Shown here: piece by piece, positions 1 through 32,120 of the stretch | How the letters are laid out: every line of letters starts with the position of its first letter | How positions within the stretch are numbered: position 1 is the stretch's first letter | Program-made: the position numbers and the translations under genes | IMG/VR virus record: IMGVR_UViG_2579778894_000022 | DNA: 32,120 nucleotides | From: a virus | Lineage: Duplodnaviria > Heunggongvirae > Uroviricota > Caudoviricetes | Reading direction: 5' to 3' (one strand) | The notes under the pieces: model-generated | What the model saw: only the letters and a program-made list of their open reading frames with translations | What the model was told of the DNA's origin: nothing | The model's database searches: none

Positions 1-570
1 CGCGCCGTTCTGGTTTTTCTGTAATGCGCCAGAAGCCTGATTTACCGTTTCCTGCAAACCGAGGTTTTGGATAAACAGCGGCTTATTGGGAATATCTGCT
101 CCGTTCCGGTCTTTTGCCAGACGGGCACTGGCATTATCCATCGCAATTTTCACCGCTTTTGCGGTGGCTGCCAGCGTTTCACTGGGGCTGTCAGTGGCAC
201 TGGTTAGCTGAACGAGTCCTTTTTTGTTCAGGCTGGCATCATAAATATCCAGATTTTCACGTGCTGTACGCTGTGCTGATGCCCCGGCAGTTTTAATTTC
301 GCTGAGGTTATTTTTTATCAGCAGTGCGTTATTGCTCATAATGGCTTTAATGGACAGTGCAAGCTGGTTTAATTTTGTTTTATCCGGTTGAATACCGGCT
401 TCTTCCAGCGTGTTTAATAACTCCGCCTGCACAATATTAAACCAGTCCATGCCGGGCCATGTGATAACATTATTCCCGTCACCTTCTGAAAACCAGCGAA
501 CGATAGCACTACGCTGGGCGGATACGGGCGGCATGACGGTTACGCCGCTGTCGTTATCAATATAAAACAT
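1..570 (-). CDS. S: Tail fibre protein S, N-terminal constant part (partial; 3' end runs off the window into the G segment)
   Basis: ATG at 570..568 overlapping the upstream stop (TAATG). The frame is open on the minus strand to position 1 (MFYIDNDSGVTVMPPVSAQRSAIVRWFSEGDGNN...). It follows the baseplate genes and contains the gix site. Not in the ORF track because no stop lies inside the window. Confidence 0.8.
   Translation of the reverse strand, partial: MFYIDNDSGVTVMPPVSAQRSAIVRWFSEGDGNNVITWPGMDWFNIVQAELLNTLEEAGIQPDKTKLNQLALSIKAIMSNNALLIKNNLSEIKTAGASAQRTARENLDIYDASLNKKGLVQLTSATDSPSETLAATAKAVKIAMDNASARLAKDRNGADIPNKPLFIQNLGLQETVNQASGALQKNQNGA
49..74. other. gix-like site-specific inversion site (Gin/Hin family crossover site) at the constant/variable junction of tail-fibre gene S
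   Basis: 26 bp TTCCTGCAAACC-GA-GGTTTTGGATAA: two imperfect inverted 12 bp half-sites around a central GA dinucleotide, matching the hix/gix family pattern as I recall it. It lies inside the S reading frame, as expected for the Mu G-segment boundary. Confidence 0.75.
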
Positions 571-1112
571 TAGTTATCTCCGTCATGGTAAACAAATTTA
601 TAAATCTGATGCGCGGGTTTATATTTCTCCAGTAAACATTCCAGCGCACCCGATTCATAAACACGTAACGGCGTCAGAACATTATCCAGCACCGTTGCGT
701 TGCGATAATTTTTAATACCGTAAATATTGACCTGCGTAACCCACTGGCCTTCTGTGGAATCCGTCAGCCTGACGGTAAAACCGTACTGCGCAGCCAGCCA
801 TTCATAAAAGCGCCGACTCAGATTGCCGGTCATACGCATTTTATTCGCGGCAGCCCGCTGGCGTTCGGACAGGGTGCCGTTTTCGCTTGTACAGTCCGGC
901 AACCCCAGAAATGATTCCCATTCACCCAGATACCAGCGGGATGTGGACGGGAAACGCTCCCGCAGCATTTGTCGCGCATCATCCGCCGCAGTGGCAATCA
1001 CGTCGCTGATGGCCTGCGCCAGCGCAGATAATTTGCTGTCGGGGCTTTTATTCCAGGCAAGCCCTGACGGCAGTAATTGCAGAAAGGCCGTCTGCCAGGG
1101 TGTTACAGCCAT
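570..1112 (-). CDS. Tail/baseplate-associated protein (Mu gene 48 position)
   Basis: 180 aa ORF between the baseplate J-like gene and the tail-fibre gene; stop/start overlap with S. Confidence 0.75.
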   Translation of the reverse strand: MAVTPWQTAFLQLLPSGLAWNKSPDSKLSALAQAISDVIATAADDARQMLRERFPSTSRWYLGEWESFLGLPDCTSENGTLSERQRAAANKMRMTGNLSRRFYEWLAAQYGFTVRLTDSTEGQWVTQVNIYGIKNYRNATVLDNVLTPLRVYESGALECLLEKYKPAHQIYKFVYHDGDN

Positions 1113-2185
1113 TCAATTGTCCCCGGTGTTAACAGTTCCGTATTCTCCGAACGCTGGATCTCTGTCGGGAAACGCACTTCAAAATCATCCAGACCGGTAA
1201 CACCTGCCACCGCACGGATAATACGGGAGGGGGCAAGTGCGCCGCCCGGCGTCACCTCATTAAAAAACATGGTATTAATGGCGTGGGTAATAGCCTGTTT
1301 CAGTTCGGCTGTCTTCGGTGATATATAAATCCGTGGATTTACCGGCTTTGCCTTTGGCGCAAATACAGTGACATTTACACCGTCAGGCTGTCCGACAATC
1401 AGACCGGTGATCGGGTCAGTATGACCGGCGATATAATCCGCCACGCGTTCCACGTCTGCCGGTTGTGGAAAAATATTGCTCCGGTTATCCATAACAAACG
1501 TCACCCCGACTGTGCCACCGCCTTTCCATGTCGGAAAACACCAGGCACGGGTAACGCCGCTGACTTCACGCGCCCAGCGAACATAATCAAACTGATTACC
1601 GCCGAACGGAGGATACTGGACACGATATTCCAGCCGTGACAGCAGCTCCGCTGCACTCTCAATATCAGCCCCACCGGAAAACCCTTTTACAGTGATGGCA
1701 TCGGAAACAACACAGGCAACCGGGGTGATCAACGTTAAAAGGGTATTCTCACCGGTATTTCCTGCTTCACCGGCAGCCAGTGCGGTAACGGTAATTTCCG
1801 TCGTTCCTGCACGGTCAATCACAATGGCATCAGCCAGGCTGTAAACCACACCATCAGCACGCTGCCAGCGTGTACCGGCAGGAATGGTGGTCGCTGCCGA
1901 TGTGGTGACAGTCAGCGGGCCGCTGGCGGCTGTCGCCTGTTTGCGGCGCACGCCCCAGAACCGGCAGTGCTCCAGCAACTCATCTTCATCTGCTGTCGAC
2001 GGGATAATCTGCCGTCCAACCCATGAAATATGCTCGTGACAACCGGCAGCAAGGCCCGCCTGAGCATAAGCAATGGCACTCAGCGTTTTTTCACGGGCCT
2101 GAGGCCAGCTACCCGGCAGGCGCTGTTCAATATTCTGTTCTGTACGGGCAATCAGCGATGATAATGTCGGTGGTGAATAAGCCAT
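1103..2185 (-). CDS. Baseplate J-like protein (Mu gene 47 position)
   Basis: 360 aa, in the baseplate cluster; size and position typical of the baseplate J family. Confidence 0.8.
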   Translation of the reverse strand: MAYSPPTLSSLIARTEQNIEQRLPGSWPQAREKTLSAIAYAQAGLAAGCHEHISWVGRQIIPSTADEDELLEHCRFWGVRRKQATAASGPLTVTTSAATTIPAGTRWQRADGVVYSLADAIVIDRAGTTEITVTALAAGEAGNTGENTLLTLITPVACVVSDAITVKGFSGGADIESAAELLSRLEYRVQYPPFGGNQFDYVRWAREVSGVTRAWCFPTWKGGGTVGVTFVMDNRSNIFPQPADVERVADYIAGHTDPITGLIVGQPDGVNVTVFAPKAKPVNPRIYISPKTAELKQAITHAINTMFFNEVTPGGALAPSRIIRAVAGVTGLDDFEVRFPTEIQRSENTELLTPGTIEWL

Positions 2186-2623
2186 TTAAACCCCGTTAAA
2201 TGCTGCTTTAAACTCATAAGGAATAACGGAACCATCCGGTAATGTCAGTGCAATGTAGAGGTATAACCAGCCCTGATGTAACTGTTCCGCTCTGACGTTA
2301 ATCGCACTTACCCGGCCCGCTGTTTTCAGCCATTCCAGCGCCTCTTCGGCATACCCTCTGGCGCGTTCCAGCGTATCCGGTGTGGCTTTTTCACGTGATA
2401 ACAGCCACAACCGCGAACCGATGGGGCGGTCGCGGTAACTGTCACCCCACCATCCACGGCGATCATCTGAACCATCCGGCAGCGTGTCAGAATCCAGCGC
2501 GCGCCGGTCTGTAAACAGGGAGATTGTCACATCGGTTGTCAGGCTGTCGTCGGTCAGCATATCAATGCCATCCTGTGCAATATCGCCGCGTCCGTTCGTC
2601 CAGATAATGGCTAAATCGGTCAT
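2186..2623 (-). CDS. Baseplate wedge protein (gp25/W-like, Mu gene 46 position)
   Basis: 145 aa acidic protein immediately downstream of the spike gene, tightly packed with its neighbours. Confidence 0.75.
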   Translation of the reverse strand: MTDLAIIWTNGRGDIAQDGIDMLTDDSLTTDVTISLFTDRRALDSDTLPDGSDDRRGWWGDSYRDRPIGSRLWLLSREKATPDTLERARGYAEEALEWLKTAGRVSAINVRAEQLHQGWLYLYIALTLPDGSVIPYEFKAAFNGV

Positions 2624-3213
2624 TGCATTGGCCCCGTGGTTCCGCCGCTGTCGCCACGGTGGATATGCTTATCCGTCGATTTGCCATTGATGATGGCATC
2701 CGGGGCAGTAATATTGCTGTCGAACTGGCTTTTACCTTTAACGCCCAGACCTTTCTGGATCTCAACGTCGCCGGTAAACGTGGTTCTGGGTGTGTCAACG
2801 GTCATACTTTCATCAGCGTAAACCTCAACCGTTTTACAGGTAATGATGCAGCGTCCGTCCTTTGTCAGCCTGATACGATGCCCCTCGTGGTGGTAAATGC
2901 CTGCATCACCCGGTTCAAGATTTGTCGGGCGGTAGCGGCGGTCTTCCACCACAACGGCAATCCCCTGATCACGTTGTGCGCCTACACAGGCAATCAGCGC
3001 CTCTGCTCCCGGCAGGGGAACGCTGAAATGCCCGTAATTTTGCAGGCGCTCCACTTCATCAGATTCCTCATCATCCAGCAGGCCGACCTGCAGGTTCTGA
3101 ACCTTTCGCCCGTCGTTAATCACGTTAACAACAGCGCGCGCAAGCATCAGGCGCACACGACGCATCAGCGGCGTCAGCAGGCGGTTCAGGGCGGAATCAT
3201 TTACTCTTTCCAC
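2620..3213 (-). CDS. Baseplate spike/assembly protein V-like (Mu gene 45 position)
   Basis: 197 aa; overlapping stop/start with neighbours; position between hub and wedge genes. Confidence 0.75.
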   Translation of the reverse strand: MERVNDSALNRLLTPLMRRVRLMLARAVVNVINDGRKVQNLQVGLLDDEESDEVERLQNYGHFSVPLPGAEALIACVGAQRDQGIAVVVEDRRYRPTNLEPGDAGIYHHEGHRIRLTKDGRCIITCKTVEVYADESMTVDTPRTTFTGDVEIQKGLGVKGKSQFDSNITAPDAIINGKSTDKHIHRGDSGGTTGPMQ

Positions 3214-4340
3214 GGCGGCGTTTTCTCCGGGTGTCTGCGATAATAATCTTCAACCAGCGCATCAATACCGCCGTTACTGTCGCCGCCTTTCCTGTTTTTA
3301 CGGTCGCTTTCAACCGGCACCAGAAAGCCTTCGCGTGGTGCAAGGCTGACGCGGGTTTTCAGCCCGTCCTGGTCATTCAGTATCAGGGTGACTTTGCTGA
3401 CCAGTAATTCCGTGGTTTTGATGGCATATTTCGAGGCATCAATAGTGACCAGCAGGTTCGGCATCCAGAGTTGCCCGTCCTTGCGAGTCCATCCGTCAAT
3501 TTCAGCCTCAAAGGTGATGGATTTTGCCAGTCTGCGGCGTTGCTCACGCAGGGCGCGGGCCTGTGCATCCTTCGCCGTAATTTTGCTGTCAGCAATGATG
3601 ATCATCGGTCTGTAACGGGTTACATCACTGTCAGTGGCGGTCCCTTTCCGGGAGACGATACTTTTCGCATCAATATCATCACCCTCAGCACCGTTTGCGC
3701 GGGCATACCCCTTGACGGTGTATTCGCTGAACCGGTCGCGGAAGTCTTCCTCAAAATCCAGTGTCAGCAGATTTTCTCCGAGAACCAGCTCATCAGTGGC
3801 TGTGCTGGCAGCCCGGCTGAATACCAGCTCTCCTGCGGCATTGCTGGTCATCAGTACACCGCGTGCGCGGGAGGCACGCACCAGCGCCTCATAAACGGTT
3901 TCTGAATGGTCCAGCGTGAAGCCGGGAAAAGCTGCCGAACTTTCCTTATCGGAAAGCTCCCAGCGAACGGTAACGCCATAAGGAGCGCACAGGTCACGCG
4001 CAATCTGCTCCAGTGTGCGGTTTTTCCACTGTCCGCCACTGTAAACGGCAGCACAGTCAATCAGGTCAGCCGTTTTGTCACGTCCGGCGATAGTGATTTT
4101 CATGCTGTCAGCGGTCATCTGGCGTCGCCGCGAATCGATATAACCGGTGCAGACAATCTGCCCGTCGATTTCCAGCGTGAACGCCTTCCCCGGTGCCAGC
4201 CCGGATAAATCTGTACCCGGTGGCACATTCACCCCCAGCTCAAAATATCCGGCTACGGATTCAATGGAGCGGGTGACAGAGACTGACGTCCAGCCGGTAA
4301 AAAGCCTGCCATCCGTTCGCAGCGTGACGGTATTACTCAT
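3201..4340 (-). CDS. Baseplate hub / tail protein (Mu gene 44 position, P/late-control-D-like family)
   Basis: 379 aa ORF in the conserved myovirus tail order after the tape measure and circularization genes. Confidence 0.75.
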
Positions 4341-5820
4341 TAATCACCTCAATACTGACACCACCGGGAACAAACAACGGGTTGCTGATACCGTTCCTGC
4401 GGGCCAGCCGTTGCCAGTTCCGGCTGTTTCCTGTGTAACGGTACAGAGCCACCATTGCAGGCATCGTCTCCGGCAGGCGGTGCGTTTCACTGCCTGCCAG
4501 TTGCAGCCCGCGTTTTTCCAGGTCGGCAACAACCAGCAGACGCAGTTGCGTAAGCTGAACGCTGTCTGTCGAAAAGCCCTGCTCAGATGCCGTCAGAATG
4601 ACGGTATCCAGCGCTGCCCCCAGCATGGCGGCTGTTTTTCCGATATCGGACACACTTTCAAATACCGGGGGCGTGGCTGTACCACTGTCTGAAAAGGATA
4701 CCTGTGAAAAGCCGCCGTCCGGGGTTATGGCAGTTAACTGTAACTGTCCCTGTGTGACGGTAGCGGATGTGCTGCTGGCCCCGCTGGCTGTGCCGGTTGT
4801 GGTGGACGGGGCATCCAGTACAGGTGCACGGGCGGCATTATCCATCCGGCGACTGAAATCCAGTGCCGCAGTCAGTGCCTGGCTTGCTGCCTCCGCCCGG
4901 TATGTCTGTGCTGCTGCCAGCATGACGTAGTTCAGTGTGGCAATATTTTTTTCTGCAACCGGACTGTTGTACGAGGTTGTGATTGTCCCCTGTCTGCCTG
5001 CGGTGGCGGCATGGCGACGTTCGAATCGCTGCGCCAGACGGTTCCATGTGGAAAATGCTGTCCGGGTATCGCATAACGATGAAACGCCGGACAGCGCCCC
5101 CATCAGCGAGGAGGCCAGCATGGCAGGCTGGTTAATCAGGCTGGTCACAGAGCCTTTCATCGCAGAAAGCGATCCCATCAGACCGCTGACAGTCTGCGTA
5201 ACCCCCAGATTGTCCACCGCATCACTGATATCATCGATGACACCGGTTACAGCTTCCATCACGGCGGTTGCCGCCGCAGTGCCATCTTTTACGGTCTGCC
5301 AGACAGAGGACAGCGTATCTCCCAGAGAACCGGTTACAGCAACGGCCTGTGCCGGTACGGCTGCACTGGTGTCTGTCTCTGAGTCCGGGGCAGTATCCTG
5401 CAACGACGGATAAACGGTAACGGTGAACGCGTAATAATTCAGTTCATCCGCTTTAGTGCGGCATTCCCATGAATCCACCATGACGTCCACAGTGCCGAAA
5501 TCAGGATGTACCAGCTCACCGCTACCCGGAGCATCAAGAGCATCCATCAGCGCACCCGCTTCATCTCTGGCTGTTTCTGCGTTGCTGTTCAGAATGCAGG
5601 CGCTGAATGTACGGGAGCGAAGCTTTTTCCCCAGGTCATTGACGCCGCCGGTATCACGTAACGGGTACTCGCGTTTAACCAGGCGACGTCCGCCAGCCTG
5701 TTTTTGCTCCTCGATGACGAGAAACGGCACGTTACGAAACGTGCCTTTGCCGGTTGTTTTCTTACCACCGCTGATTTTATCCCGGACAGCATTAACGGCA
5801 TTTAAAGCATCTTCAAACAT
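4333..5820 (-). CDS. DNA circularization protein family (Mu gene 43 position)
   Basis: 495 aa; N-terminus [19 protein letters not shown]...; Ala/Thr/Ser-rich central region; directly follows the tape measure gene. Confidence 0.75.
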
Positions 5821-5824
5821 GGTT

Positions 5825-7897
5825 TTACCAGCCTGTAATGTAGTTATCGCCCGCGTAAATATTCAGCCCCATACCGTCCTCGGTGACGCGGGAACTGGTC
5901 AGACGTAACCCCTCGGCAAGTTCGACGCGCAGCGAGGCTTCCGCATTCACTTTTTGTTCCTGCGGTTCCTTATCCGGGGCCGTCCATTTCTGATACAGGT
6001 CGGTTACAAAACCGCCCAGATACTCCCCGGCGACACTGCCCAGCGTGGCACCGGCAACCGTACCCAGCGGTCCGGCAAGGCTGCCAACGGCACCGCCGAG
6101 CCATGCACCGGCTGTACTGCCAATTGCGCCTGCTTTTTCATGGGTTGACGCCTGCTCATCCATCAGGACGGGGGCAAGCTGGAGTGCCCCCATTACCGGG
6201 CCACCCAGACGTGACAACGCACGACCGGCACCTTTCCCCATCCAGCCCAGCGCCCCGGCACCTTTTGTCACAACCCGACCGATCGCACTGCCTGCAAGTT
6301 TGTTTCCGATACCGGAAAACCACCCGCCAACAGCACGCCCGGCATCAGCCAGCTTTCCGACCGTTCCCGTAACCAGTTGCCCGGCAGCACTGCCTGCAAG
6401 CCTGCTCAGAAGACCGGATTTACCGGGTAAAGGTAATGGTGCAGGCCGTGCTGTTACCGGTACGCCGGGTGGGGGTAATGCCAGTACAGGGCGTGGTGCA
6501 GGTAATGCCAGCGGCTGTGGCCCGGACAGCAATAACGGCTGGCGGGGTAACAGCGGGGCCATTCTTCCGCCGCTCCGTCCGCGACGACCGCCGCCACTCC
6601 CGTAGCCACCAAATCCACGGGGCCAGTTGATGACAAACACACGCTGAATGCCGATACCCTGCAACAGCGTCTCAGACGTCATGGCATCCGGGACCGGCAG
6701 ACCTGCCTGCCCACGTTTGCGGTTTCGCATCCAGCGCCACATACGACGCCCGGTTTTAAACGGATAACTGGCAACCTGCCATGAGGGTTTTGCCACGGCC
6801 CAGCCTGCTCTCAGGGCTTTATTGGCAAGCCAGACAGACACCAGAACAGCAGCCAGTTTTTTCAGGCTGACAATATTCTGGTCAACCCATGCCAGCGCAT
6901 CTTTACCCGGTTTCAGCCAGCGCCATAATTCCTGCGCCGCGATTTTTACCGTTCTGAACGTGGTCAGAAATTTCTGACCAATGTTTTCTGCCAGTGCGTC
7001 AAGTTCCCCGGATTTATCCGCCATGTCGTGCCAGTTAAGCACCCGGCGCATCTCGTTCTTGATTTCTTCAAAGGGGCCGCTGTTTGCCACCTTTATGCGA
7101 AATTCAAGCAGGTTAGCTTCCATCTGGGCGAACATCCCGTCCCAGGAGTTCATCGCACTGGCCTGTGCACCTTTTGACTGTTCTGACAGCGTTCTGAATA
7201 CCGTCAGAATGGATTTCAGACCCAGCTTGCCTTTTTCACCTTGTTTGCGGATATCCTTAACGTCTTTACCCAGTGCATCCGCCAGCGTCTGGTAAACGTT
7301 AATACCGTAACCGGTCAGCAGGTTGGCATCCGCCGCCGTGATTTGCTGGCGGGCAAACATCTGTTTCAGTTGCAGTGAGGCACCCTGTGCAGTGGGTAAA
7401 TCCCAGCCGTGCATGGCCCCCTGATCCTGCAACATGGTGATGAACTGTTTCGTCTGTTCATCCGTCATGCCGAAGCCTTTCGACGAACGGATCTCATCCA
7501 GAACACCACTCAGCCCCCACGTGGTGTCCTTCGCGTTCTGCTTTGCCCAGGCCATCATGGCCTGCGCTCTGACCTTATCGCCGTGATACAGCGAGTTCAT
7601 GGCGATAATTTGCTGCTCACGCTGGGCGGCTGCACCAATAAACAGTTTATTGGCGGTGTAACCCACACCAGCGATACCCAGCGCCCCGGCTGACAGCATT
7701 CGGAATGTACGGGTTGACAGTGAACCCATTCTGTCAATGGCACCAGAAACGCGCACAACCTCCATACGCAGGGCACGAAGGGAACTTTGTCCGCTACGGG
7801 ACAGGGCGTTTATCTGGTTCGAATACTGGCGGGAACGCCGGGAAAGATTGCCATTAAGATCAATAATGACAGACGCCTTTAAGCGTTTCCCGGTCAT
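5825..7897 (-). CDS. Tail tape measure protein
   Basis: 690 aa, the longest tail ORF. It has a helical N-terminal half and a Gly/Pro/Ala-rich low-complexity C-terminal half, and sits downstream of the sheath, tube and chaperone genes. Confidence 0.85.
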
Positions 7898-8041
7898 AGA
7901 GATTTCCTGATTTAACGGTGATATTGAGAGAGGGTTTTAGCCTGCTGGCAGTGCCGGAAAAAGCGGGACAGCGGGAGGGATAAGGCCCATTCCGGGCCAC
8001 TTTTCAGAATAACGCCAATCGCTGTCGCCGCTTTCTCAATA

Positions 8042-8476
8042 TCATTCCGGCACCGCAGCCACTCGCCCCCGTTCTTGTGTCAGCGATGCCGCCACAGCCA
8101 TGTCGTACATTTCTGTAGCCAGCGACAGACGCTGGAAGTCATCAACAGACAGCTTGCGCATCAGCGCCAGCGATAACGGGCCTTTGATGCAACCCACGCT
8201 GGCAATCTGTCGGCGCAGCATTTCCAGTCCCATCCGGGACGGGGAACTGACCAGCACCGGGCCTTCCTTGCTCATTACCAGCTTTTCAGCAGCCGCCTGG
8301 GCATCAATCAGATCGCCTGCGGTCAGTTCACGCAGCGTCACGTCATACTGCATTTCAGTCTCGTCACCGGTGCCGAACGGCAGGCCGTCTTTCAGTTTCA
8401 GCACGCCGGACTGAATTTCTGCCACAATGCTGTCATGCAGTTCCTGTGCTTCAGGACCTAAATTCATTTCGTCCAT
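8042..8476 (-). CDS. Tail assembly chaperone-like acidic protein (Mu gene 41 position)
   Basis: 144 aa, strongly acidic, located between the tube and tape measure genes, which is the canonical chaperone position. Confidence 0.65.
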   Translation of the reverse strand: MDEMNLGPEAQELHDSIVAEIQSGVLKLKDGLPFGTGDETEMQYDVTLRELTAGDLIDAQAAAEKLVMSKEGPVLVSSPSRMGLEMLRRQIASVGCIKGPLSLALMRKLSVDDFQRLSLATEMYDMAVAASLTQERGRVAAVPE

Positions 8477-8485
8477 TGTTTCCCC

Positions 8486-8842
8486 TTATGCAATGCGTTT
8501 GCTTTGTTTTGCCATCAGTACCAGCGAAATTTCGCCGCCGTCGTTTTTCGGTTCATCTGCCTGCCAGGCATTCGCCATCATCCAGGTTTCACCGGTGTCT
8601 GCCTGAAACTCTGCCGTGATGTTTTCCCAGCCGATGATTTCATCCAGACCGATATCACCACCGCCCGGAATTTTGCATTCCAGCTTTGCGGCACGTGGTT
8701 TACCTTTCCAGCCATAAACCCGCGAGCCGGTCACTTCTTCACGGGTGATACCGGAAGGCGTGAAGGAGGCACCTTCCATCGTTTCAAGCTCCATGCCATT
8801 GACACGGATGAACGCCACCCCCTGACGCTGATTTCCAGCCAT
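8486..8842 (-). CDS. M: Tail tube protein
   Basis: 118 aa ORF immediately downstream of the sheath gene, the conserved myovirus sheath-tube pair. Confidence 0.8.
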   Translation of the reverse strand: MAGNQRQGVAFIRVNGMELETMEGASFTPSGITREEVTGSRVYGWKGKPRAAKLECKIPGGGDIGLDEIIGWENITAEFQADTGETWMMANAWQADEPKNDGGEISLVLMAKQSKRIA

Positions 8843-8851
8843 AAATGCTCC

Positions 8852-10339
8852 TTACAGAATGAACTGAACTTGTGCCGCGAAAATGCGGAACTGGTTAATC
8901 AGATTCGGGCCGCAAAGCACATCAAGACGGTCTTTGTCGTCCTTGTTACGTGCCACATACAGCTCCTCTTTGAACGTGTCGAAATCCTCGACCAGTCCGG
9001 CGTTTTCCCATTCTTCAAACAGTGCCAGCAGCTCCGTTTTGATCACGGATGGCGTCACCACGGCCTGACCGGTGGCAAAGCGGGTGCCATCACTTGCCAG
9101 CTTGTAGTTCGGGAATTTCTGCGTGATGCGGGTTCGCAGTGAATAACGCAGATAACTCAGCGTGGCGATGGTATTCACGTTCAGATAAGACGGATCACTG
9201 TCACCGTACTTGTTTGTGCGGTACATCGTGATCATGCGTTCAATCTGCATTTCACCACCATCATTCACGTTAAACGTGGAGATGCCGTCAAACAGCAGCG
9301 CATTACGTTCTGACCAGGTGAAACGATCCCCCACCGCAGGCGGCATTCTTCCGGGCAACGTCAGCGTCTGGAGAGGACGCGCCGGGTCGATGGAAAGCGC
9401 CTGGCTGGCAACGGCACACAGTGTGGCGGCGTACAGATATGACGGTTCCGGTGCACCGGCAATCCCCATACAGGAGATCAGATGATCATTACGACTGACA
9501 CCAAACGTGGAAATATCCCCATACGTGCCGGACAGCACTGTCACAGCAAAGCCATCAGCCTGATTGACCGGTCCCCAGCGTTCCTGCAATTCAGTGCGTA
9601 ACAGATTCAGGTTCGGTTCATCGGTATAGGGCATCACAATATATTTGTATTGCAGATCGCCCATTCCCGCGATACTTGCGCTGATATCCGGGTTGCCATT
9701 TTTACCGGAGGCGGCTTTGAATGCCGTGATAATCCCGTAAGGGGTGGTTTCACCCGCGTAATAGTTCCAGCGCACATCCACGGCAGATAATGCACCCGTA
9801 AATTTTGCACTCAGAACCACATCTGCATGGGTGTCATCATCTCCGCTGTCTGCGCGAACTTCTGCCGTCACCGGTAAATCCGGCTGGCCTTTGATTCGGG
9901 CAACCAGCAGGTCAGCCAGCGCAGCCCCTTTTGTACCTGCTGCGACGGATACCGCCAGTCGCTGACCGGCAATATAGGTCACAAGCGAGCCGTTTTCGCC
10001 TGCCGTTCCTGACAGTGAGATTTCACCGACAGCAGCATTACCGGTGCCGTTTCCCTGCGGGATACACCACAGCTCCGCCACGCGGTTAGCGTTCAGGAAT
10101 GCATCTGCCATCAGTGCCAGCATGGAACCCTGACCAAACGCCGCACTGGCCTGTGAGCCGGAACGGATACGGACAGGCACGTTCGGTGCGGCACTGGCTT
10201 TACTTCCGCTTTGCCCGAACATCAGCACGCGCTGGCGGGGAGCCGGTGTTCCGCTGACGGCATTGCTGTTATCAAATTCGATATACGTCAGAGGAACGCG
10301 AACATCTGACGGGATCGCGTTAAATGAAATATCGCTCAT
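8852..10339 (-). CDS. L: Contractile tail sheath protein
   Basis: 495 aa, followed by a 118 aa tube gene; size and context typical of sheath proteins. Confidence 0.85.
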
Positions 10340-10542
10340 TTCGATTTACTCCGTTTTTTCGGCGCAGCGTCGGTATCATCCGCCGTGTTTTCGGTGCTCC
10401 CGACTTCAACCACATCACCGGCTGCAAGGCGACGTATCCAGAAACTGTTACGGGGCTTTTCTTCTCCCTCCGGAGCCAGTAATTTCATCGTGAGCGGGTC
10501 ACGGATGGCTTTTCCCGCTGCGGGTTTAATTTTCAGCATCAT
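10336..10542 (-). CDS. Small virion-module protein (Mu gene 38 position)
   Basis: 68 aa ORF with stop/start overlap to neighbours, Lys-rich C-terminus. Confidence 0.55.
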
Positions 10543-11074
10543 GATCCTTTTCCTGATTCACATTGATATGTGCGGCAAATTCCGGGGTTTCGTCCGGGAA
10601 TTTCCAGGTCTGCCAGTGACGCTCGTAATCATCCAGCGAATCCATGTCCACCACGGACGGCAGCGGGGTAGTGCCACTGAACAGAACGCCGTAAAGCACC
10701 ACACCGGCATTAATACGGTTGTCGTCACAAAGATTTCTGACCTGCGTCAGTCTCATCCCGGTGGTCGGGCCAAACGTCTGACCGTTAACACCGGCAATCA
10801 GTCGCTCCACAATCTGATAAATACCGGGCCGGTTTACCGGTTCCCCGTTCAGCAACTCCGCCACGACAAAAAATGCCCAGCGACTTTCAACTTCCCGACG
10901 CGTACGCCCCTCACCACAGCCCATCCATGCCAGAAATACCGATGGAGGGGCCAGAAAGAGACGGTGCACATCCTCGTTAGTCCATGTGCCGGTAAGGGGT
11001 TCCACCTGCCGCAGGGTTGCCCCAAACAACTCACGAACGCGCGCCAGCAGTGCGGCTTCGGTTTCTTCCAGCAT
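10526..11074 (-). CDS. Head-tail joining / tail completion protein (Mu gene 37 position)
   Basis: 182 aa ORF between the connector-like gene and the sheath. Confidence 0.65.
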   Translation of the reverse strand: MLEETEAALLARVRELFGATLRQVEPLTGTWTNEDVHRLFLAPPSVFLAWMGCGEGRTRREVESRWAFFVVAELLNGEPVNRPGIYQIVERLIAGVNGQTFGPTTGMRLTQVRNLCDDNRINAGVVLYGVLFSGTTPLPSVVDMDSLDDYERHWQTWKFPDETPEFAAHINVNQEKDHDAEN

Positions 11075-11499
11075 CAGATAAACCCCTTCTGTTTTCGTGA
11101 GAAGACCGGCGCGTCAGACTGCACCTGCACAAGGTTTTCACCATCCGGCGAGGCTGCCGTCCTGCTTTCCACGCCGGGATCTGTTTTGCCATCGCGCACC
11201 TGTTCCAGCCAGCGCACTGTGTCCCTGTAGGCAGCGGTGATCTGCTCGGTGGGTTGTGATTCATTCAGATAAAACCAGGCCACCACGCAACACTGCCGTT
11301 TCAGCAGTGAGGGGACGACGGTAAGCGGCAGAACAAAGCGCGCGGCGAGATAGCCATCAATAAAGGCCGAAGCATCTGCCAGTGCCTGTTCTGCCACGGC
11401 ATCATCCGGCTGCCCGTCCGCTGTTTTAGGGCGGGTGAGAATATCCAGCCGCGTACGTGTATAGCGGGCGCACAGGTCATTTACCGTCGCGTAATTCAT
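11074..11499 (-). CDS. Head-tail connector/neck protein (Mu gene 36 position)
   Basis: 141 aa; start overlaps the upstream stop. Confidence 0.65.
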   Translation of the reverse strand: MNYATVNDLCARYTRTRLDILTRPKTADGQPDDAVAEQALADASAFIDGYLAARFVLPLTVVPSLLKRQCCVVAWFYLNESQPTEQITAAYRDTVRWLEQVRDGKTDPGVESRTAASPDGENLVQVQSDAPVFSRKQKGFI

Positions 11500-11906
11500 G
11501 CATCCGCCTCAGCCAGCGCCGCTTTGATTTGCGCGCTGCTTACCGGTTCCCCCAGCGCCGCACTGAGGGCTTTCACTTTGGGTTCTCCTCCTGCGGTAAA
11601 GTGTTCCGGGTTTGCCTTATCCAGACCGGCAACGGTCGCACGGATACGGGCGTTCAGATCGCCCACACCCAGAACGTCCAGCCCCCCAGCCTCAGCGAGC
11701 GTTTCTGCTGACGATGCAGATACCACAGACAGCACGCTGTCGGCACGAATGATCGCCAGTTGTTCTTCGGTGACTTCCACGGTGTTTTCGCCACGTGTAA
11801 AGGCGATTCCGGCGCGGCGGTAGACCGGACGAAGGCATTTAATAATCGCCGTGCAAGTGATGCGAGAAGTGTCCAGCCATTGTGAATTAAGCGAAGTGCC
11901 TGACAT
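11496..11906 (-). CDS. Head-associated protein (Mu gene 35 position)
   Basis: 136 aa with a strong RBS (AAGGAGGAG, 8 nt spacer, ATG); immediately downstream of the major capsid gene. Confidence 0.65.
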   Translation of the reverse strand: MSGTSLNSQWLDTSRITCTAIIKCLRPVYRRAGIAFTRGENTVEVTEEQLAIIRADSVLSVVSASSAETLAEAGGLDVLGVGDLNARIRATVAGLDKANPEHFTAGGEPKVKALSAALGEPVSSAQIKAALAEADA

Positions 11907-11937
11907 AACACATGCTCCTCCTTTTCCTTTAAATCAG

Positions 11938-11967
11938 GTTAAAAGGCGGTCTGAACCGCCTTTTAAT
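11938..11967 (-). terminator. Intercistronic stem-loop after the major capsid gene (candidate attenuator or RNA stability element)
   Basis: AAAGGCGG-loop-CCGCCTTT dyad followed by TTTTAA on the minus strand, between the T stop and the next RBS. Confidence 0.3.
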
Positions 11968-11972
11968 GACGG

Positions 11973-12890
11973 TTACAGGTAGTCAGCGACAACCAGTTGC
12001 AGCTTGCCCTTCATCTCGTTGGAGACGGTGGTATTGCCATCCGCGAACAGTTCACGGTTAAGCAGTTGCTCTGCGGCTTTTTCCAGCCCGACCGGTACAA
12101 CGATATGCGTCGGCTTCAGGCCCAGCTTCTTACCGCCATCACCTTCAAAAGATCGCATCAGTTGCCAGCCCTTCCAGAGGTTATCCAGCGTCAGATCGCC
12201 TTTTACCGCGACAGCCATCTGCCAGAAGCCGTAACCGGCAGCACGGCGGGCGCTGGCACCAAACAGGAACTCGTTATCCATAAAAACGTGGTCGTCATCG
12301 ATACGGGTACGTGCGACCAGTTCCGGTTTGCGGCGCTCCTGGAAAATCAGCGGTTTGACTGCGCGGGAGCAGTCCAGCAGATAGAATGGCAGACCGCTGA
12401 AGCTGTCCTGCTCAACGATGTTGGAGGTATTAACCGCGCTGCCCGTGCCGTCCACATTCGGATATACCGGATGCTCCTTGTCGAAGAAGTTCTGACCGTC
12501 ATAGCAGGGCTGGGTAAAGCCATCTTTCAGAAGTTTAAAAATCAGCTCATCCGGCTGAACTGCCGCAGAACGGCCCATCTCCTGAAAAATCGGCGCATAA
12601 ATACCCAGATTGTCATCCTCGAAGTCATCACGGGAAATACCCACGGTGCCTTCAAACGTTTTATTGGCGATGGAGTAGCCATGCGCTTCCATTTGCTGAA
12701 TGGTTCGCTTACCCACCCATTCTTTCAGGGTCGGGAATTTACCCAGCCAGCCATAGGTATTACTGCGGGTGGAAGAGTTCACCACCATTGCAATTTTGCT
12801 GTACTGCGACGGGGCGTCTTCAAGACCGCCCTGAAAATCCTTACGCCAGGAGGTCATCAGGGCTTTAATGGATGCCGGGGTGACAATCAT
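11973..12890 (-). CDS. T: Major capsid (head) protein
   Basis: 305 aa, downstream of the protease/scaffold gene, followed by a stem-loop; matches Mu T in size and position. Confidence 0.85.
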   Translation of the reverse strand: MIVTPASIKALMTSWRKDFQGGLEDAPSQYSKIAMVVNSSTRSNTYGWLGKFPTLKEWVGKRTIQQMEAHGYSIANKTFEGTVGISRDDFEDDNLGIYAPIFQEMGRSAAVQPDELIFKLLKDGFTQPCYDGQNFFDKEHPVYPNVDGTGSAVNTSNIVEQDSFSGLPFYLLDCSRAVKPLIFQERRKPELVARTRIDDDHVFMDNEFLFGASARRAAGYGFWQMAVAVKGDLTLDNLWKGWQLMRSFEGDGGKKLGLKPTHIVVPVGLEKAAEQLLNRELFADGNTTVSNEMKGKLQLVVADYL

Positions 12891-13972
12891 TTTTCTTGTT
12901 CCTGTTTCATTTTCAGATACTCAGCCTCTGTAATGCCGAGCGCCTTCACTGCTGCCTGTTCATCAGCAGACAGCACCGCCACAGCCGTTTTTTCCTGCGA
13001 CGGGATTTTCGCTGTGGTGGTCTGCATGGCAGATAACGCAGCGATGGGCTGTTTTTTCTCAAGCTGTGCCGACAGTGCCGCCACGCCAATCTGACCGCCA
13101 AGCTGTTCCAGATAGGCACGTTCGCTTTTGAAAATGCGGCCTTCCTGTTCCGCCTTGTCCAGAACGGCGCTCAGGCTGGCTGTGGCGCTTTGTGCAGTCG
13201 CCTGTGCCAGTTCATCACGCAGGGCGTTGTAGCTTTCCACCGGGACGTATTTCGTCAGGTCAACGGCGGCTTTCTGTGCCTTTTCCAGTTCGGCGGATAA
13301 CGACGCCACTTTTCCGGCATCTGTTTCGAGCGCATCAAGCGCACTCAGGGCCGCGCTGGCCTGTTCATCGGTGATGTCTGCATTTTCGGGGACCGTCACC
13401 CCAAGACGCGCAAGCAGCTTGCGCAGCGTTTCATTCATGGGTTTGTTCTCCTGTTGAAGGATGTCGGGAAGGTCTGCCGCCAGTGCGGTCAGCTTTTTCA
13501 TGCCGGTGGCACCGGGGTCATTGGTCAGCGCAGCAAGGCGGATTTGCAGCACCGCACCGGTGGCGGTGTCATACGGAAAAACCGCAGAGAGATAACCAAA
13601 TTCACCGTCATCGATGCGCTGCTGTGCCGCCGCCGTCCAGCGTGGGTGGATAAATAATCCTTCACCTTCACGCCACTGCATTTCATCGGCGTTAAACCAG
13701 CCAGCCGCGACGAGTTGTTCCGGGGGTAATCCTTTGTCCTTACGTAGCTGGTTATGCTCGTAATCAATCAGCACGTCCTGGTTGAGCGCGCGAACGCCTT
13801 CAACCAGACGCCCGGCAATCTCACCGTCGATGAACCACCCCTGACCACCTGTCACATCAAACGGACGACCATCACGGGCACTGAAATGACCGGCAGGCAA
13901 TAGCTGGCACCAGCCGTCATCGTCAATGGACAGCGCACTCAATGCGGCAATGCCAATCGCGTGTTTTTTCAT
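12887..13972 (-). CDS. I: Head maturation protease / scaffold protein (the C-terminal coiled-coil part corresponds to scaffold Z in Mu)
   Basis: 361 aa; globular N-terminal domain then an Ala/Leu/Glu/Gln-rich coiled-coil C-terminal half (ELEKAQKAAVDL...AEYLKMKQEQEK). Confidence 0.8.
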   Translation of the reverse strand: MKKHAIGIAALSALSIDDDGWCQLLPAGHFSARDGRPFDVTGGQGWFIDGEIAGRLVEGVRALNQDVLIDYEHNQLRKDKGLPPEQLVAAGWFNADEMQWREGEGLFIHPRWTAAAQQRIDDGEFGYLSAVFPYDTATGAVLQIRLAALTNDPGATGMKKLTALAADLPDILQQENKPMNETLRKLLARLGVTVPENADITDEQASAALSALDALETDAGKVASLSAELEKAQKAAVDLTKYVPVESYNALRDELAQATAQSATASLSAVLDKAEQEGRIFKSERAYLEQLGGQIGVAALSAQLEKKQPIAALSAMQTTTAKIPSQEKTAVAVLSADEQAAVKALGITEAEYLKMKQEQEK

Positions 13973-14168
13973 GTCCTGCTGCTCATCATGGTTTGTGAGC
14001 AGTCAGTTTGCGGGAGGTGCGGGAAAATCTGGGGTTATGCTATTTGAGTAATGGAGAAAGAAAGTGGAAGGAAGATAAAACGGGATTCATACACCGTTAA
14101 ATACCGGTTTAAAAATCCCGTGGCGCGTTTTAAAAAATCTGTGCGGCTGATTTTATGCCTGATTCTGT
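13973..14168 (-). promoter_or_regulatory. G-I intergenic region: candidate C-dependent late promoter and candidate central strong gyrase site
   Basis: 196 bp non-coding gap, the only large one in the virion module. It contains a tandem GCGGGAGGTGCGGGA element sharing a 10-mer with the lys upstream region, plus a stem-loop just after the G stop. The promoter and gyrase-site roles are assigned from what I recall of Mu biology. Confidence 0.5.
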
Positions 14169-14639
14169 TTATTGCCTCAGAGCGACGCTGACGCGTTTTC
14201 TGATGGCATCAAAAATTTCCTGTTCCCCGGTCTTATCCAGCCCCATATAAGGACGCGCAGGAACGCCTGCCGGGCGGGGTGCCATATCGGGTGTACCGCC
14301 CCACTGATGAATGGCAGCATAAATTTTTGGCGAACCAATCAGGGCATAATCCTGTCCATAATCGGTGGTAATGCTGCGTGCCAGATCGCCATGCAGGGTA
14401 AGGATACTGCCCGGAACAAAACCATGATCCTGACGCCATGCCAGCCACGAATCGCTCCACGCTTCCCAGCCTTTCCCTGTATCCGGGTCTGCCTGCCGTT
14501 CAAATGCCTGTTCCGTGGATGACAGCAGCGCCGCAGCCATCACACGGGGAATGGCGCGGTCACGTGTAACGGTTCCCAGTTCATCCAGTGCAAGCTGAAT
14601 ACGTCGCACATCCACGGCAACGTTCATATCAAGACTCAC
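14169..14639 (-). CDS. G: Virion morphogenesis protein
   Basis: 156 aa ORF between F and I. Confidence 0.75.
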   Translation of the reverse strand: MSLDMNVAVDVRRIQLALDELGTVTRDRAIPRVMAAALLSSTEQAFERQADPDTGKGWEAWSDSWLAWRQDHGFVPGSILTLHGDLARSITTDYGQDYALIGSPKIYAAIHQWGGTPDMAPRPAGVPARPYMGLDKTGEQEIFDAIRKRVSVALRQ

Positions 14640-15955
14640 TTATTCACCTCCACATGCCCCTCCAGTACGTCAATCATCCCGTCAGCAATCGCGGCTTCAA
14701 GCGACTGTGCAGATACGCGGCTGATACTGACCAGCACATCCGCACGGTCATTCTGCCTGCCGACTGTCTGTGATGTTCTGACCACAATCCGGGCCATGCC
14801 GTCACGGGTTGCCACAACATACAGCAACTGGTGGTTCTCCCTGTCCCACAATACCGCCTGTGGTTTTGCCATCAGCGACGGCAGACGCTGTAAATCTTCC
14901 GGTTTCAGGGCGGCATCAGCAGTGGTCGCCAGACTTTTCCCGTTCATCACAAGCAGACGGGCTGGCATATTCCCGGTGCGCTGATGTACGGCTTCAGCTA
15001 CCGATTCCGTCATAAAACCCAGTGCCCGGATTTCATGACCGGTCTGACGTAATCCTGCCAGGCGTTTAAGCCAGAGGGAAAAAGCAAGCTGACGCTCCCG
15101 GCTGTTATTCAGCGTCTGAACAACCTGCTCACGCAACTGCGCGTCGCGAATTTCCACCAGTTTTCGAATCAGTGCCTGATCCGTACCAAATGCCGCCGAA
15201 CCGGGGTTATATGACCAGCCCACATCCGGCGTCATTTTTACCCGACCGTTGTCAAACGTGGTTGACGATGTGCGGAAAATCTCGCCGGTGCTTTCATCCG
15301 TACCGGCATCCACTTCGCGGGTATTCATGAATGACGCACCATAACTGACCTGTAACCCCAGTTCTTTCATGCGGGCCGCAGACAGCGCCCGGACGCGACA
15401 GCGGCAGTTCCAGCCATTGGGCGGGTAATGCGTCTGCCAGAAAATGTCGTCATACCGGAAAACCATATTGTGCAGCCGCGCATGTTCCGGGCGTGTTCTG
15501 CCATCCATAACGGCAATGTACTGCCAGTACGGGTACAAATCGGCGGTATTCATCATCTGCGCATAACGTCCTGCCCCATACGCCGTACGGGTATTGACGT
15601 TATAAATGGTTGCCAGACGACGCGGACTGCCCAGCTCGATTACCTTTGCGTTTCCGTCTGCATCCACGATGATTTGTTTTCCCCACCATCCGAGTTTTTG
15701 CAGCCGGGGGGCCAGTGTGCGGGTAAATTCCTCACGGGTGATGCCTTCACTGACAGCCCGCTCCACTTCCTCACGGATTGTGGTCAGTACATCCATCCGG
15801 GTGGCTTTGGCAACGGTAAAGGCGCGTGCGTGCGCGTCTGCCAGTTGTTCGTACCAGTTCCAGGTGATGTTGTAGCCTTTGGCGCGGAAATACGCGACAG
15901 CCTCCTTTGGCGGGAGGCGTGCGGCATACGCCAGATCAATGGTCTGCTGCGGCAT
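14636..15955 (-). CDS. F: Head morphogenesis protein (minor head protein, SPP1 gp7-like)
   Basis: ATG at 15955 preceded by GGGGG; the GTG at 15991 used by the ORF track has no RBS. 439 aa from this start; follows the portal gene with a short overlap. Confidence 0.75.
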   Translation of the reverse strand: MPQQTIDLAYAARLPPKEAVAYFRAKGYNITWNWYEQLADAHARAFTVAKATRMDVLTTIREEVERAVSEGITREEFTRTLAPRLQKLGWWGKQIIVDADGNAKVIELGSPRRLATIYNVNTRTAYGAGRYAQMMNTADLYPYWQYIAVMDGRTRPEHARLHNMVFRYDDIFWQTHYPPNGWNCRCRVRALSAARMKELGLQVSYGASFMNTREVDAGTDESTGEIFRTSSTTFDNGRVKMTPDVGWSYNPGSAAFGTDQALIRKLVEIRDAQLREQVVQTLNNSRERQLAFSLWLKRLAGLRQTGHEIRALGFMTESVAEAVHQRTGNMPARLLVMNGKSLATTADAALKPEDLQRLPSLMAKPQAVLWDRENHQLLYVVATRDGMARIVVRTSQTVGRQNDRADVLVSISRVSAQSLEAAIADGMIDVLEGHVEVNK

Positions 15956-17474
15956 CCAGACGCCCCCATATATCGGCAACAAAAATGGCACGGGTCAGCA
16001 TGTCGATAAGTTCTGCATCATCCATCTGCGGATATAATGAAGCAGCTTTGTTCATGGCGGCTTCCGGGCCATCTTTCAGCACAGAAAAAATGACGGGTTT
16101 CAGCAGGGGATCAACCGAACGCTGCCAGTCTTCCGGTGAGACGCCCATCCGGTCGATATCATCCTCCTGCGGGATATCTTCAGCGGATAATGCGGCCTCT
16201 TTCTGCGGACCGTTATCCATGACGACCGGTTGAGCAGTAAACACGGCTTCATCACCGACCGGCTGTGGAATATGAAGTTTTTCCTGTATCCAGGAGACCG
16301 GAATACGCATTCCCGCCGCCAGTTTCGGAATGGCGTCAGACAGTGCCGTAATATCACCCGCTTCACTGGTATCAAATACAATGCCCGGCAGGCGGTTAAT
16401 ATCAATGGTGCTGTCACTGTTCAGTGCCAGCAGGGGATAAATCAGGTCACGGTTAATACTGCGGGCAAGCTGGCCCACATCCGCGTTACGGATTTCCCGG
16501 CGAACCTCATCATGCACTTCACCCAGCGACCGTGCACCTTTATCGCCAGCCTCTGTGGTCAGGGTGCCGCCCAGAATGGCTTTTGAAATCGCTTTTTCTG
16601 CCCAGCCAATCATCGCCATAAAGGGATCAGACTGACCATCTGCGGCGCTCTGAAAATCCAGCGTCATCCCCATCGGAATAATGCCACCGGCACGTCGCCC
16701 GATATCCATCACGGCCTGCATCAGCGTGGCTTTTTCGCGGTTTGTGGAGCCGGTCGGATATTTACCGACGCGCATGGGGAGTCCGTAAATTTCCAGGAAC
16801 TCCGCAAAATCACGCACGGAATAGTTTTTAAAAATAAAAGGCCAGATAAGCGTGCGCACAAGGCCATTGGTGCCAACGTACCCGGTGCGGGATTTGGCCC
16901 GGTGCATAAACCAGCCGAATGGTTGCAGCTCCAGCCCGTGATAAGACGTATCACGCAAACGTAATTCGTTCAGATTATCGGGGTTCGCGCAGAACAGCGC
17001 CGGATCGCGATGATGCAGCGCCACCGGCACGCGCATTTTTCCCAGCCAGCCCCATTCAATCTCCTGCATGGAATAACCCTTGAGAATGGCATCACCGGCA
17101 TCAAACAGGGCATCTTCAAACCACGCCGCATCATGCAGATATTCATTCAGCATGTCAGCGTCTTTTTTCTCCTGTGCGCTGGCATCACGTGCCGGAGCGA
17201 TGCGCCATTCCAGCGCCTGAATGGCAAGGCGGCGTTTGCTCAGTTCGGAAAAAAGGTGGGTGTCCTTTTCTTCCATATCAAAGGCCAGGTCAGCCTGTGC
17301 TGTCAGATCACCGCGTTCGGCATCACGCAGCATCTGCGCGGCCCGGTTTGGCGTCACGCCACTGGAAGGATGCTCCTGCGTGCGCTTCATGACCATTGCC
17401 AGCTCATCGCTGCGGGTCTGCATTTCATCGTCAAAATCAAACGGCTGCCCGGAAATATCCAGAATACGGCCCAT
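15936..17474 (-). CDS. H: Portal protein
   Basis: 512 aa; ATG overlaps the terminase stop (TAATG); position terminase-portal-F is conserved. Confidence 0.85.
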   Translation of the reverse strand: MGRILDISGQPFDFDDEMQTRSDELAMVMKRTQEHPSSGVTPNRAAQMLRDAERGDLTAQADLAFDMEEKDTHLFSELSKRRLAIQALEWRIAPARDASAQEKKDADMLNEYLHDAAWFEDALFDAGDAILKGYSMQEIEWGWLGKMRVPVALHHRDPALFCANPDNLNELRLRDTSYHGLELQPFGWFMHRAKSRTGYVGTNGLVRTLIWPFIFKNYSVRDFAEFLEIYGLPMRVGKYPTGSTNREKATLMQAVMDIGRRAGGIIPMGMTLDFQSAADGQSDPFMAMIGWAEKAISKAILGGTLTTEAGDKGARSLGEVHDEVRREIRNADVGQLARSINRDLIYPLLALNSDSTIDINRLPGIVFDTSEAGDITALSDAIPKLAAGMRIPVSWIQEKLHIPQPVGDEAVFTAQPVVMDNGPQKEAALSAEDIPQEDDIDRMGVSPEDWQRSVDPLLKPVIFSVLKDGPEAAMNKAASLYPQMDDAELIDMLTRAIFVADIWGRLDAAADH

Positions 17475-19129
17475 TACCAGCCCCCTCGTTCAAACTGGTG
17501 ATAATCATCAAAATCATCGTTATCAACATCATCACCACGGTGGCGTGGTGGCAGCGCCTGTATGCTGTCCTCGTCGATAACAAAACCATTCATATAAGAC
17601 GCCCTGACAGCCATACAGAGCGCCACGGCAAAGTCGCCATGTCGTCGGCCTTTACCGCCTTCATCTTTTGTGCGCCCCTTATCAATCTGCGGAATACCTT
17701 TGTCCACCTTGATGTGGAGCAGGTCATCAAGTGTGGTCTGGTGCCGGGCAATCGTGATGTTCTGCGCTTCAAACTCGCCTTTCAGTTTTGGCATCCACTC
17801 CTGATACCAGGATGCGGTCAGATTCACACAGTCGATCATCTCCGGGCCATAAATCAGACGGGCGGCTTCTGCCAGATAACCGCCGTTACCGGTGGCATCA
17901 AATGCAGCGCCGGTAAAACGGGGCAAACGGGACAGAATGAATAAAAGGATTTGTCGCTGCTGGTCATAGGTCACATTACGCAGCTCCACGCGGAAACATT
18001 CGCGTTTGCGTAAGTCAGGAGTGATGGCAAGCGGCACAAACACCGACAGGTCGCCACGGCGTGCAAAGTCTTCGCCCAGTACGTGTTTATTGAGCGGCGA
18101 CAGCGCATCGAGCAACGGGAGCAGCTCCTGTTCACACCAGTCCTGAACGATGCCGTGGCGCATTTGTGGTGTCAGCGATTCAAAATCGTCCGGGGCTTCA
18201 AAACGCAGAATCGGGATATCCCGCGCTGGCGTCATGGCGGCTTCAATCAGCACGCGTGACAGATAAGCGCCCCCGGATTTTTTAGGAATGCAGCCGTATT
18301 CCTCGTCGGCACTCTCTTTATTCGGCGCATTCCGGTACAGGCCATCACGCCAGGCTTTTTCCGCTTCCGGCGACCACGGCTGATTCGTGACGTAACAGAT
18401 ACGTCGGTACAACCCGTCAGCGATGGCATCATCCAGCGTGATGCGGTGAACGCTGTAATCCTTGCGCCCCTCGCGCGCATCCTGAATGTACTGGTTAAAC
18501 AGGTTATCGACGCCGTTATGTGTCGATATGATCCGCACGTTGGCACCCCACATGGTGAGAGCAAAAGCCGCTTTCAGGAGTTCGTCCAGGGCTTCATGAA
18601 ATGCCGCCTCATCAATCACCACGTCCCCCTGCAAACCACGCAGGTTAGACGGACGGCTTGACAGCGCCTGCACCTTAAATCCGCTGTTAGGGAAACGGAT
18701 CATATAAGTGAGGATTTCTTCTTTTTTGTCGCTGTCCCAGAAGGTCTGCTCCCAGACATCAGCCTTTGCCAGCTGGTTAAAGGCGCGGGCAAACAGGGCA
18801 CAGGCGGCGATATATTCCAGCGCCATTTCCTGACGGGAACCCACATAAAAGACGTTGCGACCGCCACGGCGGCGCGGCTTTGCTGCCGTCATGACATTGC
18901 GGCCCGCTTCGGCCCATGTCAGACCGGTACGACGGGATTTTTCAGCGATGCAAATCTGGCTTTCATCCTCAAACCAGCGGCGCTGATAACCCAGGAAAAC
19001 CGGTTCATTGCGGGGCTGTGCTTCACCGATATCGGTCACGATATTCACGCCGAGCAGTTCGGCTTCCTCACGCAGGTTGATTTTGCGGGGCGCATGAAGG
19101 GCTTTAAGGTTGTTTTCTCTGGTGTTCAT
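17474..19129 (-). CDS. Terminase large subunit (Mu gene 28 position)
   Basis: 551 aa from the ATG at 19129 (MNTRENNLKALHAP...), which has an upstream GAGGG and sits 8 nt after the preceding stop. Deviant Walker A-like AEKSRRTGLT. The ORF track's 615 aa version is an upstream extension overlapping the previous gene. Confidence 0.85.
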   Translation of the reverse strand: MNTRENNLKALHAPRKINLREEAELLGVNIVTDIGEAQPRNEPVFLGYQRRWFEDESQICIAEKSRRTGLTWAEAGRNVMTAAKPRRRGGRNVFYVGSRQEMALEYIAACALFARAFNQLAKADVWEQTFWDSDKKEEILTYMIRFPNSGFKVQALSSRPSNLRGLQGDVVIDEAAFHEALDELLKAAFALTMWGANVRIISTHNGVDNLFNQYIQDAREGRKDYSVHRITLDDAIADGLYRRICYVTNQPWSPEAEKAWRDGLYRNAPNKESADEEYGCIPKKSGGAYLSRVLIEAAMTPARDIPILRFEAPDDFESLTPQMRHGIVQDWCEQELLPLLDALSPLNKHVLGEDFARRGDLSVFVPLAITPDLRKRECFRVELRNVTYDQQRQILLFILSRLPRFTGAAFDATGNGGYLAEAARLIYGPEMIDCVNLTASWYQEWMPKLKGEFEAQNITIARHQTTLDDLLHIKVDKGIPQIDKGRTKDEGGKGRRHGDFAVALCMAVRASYMNGFVIDEDSIQALPPRHRGDDVDNDDFDDYHQFERGGW

Positions 19130-19136
19130 AACCCTC

Positions 19137-19712
19137 TCATGCCTTACCCAGCAGCACATCACGGATACGCTGCTCCAGCTCTTCGCTGATGCCATCCTGC
19201 CCGCGCAGTTCTTCACTGACGGCGTTTGCCGCTTCTTCTGCGAATGCCTGGCGGATTTCTTTCTCGCGCCGGTGGCTGGACATTGCCGTGGATTCCAGAC
19301 GCTGTGCCGCCAGCATGGCATTTTTCAGCAGGTCAATATCCACGTCAGATTCCGGGTTTTCGATTTGCCGCATCATGGCCTTAAAAAGCTGGCTGCGGGC
19401 CATTTCCAGAATCAGCTTTGTGGTTTCTCCCATTGGCTTGTCGCCAAGTTCTGCGGTCAGTGCTGACGTCATTTCACGCATCTGTCGCAGGTTATGGCCT
19501 ACCTGCTCGACGTTCGTCGCGTAACGGTTCAGACCGGAACGGGAGAGTTTCATCTCATCCGGCAGGCCAGCGTCTTCAATCAGTGCGTTAATTTCTTCCA
19601 GAATGCGGGCCTGTGGGATCGCTTTATCACGCAGCATTTCATGCAGCGTTTTACGTACGTTTTCCGGCAGTAAATCCACTTTTGAAGCCCGGCCCCGTGT
19701 TTTCCTGTCCAT
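19137..19712 (-). CDS. Putative terminase small subunit / DNA-packaging protein (Mu gene 27 position)
   Basis: 191 aa from the ATG at 19712 (AGGAGG 4 nt upstream); helical, charged; immediately upstream of the large terminase. Confidence 0.6.
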   Translation of the reverse strand: MDRKTRGRASKVDLLPENVRKTLHEMLRDKAIPQARILEEINALIEDAGLPDEMKLSRSGLNRYATNVEQVGHNLRQMREMTSALTAELGDKPMGETTKLILEMARSQLFKAMMRQIENPESDVDIDLLKNAMLAAQRLESTAMSSHRREKEIRQAFAEEAANAVSEELRGQDGISEELEQRIRDVLLGKA

Positions 19713-19723
19713 CACGCCTCCTG

Positions 19724-20014
19724 TCATGCACGGGGACGAGGACGCTTGACACCGGCAACGCGGGCACGACCTTCTGCCACATCCTGACCTCGGGAGGTCA
19801 GCGTTACGACATAAAAGCCGCGCAGGTTTTCCACGGTGACCAGTTGCTGCTCTGCCAGCCAGTCAATCTGGCCGCGAACCACATCGCGGGAAACGTTGTG
19901 TCCGTATGCATCCAGACAGTCCTGAAGGATGGATTCGTTTGCTTCGTTATTGCAGTCCATCAGGGAACGCAGGATGACCAGACGACGGTCTTCGGTCAGA
20001 ATATCGTTAATCAT
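19724..20014 (-). CDS. Small winged-helix-like protein (Mu gene 26 position)
   Basis: 96 aa ORF with overlapping stop/start to neighbours. Confidence 0.5.
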   Translation of the reverse strand: MINDILTEDRRLVILRSLMDCNNEANESILQDCLDAYGHNVSRDVVRGQIDWLAEQQLVTVENLRGFYVVTLTSRGQDVAEGRARVAGVKRPRPRA

Positions 20015-20310
20015 GAATTACTCCGGTTTACTGCGTTTTCAAGCAGCAGCTCCAGTTGATGGGAAAATGACTGCACCCGCTGGGACAGCACCCGGATATC
20101 GCCGGACAGCTCTGCAATTCGCAGGCGCATTTCGTGTACATCTTCTGTGCCAGGGATGCTGGCGTAGCGGGTTTCCATTTCGGTCATCCGGTTTTCAAGA
20201 CGCTCCACACGCTCAGTGCTGGCAAAACTACGACGCATTGCCCAGACGGCCCCACCGGCCACAACAGGCAACAGGTAAGGCCATAACGCTAAAACTGAAA
20301 TCAAATCCAT
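20011..20310 (-). CDS. Membrane-anchored coiled-coil protein, candidate lysis regulator (Mu gene 25 position)
   Basis: ATG at 20310 overlaps the upstream stop (TAATG) with GGAG upstream. N-terminal hydrophobic helix LISVLALWPYLLPVVAGGAVWAM followed by a heptad-like charged region. Confidence 0.55.
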   Translation of the reverse strand: MDLISVLALWPYLLPVVAGGAVWAMRRSFASTERVERLENRMTEMETRYASIPGTEDVHEMRLRIAELSGDIRVLSQRVQSFSHQLELLLENAVNRSNS

Positions 20311-20504
20311 TATTCTGCTCCACGGCACCAGTGGCAGTAGTTCGCCATCGGCTGCTGTCTCAGCACATCAGGCCGCAGCTCACGACCGCAACCGGCACAC
20401 AATACAGGCGGGTCATACGCCGCCGGGCGGGGAATATCATGGGTATCCCCCTGCCAGAGTTCAGCGAGCAGCAGCGCCACCGCCCGGTTCTGGTCTTCGT
20501 TCAT
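20310..20504 (-). CDS. Small zinc-finger protein (Mu gene 24 position)
   Basis: 64 aa; C-x2-C ... C-x2-C (CAGCGRE...CHWC); RBS AAGGAAAG upstream of the ATG. Confidence 0.55.
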   Translation of the reverse strand: MNEDQNRAVALLLAELWQGDTHDIPRPAAYDPPVLCAGCGRELRPDVLRQQPMANYCHWCRGAE

Positions 20505-20802
20505 AAATTTCTTTCCTTCGGGTCTCCTGTTCCCGGACTGATGCCTTGTCGCGGTTGCACTGCCCGAGCGCCATCAACAGGTCAGCATTCCAGAGAAGGG
20601 ATGCTCCCCACGTCAGGGGCTGTGGCATGGGCGGAACGGGCGTTGCTTCCGTCAGTTCTGCATCAGTTTCGGGCAGGATCACCACCGATGGCACGGGTGC
20701 GTTTTTCGAGTTCCCGCAACCTGTCAGCAGCAACGGCAGGCACAGGACGAGTGCTGCAATTGTCACCGGTAATGGCGGTTGTAATTTTTTGTTTTGCATC
20801 AT
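20461..20802 (-). CDS. o-spanin (outer-membrane lipoprotein spanin subunit), overlapped with the i-spanin gene
   Basis: Internal ATG-ATG at 20802 inside the i-spanin gene in another frame. Signal peptide with lipobox LLLTGC, then a Pro-rich mature region. 113 aa to the stop; the C-terminal extent is less certain than the start. Confidence 0.55.
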   Translation of the reverse strand: MMQNKKLQPPLPVTIAALVLCLPLLLTGCGNSKNAPVPSVVILPETDAELTEATPVPPMPQPLTWGASLLWNADLLMALGQCNRDKASVREQETRRKEIYERRPEPGGGAAAR

Positions 20803-21049
20803 GATGTTCTGTCTCGTCTGCCAGCCGTGCGGCACGATTTGCGGCACGGATAGCGGAAAATACCTGCATCGTCTGTTCCTGACCGTGTAACAACCATTCA
20901 GCCGTGTGGCGGGCCTGTTGCTCCGTCTGTAATTTACGGCGCAGCGTCTGGTTATCGTGGCGGGTGCTGTCCAGCCTGTGCCACAACACCCCGGACAGAA
21001 CGGCGGCAAACACGGCTGCCAGCAGTAAACTTTTACTGGCGAAGGTCAT
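20663..21049 (-). CDS. i-spanin (inner-membrane spanin subunit, Rz-like)
   Basis: ATG at 21049 overlaps the lys stop with GGGGG upstream. N-terminal transmembrane helix SLLLAAVFAAVLSGVLW then a charged helical periplasmic domain; embedded o-spanin gene. Confidence 0.7.
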   Translation of the reverse strand: MTFASKSLLLAAVFAAVLSGVLWHRLDSTRHDNQTLRRKLQTEQQARHTAEWLLHGQEQTMQVFSAIRAANRAARLADETEHHDAKQKITTAITGDNCSTRPVPAVAADRLRELEKRTRAIGGDPARN

Positions 21050-21552
21050 CCGCCCCCCCTGATATTCCAGATAGCCATTTCCACTTCGCGACGGTTCATC
21101 AGTCCTTTCCATTTATGGCCTGCGGCAAACACCCAGCGGGCCATCTGGTCACGCGCTCCGGCGTAATCACCGGCATTGAGTTTTTTCAGCAGCGTTGATT
21201 TACTGAATGCGGTAACACCGGTGTTGAAAATAAACGTTGCCAGCGCCGTTTTCTGATATGGCGTCAGCGGCACTCTGACAAGACGATCGATTGCCGCATA
21301 AACCGGTTTTAAATCACTGTCGAGAAAAGCCATACACTCCGCATGGCTGTAACGGCGCATTTCGATATCCGGCCCGGTATGTCCCACACAGACCGTAAGC
21401 ACACCGGCAATATCGCGGTAAGGCATATAAGCGATATTTTCCAGATGGATCAGAGACTGACGGGTCATTTCCTGATAACCACCCACACCGCCACCGGCAA
21501 TCGTTGCCGCCAGCAGTGCTGCTTTCAGTTTTTTTGGTATCCCCGCCATCAT
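21046..21552 (-). CDS. lys: SAR endolysin (T4-lysozyme-like, GH24-type)
   Basis: N-terminal weakly hydrophobic Gly/Ala-rich signal-anchor-release segment (KAALLAATIAGGGVGGY) followed by a Glu-8aa-Asp-5aa-Thr catalytic spacing (HLENIAYMPYRDIAGVLT). Confidence 0.85.
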   Translation of the reverse strand: MMAGIPKKLKAALLAATIAGGGVGGYQEMTRQSLIHLENIAYMPYRDIAGVLTVCVGHTGPDIEMRRYSHAECMAFLDSDLKPVYAAIDRLVRVPLTPYQKTALATFIFNTGVTAFSKSTLLKKLNAGDYAGARDQMARWVFAAGHKWKGLMNRREVEMAIWNIRGGG

Positions 21553-21643
21553 GCTTCCCTGAAAAAATGCTCTGATGGCAGTCTAAAAAATCAGATGGCA
21601 GGTGCGGGATTATGGTGACAGGAAATAACCGGCAGGATGCCGG
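21553..21643 (-). promoter_or_regulatory. C-lys intergenic region: candidate middle-transcript terminator and C-dependent late promoter
   Basis: Stem-loop CCGGCA-tcc-TGCCGG plus TTATTT directly after the C stop. Contains the 10-mer AGGTGCGGGA (plus strand 21600..21609) that is also present upstream of I. Confidence 0.5.
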
Positions 21644-22066
21644 TTATTTCAGGCTTTCAGGTGAGAACAGATCAGGCTGATGACGTCGTGTATGCAGCTT
21701 TCTCTGGCGGGCAATAATCTGGTAGATCTGCGGCTGGGACAGGCGATACTGGCGACGCAGTTCTTCCATGTTACGACCATTGAACTGGCAGTAAAGCAAA
21801 TCGTCGCGTAACGCGGTCAGGATCGTATCGCCGCAGGGGATGTAAAACTGCCGCCCGCCCAGAAAACAGGACAGGGCAACGGCCTGTTTACGGGCAAGCT
21901 CACGGGGATTGCTGACGTTCTGGCGTTTCAGTTCGTTTTCCAGAACATCAATCAGATCAACCACCGAACGGGGCCAGCGTGACTCCAGTTCCGGGGCCGG
22001 GATGTTATCAATATGTCCGATTAACTGGCGAATTGCCGGATCGTGTTCAAATAAATCATGCTGCAT
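21644..22066 (-). CDS. C: Late gene transcription activator C (Mor/C family)
   Basis: 140 aa; clear paralogy to Mor visible in the sequence (YIPCGDTILTALRDDLLYCQFNGRNMEELRRQYRLSQPQIYQIIA versus Mor YIPRGQVLDSLIRDLRIWNDFNGRNVHELAIRHGVTFNTVYKAIR); HTH at the C-terminus. Confidence 0.9.
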   Translation of the reverse strand: MQHDLFEHDPAIRQLIGHIDNIPAPELESRWPRSVVDLIDVLENELKRQNVSNPRELARKQAVALSCFLGGRQFYIPCGDTILTALRDDLLYCQFNGRNMEELRRQYRLSQPQIYQIIARQRKLHTRRHQPDLFSPESLK

Positions 22067-22106
22067 ATTTTCCCCCGGTTAACAGACAGAAAGATACACC
22101 ACGGCA

Positions 22107-22337
22107 CTACTGAATTTTCTGTACATGGTATTTTTCTCTGTAACGCCGGCAATGGTGGATAATTTCTGGCATATCAACGGACTGCCAGCCTTTCATGTAA
22201 TAACTTCCGTGGGTGCCATCGTGCCCTGTGTAATCCATTGGCTTTGGTGGTGGGCCTCCGGCCTCCCGATGTAATACCTCCTGTCGTAAACGTTCACGCC
22301 TGCCGAACTGAAAGGACGCATCCCACCCTTTACCCAT
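22107..22337 (-). CDS. Small middle-operon protein, function unknown
   Basis: 76 aa from the ATG at 22337 (GGGAGG 6 nt upstream), overlapping the preceding stop by 8 nt; His/Arg-rich. Confidence 0.45.
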   Translation of the reverse strand: MGKGWDASFQFGRRERLRQEVLHREAGGPPPKPMDYTGHDGTHGSYYMKGWQSVDMPEIIHHCRRYREKYHVQKIQ

Positions 22338-22890
22338 GCAGAACCTCCCGACAGGCGCTGGCGAGCAGATCCAGACGGTTAAACCAGCCATTCAGATATT
22401 TCCCCTGCGAGGCACTGGATTTGATAATCCCTGCGTAATAGCGGGAACGACGCAGGAAGCACTGCAACAGCAGCCAGTCAGTATCGGCACGCAGAACGGC
22501 TGCGCGTGTGTTTTTACCGACGATGCCATCATCATCAACACCTGCTGCCGCCTGGAGGATCTGAATCGCGCGTTTAACACCGTGCTGAACGGCAGCATCA
22601 AAAACGAATAAGGAAACGCCATCAGGCCATTCGTTACACTTTGCCGCCAGCCAGTAATCACGCCAGTAGATCTGCGCCGCCTGCTCGCGGGTTAAATCCT
22701 TAATGCGGGTATCAGGTTTTCCGTCACCGTTAACATCGGTTTTGCCATCAATAACGCCGTCGCGACGGTCAGAAATACCGTATTTCGTTTCGCCGCCACG
22801 GTCGGCAGGATCATTAACATAGCCACCTTCAACATCAGGGCGTATAACGAAATTCAGCGAATGAAGGAATGCAGGGGAAAACTCAGGCAT
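22330..22890 (-). CDS. GH108-family muramidase-like protein with C-terminal peptidoglycan-binding domain (middle operon)
   Basis: N-terminal EGGYVNDPADRGGETKYGI, the signature of glycoside hydrolase family 108 as I recall it, and C-terminal DGIVGKNT...RYYAGI...GW.NR consistent with PG_binding_3. Strong RBS AGGAGGG. First gene after the mor terminator. Confidence 0.75.
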   Translation of the reverse strand: MPEFSPAFLHSLNFVIRPDVEGGYVNDPADRGGETKYGISDRRDGVIDGKTDVNGDGKPDTRIKDLTREQAAQIYWRDYWLAAKCNEWPDGVSLFVFDAAVQHGVKRAIQILQAAAGVDDDGIVGKNTRAAVLRADTDWLLLQCFLRRSRYYAGIIKSSASQGKYLNGWFNRLDLLASACREVLHG

Positions 22891-22946
22891 GTTGCCCTCC
22901 TGTCATGAACGTTTTATCGTCACAACAGAATATTGAGGGCGTAAAA
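22891..22946 (-). promoter_or_regulatory. Candidate middle promoter region (Mor-dependent Pm)
   Basis: Short gap between the mor terminator dyad and the first middle-operon RBS. Promoter assignment is by position and recalled Mu biology, not from a recognisable -35/-10. Confidence 0.4.
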
Positions 22947-22972
22947 AAAGCCGGATTAACCGGCTTTACTGT
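22940..22972 (-). terminator. Rho-independent terminator immediately after mor (end of early transcript); dyad may double as the Mor-binding element
   Basis: Minus strand reads TAA-ACAGT-AAAGCCGG-TTAAT-CCGGCTTT-TTTTTAC: an 8 bp GC-rich stem, 5 nt loop and a 7-U run starting 5 nt after the mor stop. Confidence 0.7.
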
Positions 22973-23362
22973 TTAAAACAAAGGGGGGGAATACTGACGA
23001 TACTTTATACGCCGCATTCGTCGGATGGCTTTATAGACTGTGTTAAATGTCACACCATGACGGATTGCCAGTTCGTGAACATTGCGACCGTTGAAATCAT
23101 TCCAGATACGCAAATCCCGAATAAGCGAATCCAGAACCTGACCGCGTGGAATGTAGACCTGACCGCCGCCCAGATGCTTACAGATAGCCACAACAATCTC
23201 CAGTGAATGGGCCGGGTCAACACCTAACCGGGACAATTCCCCGCGCAGTAAATCGTTCAGCTCCGCCAGCAGTGCCGGAAAGCGTGACGTATCCTCTGCG
23301 GGATTGTCAAGATGTGCCAGGATGGTGTCATCCTGCAAATCACCAAATAAATCTTCCGTCAT
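22973..23362 (-). CDS. mor: Middle operon regulator Mor
   Basis: 129 aa; paralog of C; ATG overlaps the gemA stop; last gene before the early terminator. Confidence 0.9.
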   Translation of the reverse strand: MTEDLFGDLQDDTILAHLDNPAEDTSRFPALLAELNDLLRGELSRLGVDPAHSLEIVVAICKHLGGGQVYIPRGQVLDSLIRDLRIWNDFNGRNVHELAIRHGVTFNTVYKAIRRMRRIKYRQYSPPLF

Positions 23363-23910
23363 TGTGCCATCCTCCGTGTCTTTCTGGCACGGGCATAAGC
23401 CGCCGTCATGGCATCATAGCCGCGCAGTTCACGCCCGGACGGACTGACTGGCAACGGAAGCCCGTGACGGGAAAAGGCTTCACGAATACAGCGGATATGC
23501 CACTGCTTGAGAGTTTCGAGAACAATCAACAGGGTGTCGCCATGACACCACGCCAGCGTGGAAACACCCTGTCCGCCATTACGTTTCGCCGTCAGGCGCT
23601 GAACATATTTATCCAGCGCCACATCACCGCCATCGGTAATAAAACCGTCTTCTGCCATCTGCTGCCAGACTTTGTATACCTTCTCGCGGGGCGTGACATG
23701 CCCCTTAAAGCGGCGACGTGGATGTTTATTCAGCTTCTTAAAGCCGCGTTCTTTCATGGCATCGAGCACCTGTTCCAGTTGCGTAACCGTCAGCTCGCGG
23801 CAACTGATTTTGCCCGTTTTCTGCATCAGAAAAGCGCGGTAAGTGTCGTCGTCGAGTTGTAGCTCCCGACGGGCGACATGGATTAATTTAATCAGGGATG
23901 TGCGATTCAT
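23359..23910 (-). CDS. gemA: GemA-like early protein (host gene expression modulation)
   Basis: 183 aa ORF immediately upstream of mor with GGAGG 7 nt before the ATG; position matches Mu gemA. Confidence 0.75.
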   Translation of the reverse strand: MNRTSLIKLIHVARRELQLDDDTYRAFLMQKTGKISCRELTVTQLEQVLDAMKERGFKKLNKHPRRRFKGHVTPREKVYKVWQQMAEDGFITDGGDVALDKYVQRLTAKRNGGQGVSTLAWCHGDTLLIVLETLKQWHIRCIREAFSRHGLPLPVSPSGRELRGYDAMTAAYARARKTRRMAQ

Positions 23911-24184
23911 GATCGTACCTCCGGAAAGAGGCGGTGCTGCAACACCGCCTGAATTTACACATCAATCAGAGAGGATTTTATGGAAAATAATGTACAACCT
24001 TATGATGTTGCAGGTTATGCGATTGCATCAGCACTGGTGCGCCTTCTGGTGAAGAAGGCGATCATCACCGCAGAAGAGGGCCAGGCCATTTTCAGCTCTT
24101 CAGCAGAGATTTTAAAAGATGCGCCTGCAATAAGAACAAGCCGCCGCGAAAACATGCAACTGTCAAAGATCATGGAAGACATTA

Positions 24185-24487
24185 TCAGTTCGTTAGACCC
24201 AGATGCTGACGGATCTCAAAAGCCTCAAACACATGAGCGTCAGTAACAATATCCTGGTCTGATAACCCCAGCCTGCGGCGGATGTACTCCTCGCGGGCTG
24301 TTTCATTTTGCAGTGCCACTACTGTTTCCAGACGATTCATTTCGCGGTTGATAATGTCACGGACTTCTCTGGCGGTGAGATTATGCTTAATACCATATTC
24401 AACGATAGCGCGAACACGTTCCAGCATCCCTTTTTCAGCCATGACGTTATCAATATTAAGGGGAGTAAATTTATCTTCATTGTTCAT
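24185..24487 (-). CDS. Semi-essential early region protein, function unknown
   Basis: 100 aa; ATG overlaps the upstream stop (ATGA). Confidence 0.6.
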   Translation of the reverse strand: MNNEDKFTPLNIDNVMAEKGMLERVRAIVEYGIKHNLTAREVRDIINREMNRLETVVALQNETAREEYIRRRLGLSDQDIVTDAHVFEAFEIRQHLGLTN

Positions 24488-24792
24488 TTTGCGGCCCTCA
24501 GAATAAATTCAGGATAAAATTTCAGACTCATTTGCCGTAACACATCCAGTGCAGCAACGGCTGCTGATTTATCGTTGCCATCAGCAATAGCGCGGAGATT
24601 TTCAATAATCCAGTGAGGACTCAGTGACTCAGCAATAATGCCAAACCGGTACGCCATGACCTCATCAATAGCTTTTTCATGAGACGGCTCATATACAAAA
24701 TTCACAAAGTCATGCACTTCTTTTTTCGGCAAACCACCGGCAATCAGCAGGGCGGCAAGCTCTTCTGATTTTGAAAATACACCATTATTCAT
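24484..24792 (-). CDS. Semi-essential early region protein, function unknown
   Basis: 102 aa from the ATG at 24792, 1 nt after the upstream stop with a GGTGA RBS; the ORF track's GTG at 24807 lacks an RBS. Confidence 0.55.
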   Translation of the reverse strand: MNNGVFSKSEELAALLIAGGLPKKEVHDFVNFVYEPSHEKAIDEVMAYRFGIIAESLSPHWIIENLRAIADGNDKSAAVAALDVLRQMSLKFYPEFILRAAK

Positions 24793-24793
24793 G

Positions 24794-24976
24794 TCACTCA
24801 CCTTCACAATTCATGCACGCCGTGTCATCGCCCATATCGCAGTGGTTACATTTCTGCCCGCCACAATGAGGGCACTCTTTCAGATATTCAGGGGATTCAT
24901 TACCGCAGGTCGGGCATTCCTGTTTCACCGTGGTAAATTTCCCCAGCCACGAATACGATGTTTCATTGTTTTCCAT
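24794..24976 (-). CDS. Small zinc-ribbon protein with four CxxC motifs
   Basis: 60 aa containing CPTC, CPHC, CNHC, CMNC; GGAGG 7 nt upstream of the ATG. Confidence 0.6.
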   Translation of the reverse strand: MENNETSYSWLGKFTTVKQECPTCGNESPEYLKECPHCGGQKCNHCDMGDDTACMNCEGE

Positions 24977-25493
24977 TGTTTACCTCCGCCTGTTTTTGCG
25001 CCCGGATAAATTCGTCAGAAAGGATTTCAGTCATGCGGCCCTGTGCGGGAGTCATCCCTGTCATGACGTAAATCACATCACCAACACGGAACCACCGGAG
25101 CGGGCCGAATATTGTTGCGCTGAAATCCAGTCCCAGTGCGGGTAAGAGAGCGTCAGTACGGGCATAAGTGACCGGAATATTCTCCTGCCATATTTTCGCC
25201 AGCTCTTTTGACTGCTCCCGCAGATGTGCAGGAATGCGCGATGTTCTTGGCCTGCAACTGTTACCTGATGCGGGCCGTTGTACGGTCCACAGCTCCGGCG
25301 AGAAAGGTCGCTCATTCCCCGGAAAATTCACGCCATGAAAATGACGCCCACCAATACCTGTGCTGAATACTGACCGGCAACCACAACCCAGAACCTTATC
25401 AAGATGGCGGGCTTCTTCGCGTAGTTTCAGGCAGTCCGCCATAAACTGGTCCCATGCCAGCAGTGCTGCGGGATTTGACGTTTTAAAAAACAT
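24963..25493 (-). CDS. Semi-essential early region protein, function unknown
   Basis: 176 aa from the ATG at 25493 (overlaps upstream stop as TGATG; AGGAGG 7 nt upstream). Confidence 0.6.
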   Translation of the reverse strand: MFFKTSNPAALLAWDQFMADCLKLREEARHLDKVLGCGCRSVFSTGIGGRHFHGVNFPGNERPFSPELWTVQRPASGNSCRPRTSRIPAHLREQSKELAKIWQENIPVTYARTDALLPALGLDFSATIFGPLRWFRVGDVIYVMTGMTPAQGRMTEILSDEFIRAQKQAEVNNGKQ

Positions 25494-26023
25494 CACGCCA
25501 CCTCCTGCATCGTTGCGGGAACCGGAGAACAATCAAGAATGAGATAACGCAGTACATGGTCGGTGATATTCCAGGCGCTTGAACTGCAAATAAAACGCCC
25601 CAGCCGGATATCGATATAAGCCATCACAAAACGGGGCATTCCCTGTTCGCACATTTCGTCATCCACTTCCGCAACGATGTAAACCGACTCGCAGGTCAGT
25701 ACGCCTGTTGCAAATTCTTTTGCCAGTGCCGGAATGGCATTGCCTTCCAGCCAGGGCAATGAGCGGCGGAAGGAACACCATGCGGCATCATCAACAGCAG
25801 GCTGCTCAGTTGCGTTTCGTCTTACAGGCGGCGTCGGACGCGGGCGCGGAACGTCATAAAATCCGTTGCATTCGGTGAGCACTCCGGCATCAACCGCATC
25901 ACGCAGGAAATACACCATTGACGAGGGCAGCATATTCATTTTTTCAGCCAGAACTCCGCAGGTCAGGCGTCCGTAAGCCCGTAATAATGTGCTGACACCA
26001 TTCAGAATTTTTGCATCAACCAT
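25493..26023 (-). CDS. Semi-essential early region protein, function unknown
   Basis: 176 aa; GAGGAA RBS; first gene after a ~100 bp AT-rich intergenic gap. Confidence 0.6.
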   Translation of the reverse strand: MVDAKILNGVSTLLRAYGRLTCGVLAEKMNMLPSSMVYFLRDAVDAGVLTECNGFYDVPRPRPTPPVRRNATEQPAVDDAAWCSFRRSLPWLEGNAIPALAKEFATGVLTCESVYIVAEVDDEMCEQGMPRFVMAYIDIRLGRFICSSSAWNITDHVLRYLILDCSPVPATMQEVA

Positions 26024-26121
26024 GTTTTATTCCTCAGTAATCTGTTTCAGGCGCGAGCAATCCCCTGACGTATCGCGCCATAATTAAAAGAATGTGAATT
26101 AATTAAATATTAATGGTGGTA

Positions 26122-26646
26122 TTAAATACCGGCTTCCTGTTCAAATGGAATAATAGAAAAATCCTCAATGCCTGATTTAACTGTAATTCCGGCAACACCT
26201 GCGACCGCTTTCGGTTCCAGTAAAATCGCTTCCTTGTTGATTTCCTGCTTCGTGCGAATAAAGCGTTGCAGGCCAAGACGCTCCAGCGTTTCCATCACTG
26301 CATCCATACCACGAATACTTACTGATGGTGGACGTACCCGCCACGATACATCTCCGGTGACAAGATTCGCCGTCTTCACTTTGCCGCCGTTCGTCAGTTC
26401 GTCGCGGTTCGCTTCACACCATCCCTGAACGCCTTTTGAAAGGGTTTCAATATCGGTTTTAATCGGTGCAATCCGGGCCGCAAATTTCTCCGTAATTTCC
26501 GCGATGGCATCATTCATTTCCGTTTCCAGACGTGATGCTTCGCGCTGTAAATCCCCGATGCGTTTAATATCGGTAATCACCGCATCGCGGTTTTGTGGCA
26601 CATAAGCCGCTGCGGCACTCTTGATACGTTTTGCTGGTTTAGCCAT
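26122..26646 (-). CDS. gam: Gam, DNA-end-binding host-nuclease inhibitor (Ku-like)
   Basis: 174 aa (MAKPAKRIKSAAAAYVPQNRDAVITDIKRIGDLQREASRLETEMNDAIAEITEKFA...), recognised as Mu Gam by size, sequence and position. Confidence 0.85.
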   Translation of the reverse strand: MAKPAKRIKSAAAAYVPQNRDAVITDIKRIGDLQREASRLETEMNDAIAEITEKFAARIAPIKTDIETLSKGVQGWCEANRDELTNGGKVKTANLVTGDVSWRVRPPSVSIRGMDAVMETLERLGLQRFIRTKQEINKEAILLEPKAVAGVAGITVKSGIEDFSIIPFEQEAGI

Positions 26647-26665
26647 AAATTAAAGCTCCTGTTAA

Positions 26666-26965
26666 TTAATATCCGCTGTATACAATGCTGGATACAGCTC
26701 GATTGCTTAATTCCATCTTTCGGGCAATGACATGAATATCCAGTCCTTCTTTATAAAGTTCACGACATAAATATTTGTCGTGTTCACTGATTCGGTATAC
26801 ACACAATGATATTCCGTGCCTTCTGGCATGTGCCCGGAGGGCGGTTGTGGCGACTTTCAGTTTTTCCGCCATTTCTTCAATGGTCATTTTCCCGACGTTG
26901 GCTTCGATAAATTCCCGGTCTTCGCGTGACCAGCGCTTACGATTACACTTCATGTCAGTCACCAT
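26666..26965 (-). CDS. Small putative DNA-binding (HTH-like) early protein
   Basis: 99 aa, or 95 aa from the internal ATG at 26953 which has a better RBS (GGTGA); helix-turn-helix-like segment MTIEEMAEKLKVATTALRAHARRHGIS. Confidence 0.55.
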   Translation of the reverse strand: MVTDMKCNRKRWSREDREFIEANVGKMTIEEMAEKLKVATTALRAHARRHGISLCVYRISEHDKYLCRELYKEGLDIHVIARKMELSNRAVSSIVYSGY

Positions 26966-27385
26966 TCAGTACAGCAGAGGCTCGCGCAGTGATGCCGGAA
27001 TATGTCGCAGCGATAACTGAACCGCTTTCAGGGCAAGCGAGGAATAACAGCAGCGCGCCCAGCCTTTTGCCATTAACCGGTAATCGCGCCAGATACGCTG
27101 CCACATTTCACGGGCTTCAGGGTCTGATGCGCAGATGTATTCCCGGTCCATGACGTACTCCCATAAATCCACGTTGAACGCACCGCCAAATGCAATGGCG
27201 CGGGATATGCTTTCGCCGCAATAACGCGCACAGATGCTGTAATGGTCGAAAGCGATCAGGTACGTCTTTTCACCACAATCATCAACTTTCCTGGCGCAAA
27301 TAAACTCGCGTAATTCACCACCGTTGTTATTGCGTTCCTGAATTCGGATTAATGCCTGAATTTCATTTCGGATTTTGACGTTCAT
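26966..27385 (-). CDS. Cys-rich early protein, function unknown
   Basis: 139 aa with several Cys and aromatic residues. Confidence 0.55.
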   Translation of the reverse strand: MNVKIRNEIQALIRIQERNNNGGELREFICARKVDDCGEKTYLIAFDHYSICARYCGESISRAIAFGGAFNVDLWEYVMDREYICASDPEAREMWQRIWRDYRLMAKGWARCCYSSLALKAVQLSLRHIPASLREPLLY

Positions 27386-27405
27386 TGTCAGCGTTCCTTT
27401 GCGAA

Positions 27406-27675
27406 TTAATGTTTAACCGCATTCACCGGATGTGGTACTAAATCACATTCAGCTTCCATACCCACTTTCTTCATAGTGGTCAGCATCTCATCTTTGGCCT
27501 TTTTAATAATTTCAGGAGCCATAGTCAGGACGATATTTGCCAGTAAATCATGAGGCCCGGTATTTTCCGTTGGCGAGATATCTGCAAGACATGCTTTTGC
27601 ATCCAGAACTTCTCTGCGCCCATTGCAACTGTCACTACTTTCCAGCCATGTAAACTCAAAGATAACCTTTGCCAT
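27406..27675 (-). CDS. Semi-essential early region protein, function unknown
   Basis: 89 aa ORF with short intergenic spacers on both sides. Confidence 0.55.
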   Translation of the reverse strand: MAKVIFEFTWLESSDSCNGRREVLDAKACLADISPTENTGPHDLLANIVLTMAPEIIKKAKDEMLTTMKKVGMEAECDLVPHPVNAVKH

Positions 27676-27695
27676 TTTTCTTCTCCTTATTGATT

Positions 27696-27917
27696 CTAAA
27701 TAACTGCGCTGGCTTTTACCTTCGCGCCTTTTACCTGCTTAAAGAAAACTGCGCTGCACCACGGACAACATGTCAGGGAATCCCAAATTTCCTTTTCGGG
27801 TGAGCATTGCGTCATAATCTGTTCACCGCATCCGGGGCATTTATATGTCGTCAGCGGCACCCCGTGGCACTGACAGTGTTTAACCCATTCAATATATTTT
27901 TCAGCTTTAATACACAT
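27696..27917 (-). CDS. Small Cys-rich (zinc-ribbon-like) early protein
   Basis: 73 aa from the ATG at 27917, 2 nt after the kil stop with GGAGA upstream (the ORF track uses a TTG at 27941). Motifs CQCHG, CPGCG, CCPWC. Confidence 0.55.
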   Translation of the reverse strand: MCIKAEKYIEWVKHCQCHGVPLTTYKCPGCGEQIMTQCSPEKEIWDSLTCCPWCSAVFFKQVKGAKVKASAVI

Positions 27918-27919
27918 CG

Positions 27920-28147
27920 TTATCTCCAGATAATCTGGCAACCATTAAGACGGGCCGTCCATACAGAACGGGCCACCCCGGACTTATGCTCCATAATTCT
28001 GACCGCGCTTTTTACCAGTTCCACCGGTGGGTAAGTGATTTCAAGAATCGGACGCGCCACGCCGAGATATGATTCATTTACATGACTCCCGCGCGCCTGT
28101 AACCAGTTCTGCGCATCCGTTGCCATTTTTATATTTCGGGCCATCAT
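27920..28147 (-). CDS. kil: Kil (host killing / cell-division inhibition protein)
   Basis: 75 aa ORF directly downstream of B with an AAGGAG RBS; size and position match Mu kil. Confidence 0.75.
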
Positions 28148-28162
28148 AATTTCTTCTCCTTC

Positions 28163-29101
28163 TTAATTACGCAGCAGCGTTGAAATATCAACGTCCAGGT
28201 CTAATTCACGGAAAGCCTGACGCAGATAATCTTCGTTAACACGCTCACCTTTACCGTGAGCCGTCATGGCGGCAAGGCGAAGTGAATGATTCAGAATGCG
28301 AAGCGCACCTGGTTTCTGCGCAATCTGCTGTAATAACTCCAGTTCTTTTTCACCGTTAATCTGCCAGGCATCCGCAATAGCTTTTACATCGGCTTTTTTG
28401 GTTTTATTAATTGCAGTGCGCTTTGCAATACGGGAAAACAGACGGGCAAATTCAACCGTTCTGTTACCCCCCGTCATATTTGAATAAACCCGGTGATTTC
28501 CCATCAGCACAAGGCCAGTGCGGGTTGATTCCTGTAACAGGCGGAGTTCTTCCAGAACCTCGGCACCAAGATGATCAGCTTCGTCGATGATAACCAGCCC
28601 CTGTGTACCTTCAAGGCGACGTCGCAGGGCGCGGGAGAGCGGCCCTTTACGGCGTGGTGCGTCATTCATTCCCAGCTCAAACGCCAGTTCAGTAAGACAT
28701 TCCAGAACGCTGGCACAGGATGGCGTAATGGTGATCATCCAGACATTGTTATTGGTGCGGCGATATTCACGGGCCGCTTCGGTTTTGCCCACACCAGGAT
28801 TGCCACATACAACAGCAATACTTTCAGTCAGGCTGGCAAAACGCATACTTGTCCAGATTTGTTTTACCGTCTGCGTTTCCACAAAGCGGGGCGGTTCAGG
28901 TAGTTCTGCAACTGCATGATATTTTTCCAGCCAGCGTTGCAGAATTTGTGAAACACGCTCGTTATCCCCGTTGTACTTATCATTGATAAAACTACTGATA
29001 GTTCCGGTAGAAAGCCCGCTCTCAAGAGCAATTTGTTTAAAGGTGGTTTCTTCATTTTCTACAAGCGTGCGCAGTCCTGCGCGAATATCGGAAATATTCA
29101 T
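28163..29101 (-). CDS. B: Transposition target-DNA activator MuB (AAA+ ATPase)
   Basis: 312 aa; Walker A GNPGVGKT; Walker B/DExx in LVIIDEADHL; N-terminal HTH; immediately downstream of the transposase. Confidence 0.93.
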   Translation of the reverse strand: MNISDIRAGLRTLVENEETTFKQIALESGLSTGTISSFINDKYNGDNERVSQILQRWLEKYHAVAELPEPPRFVETQTVKQIWTSMRFASLTESIAVVCGNPGVGKTEAAREYRRTNNNVWMITITPSCASVLECLTELAFELGMNDAPRRKGPLSRALRRRLEGTQGLVIIDEADHLGAEVLEELRLLQESTRTGLVLMGNHRVYSNMTGGNRTVEFARLFSRIAKRTAINKTKKADVKAIADAWQINGEKELELLQQIAQKPGALRILNHSLRLAAMTAHGKGERVNEDYLRQAFRELDLDVDISTLLRN

Positions 29102-29139
29102 CTGAATAACCTCGTAATTAAATTTTGTTTAAACGTTAA

Positions 29140-31131
29140 TTAAATGGCTTTTTTACGTCTGTTCTGTTCCAGAATATCCAGCGAATGATTCAGATATTCA
29201 TCACGCTCAGTTTCGTATTCATCATCACGCTCCTGATTCTTCACCCGTTCCATATTACCGGAAGGCCGGAAAATGCCGACAATTCGTGATTCTGGTGCTT
29301 CAGGTTCGGCTATCTGCGGCAGCAGCTCTGCCACTTCCAGTGCATCCATTTGTTTCTGTGCCTTAATCGCTGCTTTCGTCGCAGATTTCAGTTGTTTCTG
29401 GCGGCGGCGATATTCACGGCCTGCCGCAGCATCATTAAACGCAACAGGTGACAGACATTCCGCTTCACAGATAAACCGACCGTCCAGGGTGTAGCAATAA
29501 ACCGTGCTGTGTAACTGCTGTGGATCAAATCTGACCACAACTTTTTTCACTCCGGCATTCATTAACGCCATATTGTAATAAACGTTTTTCGCACCTTTAA
29601 GGGAGCCGCCAACTTTAAGCGCGAACTCGCCTTTACGTGAAACGTTCACCGCCTCGGCAGGCAGTAACAGCATCCGTTTTTGCTCTTCGGTAGGCTTACG
29701 CACAATCGTTCTGGCGTATTCACGCTCAAAAACGTCATCAAACGAAAGTTTGCCTCCGCACATTTCTGTTTCACGGCCTGTTCTGGCATTGAACATCGCC
29801 ACACCTTCGGCAAGGGTTTTCAGAAACAGCTCTGCATCAACAGCGCGGTCGCCATAGTTATCAGGTTTTGCCTGCGGATTAGGCCCCGTATATGCACCAG
29901 CCAGTGCCGGATGCTTATCAACGTATTCCTCAAGCCCACCAACACCGAAAGCACGTTCAACAGGTTTTGCCTGGCCCCAGCCTTTACCAGCAACAACGCT
30001 TGTCCAGTGCATTTTCGCACCCATCAGTAAAAACAGTCCTTTTGGATCGTCCTCTTTTACCTTAAAGCGGTAGCGATTGGGCGCGCCTCCCGTCAGCCAT
30101 TTATTCGCAGCACCACGGGTGTTATCAATGGTGATGTGAAAATCCTCCGGGATACCGTAGCGAGTCACAACATCCATGAACGAGAGGCGAATTGAATCAA
30201 TGTTCTCGCTCACATCGCAGCGCCAGCCCAGAATTTTTCGGGTTTTCACATCCTGCCAGAACCATGTTTTCGGACGGATCACATCACCGTTAAACCAGCG
30301 TACAAAGACGTTATGCAGATAACCGTCGCCGTTGATCCACTGCATGGCGTCCAGGTGTTCCACAGTTCGCTGCTGTGCCGGTATCAGATGCATCAGTGCA
30401 TGTTCACCTTCACGACAGGCAACAACCATTGCCTCGTCCAGTTGCTGAATCCGGCGAAAGGCCGTGGCACGGGAGGGAATACTCCAGCCATGCTCGCGGG
30501 CTGCCAGTTCCAGACGCTCATAACATTTGCGGAAGGCGGGTTTTTCCGGTCGCAGATAATCTGCAATCAGAAACTGCCAGGCATCCTCGTCAAATTCACT
30601 TTTGTGAACGTTGCGACGGGATGCACCACGTCCATCAACAAGCGCAGCCGCCCAGTCAGGCTTCGCAAACTTCTGTACCTGGTAATACTTGTCCCGCAAA
30701 GTGGATGCGCTGACCTGGTAATGCCCTGCAACGGTCGCAAAAGCCGTTTTTGTTGAAATCCCCTGGTTCAGCATTTCGTCTGCAGCCTGAACCGCAGGCA
30801 ACCATTTTTCAGCAAGTCTGCGCTGGGAATCGCTGGCGTTATCCCATTTGCTCCACAGTGCCTCACGATCATAATCATGGGCTTCCAGCGTGGGGCGGGC
30901 GATTTCAAAATACCCCAGGCTTGTTTCAATCTCTCCTTGTCTCAGCAATAACGCCGCTTTCGCTTCAACAGGTAAAGAGTTCGCATTGTATTCAATTGCT
31001 TTACCACCTTTGACACCTGCTCTAGTGCGGTTTTGCCATCCTTGCTTTTTAGCAACATAAATCACACCAGCCGATGTTTTCGGCAAACCAGGAAGATTCG
31101 CACACTCTTTCGGTGATACCCAAAGTTCCAT
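29140..31131 (-). CDS. A: DDE transposase MuA
   Basis: 663 aa from the ATG at 31131 ([32 protein letters not shown]...), which I recognise as the MuA N-terminus. The enhancer-binding N-domain is homologous to repressor c. The ORF track's GTG start 3 codons upstream was not used. Confidence 0.93.
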
Positions 31132-31132
31132 G

Positions 31133-31360
31133 TTATTCACCTGCTTGATATCGGCTAGGCCAGATTACTTCCGGTTTAGTTTCTAAGGCGTTAGCAATAA
31201 TCTGCTCACCCTTTGGCCAGTGTCGTTCTAGCGCATTAGCTAATGTAGTTGGCGCATAACCAAACTGCCGGGAAAGAGCTGATAAAGAGAGCTTTCTTTT
31301 CTTAAGTCCCGCAATCACATCCGCACGATGCCAATCACGGGCCTTTTCGTTGGAACACAT
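31133..31360 (-). CDS. ner: Ner, early negative regulator (small HTH DNA-binding protein)
   Basis: 75 aa; [24 protein letters not shown]; RBS TAGGAGGG; stop 1 nt before the A start. Confidence 0.9.
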
Positions 31361-31529
31361 TTAAAAACCCTCCTAAGTTTTGTAATCTATAAAGTTAGCA
31401 ATTTAACTAAGTGTAAAAACTTAGCTAGCTTGCTAAAAAGATAATTACTGAAAAGCTTTTTGTAAAGCTGCTTTTTAGTAAATTCCTTTGATTACTGATT
31501 AACGCATTGATAAATAAAGGATTTAAATT
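31361..31529. promoter_or_regulatory. Divergent c/ner control region: repressor operators, early promoter (minus strand) and repressor promoter (plus strand); in Mu this region also acts as the transposition enhancer
   Basis: 169 bp AT-rich gap between divergent genes. Multiple CTTTT-type repeats on both strands between ~31425 and 31485 (for example GCTTTTTGTAAAGCTGCTTTTTAGTAAA). One IHF-consensus match, TATCAATGCGTTA on the minus strand, at 31500..31512. Confidence 0.7.
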
Positions 31530-32120
31530 TTGAAAAGTAACTTTATAGAAAAGAGCAATACTGAAAAGTCAATTTGGTGTTCGCCGCAAGAAATTATGGC
31601 TGCTGATGGTATGCCTGGATCTGTTGCTGGTGTTCACTATCGAGCAAATGTTCAAGGCTGGACGAAGCGGAAAAAGGAAGGTGTCAAGGGGGGGAAAGCT
31701 GTTGAATACGATGTGATGTCGATGCCCACCAAAGAACGAGAGCAAGTTATTGCGCACTTGGGGTTATCCACACCGGATACTGGTGCTCAAGCCAATGAGA
31801 AACAGGATTCTTCGGAACTGATAAACAAATTAACCACAACCTTAATCAATATGATTGAAGAGTTGGAACCAGATGAAGCACGCAAGGCACTGAAACTTTT
31901 AAGTAAAGGGGGGTTGTTGGCGTTAATGCCTCTTGTATTTAATGAACAGAAACTTTACAGCTTTATAGGATTTTCACAGCAAAGTATTCAGACGTTGATG
32001 ATGCTAGATGCATTACCTGAAGAAAAACGCAAAGAGATTTTGTCAAAGTATGGGATTCATGAACAGGAAAGTGTTGTAGTACCTTCACAGGAACCACAGG
32101 AGGTAAAAAAAGCCGTATAA
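31530..32120 (+). CDS. c: Repressor c (lysogeny repressor)
   Basis: 196 aa; TTG start with AAGGA 9 nt upstream and an in-frame stop 2 codons before it. N-terminal DNA-binding domain visibly homologous to the MuA N-terminal domain. The stop codon is the last 3 nt of the window. Confidence 0.9.
   Translation: MKSNFIEKSNTEKSIWCSPQEIMAADGMPGSVAGVHYRANVQGWTKRKKEGVKGGKAVEYDVMSMPTKEREQVIAHLGLSTPDTGAQANEKQDSSELINKLTTTLINMIEELEPDEARKALKLLSKGGLLALMPLVFNEQKLYSFIGFSQQSIQTLMMLDALPEEKRKEILSKYGIHEQESVVVPSQEPQEVKKAV

Follow-up and report, generated by a model that had tools for sequence, protein, structure and literature searches.

Since the early 1980s, the G segment of bacteriophage Mu, its invertase Gin and the gix crossover sites have served as a textbook case of how phages set their host range by programmed inversion of DNA. 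Dimers of Gin bind two inverted gix sites that lie ~3 kb apart, one of them next to gin. The switches of the Din family share sites with a 12-2-12 layout, a serine invertase, and a Fis-dependent enhancer, and Cin, Pin, and Min likewise exchange the C-termini of tail fibers within the reading frame. Din invertases cross-complement, such that the enzyme acting on a site is a separate question from the identity of that site. On supercoiled DNA, Gin dimers and a Fis-bound enhancer in the 5′ part of gin assemble into a synaptic tetramer (the invertasome), the catalytic serine introduces double-strand breaks with a 2-bp stagger at the core, and religation follows once one dimer has turned by 180 degrees; as the core is not palindromic, recombination between inverted sites has to yield inversion (PMC3575834, PMC3241671). 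The published gixL and gixR sequence is TTCCTGTAAACC GA GGTTTTGGATAA, with strand breakage and exchange occurring at the two middle bases, and the core is GA in gix and bix and AA in hix, cix, pix, and mix (PMC3241671 Table 3). Inverted repeats of 34 bp have been described for the G segments of Mu and SfMu (PMC4406740).

The DNA analyzed here, referred to as the window, is a stretch of 32,120 bases. Judged from its alignments, the window is a Mu-type genome, ~98% identical to Mu and presented antisense; it starts within the G segment and reaches back as far as the stop codon of c, the repressor gene. Window positions 36..22108 correspond to Mu (AF083977) 31991..9921 at 98.0% identity, and positions 22925..24490, 24783..27400, and 27668..32120 correspond to Mu 9218..339 at 94.7–98.5% identity (local alignments), with Mu 4791..339 aligned at 98.5% within these last blocks. 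Order and identity follow Mu from 339 to 31991 apart from short replaced stretches, and the open reading frames of the window match Mu gp42–gp48 in size and order. The first 3 kb are 98.9–99.1% identical to Mu, D108, SfMu, Mu_3F6, and the Yersinia Mu-like phages. The features of interest are collected in Table 1.

Table 1. Positions of the crossover site, the tail-fiber gene, and neighboring genes in the window, and of the paired sites in two relatives (the latter in the coordinates of each relative).
Feature	Position	Strand	Evidence or remark
S (Mu gp49), 5′ 190 codons, cut by the window edge	1..570	-	Open frame; Phage_fiber_2; 8ju3_A; DNA 98–99% identical to Mu, D108, SfMu, and vB_YpM_6
Arm-specific start of the variable part, S′ class, codons 178–190, QASGALQKNQNGA	1..40	-	38/40 to Mu S′v
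Inverted repeat of G, 34 bp: gix extended into G by 8 bp (ACGGTAAA, S-sense)	41..74		Common to both ends of Mu G; arms diverge beyond
gix site in gixL position: 12-bp half-site, 2-bp core, 12-bp half-site	49..74		25/26 to gixL/gixR
Single-base difference from Mu gix	55..55		T to C, synonymous, Leu172
Core dinucleotide at which crossover occurs: GA (TC in the S sense)	61..62		Equivalent to Mu 31966, annotated 'G-segment boundary'
Sc, constant N-terminal part of S, outside the invertible segment	63..570	-	Aligns with Mu 31458..31966
gp48 (180 aa), baseplate wedge gene directly upstream of S	570..1112	-	Pfam Phage_Mu_Gp48, E=1e-27; size and order as in Mu
gp47, gp46, gp45	1103..2185, 2186..2623, 2620..3213	-	Size and order as in Mu
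gp44, gp43, tape measure	3201..4340, 4333..5820, 5825..7897	-	Size and order as in Mu
E. coli FDAARGOS_1059 (L002)	Proximal gix 9048..9073; distal gix 5958..5983		3,090 bp apart; recombinase 5310..5903
E. coli RMDEC465 (L010)	Proximal gix 5048..5073; distal gix 1973..1998		3,075 bp apart; proximal site is the exact window 26-mer; recombinase 1325..1918, then com, mom

The first-pass annotation had placed a 26 bp dyad of the Hin/Gin type near the left edge of the window, and the sequence read there directly, TTCCTGCAAACC-GA-GGTTTTGGATAA (i.e., TTCCTGCAAACCGAGGTTTTGGATAA), bears this out, with 25 of 26 bases identical to the published gixL/gixR (PMC3241671 Table 3); the Mu record has two copies of gix, and the count is the same against each. 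Allowing up to three mismatches, the 26-mer has no second match on either strand of the 32,120-base window, and it was absent from 100 dinucleotide-preserving shuffles of the window. The palindromic center AAACCNNGGTTT occurs once in the window, within this site, against an expectation of 0.07. The half-sites are symmetric at 7 of 12 positions (counted by hand), an imperfect dyad of the kind found in Mu itself. The sole departure from Mu gix, T to C on the plus strand, falls at position 7 of the G-internal half-site and converts the codon TTA to TTG. The functional pix and mix sites have C at the same half-site position (PMC3241671 Table 3), and the equivalent base is polymorphic among relatives and moves along with the inverting segment. 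The GA core and the bases beside it are unaltered. The same 26-mer, without any mismatch, occurs in vB_YpM_6, in four IMG/VR contigs, and at loci L010, L014, L016, L017, and L018, while an exact search of the genome contig collection did not return it; the exact 90-mer of window 1..90 was found in none of the genome, viral, and metagenome contig collections. From its sequence, the site is very probably gixL, the gix next to Sc, in the invertible G segment of a transposable phage or prophage of the Mu type. The element is thus a known one: a near-identical relative of Mu carries the G-segment switch of Mu, and nothing departs from that switch except a synonymous inner half-site polymorphism common to relatives.

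In the Mu record the two gix copies lie at 31954..31979 and 35012..35037, and the annotated G boundaries, 31966 and 35025, are their core positions. The core of the window site is homologous to the first of these boundaries. The earlier reading that the window starts inside an invertible G segment was sound, and the segment is of the Mu type. Counted strictly, from the core dinucleotide, the window contains ~60 bases of G and not 48. No inverted partner gix or other Din-type site occurs anywhere within the 32,120-base window, which is what a partner located beyond the left edge would predict. Seven long-range inverted repeats reported in the window are short, imperfect, and unrelated to gix.

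The S frame begins at an ATG that overlaps the stop codon of gp48 as TAATG and remains open for 190 codons on the minus strand, ending exactly at base 1; S does read straight through the site to the window edge, as had been proposed, and the remainder of S, with its variable part, and the tail-fiber assembly gene lie past that edge. The site is in frame and spans codons 166–174, from the second base of Phe166 through Glu174, such that the core forms the last two bases of codon Leu170. Based on a Pfam match to Phage_fiber_2 at residues 113–153 of the 190 and on the gene order of Mu, the fragment represents the N-terminal part of the tail-fiber protein S. It aligns over residues 1–190 with PDB 8ju3_A, a Mu S/S′ chain of 488 aa (E=5e-118, 394 bits), and over residues 1–187 only with the S chain 5yvq_A (379 bits). 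Mu 31458..31966 is annotated in the Mu record as coding the amino-terminal end common to S and S′, and S′ is there built from 31458..31966 plus 34067..35024. Over Sc, the window is identical to ten relatives at 492–493 of 496 nt. Because gix lies in frame within S, inversion would replace everything after codon 170 together with the downstream chaperone gene; the residues encoded by the repeat do not differ between the arms, and the replacement would therefore be effective only after residue 177.

The orientation of G had been regarded as impossible to determine from the window, and here the analysis disagrees. The arms of G diverge past the 34-bp repeat, which ends at base 41, and bases 1..40 are therefore arm-specific. 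Read in the S sense, these bases match Mu S′v at 38 of 40 positions versus 17 of 40 for Mu Sv, which points to a junction of the G(-) type, with the caveat that two related segments (L006 and L021) have S′-like starts on both arms. Extended to 48 nt, the match is 47/48 to the S′ arm of L002, L004, L010, L017, and L019 and 23–26/48 to other arms. At the protein level, residues 175–190 agree with S′ of L002 and L004 at 16 of 16 positions, with Mu S′ at 15 of 16, and with Mu S at 8 of 16. In the Mu reference, which is G(+), the counterpart of window 2..74 is 34965..35037, at the end of G nearest to gin. The E. coli W assembly with an Sc-S′v junction (488-aa fiber, followed by a 177-aa chaperone) matches the window from base 2, and the assembly with an Sc-Sv junction (504 aa) matches only from base 36. 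SfMu, which its authors describe as matching Mu in the G(-) orientation (PMC4406740), matches from base 5.

These comparisons make it likely that the window holds the canonical G(-) S′/U′ configuration, and an Sv-type (K-12-type) fiber is effectively excluded. We infer that the full fiber would be a 488-aa S′ with U′ downstream; a frame leading to a 488-aa S′ and then a 177-aa U′ is present in L002, L010, L011, L013, L017, and L019, while the same S′-like start precedes an S of other length in L004 (485 aa), L006 (530 aa), and L021 (507 aa). The different starting points of the alignments, at base 34–36 versus base 2, are not a clean test of orientation, as the third kind of variable part in L006 shares the start, and for this reason the claim is an S′-class arm with Sv excluded and not a proven G(-) orientation. 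Given that L006 and L021 share the start on both arms, the 40 bases exclude the Sv-type fiber and do not prove a C-terminus of the Mu S′v kind. It should also be kept in mind that one assembly represents one orientation of a possibly mixed population. The host range of Mu in G(-) comprises E. coli C, Citrobacter freundii, Enterobacter cloacae, Erwinia, and Shigella sonnei, and not E. coli K-12 (PMC4406740).

Inversion of such segments is shown among the relatives. For E. coli W, two independent assemblies (NC_017635.1 and NC_017664.1) disagree in the G region at 2,204 of 6,201 aligned positions, and no mismatches remain over 6.2 kb once the DNA between the gix sites is reverse-complemented; the two assemblies differ there only by inversion of G. 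In OY754452.1, an E. coli genome, the same Mu-like prophage occurs twice, at separate places in the chromosome (L016, 1152270..1164812; L017, 1649454..1661996); the two copies have their G segments in opposite orientations and are identical over 11.6 kb after in-silico inversion. In this pair one gix is the exact 26-mer of the window, the second has the T found in Mu, and the base that varies follows G. Breakpoints placed anywhere from the outer edge of the site to the core leave 0 mismatches, and breakpoints at the inner edge leave 2, meaning that the inversion from L016 to L017 needs breakpoints on the Sc side of the base equivalent to window 55. This is the pattern predicted by exchange at the core. 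The pair shows that the site variant of the window is recombination-proficient in a prophage whose Sc is identical to that of the window at 492 of 496 nt.

The relatives, gathered by similar DNA and by the exact window gp48 protein, also supply the parts of the switch that lie past the window edge. The exact gp48 protein is encoded on many contigs, and all 10 of the 10 examined carry the full G-gin-com-mom module, in which two inverted gix sites 2,834–3,081 bp apart are followed by a gene with Resolvase and HTH_7 domains, com, and mom. The full module is likewise present in Mu, L002, L008, L010, and E. coli W. The inverted partner gix and the serine recombinase that the first-pass annotation called for are present in every relative examined, with the partner 2,834–3,090 bp away and a Resolvase+HTH_7 protein of 193–197 aa encoded ~50–130 bp past the distal gix (for the L008 invertase, Resolvase 7e-51 and HTH_7 2e-17 in Pfam). 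RMDEC465 is identical to the window over 2..100, and past its proximal gix it encodes a 488-aa S, a 177-aa chaperone U′, an inverted 175-aa chaperone U, and a silent inverted Sv part. By analogy with these relatives, we infer that the partner gix and gin are probably still present in the genome from which the window derives.

What the window does not span leaves room for other readings of the same junction. It is rather unlikely that the site is gixL as proposed and that the orientation nevertheless escapes determination because both arms of G begin with the same S′-like ~47 bp. Segments of this construction do exist: in the IMG/VR contig L006, the variable part of a 530-aa S starts ETVNLASGALQKNQNGA, 46/48 identical to the window, and the distal arm is S′-like as well, and in L021, whose S is 507 aa long, both arms have S′-like starts, the proximal one matching at 47/48 and the distal one at 44/48. 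Base 1 of the window (G, S-sense) gives GCG instead of GCA, a synonymous difference from every canonical S′ arm that agrees with the third-type proximal arm of L006; a single base cannot decide the type of the arm. Against this reading, the S′-like start is confined to one arm in 13 of the 15 examined related segments that have at least one S′-like arm, and the nearest matches over window 2..100 (RMDEC465 at 100%, vB_YpM_6, and FDAARGOS_1059) are all single-arm S′ types. Of 5,426 complete E. coli genomes, 11 had the Sc-S′v junction, 14 the Sc-Sv junction, and none the Sc-530-type junction (megablast, at least 80% query coverage), counts that hinge on the coverage thresholds and undercount diverged cassettes. 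There is a small chance that the phage has a non-canonical host-range cassette sharing only the S′-like first ~47 bp after gix, as would be the case for fibers like those of L006 (530 aa), L021 (507 aa), and vB_YpM_6 (485 aa).

A different concern is that the site might be a fossil, with an intact gix in a switch locked by a lost or mutated gin, enhancer, or partner, and with the window edge perhaps reflecting a G segment that has been deleted in part or rearranged. Only 48 bases separate the site from that edge, and nothing is visible to the left of base 1; a locked or impaired G has also been discussed for SfMu on account of a 1-bp change beside the core (PMC4406740), and L002, L015, L019, and L022 carry such a change. 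The core of the window and its neighboring bases are intact, however, the ten contigs with an identical gp48 and the five further examples all retain a complete module, and the exact 26-mer took part in an inversion in a near-identical prophage. The sequence edge also has an innocent cause at hand in assemblies that break at the repeat, as L005 and L006 end at or in gix. A fossil site is consequently very improbable. The chance that the dyad is accidental, or that it belongs to another member of the Din family (Hin/hix, Cin/cix, Pin/pix, Min/mix), is close to nil. The C at window 55 is the base found in pix and mix (PMC3241671 Table 3) and the gix-plus-arm module (window 2..74/82) is found in non-Mu prophages, in plasmids, and in the P2-like phage P88; conversely, zero chance matches are expected for this 26-mer, the core is GA as in gix and bix and not AA, the other 25 bases are those of gix (PMC3241671 Table 3), and the flanks are Mu Sc and Mu S′v at 97–99% identity. 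An identity as hix, cix, pix, or mix was ruled out by the core dinucleotide and the flanks.

Compared with the described systems, the window is closest to Mu (AF083977/NC_000929), with which it shares the GA core, the placement of the site in S, the 34-bp repeat, and upstream genes (gp44–gp48 and the tape measure) at ~98% DNA identity, as well as the site and S′v arm at the identities given in Table 1. It differs from Mu by the synonymous change at 55 and, within the 40 bases with which the arm begins, by two further changes that are synonymous or conservative, and where the deposited Mu record is G(+), the window would be G(-). The relatives deposited in G(-), namely SfMu, vB_YpM_6/5, Mu_3F6, E. 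coli W (NC_017635), FDAARGOS_1059, and RMDEC465, match the window from base 2–6 through the junction, but none is identical to it overall (best 98.6–99.1%). vB_YpM_6 has the identical 26-mer, and its 485-aa S has a variable part 75% identical to Mu S′v, while FDAARGOS_1059 has a base change beside the core that the window lacks. The sites of Hin/hix (Salmonella), Cin/cix (P1), Pin/pix (e14), Min/mix (p15B), and PinB/bix, as compiled in a Din-family table (PMC3241671), differ from that of the window in their outer half-site bases, and the flanking genes of these systems are not Mu Sc.

Elsewhere the window is mosaic relative to Mu. Positions 22109..22924 are without a counterpart in the Mu reference, and an open reading frame at 22330..22890 (minus strand), located between the late activator C (21644..22066) and Mor (22973..23362), encodes a 186-aa protein with Glyco_hydro_108 and PG_binding_3 domains in place of Mu gp18–gp20. 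This protein would be a second muramidase beside the Mu-type endolysin, and the same GH108 gene is annotated in E. coli FDAARGOS_1059. At the other end, the window runs out precisely where a Mu-type repressor gene c (31530..32120, plus strand) has its stop codon (Mu position 339), and the attL end (Mu 1..338) is absent from the window. The early region with c, ner, A, and B (29233..32120) is Mu-like at 98.5%, unlike the otherwise similar FDAARGOS_1059 prophage, the alignment of which stops at window 29232. Phages of this group are therefore mosaic in their regions for immunity and transposition.

Several observations on the relatives concern the invertible segment more broadly. S proteins of 451, 469, 485, 488, 501, 504, 507, and 530 aa were found with Mu-like G segments, and variable parts other than Mu Sv and S′v are found on the proximal arms of L007, L014–L016, L018, and L022 and on both arms of L015. 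With one such arm, which starts ETVNKAGNAVQRSGDKM, S is 469 aa long, and with another it is 451 aa long. The cassette diversity of Mu-like G segments far exceeds the two classical fibers. A change of G to C beside the core on the Sc side (S-sense ...AAAACGTCGG..., Leu170 to Val) is found in L002 (9048..9073), L015, L019, and L022 (7039..7064), and a change at this core-adjacent position has been suggested to reduce or abolish inversion in SfMu (PMC4406740); the window site is without it. The combination of gix and ~47 bp of S′-class arm (window 2..74/82) recurs at 91–97% identity in ~290 of the 5,426 complete E. coli genomes, including tail-fiber genes of non-Mu prophages and plasmids of ~48 kb and ~94 kb, and in phage P88 it adjoins a DNA invertase gene. 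From its distribution, the module looks like a portable junction between different invertible tail-fiber cassettes. Lastly, the IMG/VR contig L005 has its gix at 5462..5487 and stops at the last base of that site, and L006 begins inside the partner gix (1..67). Both ends fit assemblies that break at the invertible repeat, and the left edge of the window, which coincides with a codon boundary only 48 bases beyond gix, may likewise be the end of a contig.

Taken through the steps established for Mu, Gin would cut the window at 61–62 and, following the 180-degree rotation, religate the ends, and the resulting inversion would exchange which of Sv+U and S′v+U′ is fused to Sc, producing a switch in host range. 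The window would then have been captured in the G(-)-type configuration, with an S′-class arm joined to Sc. The truncated S at the window edge would be best annotated as an Sc-S′ fusion specifying a G(-)-type fiber, and a contig break at this position is what a heterogeneous invertible repeat would be expected to cause and no sign of a truncated gene. Should the phage instead prove to have a non-canonical cassette, the gix-plus-47-bp module would be a portable handle by which tail-fiber C-termini are swapped between Mu-like, P2-like, and plasmid prophages.

Follow-up and report, generated by a model that had tools for sequence, protein, structure and literature searches.

The G-I intergenic gap of a Mu-family phage very probably carries the strong gyrase site, a predicted terminator hairpin and the late promoter P_I

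A non-coding gap of 196 bp separates genes G and I in the 32,120-nucleotide stretch of viral DNA that was analysed here (the window). The gap spans positions 13973..14168, between the start codon of I (13970-13972) and the stop codon of G (14169-14171), both on the minus strand. From comparison of its sequence with phage Mu, we are highly confident that the gap corresponds to the region between G and I in a transposable phage of the Mu family, and that it would hold three cis-acting elements within 196 bp, namely the strong gyrase site (SGS), an RNA hairpin and the late promoter of gene I (P_I). The feature is already known and has been studied intensively, and there is no novelty in the G-I gap of this phage. 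The genes and elements are as follows.

12887..13972, minus strand: gene I, an ORF for the head maturation protease, 97.8% identical to Mu I (Mu_32/Mu_33 in AF083977); the scaffold protein Z is encoded from an internal start, and I comes first in the P_I transcript
13979..14002, minus strand: I-leader dyad CTGCTCA-N10-TGAGCAG, with 7-bp arms at 13996-14002 and 13979-13985
13982..13984: ribosome-binding site of I (18044..18046 in AF083977)
13985..14051, minus strand: late promoter P_I, corresponding to the AF083977 promoter 17977..18043 (the record label cites PMID 2522923)
14005-14010, minus strand: -10 hexamer of P_I, CAAACT
14010-14024, minus strand: C-rich spacer of P_I, TCCCGCACCTCCCGC, at about -26 to -12
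14034-14049, minus strand: C box, with the right half ATAAC conserved
14051..14079, minus strand: pyrimidine-rich tract (C/T content of 90% on the coding strand) that separates the hairpin from P_I
14075..14121 including the U-run (stem 14080-14121), minus strand: two-tier RNA hairpin ACGGGAUUU...GAAUCCCGU, with the inner stem ACCG/CGGU, followed by UUUUAU
14084..14148, no strand assigned: proximal right arm of the SGS, with phased T-tract/A-tract motifs, 100% identical to Mu; the motifs are TTTTTTAAAAC (14127-14137), ATTTTTAAACC (14106-14116), ATTTAACG (14095-14102) and TATGAAT (14085-14091)
14149..14152, no strand assigned: gyrase cleavage core with a 4-bp stagger, 17 bp beyond the stop codon of G; it reads AATC in the top strand of Mu (Mu 17876-17879)
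14148|14149 and 14152|14153: scissile bonds, the first annotated and the second deduced from the 4-bp stagger
14153..14216, no strand assigned: left arm of the SGS, made up of 16 bp of the gap and about 48 bp of the 3' end of G; its extent is taken from a published 133-bp fragment
14169..14639, minus strand: gene G, an ORF of 156 aa for a virion/capsid morphogenesis protein, 99.4% identical to Mu G (Mu_31 in AF083977)

The source phage is a Muvirus, and the window lies in reverse orientation relative to Mu and is collinear with it, also through the late genes. All genes near the gap are on the minus strand, with F upstream of G and T downstream of I. Near the gap, window coordinates were converted to Mu coordinates by subtraction from 32028. 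The left edge of the window is near the G-segment boundary. Its right edge (32120) falls on Mu position 339, where the repressor gene c ends, which agrees with the estimate of the earlier note on this DNA that about 340 bp of the left end is missing there. The gyrase site lies 17,970 bp away from the right edge of the window, which puts it 18,308 bp (about 18.3 kb) from the left end of a genome of the Mu type, and the identical sequence of SfMu is found at 18,299 of 37,146 bp (49.3%). The position at the genome centre, which had been proposed from the window coordinates, was thus borne out.

The same 196-bp gap occupies 17860..18055 of the Mu record AF083977, where it is the largest intergenic gap of the entire genome, followed by those of c-ner (169 bp), gp54-gemA (105 bp), gam-gp11 (98 bp) and C-lys (94 bp). 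In the late region of Mu, the second-largest gap is that between T and gp35 (66 bp), and late genes have a median spacing of -4 bp, that is, a 4-bp overlap. The observation that the G-I gap is atypical among tightly packed late genes was therefore correct, down to its exact coordinates. The GC content of the gap was 43.9%, compared to 52.9% for the window.

A 751-bp segment around the gap (13700-14450) was 100% identical to SfMu, 99.1% identical to Mu, and 98.5-99.1% identical to D108, several Yersinia Muviruses and E. coli phages. The source phage is a mosaic Muvirus, nearest to SfMu at the G-I locus and nearest to the Yersinia phages vB_YpM_5/6 overall. Within the gap, 2 of the 196 positions differed from Mu (14067 and 14051), both outside the cleavage core and the proximal right arm, and the alignment with Mu, D108, Mu_3F6 and two Yersinia phages contained no indels. 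Since there were no indels and only two differences from Mu, the features of Mu could be transferred to the window base for base.

The 'gyrase cut site' annotated at 17879^17880 in both AF083977 and NC_000929 corresponds to the window bond 14148|14149, which lies 20 bp beyond the stop codon of G. A run of 101 bp that starts at this stop codon and covers the cleavage core and the right arm was identical to Mu AF083977. The alignment with the mapped Mu SGS, which had been proposed as a check, placed the 133-bp assay fragment (PMC6379681, Table S2) at window 14084..14216 with 131/133 matches. One of the mismatches is at 14147, two bases from the cut, and is probably the allele of the plasmid amplified by Sutormin et al., which we infer to be linked to nuB103, the variant used by most laboratories (PMC10052514). 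The Topo-Seq consensus is palindromic about four central bases, and when it was superimposed on the Mu SGS fragment the stagger fell at 14149-14152. This register indicates that the annotated bond is one of the two scissile bonds. The earlier note had placed the strong gyrase site of Mu in the G-I intergenic region. This was right for the cut site, which is inside the gap, and was not right for confinement of the whole site to the gap, since the left arm extends about 48 bp into G.

In the right arm, the T|A junctions are 19, 40, 52 and 62 bp from the cleavage dyad, and by inspection the spacing is close to integral helical turns. A periodogram of AT content at 10-11 bp in the right arm was not significant, as 26% of equal-length windows scored as high, and 7% did so with a shifted test window. 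A crude correlation with the GC/AT pattern of the published 133-bp consensus, which is not the real matrix, placed the site at rank 34 among 63,976 positions (z ~3.3, top 0.05%). The function of this site as a gyrase site in the source phage is suggested by its sequence identity to the characterised Mu site.

The primary studies of the Mu SGS are reportedly those of Pato in 1990, Oram & Pato in 2004 and Oram in 2006. According to later publications, Mu replication is held up for about 100 minutes when the SGS is deleted, SGS-less prophages are blocked at the synapsis of the Mu ends, and a central position of the site is optimal (PMC10052514). The site needs its right arm and can do without its left arm, and the dependence on the right arm is seen with purified gyrase alone (PMC10052514, PMC13284261). 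The cleavage position was recovered in vivo by Topo-Seq, whose motif gives the SGS the top score in the Mu genome (PMC6379681). Cryo-EM on the Mu SGS showed the right arm wrapping one GyrA C-terminal domain, with the AT repeats toward the protein and a T-segment presented (PMC11626157). Moreover, the prophage forms a separate domain with its ends close to each other, which is organised by the SGS and supercoiling (PMC3820752) and also requires IHF, Fis and HU.

By analogy with Mu, host DNA gyrase would bind the gap and cleave at 14149-14152. The right arm (about 14084-14148), with its T-tract/A-tract junctions at about every helical turn, would wrap the GyrA C-terminal domain so that a T-segment is presented. 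The outcome would be unusually processive supercoiling from the prophage centre. A plectonemic loop would then be extruded, through which the Mu ends, about 37 kb apart, could meet for transpososome assembly and replicative transposition.

Mu-like loci were collected by a search with the G protein and came from IMG/VR, Erwinia, Kluyvera, Edwardsiella, Apirhabdus, Citrobacter, Photorhabdus, Xenorhabdus and one Enterobacteriaceae genome. The O157:H7 Sp18-type prophage locus came from a separate search in distant mode, and a megablast search of the distant-type locus against E. coli genomes gave no matches. The identity of G among the relatives ranged from 40 to 85%. The G-I gap was kept in 11 of 12 Mu-like prophages at 163-208 bp. 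The gap of Apirhabdus was larger, up to 298 bp depending on the choice of start codon, and that of Edwardsiella contained an inserted ORF of 117 aa on the opposite strand.

The first 122 bp from the G stop codon were then aligned for the window and 12 representatives. The invariant and near-invariant columns all fell within one 37-bp block (window 14097-14133) with the consensus TTTTAAACGC-N8-GATTTTT-N-AACGGGTTTT-N-AA, and the invariant columns were situated in the first three right-arm motifs (TTTTTTAAAAC, ATTTTTAAACC and ATTTAACG). The block consists of three TTT[A/G]AA motifs that are 20-21 and 11 bp apart, and 12 and 11 bp apart in the O157 locus. No invariant column was found near the cleavage core in this alignment of the window and 12 prophages, and the sequence outside the motifs could not be aligned in other Mu-like prophages. 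As judged from this alignment, the three phased TTT[A/G]AA motifs are apparently held by selection in the Mu-like prophages of Enterobacterales, and the cleavage core has apparently drifted. The pattern shows an old, family-wide constraint on the right arm. Fixed right-arm motifs together with a drifted core agree with the published view that the right arm, and not the cut site, makes the site strong. This conservation is one modest addition of the comparison, and it could be a simple signature for predicting SGS-type sites.

The TTT[A/G]AA motifs might also be read as specific binding sites of a protein other than gyrase, for instance a nucleoid protein or a factor from the phage, which would act instead of or besides gyrase bending signals. 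Such a reading would account for motif sequence, beyond mere AT content, being kept where the flanking G is only 40% identical, and it is in line with the need of the Mu domain for IHF, Fis and HU in addition to the SGS (PMC3820752). We nevertheless consider it very unlikely. The cryo-EM structure places the right arm on the GyrA C-terminal domain with the AT repeats toward the protein (PMC11626157), and purified gyrase displays the dependence on the right arm without any other factor (PMC10052514, PMC13284261). Furthermore, the variation from A to G that is tolerated in the motif (TTTAAA or TTTGAA) fits a flexibility signal.

All the elements that the earlier note had listed in the gap were found: the tandem GCGGGAGGTGCGGGA at 14010-14024, which is the spacer of P_I, an AT-rich stretch, and the dyad CGGGATT...AATCCCG at 14080-14121, which is followed by TTTTAT on the coding strand. 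The dyad had been placed just after the G stop. Its presence and the following TTTTA were confirmed, and its location was corrected, as it starts 48 nt downstream of the stop, with the cleavage site in between. This dyad is the hairpin of the gap and lies inside the right arm of the SGS. Since the hairpin encloses the right-arm motifs 2-4, one DNA stretch would have both roles.

The hairpin folded at -19.8 kcal/mol (z = -3.3), and 0 of 200 shuffled sequences were as stable. The sequence after it is UUUUAUCUU, a tail with only 4 consecutive U. The TransTermHP terminator 17908..17953 of AF083977 corresponds to window 14075..14120. A simple promoter/terminator scan of the region called no terminator, and the hairpin was missed because the loop limit of the scan was 8 nt and its apical part is large. 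A hairpin with a U-run recurred in several relatives and was weak or absent in others. The hairpin is most likely the predicted intrinsic terminator of the lys-to-G late transcript, which starts at Plys and ends with G. Similar CT-rich tracts were found in relatives at the place of the pyrimidine-rich tract, which may serve as the tail of the terminator and/or as the distal right arm.

With a predicted terminator and a promoter in the gap, it could be supposed that the gap is only a boundary of transcription units, and that the AT-rich repeats are a by-product of terminator or UP-like sequence, with no role of gyrase here. The hairpin, the U-run and the promoter do fill more than half of the gap, and the periodicity test of the right arm was not significant. 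However, the cleavage core and the right arm match the experimentally mapped SGS of Mu at every base, the bases that are invariant in distant relatives belong to the phased TTT[A/G]AA motifs and not to the hairpin stems, and C-lys, the other late-operon boundary of Mu with a terminator and a promoter, takes only 94 bp. A gap without a gyrase site is thus very improbable, and we retain the reading of an SGS that shares its right arm with a predicted terminator.

The claim that a late promoter precedes I was upheld by the AF083977 promoter feature, which falls on 13985..14051, and by the published 92-mer of the I promoter (PMC4461284), which matched the window with one difference. The 92-mer was designed with 20 nt past the start site, from which, together with the position of the -10, we infer +1 at about 13997/13998. 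The spacer carries a 10-bp match with Plys, TCCCGCACCT, as noted by Swapna et al. (PMC4461284). The binding site of the activator C is an imperfect dyad of 16 bp with its centre at -43.5 (PMC2582627). The four 67-bp features of the Mu late promoters aligned in register, with the box cCATAAcCCC at positions 12-21 and the -10 at 42-47, and the -10 hexamers in this register were TAGACT in Plys, CAAACT in P_I, TATCCT in P_P and AAGATA in Pmom.

On the minus strand, the box CCATAAYCCC occurred only at 4721, 14031 and 21606, which are the positions of P_P, P_I and Plys. Its total number in the window was 5, compared to 3.6 expected, which is not above chance, and only the coincidence on the minus strand is informative. 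A sigma-70 promoter with a -35 was not found in the simple scan of the region, and this result was expected since P_I is activator-dependent. In addition, the window contains a C gene (21644..22066) that is 98.6% identical to Mu C, and a related box and -10 were present before I in all relatives. By analogy with Mu, P_I, which has a -10 without a -35, would fire only once the Mu C protein binds the box ending in ATAAC, and the transcript of the head genes I-T would start at P_I about 26 nt before the start codon of I.

The leader between P_I and I contains a second dyad, whose 5' arm spans the start of P_I transcription and whose 3' arm holds the annotated ribosome-binding site. The leader hairpin folded at -14.4 kcal/mol with z = -5.1 as a single sequence. 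RNAalifold on the MAFFT alignment of the I leaders gave no consensus structure. Separately, it was observed that five relatives have equally stable leader hairpins of different sequence at the same position (z -2.6 to -5.9).

The geometry of the sequence and the single-sequence folds raise the idea of a fold-back device that would limit the translation of I to the transcripts started at P_I; we regard this as doubtful and put it forward tentatively. In read-through transcripts of the late operon upstream, both arms would be present and the ribosome-binding site of I would be buried. Transcripts from P_I would begin inside the 5' arm and stay open, so that I (protease/scaffold) would be made only from its own C-dependent promoter.

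As a further observation on this leader, the segment of about 27 nt with the dyad was absent in the group of O157 Sp18-type, Citrobacter, Edwardsiella, Photorhabdus and Xenorhabdus prophages. In this sister group only 6-7 nt lie between the -10 and the start codon of I, and the I mRNA is therefore predicted to be leaderless. If the fold-back idea is true, the leaderless mRNA would lead to the same promoter-specific translation by another route.

Two candidate ORFs are annotated in the gap in GenBank records of related phages.

14035..14163, minus strand: D108 '31.5' ORF, 42 codons
14051..14191, plus strand: Mu_3F6 ORF, 46 aa with an ATG start

That the gap encodes a small protein, as these two records imply, is highly improbable, even though the ORF on the plus strand has an ATG and 46 aa and an antisense ORF of 46 aa is also present in some distant relatives. 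The annotated start of '31.5' is ATC, and the first canonical start leaves just 19 codons. The ORFs are unannotated in the curated records of Mu and SfMu, and PGAP annotated nothing at any of the 40 E. coli matches listed, out of 41 genomes. No ORF on either strand was conserved across 17 related gaps, whose lengths differ by non-multiples of 3, and the antisense peptide 'RFK' is a mere translation of the conserved DNA motif TTTAAACG. Moreover, both candidates overlap the mapped gyrase site and the hairpin. A small ORF was rejected on the ATC start of '31.5', the lack of a conserved frame in the 17 gaps and the absence from the Mu and SfMu annotation; the short real ORF that the earlier note had named as evidence against its proposal was not found, since no frame is conserved across relatives and the candidates are unsupported.

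A structured non-coding RNA, which the two stable hairpins at 14080-14121 and 13979-14002 might suggest, is just as improbable, since the Rfam search returned no family even at E <= 1, one hairpin has the anatomy of a terminator and the other straddles a transcription start, and the leader alignment gave no RNAalifold consensus.

The Mu SGS is a classic DNA element that recruits a host topoisomerase, by which a mobile genome of 37 kb becomes its own supercoiled loop and its ends pair, and it is a standard substrate in the biophysics and cryo-EM of gyrase. The intact SGS in the source phage merely confirms a typical Muvirus.

Among the known systems, P_I of Mu was reportedly characterised by Margolin, Rao & Howe in 1989 and is one of four C-dependent promoters (Plys, P_I, P_P and Pmom). 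The window shares with it the 67-bp segment, the ATAAC half, CAAACT and the TCCCGCACCT match with Plys, and the C gene is present. It differs by a single substitution (G to T at window 14051) that precedes the C box and has no visible functional relevance.

SGS-like sites of Mu-like prophages, e.g. that of E. coli O157:H7 Sakai Sp18, were reportedly the subject of Oram & Pato in 2004. They have in common with the present locus a gap of 163-208 bp, phased motifs of the TTT[A/G]AA type beyond the stop codon of G and a C-type promoter in front of I, whereas the motifs of the O157-type locus are 12 and 11 bp apart, without the 21-bp step. Partial replacement of the Mu SGS was achieved only with the Sakai site (PMC10052514).

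The pSC101 par site, the pBR322 site and the REP/BIME elements are likewise preferred for gyrase binding and cleavage and are flanked by periodic GC/AT patterns (PMC6379681, PMC13284261), but they are of unrelated sequence and without the extended right-arm signals. None of the tested sites from outside the Mu family was able to replace the SGS in Mu replication (PMC10052514). Compared with the SGS of Mu itself, the gap differs by the substitutions at window 14067 in the CT tract and 14051 at the upstream edge of P_I, and it shares the locus between G and I, the central position and the identical 101 bp.

[quoted passage not shown] The window carries the wild-type base, and the G of the assay fragment is probably the nuB103 up-mutation, brought in from the plasmid. 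Locus L049 (a proteobacterial MAG) contained two GATTTTTAGG motifs, 21 bp apart, at 2020-2070 downstream of its G homologue, which is very distant (36% identity, partial match). This pair is reminiscent of the first two motifs of the SGS right arm.

Three further features of the G-I gap and the start of I were noted:
14051-14079, - strand: 29-nt tract between the predicted terminator hairpin and P_I, the late promoter of I; 90% pyrimidine on the coding strand
13979-14002, - strand: dyad CTGCTCA-N10-TGAGCAG with 7-bp arms, in the I leader
13969-13989, - strand: upstream ORF of six codons (MMSSRT), ATGATGAGCAGCAGGACATGA

The pyrimidine tract could be the tail of the terminator, the distal part of the SGS right arm, or both, and comparable CT-rich tracts were found at the equivalent position in relatives. 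The 5' arm of the leader dyad covers the inferred start of P_I (~13997), and the annotated ribosome-binding site falls in its 3' arm. When folded as a single sequence, the dyad gave -14.4 kcal/mol with a z of -5.1, and hairpins unlike it in sequence were present at the same position in five relatives (L025, L032, L033, L035, and L038). Folding back in this way, the dyad may have an inhibitory effect on transcripts that read through from upstream. The stop codon of the mini-ORF overlaps the start codon of I (ATGA). Since similar mini-ORFs were present in L033 and L038 but absent from L032 and L035, it is probably fortuitous.

In seven more distant Mu-like prophages (L026, L028, L029, L034, L040, L044, and L050), the ATG of I lies 6-7 nt downstream of a -10-like hexamer, as in the O157 example TATGCT-GCCGGA-ATG, and no Shine-Dalgarno sequence was found just upstream of this ATG. 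This arrangement predicts a leaderless I mRNA in these prophages.

The G-I gap of L034 (Edwardsiella anguillarum, 1975-2650) was enlarged to 676 bp and held an ORF of 117 aa on the opposite strand. Inserted as it is after the TTTGAA motifs and ahead of the I promoter, this ORF looks like a moron. Moreover, in L051, an Sp18-type Mu-like prophage of E. coli HH35, the F and G homologues have a PGAP-annotated 'tRNA-OTHER' between them, at 171-250 and on the opposite strand.

Two additional ORFs were located in the window:
22330-22890, - strand: 186-aa ORF between mor and gp18
24484-24807, - strand: extra 107-aa ORF between gp13 and gp14

The 186-aa product (YWRDYW..., GVDDDGIVGKNT) is, as we take it by eye, a putative GH108-type muramidase with a peptidoglycan-binding domain. 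In Mu, the mor-gp18 interval has just 77 bp. Furthermore, no match to Mu gene 7 was detectable in the window (27386-27686). The semi-essential early region of the window is mosaic relative to that of Mu.

Follow-up and report, generated by a model that had tools for sequence, protein, structure and literature searches.

Gene content of the lysis cassette

The window, i.e., the whole stretch of 32,120 nucleotides analysed here, is a Muvirus prophage ~98% identical to phage Mu, with the Mu-type genes, and every feature described below, on the minus strand. Its DNA is collinear with Mu positions 339 to 31991 (~98% identity) and includes the transposase A, B, GemA and Mor genes. Within 20011-21552, the prophage encodes close relatives of Mu gp22 (98.8% identical), gp23 (96.9%), gp23.1 (95.6%), gp24 (98.4%) and gp25 (100%), and the homologous positions of the Mu record AF083977.1 are annotated as SAR endolysin, i-spanin, o-spanin and releasin. 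The gene identities, the sequence features and the absence of holin candidates come from the present analysis, and the functional roles are taken from the literature.

The endolysin gp22 is a T4-lysozyme-type muramidase of 167 aa (21046..21549). Its ORF spans 21046..21552, the start annotated in Mu being the second ATG, at 21549. The protein matches Pfam Phage_lysozyme (PF00959, E=1.6e-37) and the PHROG endolysin annotation (E=2e-51), and a pattern search located the muramidase motif E37-X8-D46-X5-T52. The N-terminus, MAGIPKKLK, places K6, K7 and K9 ahead of a weakly hydrophobic segment (residues 9-26, KAALLAATIAGGGVGGYQ) with five Ala and five Gly, i.e., the Gly/Ala-rich N-terminal stretch preceded by basic residues, presumably without a cleavable signal peptide, that is expected of a SAR domain. 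In Mu gp22, from which the prophage protein differs by V15A, within this stretch, and by L75F, the peak 19-residue hydropathy is 1.09, under the normal range of a transmembrane domain (TMD). Membrane tethering of Mu gp22 followed by its release, on depolarisation or by a pinholin or the releasin, was shown experimentally (PMC9239132), and K6 and K7 confer its dependence on gp25, since either K6A or K7A abolishes the gp25 requirement (PMC9239132).

The i-spanin gp23 (20663..21049) starts at an ATG that overlaps the endolysin stop (ATGA); the actual gene encodes 128 aa, vs 149 aa for the listed ORF. It comprises an N-terminal TMD (residues 1-23 in the hydropathy scan) and a helical periplasmic domain, and its assignment draws on hydropathy, identity to Mu and a match to PHROG 214, Rz-like spanin (E=3e-34); Pfam gave no match for the 149-aa ORF at E<=0.01. 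The o-spanin gp23.1 (20461..20802) is a 113-aa lipoprotein with an LTGC lipobox at Cys29 and a mature part of 84 residues, 10 of them Pro, which matches Pfam LysC (PF23793, E=7.7e-15) and a PHROG Rz-like spanin (E=9e-30) and resembles its Mu counterpart. The two genes overlap by 140 nt in the +1 frame, with gp23.1 extending beyond the gp23 stop, as in a two-component spanin of overlapped architecture. An earlier, sequence-only reading of this DNA had described a SAR endolysin with E-8-D-5-T spacing, followed by spanin genes overlapping in different frames and an o-spanin lipobox, and these descriptions agree with the features listed here.

Past the spanins lies gp24 (20310..20504), a 64-aa protein with four Cys arranged as two CxxC pairs that belongs to PHROG 3260, of unknown function; its positional counterparts in Mu-like phages of Shewanella and Vibrio carry the annotation C4 DksA/TraR zinc-finger protein. 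[quoted passage not shown] As the fourth gene after gp22 (gp23, gp23.1, gp24, gp25) in a transposable phage, gene 25 falls within the five genes expected of a releasin. The listed ORF, starting from GTG, is 105 aa long, vs 99 aa for the actual gene, whose product is identical to Mu gp25 across all 99 residues and matches Pfam DUF2730 (PF10805, E=2.5e-13).

The TMD of gp25 spans about residues 4-24 (19-residue Kyte-Doolittle average ~1.9), and a single-sequence AlphaFold2 prediction (pLDDT 79) gives helices at 3-49 and 56-97. After the TMD, the two helices follow a clean 3-4 heptad pattern, with a hydrophobic fraction of 0.92 at the a/d positions of helix 56-97. The TMD is flanked by about 3 residues on its N-terminal side and by the basic pair R26-R27 on the other, and the 74-residue C-terminal part holds 12 acidic residues; by the positive-inside rule, gp25 would adopt an N-out/C-in topology with a cytoplasmic helical domain.

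Upstream of the cassette lies the C-activated late promoter Plys (21560..21626), which is homologous to Mu 10403..10469 and aligns without gaps with Mu and with Yersinia phage vB_YpM_5, with 2-3 substitutions. The activator that turns it on, the Mor-family late-gene transcription activator C (21644..22066), matches Pfam Mor at E=9e-34 and is 98.6% identical to Mu C. Relative to Mu, the prophage thus retains K6 and K7, the catalytic triad, the lipobox, the overlapped spanin geometry and Plys.

A GH108 muramidase in the middle operon

The conserved part of the Mor-activated middle promoter Pm, together with a terminator-like hairpin after mor, was located at 22925..22980 by aligning the window to the corresponding Mu segment (9163..9218) and to two E. 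coli prophages, elppa5 and SE11. The first gene of the middle operon, absent from Mu, encodes a 186-aa GH108 + PG_binding_3 muramidase (22330..22890), with matches to PF05838 (E=9e-25), PF09374 (E=7e-14) and PHROG endolysin (E=1.4e-51). Its VEGGYVNDP..GGETKYGIS segment aligns with Klebsiella, Shewanella and Vibrio proteins and contains the N-terminal Glu-Gly motif of the family, the Glu of which we take to be the catalytic residue. No signal peptide or TMD was found in this protein, its peak 19-residue hydropathy (0.93) being internal, and the window holds neither a holin partner nor a signal or SAR sequence that would give it a route to the periplasm. Its stop codon is overlapped by the start of a gp18 homolog (22107..22337), a soluble protein of 76 aa that is 83% identical to Mu gp18; Pfam returned nothing for gp18, gp19 or gp26. 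As judged by dN/dS (0.02-0.03 for the GH108 gene and 0.04-0.11 for the gp18 homolog), the intact pair is under purifying selection.

The presence of this pair in the middle operon is an observation absent from the Mu paper; in other Mu-like phages, the GH108-gp18 pair forms the endolysin module of the lysis cassette. In Salmonella, the peptidoglycan hydrolase TtsA has been described as lacking a signal sequence, with no holin assigned to it so far. TtsA, taken here to be a GH108 member, serves as a loose analogy only.

That the GH108 protein is a second working endolysin, reaching the wall via the DUF2730 protein gp25, which would then serve two endolysins, is improbable, even if several observations lend it some weight. 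Besides the intactness and constraint of both genes, the lysis cassettes of Klebsiella Kp4866-3, Shewanella MuM16-2 and Vibrio 1.028.O carry GH108-gp18 upstream of a DUF2730 gene, Table S1 of Chamblee et al. pairs a Vibrio GH108 endolysin with DUF2730 (PMC9239132), and the same authors left open the role of DUF2730 with SAR-less endolysins (PMC9239132). Nevertheless, the GH108-type phages also have a ~200-aa protein with hydrophobic segments that could be their holin and that has no tblastn match in the window; pore-like toxicity was not seen with gp25 (PMC9239132); gp22 alone explains Mu lysis (PMC9239132); and transcription of the GH108 gene proceeds from the middle, not the late, promoter. 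An evolutionary extension appears equally doubtful: DUF2730 proteins might originally have partnered soluble GH108 endolysins, with gp25 or gp18 providing a holin-independent route to the wall, gp25 still serving two endolysins, and the orphan gp18 of Mu being a relic. Either way, a soluble GH108 protein kept by selection beside a SAR endolysin and with no holin makes this prophage a convenient system for addressing the role of DUF2730 with SAR-less endolysins.

Integrity of the endolysin gene

The reading in which gp22 is the working endolysin has to accommodate V15A and L75F, which may affect membrane retention or activity, a second muramidase (GH108) that may contribute to lysis, and an extra G in the run at 21053..21059 (G7), which replaces the last residues of gp22, GADDLRQ, with GGG; the run is G6 in Mu and in vB_YpM_5. 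A lysis defect in this prophage caused by that frameshift at the 3' end is quite unlikely. In its favour, the top listed E. coli matches span 1540-1541 bases against 1542 in the query, a shortfall of at least one base that may lie anywhere in the query. Against a defect, the frameshift alters the last six residues only, the Pfam lysozyme match ends before the altered tail (at residue 158 of the 168-aa ORF), and Mu gp22 carrying a C-terminal c-myc tag is functional (PMC9239132). Moreover, the start codon of gp23 is intact, and a sequencing error in the homopolymer is an equally likely origin of the extra base.

Search for a holin

All 992 window ORFs of at least 30 aa were scanned for hydropathy with a 19-residue window and a score of at least 1.6, a simple threshold as opposed to a trained topology predictor. 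On the coding strand between 19000 and 24000, only gp23, gp23.1 and gp25 scored, barring embedded out-of-frame ORFs, namely those inside mor or the GH108 gene, each of which had a single segment of marginal hydropathy; across the whole window, no ORF on the coding strand had more than one TMD. The remaining hits were rejected as holins, being antisense, out of frame within known genes, or single stretches in large structural proteins. The window was also searched by tblastn with Mu gp19 and gp20, the gp19-like and gp20-like proteins of SE11, the Klebsiella 110-aa and four-TMD proteins, and the ~200-aa holin-like proteins of the Klebsiella, Shewanella and Vibrio phages. The sole match was to the C-terminal 9 residues of gp20; gp19 gave none.

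The remaining membrane proteins of Mu, gp19 and gp20, are thus both missing in functional form. Gene 19 is entirely absent from the window, and an in-frame 72-bp deletion, seen on alignment to Mu, vB_YpM_5 and the elppa5 prophage of E. coli, has removed the TMD of gene 20 and left a remnant of 15 codons (22079..22126). No extra small late TMD protein of the kind expected of a holin or pinholin lies near the cassette. Besides gp22, gp23, gp23.1 and gp25, the phage has no other membrane protein and no holin. The whole-window scan and tblastn searches thereby bear out the sequence-only reading, which had recognised no holin.

A cryptic holin, whether a product of the middle operon like gp19 or gp20 or encoded by a small membrane ORF that is embedded or unannotated, with gp25 in an accessory role, is very improbable. 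In its favour, Mu gp19/gp20 were put forward as holin and antiholin by Samanta et al. (cited in PMC9239132), embedded genes do occur in the cassette, where gp23.1 long went unannotated, and a few out-of-frame ORFs inside the GH108 gene and mor have one marginal hydrophobic segment, but these ORFs have no holin-annotated homologs, multi-TMD coding-strand ORFs are lacking as described, genes 19 and 20 are lost or truncated here and dispensable for Mu lysis, and Mu genes 19, 20 and 25 are non-lethal after DNP (PMC9239132). In Mu, DNP slows lysis instead of triggering it (PMC9239132).

Probable releasin-dependent lysis

With these alternatives weighed, the region 20011-21552 is, at a probability of roughly 93%, the lysis cassette of a phage Mu relative that works as published for Mu. 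In Mu, which has no holin, the SAR endolysin cannot be freed without gp25, a DUF2730 protein termed 'releasin' (Chamblee et al., 2022, mBio, PMC9239132). Mu lysogens carrying 22::cam or 25::cam fail to lyse (PMC9239132), the 25::cam lysogen showing no lysis until about 3 h (PMC9239132). In line with this, coexpression of gp22 and gp25 leads to lysis, and expression of either alone does not (PMC9239132).

By analogy with Mu, activator C would switch on Plys, and gp22 would be exported by Sec. Its N-terminal SAR domain, of weak hydrophobicity, would keep it anchored to the inner membrane in an inactive state, locked there by two basic residues facing the cytoplasm, K6 and K7. [quoted passage not shown] Freed gp22 would then refold and degrade the peptidoglycan, and the two-component spanin gp23/gp23.1 would act last, disrupting the outer membrane, with no holin involved at any step.

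The model drawn in the sequence-only reading, i.e., a SAR endolysin and overlapped spanins, no holin and a helper protein with a TMD and a coiled coil, coincides with the published Mu model (PMC9239132), and its statement that the gene 25 product assists endolysin release is correct and citable (PMC9239132). Its description of that protein as a candidate regulator stands as to the role in release and needs refining as to the label, gp25 being a required releasin in the published experiments; far from being cytoplasmic and of no effect on lysis, gp25 was reported to be membrane-tethered and essential for timely lysis.

Holin-less, releasin-dependent lysis at this locus is correct but already known, because the holin-less gene 25 mechanism was published for Mu in 2022 (PMC9239132), when it was a genuine surprise. 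The window adds one more copy of the cassette with an identical releasin, and the finding as stated therefore brings no new biology. The prophage is, however, a natural variant with neither gene 19 nor a functional gene 20, and plaque-forming relatives also lack gene 19. These losses agree with the published view that the two membrane proteins are not the holin and antiholin of Mu. As for other publications, neither the lysis genes nor the GH108 gene are taken up in the Yersinia phage paper, genes 18-26 go unmentioned in a 2026 PNAS paper on Mu late transcription, and the LambdaSo preprint merely cites the releasin.

Comparison with known systems

The closest characterised counterpart is the Mu cassette (22, 23, 23.1, 24, 25; AF083977.1; mBio 13:e00813-22), with which the prophage shares gene order, overlaps and promoter. 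It differs from Mu in the two gp22 substitutions and the altered C-terminal tail and, upstream, in the missing gene 19, the truncated gene 20 and the GH108 muramidase gene that precedes gp18. The Yersinia muviruses vB_YpM_5 and vB_YpM_6 (MT374853, MT374854) are 99.3% identical to the window over 19700..23400 and share its GH108-gp18 middle operon, with a 100% identical GH108 protein, as well as the absence of gene 19. In contrast to the window, both have G6 in the endolysin 3' run and an intact 39-codon gene 20 in place of the deletion. Nearly every gene of the region is labelled 'hypothetical' in their GenBank records. Both were isolated as lytic phages, and Yersinia pestis cultures were lysed at 37 C.

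More distantly, Kp4866-3, Shewanella vB_SspM_MuM16-2 and Vibrio 1.028.O share the GH108 + PG_binding_3 muramidase followed directly by a gp18-like gene and, upstream of the terminase, a zinc-finger-type protein rich in Cys where the window has gp24, a DUF2730 protein and a gp26-like protein. Unlike the window, they have neither a gp22-type SAR endolysin nor a C gene at that position, and they encode the ~200-aa membrane protein, absent from the window, with a weak GTA_holin_3TM match. Membership of this family was rejected (E=0.003-0.005, 17.8-18.4 bits vs a cut-off of 24.8), and these proteins, with scores below that threshold, are called no more than 'holin-like'. Mu gp19 was not significantly similar (E=0.14) to the four-TMD ORF of Kp4866-3, with which it shares position only.

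Finally, the canonical systems of SAR endolysin plus pinholin, phage 21 R21/S21-68 and P1 Lyz, share with the prophage an endolysin that is held in the membrane by an N-terminal domain of weak hydrophobicity and is activated once released. In those systems release is triggered by holin-mediated depolarisation, whereas the prophage lacks a holin, and Mu lysis is delayed by depolarisation (PMC9239132). Mu gp22 can nonetheless be released by the phage 21 pinholin (PMC9239132).

Identity of the prophage

The whole 32,120 bases represent a Muvirus prophage with its genes on the minus strand. In blastn, the window aligns with phage Mu (AF083977.1) over Mu positions running from 31991 to 339, with 95-98.5% of bases identical and three short replaced segments breaking the alignment, and Mu protein queries give full-length matches of 93-100% for c, ner, A, B, kil, gam, gemA, mor, C and gp22-gp28 (tblastn). 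Over 19700..23400, the Yersinia phages vB_YpM_5 and vB_YpM_6 are 99.3% identical from end to end; Mu, D108 and SfMu reach ~97% over 78% of it (megablast). Two early-region accessory ORFs lie inside segments without alignment to Mu: a 107-aa ORF between gp13 and gp14 (24484..24807, minus strand), without Mu counterpart and in a segment that aligns to vB_YpM_5, and an 89-aa ORF in place of Mu gp7 (27406..27675, minus strand).

The lysis cassette

By all features testable in sequence, the lysis cassette belongs to the Mu gp22/gp23/gp23.1/gp25 system. The endolysin gene, gp22, starts with an ATGATG common to the window and Mu; from the second ATG, as annotated in Mu, it occupies 21046..21549 (minus strand) within an ORF of 21046..21552. 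Its product matches Phage_lysozyme (Pfam, E=1.6e-37), carries E37-X8-D46-X5-T52 and begins with MAGIPKKLK, followed by an 18-residue stretch containing five Ala and five Gly. Such a basic N-terminus preceding an Ala/Gly-rich stretch is the signature of a signal-anchor-release (SAR) domain. The i-spanin gp23 (20663..21049, minus strand, 128 aa) and the o-spanin gp23.1 (20461..20802, minus strand, 113 aa) overlap by 140 nt in separate frames, with the o-spanin running beyond the i-spanin stop; gp23.1 is Pro-rich, has an LTGC lipobox with Cys29, and matches Pfam LysC and a PHROG spanin family. Between the spanins and the 99-aa gp25 (20011..20310, minus strand) lies gp24 (20310..20504, minus strand). 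gp25 is 100% identical to its Mu counterpart. Its transmembrane domain (TMD) spans roughly residues 4-24, R26-R27 mark the junction, and beyond it come two helices with hydrophobic residues at 71% and 92% of their a/d heptad positions; single-sequence AlphaFold2 places helices at 3-49 and 56-97 (mean pLDDT 79). The sequence-only reading had described a SAR N-terminus with E-8-D-5-T spacing, spanins overlapping in different frames with an o-spanin lipobox, and a 99-aa protein combining an N-terminal TMD with a coiled coil, and each of these descriptions is borne out.

Compared with Mu gp22, the window copy carries L75F and, in the SAR stretch, V15A (AALLAATIAGGG in the window, AALLAVTIAGGG in Mu), which slightly lowers the hydrophobicity of the anchor. 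Additionally, a run of G at 21053..21059 is G7 in the window, whereas Mu and vB_YpM_5 have G6, and the top E. coli matches listed fall short of the window by one base or more. The extra G shifts the frame, so that the endolysin ends in GGG* instead of GADDLRQ* and its stop overlaps the gp23 start as ATGA. This change falls C-terminal to the lysozyme domain match, and gp22 with a C-terminal tag works (PMC9239132). A homopolymer sequencing error and a real mutation are equally probable explanations of G7.

Transfer of the published Mu mechanism

For Mu, Chamblee et al. (2022; PMC9239132) reported gp22 as a SAR endolysin and the pair gp23/gp23.1 as the spanins. The same study showed that a 25::cam lysogen goes ~3 h without lysing although active gp22 is freed by chloroform, that gp22 and gp25 lyse E. 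coli jointly but neither does so singly, and that K6A or K7A in gp22 makes gp25 dispensable. Unrelated SAR endolysins are also released faster with gp25; the authors named it releasin and described it as the DUF2730 prototype, and the chemistry proposed for it involves neutralisation of charge, a transient channel, a protease or a partner from the host (PMC9239132). Constructs of genes 19, 20 or 25 showed no holin behaviour, being non-lethal after DNP treatment, and induced Mu lysogens lysed later with DNP (PMC9239132). Since gp25 is identical and K6, K7, the catalytic triad, the late promoter Plys and the entire gene order are kept, this mechanism would be expected to transfer to the window. 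The role in endolysin release that the sequence-only reading gave for Mu gene 25 is correct, as is that reading overall, which matches published Mu lysis genetics. The cassette finding is already published and annotated, AF083977.1 bearing these lysis labels in GenBank.

The middle operon and the absence of a holin

Between mor and C, Mu carries gp18, a gp19 with four TMDs and a gp20 with one, whereas 22109..22924 of the window has no alignment to Mu (blastn). Here the conserved region of the Mor-activated promoter Pm is followed by an intact GH108 plus PG_binding_3 muramidase gene (22330..22890, minus strand, 186 aa), which opens the Mor-dependent middle operon, and by a gp18 homolog (22107..22337, minus strand) that is 83% identical to Mu gp18 and overlaps the GH108 stop at its start. 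The window lacks gene 19 altogether, and an in-frame 72-bp deletion has reduced gene 20 to 15 codons (22079..22126, minus strand; MYRKFSSAVVYLSVC), with loss of its TMD. The window is therefore a natural variant that has neither of the genes once proposed as holin and antiholin of Mu. vB_YpM_5 is arranged likewise, except that its gene 20 is intact.

All ORFs of at least 30 aa in six frames were scanned for any 19-residue window with a mean Kyte-Doolittle value of at least 1.6; applied to Mu proteins as a control, this measure picked out gp19, gp20, gp23, gp23.1 and gp25 and none of the others tested. On the coding strand of 19000-24000, gp23, gp23.1 and gp25 pass; any other passing ORF there is an out-of-frame one nested in GH108 or mor and has a single marginal segment. 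tblastn of the window with gp19, gp20 and holin-like proteins of related phages gave no match beyond the last nine gp20 residues. The earlier claim of a cassette without a holin survives both searches, and the predicted absence holds more strictly in the window than in Mu itself. No hydrophobic N-terminus or signal sequence was found in the GH108 muramidase, a soluble protein that, in a phage with no holin, may act only after gp22-driven lysis.

In the Klebsiella phage Kp4866-3 (4053..6791 of its unannotated locus), the lysis region has no gp22-type endolysin, and mor is followed in turn by a multi-TMD ORF of 110 aa, GH108, a gp18-like gene, an ORF with four TMDs, a holin-like protein of 201 aa, a gp24-like zinc-finger protein and DUF2730. 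In the more distant Mu-like prophage of E. coli SE11 (4873..5613 of its locus), GH108, gp18, gp19-like, gp20-like and C-like genes are present. Next comes a lysozyme of 142 aa whose N-terminus is hydrophobic; it lies directly ahead of a DUF2730 gene, with no annotated spanin or gp24 gene between the two.

Spread and proposed origin of the GH108-gp18 module

The GH108 muramidase is present in vB_YpM_5 and vB_YpM_6 and absent from Mu, D108 and SfMu; among 5,426 complete E. coli genomes, its middle region occurs in 8 and the Mu-type cassette in 41. The E. coli elppa5 prophage carries GH108, gp18, gp19 and unannotated gene 20 sequence, followed by C and a Mu-type cassette. Differences in GH108 are 13 synonymous and 0 nonsynonymous from elppa5, and 23 and 2 from SE11 (dN/dS = 0.02-0.03). 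These values mark the muramidase as maintained; its origin is also recognisable.

The GH108-gp18 pair recurs in Kp4866-3 (72% and 69% identity) and in the Mu-like phages Shewanella MuM16-2 and Vibrio 1.028.O (43%, tblastn, and 36-37%). In all three it sits at the lysis-cassette position, followed by a ~200-aa protein that has hydrophobic segments and matches GTA_holin_3TM below threshold, and then by gp24-like zinc-finger, DUF2730 and gp26-like proteins. The Vibrio GH108 enzyme appears as an endolysin paired with DUF2730 in Table S1 of Chamblee et al. (PMC9239132). The Mu gp18 family (PHROG 2121) abuts or overlaps the GH108 3' end in these Mu-like phages of Klebsiella, Shewanella and Vibrio, members lying directly downstream of the GH108 endolysin at 5070..5288 of the Kp4866-3 locus and at 5035..5295 and 5016..5279 of the other two loci (L005 and L007). 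This position suggests that the orphan gp18 of Mu is what remains of a lysis cassette of the GH108 type. We infer that GH108-gp18 would belong to an older transposable-phage lysis cassette, and the C, gp22, gp23 and gp23.1 block a later arrival. The module is the sole point that goes beyond the Mu paper, a modest comparative-genomics observation.

Follow-up and report, generated by a model that had tools for sequence, protein, structure and literature searches.

Late promoters of bacteriophage Mu

The binding site of C, the late-gene activator of bacteriophage Mu, is said to have been described as a dyad by Chiang & Howe in 1993 and by Sun, Hattman & Kool in 1997, work that Jiang & Howe summarised in 2008. 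Four 67-nt late promoters activated by C are annotated in the Mu genome record AF083977, which cites Margolin, Rao & Howe 1989 (PMID 2522923): Plys (10403-10469), PI (17977-18043), PP (27287-27353) and Pmom (35693-35759). As given by Jiang & Howe 2008 (PMC2582627), the C site extends from -51 to -36 and forms an imperfect dyad of 16 bp with its centre at -43.5. On Plys and Pmom, C protects approximately positions -55 to -30 from DNase I, single-base changes in Plys define a required region from -52 to -34, and bases immediately downstream of the dyad are reported to be important (PMC2582627). According to PMC4461284, RNA polymerase is able to bind Plys, PI and PP without C, which acts at the step from the closed to the open complex. 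The same paper notes a stretch of six T residues before the -10 hexamer of Plys, and Fig 1B of that paper already marks a 10-bp match between the lys and I promoters.

Gene layout of the analysed region

The DNA analysed here, hereafter the window, is the whole 32,120-base stretch of the viral record. The segments around the two copies of the 10-mer treated below, and around a third, related site, are 97-100% identical to phages Mu, SfMu and D108 on the reverse strand, and a set of Yersinia Mu-like phages matches these segments to the same degree. Since the Mu-type matches lie on the reverse strand, the window genes are read on the minus strand. The window belongs, as a natural variant, to the group of Mu, SfMu and D108.

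The gene for the late-gene activator C (21644-22066, minus strand) encodes a protein of 140 aa that is identical to Mu C except for residues 138 and 139, both of which lie outside the helix-turn-helix. Because of this near-identity, the published Mu data apply directly to the window. The cognate activator is encoded on the same element as the late promoters. The genes considered as late-promoter targets are lys (21046-21552, minus strand) and I (12887-13972, minus strand; ATG at 13972), the latter preceded by G (14169-14639, minus strand). The lys reading frame opens with two in-frame ATG codons (21549-21552), the first at 21552 and the second, at 21549, corresponding to the start annotated in Mu. 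Similarity to Mu stops within lys at approximately position 21300 and some Yersinia phages match further, which points to a putative mosaic junction in the lysis region. The Mu record also annotates a strong gyrase cut site (17879-17880) and a predicted terminator (17908-17953) just upstream of PI; this area corresponds to window positions of approximately 14148-14150, between G and I.

With this layout, the segment 21553-21643 is very probably the C-lys intergenic region of a Mu-type phage, comprising the middle-transcript terminator hairpin followed by the C-dependent promoter Plys.

Late promoters in the window

A gap-free alignment was obtained for the four annotated Mu promoters of 67 nt, in which the ATAA motif occupies columns 14-17 and the -10 hexamers columns 42-47. 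With the hexamers set to -12 to -7, ATAA falls at -40 to -37; in Pmom, the dyad TTAT-N6-ATAA is then centred at -43.5, and the -35 element ACCACA has a spacer of 19 bp. Since this dyad centre and spacing match those in PMC2582627 exactly, the numbering is sound within a base or two; the absolute position of +1 rests on the GenBank features and PMC2582627, with a possible error of 1-2 nt. Coordinates, register, architecture and conservation were determined in this work, and C binding, its footprint and the required bases are taken from the literature.

Plys occupies 21560-21626 on the minus strand (-53 to +14, predicted +1 near 21573); it corresponds base for base to AF083977 10403-10469, from which it differs at 2 of the 67 positions. 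Its predicted C-binding site, the 16-bp imperfect dyad TTCCTGTCACCATAAT (-51 to -36), lies at 21609-21624 (minus strand), the position being taken from PMC2582627 and the register from the four-promoter alignment. The core box ATAATCCC (-40 to -33; 21606-21613, minus strand) fits the pattern ATAA[CT]CCC-N20-NANNNT, and the -10 hexamer TAGACT (21580-21585, minus strand), which follows a run of six T residues, was placed by in-register alignment with PI, PP and Pmom. Upstream of these elements, a hairpin at the end of gene C (21622-21650, minus strand) represents the middle-transcript terminator, with a folding energy of the RNA of -19.6 kcal/mol and a z-score of -6.7; the Mu terminator is annotated at the same place. 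The 3' arm of this hairpin adjoins the upstream half of the C site. The T tract of this hairpin is weak, for which reason a simple terminator scan missed it, but folding revealed it clearly.

PI is located at 13985-14051 on the minus strand (-53 to +14, predicted +1 near 13998) and differs from AF083977 17977-18043 at 1 of 67 positions. Its core box ATAACCCC (-40 to -33; 14031-14038, minus strand) was assigned by alignment and pattern, with the 16-bp C site expected at 14034-14049; the -10 hexamer CAAACT (14005-14010, minus strand) was assigned by in-register alignment and by the 20-nt spacing from the box. PP lies within gene N (4675-4741, minus strand) and is identical to AF083977 27287-27353, with the box ATAACCCC at 4721-4728 (minus strand) and the -10 hexamer TATCCT at 4695-4700. 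Pmom, the -10 hexamer of which is TAAGAT, falls outside the window.

Positions -35 to -30 read CCCGCA in Plys and CCCAGA in PI, so that neither promoter has a usable -35 hexamer, and a scan of 21450-21750 for sigma-70 consensus promoters found none. Compared with their Mu counterparts, Plys and PI of the window show no difference of substance: they serve the same genes from the same positions and share the ATAA box, the 20-nt spacing and the -10 hexamers. On the strength of this sequence identity, the C-dependence of both promoters is expected to carry over from Mu.

The element that is in register among these promoters is CATAAYCCC (-41 to -33), followed by 20 nt and the -10 hexamer, and it marks Plys, PI and PP. 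Only the three window promoters match CATAAYCCCRSA, even when one mismatch is allowed, and ATAA[CT]CCC-N20-NANNNT likewise detects Plys, PI and PP alone on either strand of the window. The exact matches of the box are circular, because the patterns were derived from the promoters themselves; the absence of other matches is the informative part.

Within the PI leader there is a mini-ORF, ATGATGAGCAGCAGGACATGA (13972-13992, minus strand), which overlaps the start codon of I in an ATGA sequence. Short ORFs of this kind also occur in the related loci L008, L009 and L010, and are lacking in L005 and L006. The mini-ORF may be a simple reflection of the ribosome-binding sequence GAGCAGG.

Occurrence and register of the shared 10-mer

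A sequence-only reading of this region had drawn attention to a 10-mer, AGGTGCGGGA, shared by the regions upstream of lys and I, and had proposed it as a recognition element for C. Exactly two copies of the word are present in the window, both of them on the plus strand (14015-14024 and 21600-21609); the two downstream genes lie on the minus strand, and the coding-strand form of the word is TCCCGCACCT. The copies end 48 nt before the lys start codon and 43 nt before that of I, in agreement with the distance of roughly 45-50 nt originally given, and both lie, as had been supposed, inside genuine late promoters that are C-dependent in Mu, namely Plys and PI at the positions matching AF083977.

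After the two exact copies, the next-best matches in the window carry one mismatch and lie in coding sequence. With up to two mismatches allowed there are 42 copies, against 30 expected; they are dispersed through coding sequence and show no association with promoters. The expectation for this particular word in the whole window is 0.02, a value that overstates the surprise because the word was chosen after being seen. Two 100-nt regions share any word of at least 10 bases in 0.8% of shuffles of the two upstream regions, and in 1.8% of random pairs of real 100-nt window segments. The claim that such sharing is unlikely to be due to chance thus holds in that the match is unusual (0.8-1.8%), but not in the sense of overwhelming evidence, several upstream regions having been compared. 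Since sharing at this level is uncommon by chance, room is left for selection on the word. The 10-mer is the sole match of at least 10 bases between Plys and PI, and for this reason the match marked in PMC4461284 must be the same observation.

Promoter numbering separates the two copies. At lys the 10-mer (TCCCGCACCT) spans -36 to -27 (21600-21609, minus strand); it begins with the final dyad base and takes in both the box CCC and the non-consensus -35 region. At I, the same word spans -26 to -17 (14015-14024, minus strand), in the spacer between the -35 region and the -10 hexamer, and the C box of PI is a separate sequence, CATAACCCCAGA, 10 nt upstream of it. In the four-promoter alignment the copies occupy columns 18-27 (Plys) and 28-37 (PI), an offset of exactly 10 bp. 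The positions had been called equivalent, which is true relative to the start codons but not relative to the -10 hexamers and transcription starts, where they are 10 bp out of register. The same shift is visible in the TTATG sequence said to follow both copies: it is present in each case, immediately after the word at lys (21610-21614) and 10 nt later at I (14035-14039). The conserved core proper is in fact this stretch, which reads CATAA on the coding strand and received only passing mention in the sequence-only reading.

Could the 10-mer itself nevertheless be the recognition element, placed equivalently in the late promoters? There are exactly two copies, both within C-dependent promoters, and comparison with the published data gives the lys copy some credit: 7 of its 10 bases overlap the footprint, and its first 3 bases fall in the required region. 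However, this copy only touches the promoter-proximal edge of the dyad, sharing 1 bp with it; it includes the conserved CCC and the adjacent downstream bases, yet it is not the dyad. The PI copy lies wholly in the spacer and has zero overlap with the dyad. No C footprint on PI was found in the literature searched; one resembling those on Plys and Pmom would exclude the PI copy. The word is, moreover, missing from PP and Pmom, although both are also C-dependent, and the two copies are out of register with both the -10 hexamers and the ATAA box. PI was also searched for another -10 hexamer that would align its copy with that of Plys; the sequence located 20 nt after the relevant CCC, GCTCAC, is not -10-like. 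Together with the lack of conservation of word bases 5-10 in relatives that keep the promoter architecture (see below), these observations make a recognition function of the word itself extremely improbable, and the idea appears largely refuted by register and conservation.

A gapped relative of the word, GGTGACGCGGGAA, had been reported inside the 3' end of the tape-measure gene, and it is indeed present there, at 5882-5894, approximately 60 nt upstream of the start of N. This third site was considered as a candidate for PP and rejected: PP lies inside N at 4675-4741, and the site has no ATAANCCC box and no annotated promoter. It is treated here as a chance near-match and not as a promoter.

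Comparison with related phages

Relatives were collected via the portal protein, which yielded 9 prophage loci from bacterial genomes and 39 loci from viral contigs, each with a 10-kb flank, and the C-lys and G-I intergenic regions were extracted from the fetched loci. C homologues were aligned using best matches only, in order to exclude the paralogue Mor. The loose pattern [AG][TGA]AA-N-C[AC]C, followed by 20 nt and NANNNT, has exactly one match per region. The resulting set consists of 33 distinct promoter variants (16 of Plys and 17 of PI), from phages with C proteins 54-100% identical to that of the window. The distance from the box to the -10 hexamer is exactly 20 nt in 33/33 variants, with boxes composed of ATAA, GGAA, GTAA or AGAA, then N and C[AC]C. 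Since the alignment was anchored on the box, conservation of the box columns is to some extent a product of the method; conservation at -51, -49 and -47 of PI is independent of this anchor. Across the 33 variants, the spacers of Plys end in a T run, and those of PI are T-rich and then C/G-rich.

The word behaves differently from the architecture. Information content amounts to only 0.2-1.2 bits at -32 to -27 of Plys and at -26 to -17 of PI. In relatives with C proteins 54-75% identical to that of the window, only the TCC(C) part of the word is kept at Plys, and beyond it there is no conservation. The word is retained in nearly all close relatives of Mu, including 41 Escherichia coli genomes with PI regions 95-100% identical (one of them read base by base), but this is not proof of constraint, because these relatives are too similar overall. 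Similarly, the PI variant of E. coli KO11FL (98% identical) is uninformative about the word because its differences fall outside it. A substitution within the word was found in a close relative: locus L015, the C protein of which is 99% identical, carries two substitutions in the PI copy (TCCCGCACCT to CCCCGCCCCT) in an otherwise unchanged promoter.

These data bear on the possibility that selection maintains the PI copy as a secondary element. It would be a degenerate second half-box (ATTTTCCCGCACCT versus ATAATCCCGCACCT) on the same face of the DNA, one turn downstream, that modulates open-complex formation at PI by contacting C or RNA polymerase. The offset of exactly 10 bp speaks for such an element, the match grows to 12 of 15 bases if the two AT bases before it are counted, and the nominal probability of a shared 10-mer arising by chance is only about 1-2%; in addition, C acts at isomerisation at Plys, PI and PP (PMC4461284), a step at which the sequence of the spacer could matter. 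Against it, related phages keep neither the word nor its position in their PI spacers, where the place of T-run/C-run motifs such as TTTCCC varies by several bases from lineage to lineage, and the two substitutions in L015 left the rest of the promoter as it was. Furthermore, a 2025 cryo-EM preprint places C on DNA upstream of the -35 element and not on the spacer, and the second box is not followed by a -10-like hexamer 20 nt further on. We therefore consider a secondary element at PI improbable. If it did exist, it would help to set the differing strengths of the late promoters.

Sharing of sequence between Plys and PI is itself common outside the Mu lineage, where it takes another form. In 13 of 15 distinct pairs, the longest word common to a phage's own Plys and PI is in register, at approximately -49 to -30. 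These shared words lie in or next to the box and reach up to 19-21 bases; examples are TCAGATACCGGAATCACCT (19 bases, Kluyvera type), TCAGATACCGGAATCCCCGAT (21 bases) and ATAACCCCGCCT (12 bases, locus L023). The two exceptions have 7-base words, at an offset of -2 in L043 and of 19 in L015, the latter being the close relative of Mu mentioned above. Among the relatives sampled, a long shared word at an offset of 10 was found in the Mu lineage only, and the duplication of the word appears to be specific to that lineage.

The clear relatedness or homogenisation of late promoters within other lineages, with shared 19-21-mers in register, lends some plausibility to a third reading, in which the word is a relic of common descent or of gene conversion between Plys and PI. 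An ATAA-TCCCGCACCT module would have received a 10-bp insertion, CCCCAGATTT, that created the present PI box, and a compensating loss downstream would have kept the distance at 20 nt. Removal of CCCCAGATTT from PI does restore the Plys arrangement, ATAATCCCGCACCT. Nevertheless, two compensating indels of equal size are needed, no intermediate form occurs among the 33 variants sampled, and chance in C-rich sequence is a simpler explanation. We regard such a relic as rather unlikely, though deserving more weight than either of the functional alternatives.

Several further features were observed among the related loci. In L006, L007, L009, L011, L032 and L034 the promoters contain CCGGAATC instead of CCATAAYC, and the C proteins of phages with CCGGAATC have the helix-turn-helix sequence SQTQIYDII in place of SQPQIYQII (P112T, Q116D). 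Residue Q116 of C is listed as DNA-contacting in the 2025 cryo-EM preprint. The two changes may represent a co-change of protein and site; alternatively, they may reflect a single clade. In phages with a GGAA box (L006, L009 and related ones), the shared 19-21-mer holds a near-palindrome, GATACCGGAATC, at about -46 to -35 in both promoters, the centre of which is located approximately 3 bp downstream of that of the Mu dyad.

The IMG/VR contigs L023 and L052 are mosaic, with a protein I that is 99% identical to that of the window and a C protein that is only 75% identical, and their Plys and PI both carry the different shared box ATAACCCCGCCT. In these phages the PI promoter appears to have moved together with the C allele, not with the I gene that it drives. 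Loci L009 and L035 (Erwinia tracheiphila type) have approximately seven tandem copies of CCCCAAAAG, encoding a PKS repeat, at the 5' end of lys; this array is absent in the other relatives.

Discussion

Published work on Mu, carried over to the window on the strength of the near-identity of C, gives the following scheme of late-promoter activation. C would bind the imperfect dyad centred at about -43.5, the promoter-proximal half of which is CATAA, followed by (C/T)CCC. This box is placed exactly 20 nt upstream of an NANNNT -10 hexamer, and the promoters offer no usable -35 hexamer. Once bound, C would help sigma-70 RNA polymerase to form the open complex. Plys, located after the terminator hairpin at the end of gene C, would rely on C at the dyad. 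In Plys the 10-mer flanks the C site on its downstream side; in PI, where it is shifted downstream by one helical turn, it is part of the pyrimidine-rich spacer.

Placed at the edge of the dyad in one promoter and in the spacer in the other, the 10-mer as a unit is therefore, with high probability, not the C recognition element, that role belonging to the neighbouring, already described box. Of the interpretation put forward in the sequence-only reading, the promoters were right and the element was wrong: the word lies outside the dyad except for 1 bp, differs in register between the two promoters, is absent from PP and Pmom and is not conserved in relatives.

As for the origin of the duplicated word, which we infer from these comparisons, the likeliest explanations are a coincidence favoured by C-rich composition and common ancestry of both promoters, of which the word would be a relic; chance in C-rich sequence is the most likely single cause of the identity. 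The offset between the copies amounts to exactly one helical turn and could be meaningful.

The finding is already known in its components, since the promoters, the activator, the binding site and even the 10-bp match are in the literature. In PMC4461284 the same word is marked in a figure legend and no function is discussed for it in the portion of the text searched; what the present work adds is the comparison with related phages. Its useful outcome is a correction: the eye-catching word is not what C recognises, and the motif in register is CATAAYCCC, located 20 nt before the -10 hexamer. Since this architecture is without exception in the 33 variants from related prophages, it provides a guide for annotating late promoters in Mu-like prophages.

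Follow-up and report, generated by a model that had tools for sequence, protein, structure and literature searches.

Genes at the locus

The window, by which we mean the whole 32,120-nucleotide stretch analyzed here (IMG/VR virus record IMGVR_UViG_2579778894_000022, Caudoviricetes), is about 98% identical by blastn to Escherichia phage Mu outside one cassette, and all of the features discussed below lie on its minus strand. In the direction of transcription, mor (22973..23362), encoding the activator of Pm (Pfam Mor, E=6e-30; ~95% nucleotide identity to Mu), is followed by a Pm-homologous segment (22925..22980). According to the Mu annotation, the alignment and the blastn breakpoints, this segment corresponds to Mu 9163-9218 of the annotated 9163-9233, and it holds the Mor-site dyad AAAGCCGGTTAATCCGGCTTT with a T-run at 22943-22967. 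The first gene behind this conserved element (22330..22890) begins with ATG, is preceded at a distance of 5 nt by the Shine-Dalgarno sequence AGGAGGG (22895..22901, read from the sequence), and encodes a 186-aa protein that open reading frame, profiles and fold mark as a GH108/PG_binding_3 muramidase. Its stop overlaps the start of a gp18 homologue (ATGGGTAA) of 76 aa (22107..22337), which carries the precomputed annotation PF26867 Phage_Mu_gp18. There follow a 15-codon remnant of gp20 (22079..22126), whose transmembrane segment has been taken out by a 72-bp in-frame deletion, and the late-gene activator C (21644..22066; Pfam Mor, E=9e-34, and Mu annotation), which is the last gene of the middle unit.

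Downstream lies the Mu-type SAR endolysin gp22 (21046..21552; GH24, Phage_lysozyme, Pfam E=2e-37), which is 98% identical to Mu gp22 and has E37, D46 and T52 in place. It is followed by the i-spanin gp23 (20663..21049), an embedded o-spanin at about 20461-20802, and a block at 20011..20504 encoding the zinc-finger protein gp24 (20310-20504) and the DUF2730 releasin gp25 (20011-20310); the roles of gp22, gp24 and gp25 are those given in PMC9239132. The GH108 and lys starts are 1.34 kb apart. The initial annotation had correctly placed mor and C, the GH108 gene as the first of the Mor-dependent unit, and a separate SAR endolysin about 1.3 kb downstream of it.

The hairpin behind mor, in contrast, had been read as a mor terminator, and it is instead the dyad that the Mu annotation assigns to the Mor-activated Pm. 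A terminator scan did not return the Pm dyad among its results, and a scan for sigma-70 promoters over 21500-23100 came back empty, a result that says little about Pm because this promoter depends on an activator. Four lineages conserve the dyad, together with the Pm sequence downstream of it, right upstream of GH108, and the dyad is directly upstream of GH108 in the SE11, PSS-15 and Klebsiella prophages as well. We infer from this arrangement that the timing of GH108 expression would depend on Pm.

The GH108 protein

Both GH108 family profiles, PF05838 and PF09374, pass their curated cut-offs in the 186-aa protein. Glyco_hydro_108 covers the catalytic domain at aa 20-104 (22579..22833; 87.4 bits, E=9e-25, cut-off 21.2), in agreement with the alignment to SagA, and PG_binding_3 covers aa 107-173 (22372..22572; 52.3 bits, E=7e-14, cut-off 24.6). 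PHROG 315, "endolysin", matches at E=1e-51, and an NCBIfam search found no family above cut-off. Sequence matches in the PDB are 2IKB, 7DNP, 2NR7 and 6V3Z. An AF2 model (pLDDT 82.6, pTM 0.83) has the two-lobed, all-helical clamp fold consisting of a hydrolase lobe and a PG-binding helical bundle, with low confidence at aa 21-50, the catalytic loop, and its top Foldseek matches are 7DNP, 2IKB, 2NR7, 6V3Z and 6V40 (SagA, NMB1012, 2NR7 and TtsA), all with probability 1.00.

The motif EGGYVNDPADRGGETKYGI is present in the protein, and the residues E21, D30 and T35 (codons 22828-22830, 22801-22803 and 22786-22788) align with the catalytic Glu17, Asp26 and Thr31 of SagA, the EGGY motif being E21-G-G-Y24. 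The Glu/Asp/Thr triad and the DAP pocket residues have been named for SagA (PMC8334348). All three triad positions are invariant across 33 homologues, as are the DAP pocket residues D121, G125 and T128 in the C-terminal domain, and N-acetylmuramidase activity is predicted for the protein. The initial annotation had proposed a GH108-type protein with a C-terminal domain of the peptidoglycan-binding type, to be checked by the conservation of the catalytic Glu in the EGG motif and by a lysozyme-like fold; the profiles bear out the two domains, the homologues show the Glu to be conserved, and the predicted structure agrees. By these comparisons, 22330-22890 is an intact gene for a predicted peptidoglycan-cutting enzyme, an expected member of a well-known family. 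We also considered an embedded out-of-frame gene, a hydrophobic open reading frame of 47-53 codons at 22692-22835, and rejected it; the frame is open only in close E. coli copies and closed in PSS-15/MOD1, and in Klebsiella neither its start nor its hydrophobicity is conserved.

A loop rich in Asp and Gly (aa 41-60, DRRDGVIDGKTDVNGDGKPD; 22711..22770), containing a DxNxDGxxD motif, had been described as looking slightly longer than in other family members. The length difference holds, since the loop D41-D60 exceeds its counterparts in SagA and NMB1012 by 6-12 residues and amounts to a 14-residue insertion relative to the Mu-like GH108 homologues of Vibrio, Shewanella and Xenorhabdus. The loop is not confined to this protein. 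From the alignments it is a conserved insertion of the enterobacterial clade, in which 11 of its residues are invariant (D41, R43, D44, G45, D48, G49, D52, G55, D56, P59 and D60), and in P. gingivalis 2NR7 an equivalent loop, DKDGDGDIDVED, places DxDxDGxxD at the same position. The stretch D52-V-N-G-D56-G-K-P-D60 fits the pattern D-x-[DN]-x-D-G-x-x-D, also invariant in the clade, and the AF2 model forms a hairpin in the loop, with pLDDT of about 81 at aa 51-60. Motifs of the DxDxDG type are tied to calcium binding in EF-hand and integrin FG-GAP loops, and the Asp/Gly loop resembles such a Ca2+-binding loop, making it a putative Ca site. The protein is a further member of the GH108-PG3 class to which ElyA1 belongs, and its putative Ca-binding loop is conserved.

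The GH108 protein has neither a signal sequence nor a SAR or transmembrane segment (maximum Kyte-Doolittle 19-mer score 0.93); its N-terminus MPEFSPAFLHSLNFVIRPDVEGGY has no hydrophobic segment and runs directly into the catalytic motif, leaving no SAR domain of the N4 gp61 type. The protein is therefore a muramidase of the cytoplasmic type. A search for a holin candidate in this phage was likewise negative, with no homologue of the ~200-aa holin-like protein (hol200) or of the 4TM protein and with gp20 deleted, so that the window offers the enzyme neither a SAR or signal sequence nor a partner holin as a route to the periplasm.

The endolysin position in Mu-like phages

We compared the locus with 25 Mu-like prophage loci from other Gammaproteobacteria in species-representative genomes. 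In all 25, the gene order is gemA-mor-GH108-gp18-(4TM)-~200-aa holin-like protein-zinc finger-DUF2730, and Klebsiella and Escherichia prophages share this order, as do Mu-like phages of Shewanella and Vibrio that form plaques. Neither C nor a GH24 lysozyme was found in any of the 25 loci, and thus the GH108 protein, their sole peptidoglycan hydrolase, is the endolysin there; the window adds gp22. The ~200-aa membrane protein is a candidate holin by sequence, with sub-threshold GTA_holin_3TM matches in four of five orthologues (17-21 bits; cut-off 24.8). Published assignments agree, as the GH108 gene directly after mor in Mannheimia phage 3927AP2 is named "lys" (PMC4553209), and for Vibrio phages with DUF2730 the cytoplasmic endolysin is given as GH108 (PMC9239132 Table S1).

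The site directly after mor and Pm is accordingly where Mu-like phages canonically have their endolysin, contrary to the initial annotation, which had considered a hydrolase at this location unexpected. What sets the Mu lineage apart is the C-SAR-lysozyme-spanin block, not the GH108 site, and the one unusual thing about this family member is that its phage carries Mu's own lysis enzyme as well. The comparison also places the start of the canonical Mu-like lysis module directly behind mor and makes Mu gp18-gp20 part of it.

A mosaic cassette and apparent selection on GH108

By blastn, an 816-bp cassette consisting of the GH108 gene and a divergent gp18 stands in the window in place of Mu gp18-gp19-gp20. 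The GH108 gene has no counterpart in Mu, and the gp18 homologue is 78% identical to Mu gp18 at the nucleotide level, compared with ~98% identity in the flanks; gp18 came in together with GH108. Homology between Mu gp19 and the 4TM protein (135 aa) encoded in type-A cassettes is tentative at best, with BLASTP E values no lower than 0.03-0.1 and the two in different PHROGs.

The mosaic pattern is consistent with an intact but idle gene, recombined in from a GH108-using Mu-like lineage, separated from its membrane partners and left with no lysis role, all lysis being carried out by the SAR endolysin, releasin and spanins. The missing holin-like gene, the missing gp19 and the truncated gp20 fit such a history, as does the finding that Mu lyses without GH108 and does not need its genes 18-21 to do so (PMC9239132). 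The GH108-gp18 cassette is, furthermore, present in just 8 of 5426 complete E. coli genomes. The condition of the gene argues the other way. No frameshifts or stops were found in GH108 in six E. coli copies or two phage copies, the gene still has its strong Shine-Dalgarno sequence and its translational coupling to gp18, and the plaque-forming Yersinia phages vB_YpM_5/6 retain the gene, with a product 100% identical to that of the window. Compared with prophage elppa5, in which the SAR endolysin is intact, the GH108 gene of the window shows 13 synonymous and no nonsynonymous differences; compared with SE11, it shows 23 and 2 (dN/dS 0.024), giving 36 synonymous against 2 nonsynonymous differences for these two dual-lysozyme prophages combined. 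The dN/dS value relative to type-A homologues is about 0.15. On these counts the GH108 gene appears to be under strong purifying selection, although the low dN/dS could stem from selection in related GH108-dependent prophages, such as those of the SE11 type, and subsequent recent recombination, and not from selection in this genome; the GH24 homologue of the SE11 type is without its catalytic Glu. We regard an idle gene as possible, if somewhat unlikely.

The GH108 gene is still annotated as a hypothetical protein in vB_YpM_5/6, and the paper describing these phages makes no mention of a lysozyme or hydrolase. Their entry in the Mu lysis paper lists PF00959 only, and this gene is not counted as a lysin in the table of endolysin-releasin pairs of Mu-like phages (PMC9239132). 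The gene would best be named GH108 N-acetylmuramidase or endolysin.

Probable function of the second muramidase

The explanation that we favor, and consider probable, is that the GH108 protein is enzymatically active and serves as an accessory endolysin, which derives from the lysis module common to Mu-like phages and works beside the SAR endolysin gp22. Of the three functions suggested initially, a secondary lysin is the best supported. The protein would be a soluble N-acetylmuramidase, the endolysin of a module, found directly behind mor in most Mu-like phages, that comprises GH108, gp18, membrane proteins, the zinc-finger protein and DUF2730, with the GH108-gp18 pair representing a mosaic cassette at its canonical place within an otherwise Mu-identical genome that has C, Plys, the SAR endolysin and spanins. 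Mor would activate Pm, and a single transcript would then yield GH108, gp18 and C, the first two by coupled translation. The folded enzyme would build up harmlessly in the cytoplasm and gain access to murein only upon a breach of the inner membrane, whereupon Glu21/Asp30/Thr35 would cleave MurNAc-GlcNAc bonds while the C-terminal domain grips the DAP-type stem peptide. Because Mu is holin-less and its gp25 is not hole-forming and showed no lethality (PMC9239132), the enzyme might contact the wall only after the cell has burst. The route of the protein to the periplasm is, above all, the part of this explanation that we infer.

A broader scenario would take Mu gp18, gp19 and gp20 as the remains of an ancestral GH108-holin cassette into which the C-Plys-SAR endolysin-spanin block was inserted. 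The dual-lysozyme Muviruses would then be living intermediates in which GH108 is still selected, perhaps exported by the DUF2730 "releasin" and/or gp18 and not by a holin. We consider this scenario quite unlikely.

Export of GH108 by gp25 (DUF2730), with or without gp18, would in itself make one releasin serve both a SAR and a soluble endolysin, and GH108 would be a full co-endolysin instead of a late helper. In each of the 25 Mu-like loci a DUF2730 gene does follow GH108 at a distance of 2-4 genes, Chamblee et al. note pairs of DUF2730 proteins and cytoplasmic endolysins, and gp18 is always the next gene after GH108 and is fused to a holin-like protein in PHROG 2121. The ~200-aa membrane protein with weak GTA_holin_3TM similarity, usually present in the 25 loci, is nevertheless a simpler export candidate, the findings on Mu gp25 cited above speak against export by this protein, and gp25 of the window shares no more than 25-29% identity with those DUF2730 proteins that are paired with GH108; we therefore judge such export very unlikely. 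If it did occur, by way of DUF2730 or gp18, the DUF2730 proteins would be general endolysin-release factors with a function beyond SAR release.

Least probable of all, and highly unlikely in our view, is a non-lytic role as a dead peptidoglycan-binding factor, a virion- or entry-associated enzyme, or a TtsA/SagA-like secretion muramidase benefiting the lysogen: the family members TtsA and SagA do work in secretion and the gene is outside the late lysis cluster, but the invariant triad and the apparent purifying selection contradict the inactive factor that had been suggested, the entry-associated enzyme finds no support in a gene that is neither in the structural module nor fused to a virion protein and whose orthologues are the sole lysins of their phages, and secretion is opposed by a lytic-cycle promoter dependent on Mor, from which expression in lysogens is not expected, and by a score of 71 bits against a cut-off of 240 for NCBIfam NF040573 (holin-associated/type 10 secretion muramidase, TtsA-like) in what is a Mu-like phage context.

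The comparison shows that natural Muviruses exist with two predicted muramidases from different families and with different export logic. Such phages are suited to two questions, namely whether DUF2730 proteins act on soluble endolysins and why a second lysin is kept under selection.

Comparison with known systems

The best sequence and fold matches, Brucella SagA (7DNP), Neisseria NMB1012 (2IKB), Salmonella TtsA (6V40) and P. gingivalis 2NR7, are 22-32% identical to the GH108 protein and share its Glu/Asp/Thr triad and DAP pocket, but they are chromosomal, secretion-associated or uncharacterized proteins from outside any phage lysis module. Coliphage N4 gp61, the founding member of GH108, has in common with it the catalytic family and the EGGY motif, with muramidase activity being that of gp61; gp61 has an N-terminal SAR domain, which the protein of the window lacks, and its partners are both a pinholin and a holin (bioRxiv 10.1101/2025.11.12.688109).

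Closer relatives are the GH108 endolysins of Mu-like phages (3927AP2 "lys", Vibrio 1.028.O and others, Shewanella MuM16-2, Klebsiella Kp4866-3), with 43-72% full-length identity. These share with the window the two domains, the site after mor, the absence of a secretion signal, a gp18 homologue as the next gene, and zinc-finger and DUF2730 proteins further downstream. They have the ~200-aa holin-like membrane protein and neither C nor a second lysozyme, whereas the window has C, the SAR GH24 endolysin and spanins and is without the holin-like gene; the Vibrio, Shewanella and Xenorhabdus versions also lack the 14-residue Asp/Gly insertion. Escherichia phage Mu has no GH108; its middle operon is gp18-gp19-gp20-C, and its lysis system comprises the SAR endolysin gp22, the spanins gp23/23.1 and the releasin gp25. 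Relative to Mu, the window is without gp19 and has a truncated gp20 and a divergent gp18 allele (78%). Common to both are Pm, C, Plys, gp22, the spanins, gp24 and gp25.

GH108 domains and fold

The 186-aa product of the gene at 22330-22890 (minus strand) belongs to the GH108 family and carries a C-terminal peptidoglycan-binding domain, as the initial annotation had proposed from motifs: it scores far above the curated cut-offs of Pfam Glyco_hydro_108 (87.4 bits, over aa 20-104) and PG_binding_3 (52.3 bits, over aa 107-173), and it matches PHROG 315, 'endolysin', with E=1e-51. A sequence search of the PDB returned NMB1012 (2IKB/2IS5, 1e-20), Brucella SagA (7DNP, 2e-17), P. gingivalis 2NR7 and the Salmonella TtsA family. 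The only significant Foldseek matches to an AlphaFold2 model (pLDDT 82.6, pTM 0.83, with aa 21-50 weak) are these same structures, and the predicted fold is thus of the GH108 type as well.

In SagA, the T4-lysozyme-like catalytic residues are Glu17, Asp26 and Thr31, and a DAP pocket has been described (PMC8334348). Their counterparts here, E21, D30 and T35, together with the pocket residues D121/G125/T128, are unchanged throughout an alignment of 33 homologues with identity down to 64%, so the catalytic Glu, singled out earlier for checking, is invariant. No hydrophobic N-terminal segment was found in the protein, which is therefore predicted to be a soluble, cytoplasmic-type muramidase.

The Asp/Gly-rich loop had been thought slightly longer than in other family members, and indeed D41-D60 exceeds the equivalent loops of SagA and NMB1012 by 6-12 residues and forms a clean 14-residue insertion relative to Mu-like GH108 proteins of Vibrio, Shewanella, Xenorhabdus, Marinomonas and Rheinheimera; 2NR7 has DKDGDGDIDVED at this site. 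Judging from the alignment, the loop is not peculiar to the window copy but shared with enterobacterial homologues, 11 positions being invariant in Escherichia, Klebsiella, Citrobacter, Serratia, Pectobacterium and related homologues. Its residues D52-x-N-x-D56-G-x-x-D60 match the DxDxDG or integrin-type Ca2+-loop pattern, and the stretch is modeled as a hairpin with reasonable confidence, so that a putative structural metal site is plausible. A conserved Ca-site-like insertion in the enterobacterial GH108 clade is, we think, mildly new. The Vibrio, Shewanella, Marinomonas and Rheinheimera proteins (comparison loci L014, 3950-4534; L015, 3956-4516; and L040-L044), which lack the loop, have an EGGY motif split by a 6-13-residue insertion, for example EEGALNQDGTPKPNLGYVNDP.

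Gene order and mosaicism

Read on its minus strand, the window is the genome of a Mu-type phage, sharing about 98% identity with Escherichia phage Mu over 36-22108 and most of 22925-32120. Within the region of interest, Yersinia phages vB_YpM_5/6 are 98.7-99.3% identical to it and the E. coli WS1933D prophage 99.9%. The GH108 gene follows gemA (23359-23910) and mor (22973-23362) and precedes a 76-codon ORF (22107-22337), a 15-codon gp20 remnant (22079-22126), C (21644-22066), the SAR endolysin gp22 (21046-21552), the spanins (about 20461-21049), gp24 (20310-20504) and the releasin gp25 (20011-20310), all on the minus strand. The 76-codon ORF encodes a Mu gp18 homologue of PHROG 2121, and BLASTP still recovers its similarity to the versions from Vibrio and Shewanella (E=1e-10).

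An 816-bp cassette (22109-22924) stands where Mu has 9219-9920. Its gp18 is only 78% identical to that of Mu at the nucleotide level while the flanks are 95-98% identical, and the cassette is therefore a recombinational mosaic. It occurs in 8 of 5426 complete E. coli genomes, where PGAP names the product 'glycoside hydrolase family 108 protein'; at equal search sensitivity, another 8 of the 5426 match the gp18 part only. In the E. coli prophages and Muvirus phages compared, the order after mor is gp18-gp19-gp20-C-lys in Mu, gp18-gp20-C-lys in vB_YpM_3, GH108-gp18-gp19-...-C-lys in elppa5, GH108-gp18-gp20-C-lys in vB_YpM_5/6, WS1933D and FDAARGOS_1059, GH108-gp18-Δgp20-C-lys in the window, and GH108-gp18-gp19-gp20-C-(GH24 homologue) in SE11 and TUM9757.

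Other differences were seen nearby. An in-frame deletion of 72 bp between direct repeats (TCAGTG) has cost the window gp20 (compare 15038-15157 in locus L010) its transmembrane segment; the closest relatives, vB_YpM_5 and WS1933D, retain an intact 39-codon gp20, unannotated in their records. The SAR endolysin, 168 aa from the first Met, ends in ...WNIRGGG (21046-21060, minus strand) where Mu gp22 ends in ...WNIRGADDLRQ, a difference inside the overlap with the i-spanin start. In the early region, other stretches (24490-24783 and 27400-27656) are also mosaic replacements with respect to Mu. An opposite-strand 88-codon ORF upstream of gemA (23980-24246, plus strand), hypothetical in the vB_YpM_5 and WS1933D annotations, stands where Mu has Mu_54.

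The location of the gene had been considered unexpected, but directly behind mor is its normal Mu-like site. Context look-ups for the top matches (64-75% identical Enterobacterales proteins) revealed a recurrent order: gemA, mor, an optional small gene, GH108, gp18, in some cases a 4TM protein, a membrane protein of ~200 aa, a TraR/DksA zinc-finger protein (gp24 position), DUF2730 (gp25), gp26, gp27 and terminase. Prophages of Klebsiella and Escherichia share this order with plaque-forming Mu-like phages of Shewanella and Vibrio, and it recurs in 25 of 25 Mu-like loci from species-representative genomes of eleven genera. A second Mor-family gene (C) and a GH24 lysozyme are both missing from every Mu-like locus with this order, which leaves GH108 as the sole peptidoglycan hydrolase there. 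True Muviruses have an extra block of C, Plys, SAR GH24 endolysin and spanins between the gp18-gp20 genes and gp24.

Expression

The hairpin between mor and the GH108 gene (22943-22967), a dyad AAAGCCGGTTAATCCGGCTTT followed by a T-run, had been read as the mor terminator. A terminator is also predicted there in Mu, but the hairpin sits within the Mu-annotated Pm, the Mor-activated middle promoter, and is thus part of Pm too. Homology to Mu continues through the Pm element up to Mu 9218 and then ends, the annotated promoter extending 15 nt further. The element lies directly upstream of GH108 in E. coli SE11 and PSS-15 as well, and even in a Klebsiella prophage that has a 170-codon gene between the element and mor. 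Because of this conserved element, the ribosome-binding site (AGGAGGG) and the overlap of the GH108 stop with the next start (ATGGGTAA), the predicted Mor-dependent transcription of GH108 together with C is well supported by conservation. The dyad and T-run (also at about 5915-5950 in locus L004) are nearly invariant among distant Mu-like prophages, AAGCCGGT[TA]AATCCGGCTTTTTTTA, and travel with GH108, not mor, where the extra 170-codon gene intervenes.

Selection and possible roles

GH108 is intact in all copies examined. By Nei-Gojobori counts, the window and SE11 genes differ by 23 synonymous and 2 nonsynonymous changes (dN/dS 0.024), and the window and elppa5 genes, each in a genome with an intact SAR endolysin, by 13 and 0. 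Against the 72-74% identical type-A proteins, dN/dS is about 0.15, close to mor and gemA. Intact copies and low dN/dS argue against a decaying relic or a catalytically dead binding protein.

In SE11 (locus L012, 2550-2978) and TUM9757 (L018, 1041-1469), the GH24 homologue downstream of C has Ala at the position of gp22 Glu37, the change used experimentally to inactivate gp22 (PMC9239132); it is truncated to 142 aa, has a lipobox-like LAAC at its N-terminus, and is followed by no spanin genes. These prophages may therefore depend on GH108, possibly their sole active muramidase, and the selection argument carries a caveat, as recombination could pass a well-kept allele on to genomes that have no need of it.

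We probably have an active muramidase serving as an accessory endolysin. A soluble endolysin would be harmless while cytoplasmic, and its middle expression would therefore pose no problem. Once gp22, gp25 and spanin action had compromised the inner membrane, GH108 would contribute further murein degradation, and its DAP-binding domain might give it a different substrate preference. The main rival, that the intact gene is only a passenger in this genome, without a role, seems rather unlikely to us. As to export, a way out of the cytoplasm is missing: the holin-like and 4TM genes are absent from the window and its gp20 has no membrane segment. Experiments have shown that Mu lacks a holin, that its gp19, gp20 and gp25 are not lethal upon depolarisation, and that lysis does not require genes 19 and 20 (PMC9239132). 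Release mediated by DUF2730 and/or gp18 would be more interesting but is quite improbable. The role of DUF2730 in phages with cytoplasmic endolysins was explicitly left open by Chamblee et al. (PMC9239132). A non-lytic role as virion enzyme, secretion helper or dead binding protein has essentially no support.

Comparison with known systems

The endolysin family is a known one, of which the GH108 gene is an ordinary member already named accordingly in RefSeq. The coexistence of two muramidases in one Muvirus seems not to have been remarked previously, as the published table of Mu-like endolysins gives the GH24 enzyme alone for vB_YpM_5/6 (PMC9239132) and the paper describing these phages makes no mention of a lysin of any kind. 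That bona fide Muviruses combine two muramidases, and do so under purifying selection, is mildly novel.

Homologues of gp18 (window 22107-22337, minus strand; L004 6585-7796) always follow GH108, from Vibrio through Escherichia. In the PHROG 2121 profile, positions 3-75 correspond to gp18 and 88-272 to the ~200-aa holin-like membrane protein, which means that the two also occur fused. The ~200-aa protein, which repeatedly matches GTA_holin_3TM, always below threshold, is the obvious if unproven holin candidate. The constant linkage and the fusions hint that Mu gp18 is part of the lysis machinery.

The founder of the family, N4 gp61, has been shown to be a SAR endolysin (bioRxiv 10.1101/2025.11.12.688109), from which the window protein differs in having no hydrophobic N-terminus. 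Closer parallels are Mannheimia phage 3927AP2, in which mor (gene 18) is followed by gene 19, 'lys', encoding a GH108+PG_binding_3 protein (PMC4553209), and nine Vibrio phages in which GH108 is a cytoplasmic endolysin paired with DUF2730 (PMC9239132 Table S1). We infer, as a further mildly new point, that the genes of the Mu middle operon form the leading end of an older lysis cassette based on GH108.

Follow-up and report, generated by a model that had tools for sequence, protein, structure and literature searches.

Small-gene cargo around conserved kil and gam in the semi-essential early region of a Mu-like phage genome

The block at positions 23911-28147 of the window (the whole 32,120-nucleotide stretch of a tailed-phage genome that was analysed) is very probably the semi-essential early (SEE/SE) region of a Muvirus genome, i.e. 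the distal half of the early operon. It is a known region rather than a discovery, since its genes, which are real, hardly differ from those of published phages, most of their products having no known job. The early operon would open with ner, A and B, and the SEE/SE block, read right-to-left in the window, would follow.

Identity and relatives of the block

The sequence-only reading had placed the semi-essential early region of Mu here, and both nucleotide match and gene order bear this out. The block is flanked upstream by MuB (PF09077, 5e-34) and on the other side by GemA (PF06252, 2.4e-30), and Mor and Ner are also recognised among the flanking genes. It matches Mu at 96.9% nucleotide identity over 87% and the Yersinia phages vB_YpM_5/6 at 97.9% over 100%, and is 98.4% identical to a prophage in E. 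coli; outside the block, the window shares 97.8-98.9% identity with Mu, D108 and the YpM phages. Its content is kil, E5-E8 (gp6-gp9), gam, gp11-gp14 and one SfMu-type ORF missing from Mu, with gene-by-gene counterparts in M64097 and AF083977 (kil, E5-E8, gam, E10-E15). These GenBank records already annotate every ORF, a point overlooked in the sequence-only reading.

The SEE/SE region of Mu itself (AF083977, NC_000929, M64097) is alike in position from B to gemA, strand, order and gene set, and its kil, gp6, gp8, gp9, gam, gp11, gp12, gp13 and gp14 proteins are 93-100% identical to those of the window. Unlike Mu, the window has another gp7 allele and carries an additional 102-aa ORF between gp13 and gp14. 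Both the gp7 type and the extra ORF are shared with vB_YpM_5 and vB_YpM_6 (MT374853/4) and the E. coli JNEC-KY180 prophage, in which the whole block is colinear with no net indels (97.9-98.4%) and all products are labelled "hypothetical"; vB_YpM_5 has a gp11 94% identical to that of the window and an SfMu-type gp6 allele with 78% amino acid identity. In the Shigella phage SfMu the extra ORF (its ORF14), gp13, gp14 and a plus-strand ORF are 99-100% identical to the window; SfMu differs by a DUF5420 gene inserted after gam and a gp12 homologue left unannotated. The Escherichia phage D108 shares kil, gp6, gp8, gp9, gam and gp13 at 98-100%, and differs in gp7 (40% identical), gp14 (36%) and another plus-strand ORF.

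Coding status of the eleven minus-strand ORFs

An ORF scan with inspection of starts and stops gave the same eleven minus-strand ORFs of 60-176 aa that had been counted from the sequence. All eleven begin with ATG and ten have a recognisable Shine-Dalgarno (SD) sequence. The gaps between neighbours from kil to gp14 are 2, 20, 20, 0, 19, 98, -1, -14, 1 and -4 nt; the description of the genes as tightly coupled thus holds at every junction except the 98-nt gam-gp11 spacer. Each ORF has a PHROG family match spanning its whole length (E 1e-35 to 1e-105) and each shows dN/dS of 0.05-0.47 against diverged relatives (dS 0.3-1.1), so that the eleven are more than chance; purifying selection acts on all of them. 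These measures, together with conserved starts, the SD sequences and a confident fold for gp12, make it most improbable that some of the ORFs are merely frames kept open by composition, even though ORF lists hold numerous overlapping frames, one annotated ORF (Mu_54, below) appears spurious, and sequencing errors made early Mu annotations divide gp11 into E10-E12.

Family searches and phage annotations attach a named function to Kil and Gam alone, in agreement with the earlier reading, which could name only these two with confidence; each of the nine unnamed ORFs stays below the curated threshold of every family of annotated function in Pfam, NCBIfam and PADLOC and among PDB sequences. Remote homology yielded sub-threshold helix-turn-helix (HTH) matches for gp9 and zinc-ribbon matches for gp6 and gp13, but a curated-threshold functional family for none. 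Structure prediction gave a confident model for gp12 (pLDDT 90), the only one among the nine, but no fold relative of it among PDB structures; for gp11 the model had low confidence. Promoter and terminator consensus scans of the region showed no enrichment over shuffled sequence.

Kil, Gam and the gam-gp11 spacer

Kil (Mu gp5, alias cim; 27920-28147, minus strand, 75 aa) is the host-killing protein, with 99% amino acid identity to Mu Kil, a match to phrog_2743 at 4e-43 and the SD sequence AAGGAG. Its toxicity is documented: Mu kil rounds cells into spheres (PMC3961180). Gam (gp10, alias sot; 26122-26646, minus strand, 174 aa) is 100% identical to Mu Gam and matches PF07352 (4.1e-42), phrog_491 (2.6e-74) and the Gam structure 2p2u (4e-6); it is a Ku-like host-nuclease inhibitor documented to bind and cap DNA ends, shielding them from host exonucleases. 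The gam-gp11 spacer contains a hairpin, GGCGCGA-N16-TCGCGCC (26050-26079, minus strand). Of 94 fetched loci, 57 keep both of its arms exactly, about 46 nt past the gam stop. The hairpin is present in nearly every locus whose Gam is at least 90% identical, including loci with differing downstream genes such as SE11, in which gp11 is undetectable; no U-tract follows the stem.

The lambda pL region (kil/gam), the Rac kilR-ydaE genes and the early regions of Pseudomonas Mu-like phages are analogous early accessory operons, composed of small, dispensable, early genes, among them a "kil" toxic to the host and a "gam" that inhibits a nuclease. Lambda Gam is unlike the Ku-like Gam of Mu. In Rac the small zinc-binding protein gene ydaE directly follows kilR, as gp6 directly follows kil in the window. 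The likeness does not extend to homology, since neither gp6 and YdaE nor Mu Kil and Rac KilR align. The three kil genes are unrelated to one another (PMC3961180).

The Cys-rich mini-proteins gp6 and gp13

Cys-rich mini-proteins are present, as the sequence-only reading had noticed; there are two, with conserved CxxC pairs, and from their sequences both appear to be conserved zinc-ribbon mini-proteins at the domain level. gp6 (E5; 27696-27917, minus strand, 73 aa, 9 Cys) starts 2 nt past the kil stop and matches phrog_3786 at 2e-40; C27-x2-C30, C51-x2-C54, C2, C38 and C50 are invariant between two alleles 78% identical, and the zinc-ribbon-like match is to the FmdB type, sub-threshold at E 0.0011. 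gp13 (E14; 24794-24976, minus strand, 60 aa, 8 Cys) has four CxxC motifs, consistent with two putative Zn(Cys)4 sites, and sub-threshold matches to DnaJ_CXXCXGXG and zinc-ribbon families. All eight Cys are kept even in a homologue from a Klebsiella phage (tblastn identity 47%, 57% in alignment), which in phage Kpn BU9 lies between helicase/exonuclease genes and SSB/DNA polymerase genes; in four IMG/VR loci gp13 is fused to a ~120-aa domain. A possible relationship of gp13 to Lar/RalR was tried and failed. The likeliest mode of action of gp6 and gp13 would be to bind DNA or a protein of the host or phage.

Mosaic cargo

The survey of gene presence covered 45 IMG/VR loci spanning B to gemA. No locus lacks kil or gam (45/45 each), gp9 (40/45) and gp11 (36/45) are common, and the remainder is mosaic cargo: gp8 is found in 33 of the 45 and the other block genes in 8-26 each, in 25 distinct presence/absence patterns, and B and gemA lie between 1.6 and 4.8 kb apart.

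The most divergent slot is that of gp7 (E6; 27406-27675, minus strand, 89 aa), a hyperdivergent allelic cassette. Among 19 loci with Gam at least 98% identical, gp7 has a median identity of 48% (minimum 31%), against 99-100% for the flanking genes. It matches phrog_2230 at 7e-36 and only 8 of 1.84e9 representative proteins. BLASTP finds no similarity between the Mu and window gp7; their family alignment is colinear and the phrog link between them weak. gp8 (E7; 26966-27385, minus strand, 139 aa; phrog_3690 at 4e-97) is an ORFan confined to enterobacterial Mu-like prophages, with only 24 clusters among 5.8e9 proteins, full-length members at least 71% identical and dN/dS of 0.09-0.18; it is not a Cys-cluster protein, because only C52 and C56 are conserved.

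gp12 (E13; 24963-25493, minus strand, 176 aa) is predicted to be an alpha+beta protein. The SfMu-ORF14-type ORF (24484-24792, minus strand, 102 aa; phrog_1988 at 1.5e-49), helical by reading of its sequence, is absent from Mu and D108, a difference from Mu that the earlier reading overlooked. It is 99-100% identical in SfMu and vB_YpM_5 and occurs in 23 of the 45 related loci at 41-100% identity; the SfMu paper describes ORF14 as unique to SfMu. gp14 (E15; 24185-24487, minus strand, 100 aa; phrog_6075 at 2.7e-54), read likewise as probably helical, has an ATG overlapping the upstream stop by 4 nt, and its D108 allele is the divergent one noted above. A weak match of gp14 to pesticin (E 0.033) was not significant. 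Together gp7, gp8, gp12, the ORF14-type protein and gp14 would constitute exchangeable, lineage-restricted cargo.

gp9, gp11 and the arm function

gp9 (E8; 26666-26965, minus strand, 99 aa), whose ATG directly adjoins the gp8 stop, is a predicted DNA-binding protein with two HTH units. It matches phrog_323 "transcriptional regulator" at 6e-29 and has an invariant motif, CRELYKEGL..IA.KMELS; several HTH and sigma-70 region 4 matches, all sub-threshold, cover residues 9-50 and 64-98, which suggests a tandem HTH protein at the domain level. gp11 (25493-26023, minus strand, 176 aa) would consist of an N-terminal winged helix, a Pro-rich linker and a C-terminal Gp11_C domain, the winged-helix call resting on a weak model because the gp11 prediction is of low confidence. 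In the conserved core gp9-gam-gp11, gp9 and gp11 would be nucleic-acid-binding partners. The arm function, which amplifies replication (PMC10052514), is located between B and C with no ORF assignment, and our guess is that gp9 and gp11 are the best candidates for it.

The slot next to gemA

A probable gene antisense to the early operon occupies 23980-24246 on the plus strand (88 aa, SD GAGAGG), in a variable cargo slot adjoining gemA. Its ATG, stop and SD are retained in STEC388 at 51% amino acid and 70% nucleotide identity, it matches phrog_8747 at 1e-60, and PGAP annotates it in E. coli prophages; phrog_32893 is common to it and to the different plus-strand ORF in the same D108 slot, and SE11 has a DUF2513-like plus-strand gene there. 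With this plus-strand gene inside it, the block is more than a single operon read in one direction. Wholly nested in this better-supported ORF is Mu_54 (24015-24182, minus strand, 55 aa), annotated in AF083977 and doubtful as a gene: it has no SD and no match in PHROG or Pfam, and in STEC388 its ATG is GTG and its stop is lost. Neither of these two ORFs was mentioned in the sequence-only reading. The interval separating the plus-strand ORF from the start of gemA holds a GC-rich hairpin, AGGCGGTG-CTGCAA-CACCGCCT (23929-23950), which folds at -16 to -20 kcal/mol (z about -2) and lies within the "semi-early promoter" annotated for gemA-mor in AF083977.

Role of the region

The functions of the SE genes have been termed "largely unknown" (PMC3820752; PMC3325207). 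The sequence-only reading regarded the region as the most plausible seat of host-takeover or anti-defence activities, and for the region as a whole a host-directed role is indeed documented, by the nuclease inhibitor Gam and by SE deletion, which returns viability to 100% after MuBam infection (PMC3325207). No match to a protein family, to the defence library or to a structure suggests such a role for any of the nine unnamed ORFs. It is possible, if rather unlikely, that several of them, above all gp7, gp12, the ORF14-type ORF and gp14, inhibit host anti-phage systems early. The divergence of gp7 (31-48% identity) between flanking genes that are 97-100% identical is what an arms-race locus would be expected to show, the cargo is highly mosaic, its families are tiny and lineage-restricted, the neighbouring Gam itself inhibits a nuclease, and these are early genes of a region that damages the host. 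However, hypervariability and mosaicism are likewise yielded by immunity, exclusion and host-range functions; no sequence or fold resemblance to characterised anti-defence proteins was seen, the Lar/RalR lead failed for gp13, PADLOC, a library of defence rather than anti-defence systems, gave no match, and a literature search found no paper giving block ORFs such a role. gp9 and gp11 have the look of DNA-binding proteins, for which regulation or help with replication fits at least as well. That the unnamed ORFs mainly serve Mu itself rather than act on host defences, by enhancing replicative transposition (arm), tuning early-to-middle expression or processing transposition intermediates with Gam, is a tenable if tentative proposal. 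It draws on the core that gp9 and gp11 form with Gam, on the location of arm, on the replication-gene neighbourhood of the Kpn BU9 gp13 homologue and on the regulators GemA and Mor directly next door. Against it, most of the ORFs are missing from many functional relatives among the 45 loci and therefore cannot belong to the replication core, the SE region can be dispensed with and host survival is better once it is deleted, and the HTH calls are sub-threshold or come from a weak model.

A benefit to the lysogen from prophage expression of part of the block (a moron), e.g. superinfection exclusion or defence, is improbable; it would apply chiefly to the plus-strand ORF and its same-slot alternatives. 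This ORF is antisense to the lytic operon, the plus-strand genes of the slot vary by phage (88-aa, D108 119-aa and DUF2513-like 138-aa types), and of the basal transcription that SE genes receive from Pe in a lysogen it has been remarked that it "could potentially benefit the host" (PMC3820752), but a promoter sought upstream of the ORF was not found, it has no functional match, and the evidence for it as an ORF is partly weak because antisense frames sharing third codon positions easily remain open.

In Mu the SE genes are transcribed within the long early transcript (PMC3325207), and Pe transcription and dispensability of the present block would follow by analogy with the Mu literature. After infection or induction this transcript would continue from B across the block, with coupled translation arising from the short or overlapping junctions and individual SD sites. 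Small accessory proteins would then appear in a burst; plaques would form without them, but they would condition the host and protect or boost the replicating Mu DNA.

Identity and Gene Content of the Early Block

The block at 23911-28147, read on the minus strand, is the semi-essential early region (SEE or SE) of Mu. It is bounded by B and gemA/mor, shares the strand of A and B, has kil and gam orthologs arranged as in Mu, and is near-identical in its DNA to reference Muvirus genomes. Its flanks are MuB (28163-29101, minus strand; PF09077, 5e-34) on one side and GemA (23359-23910, minus strand; PF06252, 2.4e-30), with Mor following on the same strand (PF08765, 6e-30), on the other; Ner and the A transposase are also encoded, further along. 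Identity of the block is 97.9% to the Yersinia phages vB_YpM_5 and vB_YpM_6 (100% covered), 96.9% over 87% to Mu, 94.0% to the Shigella phage SfMu and 94.2% to D108; a prophage of E. coli JNEC-KY180 matches it at 98.4%, and a match is present in 95 of 5426 complete E. coli genomes. Over its other 23.9 kb the window has 97.8-98.9% identity to Mu, D108 and the YpM phages. As named in AF083977 and M64097, the genes run from B in the order kil, E5 (gp6), E6 (gp7), E7 (gp8), E8 (gp9) and gam, and after gam E10-12 (gp11), E13 (gp12), E14 (gp13) and E15 (gp14). Unlike Mu and D108, the window has an additional 102-aa ORF (24484-24792, minus strand) between gp13 and gp14, and BLASTP finds no similarity between its gp7 allele and that of Mu.

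A sequence-only reading had described this block as eleven tightly coupled minus-strand ORFs of 60-176 aa. The six-frame ORF list and an inspection of starts, stops and upstream sequences agree, so the ORF description is correct; tight coupling holds for neighbors spaced -14 to +20 nt apart but not for gam and gp11, which are separated by a 98 nt spacer. ATG is the start codon of all eleven ORFs, a Shine-Dalgarno sequence precedes ten of them (the exception is gp9, which begins straight after the gp8 stop codon), each has a full-length PHROG family match, and dN/dS is 0.05-0.47 in every one when compared to diverged relatives with dS up to about 1. On these sequence features we regard all eleven as genes. 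No paralogy was detected inside the block in comparisons of the 102-aa ORF with gp14 or of gp11 with gp12. Two ATG codons are candidate starts of gp9: one abuts the gp8 stop and gives 99 aa, as in D108 and vB_YpM_5, and the other, four codons downstream, gives 95 aa, as in AF083977; diverged gp9 homologs start near the second.

The Mu SE region is carried on the long early transcript from Pe and is dispensable for lytic growth, and its deletion restores host survival after infection with non-replicating phage (PMC3325207). The functions of the SE genes have been termed "largely unknown" (PMC3820752). Sequence, names and annotation of the region date back to about 1990, and public genomes contain near-identical versions; the description is accurate and goes no further than GenBank records and reviews, and the block is an open problem rather than a new observation.

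Kil and Gam

Gam is identical (100%) in its amino acid sequence to Mu Gam and matches PF07352 at 144.1 bits (cutoff 28.3; E 4.1e-42) over profile positions 2-148 of 149, with a further match to PDB 2p2u, "Gam, putative" (E 4e-6). As judged from sequence, its identity as Mu Gam, of the Ku-like DNA-end binding family, is certain, and from the complete identity the window protein is predicted to bind dsDNA ends and to block exonucleases.

Kil shares 99% identity with Mu Kil, and the invariant residues of the family alignment include R32, P33, P40 and P41 and a C-terminal V-W...G-C..I-W-R motif. There is no BLASTP alignment at E<=100 to Rac KilR, an FtsZ inhibitor, and three kil genes have been described as unrelated, that of Mu giving spherical cells and not filaments (PMC3961180). 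The PHROGs and RefSeq label "Kil protein for bacterial septation inhibition" is by these comparisons misleading for Mu Kil, because KilR similarity is lacking and spherical cells point to a block of elongation. Homology of the Mu kil-gp6 pair with Rac kilR-ydaE, a toxin followed by a zinc-binding protein, was also considered and rejected; there is no similarity, and the arrangement is an analogy only.

A Conserved Skeleton with Exchangeable Cargo

Eighty IMG/VR loci were fetched by means of Gam, and the 45 that span B to gemA are the basis of the following counts. Both kil and gam are present in all 45, gp9 in 40, gp11 in 36 and gp8 in 33; gp7 is found in 26 by tblastn and in 41 by family clustering, and the remaining genes are less frequent (the 102-aa ORF type 23/45, gp6 21/45, gp13 18/45, gp14 15/45 and gp12 12/45). 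Twenty-five distinct patterns of presence and absence occur among the 45 loci, with a B-gemA distance of 1.6 to 4.8 kb, and the most diverged E. coli prophages retain the gp11-gam-gp9 stretch. The presence counts and this retained stretch thus lead to the view that the region is a conserved skeleton, consisting of kil and of gp9-gam-gp11, plus exchangeable cargo. None of ten alternative cargo proteins taken from relatives has a functional Pfam match.

The two unnamed members of the skeleton can be partly characterized. gp9 has putative N- and C-terminal helix-turn-helix units, with many matches that are all sub-threshold, belongs to phrog_323, labeled "transcriptional regulator", and has an invariant motif CRELYKEGL..IA.KMELS. 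gp11 matches Gp11_C (PF25754) with 133.7 bits (cutoff 27), and its N-terminus may be a winged-helix DNA-binding domain; its predicted structure is poor (pLDDT 57), and therefore no claim is made on its C-terminal domain.

The gam-gp11 spacer contains a hairpin, GGCGCGA-N16-TCGCGCC (26050-26079), about 46 nt past the gam stop. Among 94 fetched loci, 57 keep both arms exactly, some of them with differing downstream genes, such as SE11, where gp11 is undetectable. The lack of a following U-tract sets the hairpin apart from a canonical terminator; attenuation, RNA stabilization or RNA processing are its possible roles. A second GC-rich hairpin of 8-9 bp (23929-23950) is located just ahead of the ribosome-binding site of gemA, is followed by CUUUCC on the minus strand, and lies within what the Mu annotation calls the "semi-early promoter" and directly upstream of a plus-strand ORF discussed below. 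Rfam gave no match in the whole window, and scans with promoter and terminator consensus sequences gave no excess over shuffled expectation.

Outside the block, the window gene immediately following mor codes for a GH108 muramidase that carries a PG_binding_3 domain (22330-22890, minus strand; PF05838 9e-25, PF09374 7e-14). This muramidase gene also follows mor in E. coli Mu-like prophages, an unnamed ORF of equal size occupies the position in vB_YpM_5, and E18/E19 occupy it in Mu.

The Hyperdivergent gp7 Gene

In 19 loci whose Gam is at least 98% identical to that of the window, kil, gp6, gp8 and gp9 are 98-100% identical, and gp7 has a median identity of 48% (minimum 31%). At least three allelic types of gp7 are found, with 98-99%, about 48% and about 31% identity to the window type, and the family is 20-48% identical across phages that are otherwise 97-100% identical. 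All types are colinear end to end and share a MAKVI.E N-terminal start. The family is narrow, with 8 matches only in 1.84e9 representative proteins. gp7 could be a fast-evolving inhibitor of a variable host defense or target. A match to a 2693-aa protein (E 8e-26) was rejected as an artifact, the score being the sum of 12 weak repeat matches; that protein is a 12-fold tandem repeat that is VWA-like by eye.

Other Accessory Proteins

gp6 and gp13 are the Cys-rich mini-proteins of the block. In gp6 the pairs C27xxC30 and C51xxC54 are invariant in both known alleles, and in gp13 all four CxxC motifs are retained in a homolog from the unrelated Klebsiella phage Kpn BU9 (3031-3183 of its locus; 47% identity by tblastn, 57% in alignment), which is placed in a replication/recombination module, between helicase/exonuclease and SSB/DNA polymerase genes. 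In four IMG/VR loci (e.g. 6090-6848 of locus L030) the four-CxxC domain is joined in one protein with a domain of ~120 aa, which elsewhere among Mu-like loci is encoded by a gene of its own (e.g. 6331-6720 of L048). Curated zinc-ribbon models gave no match above threshold; gp13 reaches 19.2 bits with DnaJ_CXXCXGXG (cutoff 32.7) and gp6 19 bits with an FmdB-type zinc-ribbon model (cutoff 31.3). A Lar/RalR restriction alleviation function was considered for gp13 and rejected, TIGR03655 giving 14.9 bits against a cutoff of 39.6 and the BLASTP alignment with E. coli RalR being limited to an 8-residue CP.CG knuckle.

The family of gp8 is enterobacterial and very narrow, with 24 clusters among 5.8e9 proteins. 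For gp12, the precomputed Mu-Gp12 assignment (PF26885) is found on all 69 of its homolog clusters, one of them 97% identical to the window protein, and a confident structure model has no fold relative among solved structures. To our knowledge, neither the Gp11_C nor the Mu-Gp12 family has a known function. Distant homology of gp12 to DUF5420/phrog_2260 proteins is not supported (hhalign E 0.05-0.19, probability about 1%); a suggestive N-terminal motif remains, and DUF5420 proteins hold the neighboring slot in SfMu and YpM_3.

Mu orf12 has been stated to be without a homolog in SfMu. The SfMu sequence NC_027382 is 98.7% identical to gp12 DNA at about 1367-1880, where no CDS is annotated, and tblastn shows 99% identity across 89% of the protein; because of this gp12-like DNA, the missing homolog is probably a frameshift or an annotation gap. 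The 102-aa ORF (24484-24792) is 99-100% identical in SfMu and vB_YpM_5 and equals SfMu ORF14, which the SfMu paper described as unique to that phage. For gp14, matches to pesticin residues 120-185 (E 0.033, 18 bits) and to phrog_38583 (E 0.0016) were not significant.

An Opposite-strand Gene Slot beside gemA

The sequence-only reading missed an 88-aa ORF on the plus strand (23980-24246), antisense to the early operon, that has a good Shine-Dalgarno sequence and overlaps the end of gp14 and Mu_54, a 55-aa minus-strand ORF (24015-24182). The plus-strand ORF is annotated by PGAP and in SfMu, matches phrog_8747, and in the STEC388 prophage keeps its ATG, stop and Shine-Dalgarno sequence at 51% amino acid and 70% nucleotide identity. 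Mu_54 is annotated in AF083977; it has no Shine-Dalgarno sequence and no family match, its start and stop are both unconserved in the STEC388 prophage, and its standing as a gene is doubtful. Codon-position and dN/dS statistics do not decide between the strands because third codon positions coincide; the choice follows from the conservation of start, stop and Shine-Dalgarno sequence together with the PHROG links, and on these the plus-strand ORF, rather than Mu_54, is probably the real gene.

The occupant of this slot varies. In D108 a different, unannotated plus-strand ORF of 119 aa shares phrog_32893 with the window ORF, SE11-type prophages have a DUF2513-like 138-aa plus-strand gene, and other variants occur in the IMG/VR loci, including a plus-strand gene of 104 aa. 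These interchangeable opposite-strand genes could be exclusion or defense genes expressed from the prophage.

Proposed Functions and Significance

The early transcript from Pe would run on through the block, and its compact, overlapping junctions would give coupled translation. Kil would harm the host and Gam cap DNA ends, as documented for these two; gp9 and gp11 would bind nucleic acid, the putative zinc-ribbon proteins gp6 and gp13 would work through partner binding, and the remaining ORFs would be lineage-specific accessory factors. Mu has a replication-enhancing function, "arm" (PMC10052514). Because both gp9 and gp11 travel with Gam, our best guess is that they are the candidates for "arm".

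That host-takeover or anti-defense activities reside here, as had been proposed, makes sense for the region overall and agrees with the pattern of gp7, but no unnamed ORF is tied to such a role. Remote homology, which had been suggested as a route to the unnamed ORFs, gave nothing usable in searches of PADLOC, NCBIfam and PDB sequences. The PADLOC defense models had no match for 9 of 10 ORFs, with gp9 giving only weak HTH-type matches (E 0.004-0.014); profiles built on diversified Kil, gp7 and gp9 alignments found no PDB match below E 0.02; and the general libraries and the PDB contained no similarity of the unnamed ORFs to characterized defense inhibitors. No literature on the individual functions of Mu gp6-gp14 was found. 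For the conserved members a role in replication or regulation, to which the association of gp9 and gp11 with Gam points, and one in host takeover or anti-defense are about equally likely. That the two hot spots, gp7 and the gemA-adjacent slot, are both conflict modules is judged unlikely; should both be so, the transposable phage that is best studied would carry an unrecognized counter-defense cassette and an antisense defense moron in its early operon.

Four leads stand out, namely gp7, the antisense slot, the gp9-gam-gp11 core and the gp12 fold; the first two, of which gp7 is hypervariable, are the prioritized targets. In practical terms the analysis provides a clean gene list and sets kil and the gp9-gam-gp11 core apart from exchangeable cargo. 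For Mu, the reference among transposable phages, the early accessory genes still lack an explanation decades after sequencing; assigning the functions of gp6-gp14 would fill a real gap, including that of "arm", and might reveal new host-manipulating or counter-defense proteins.
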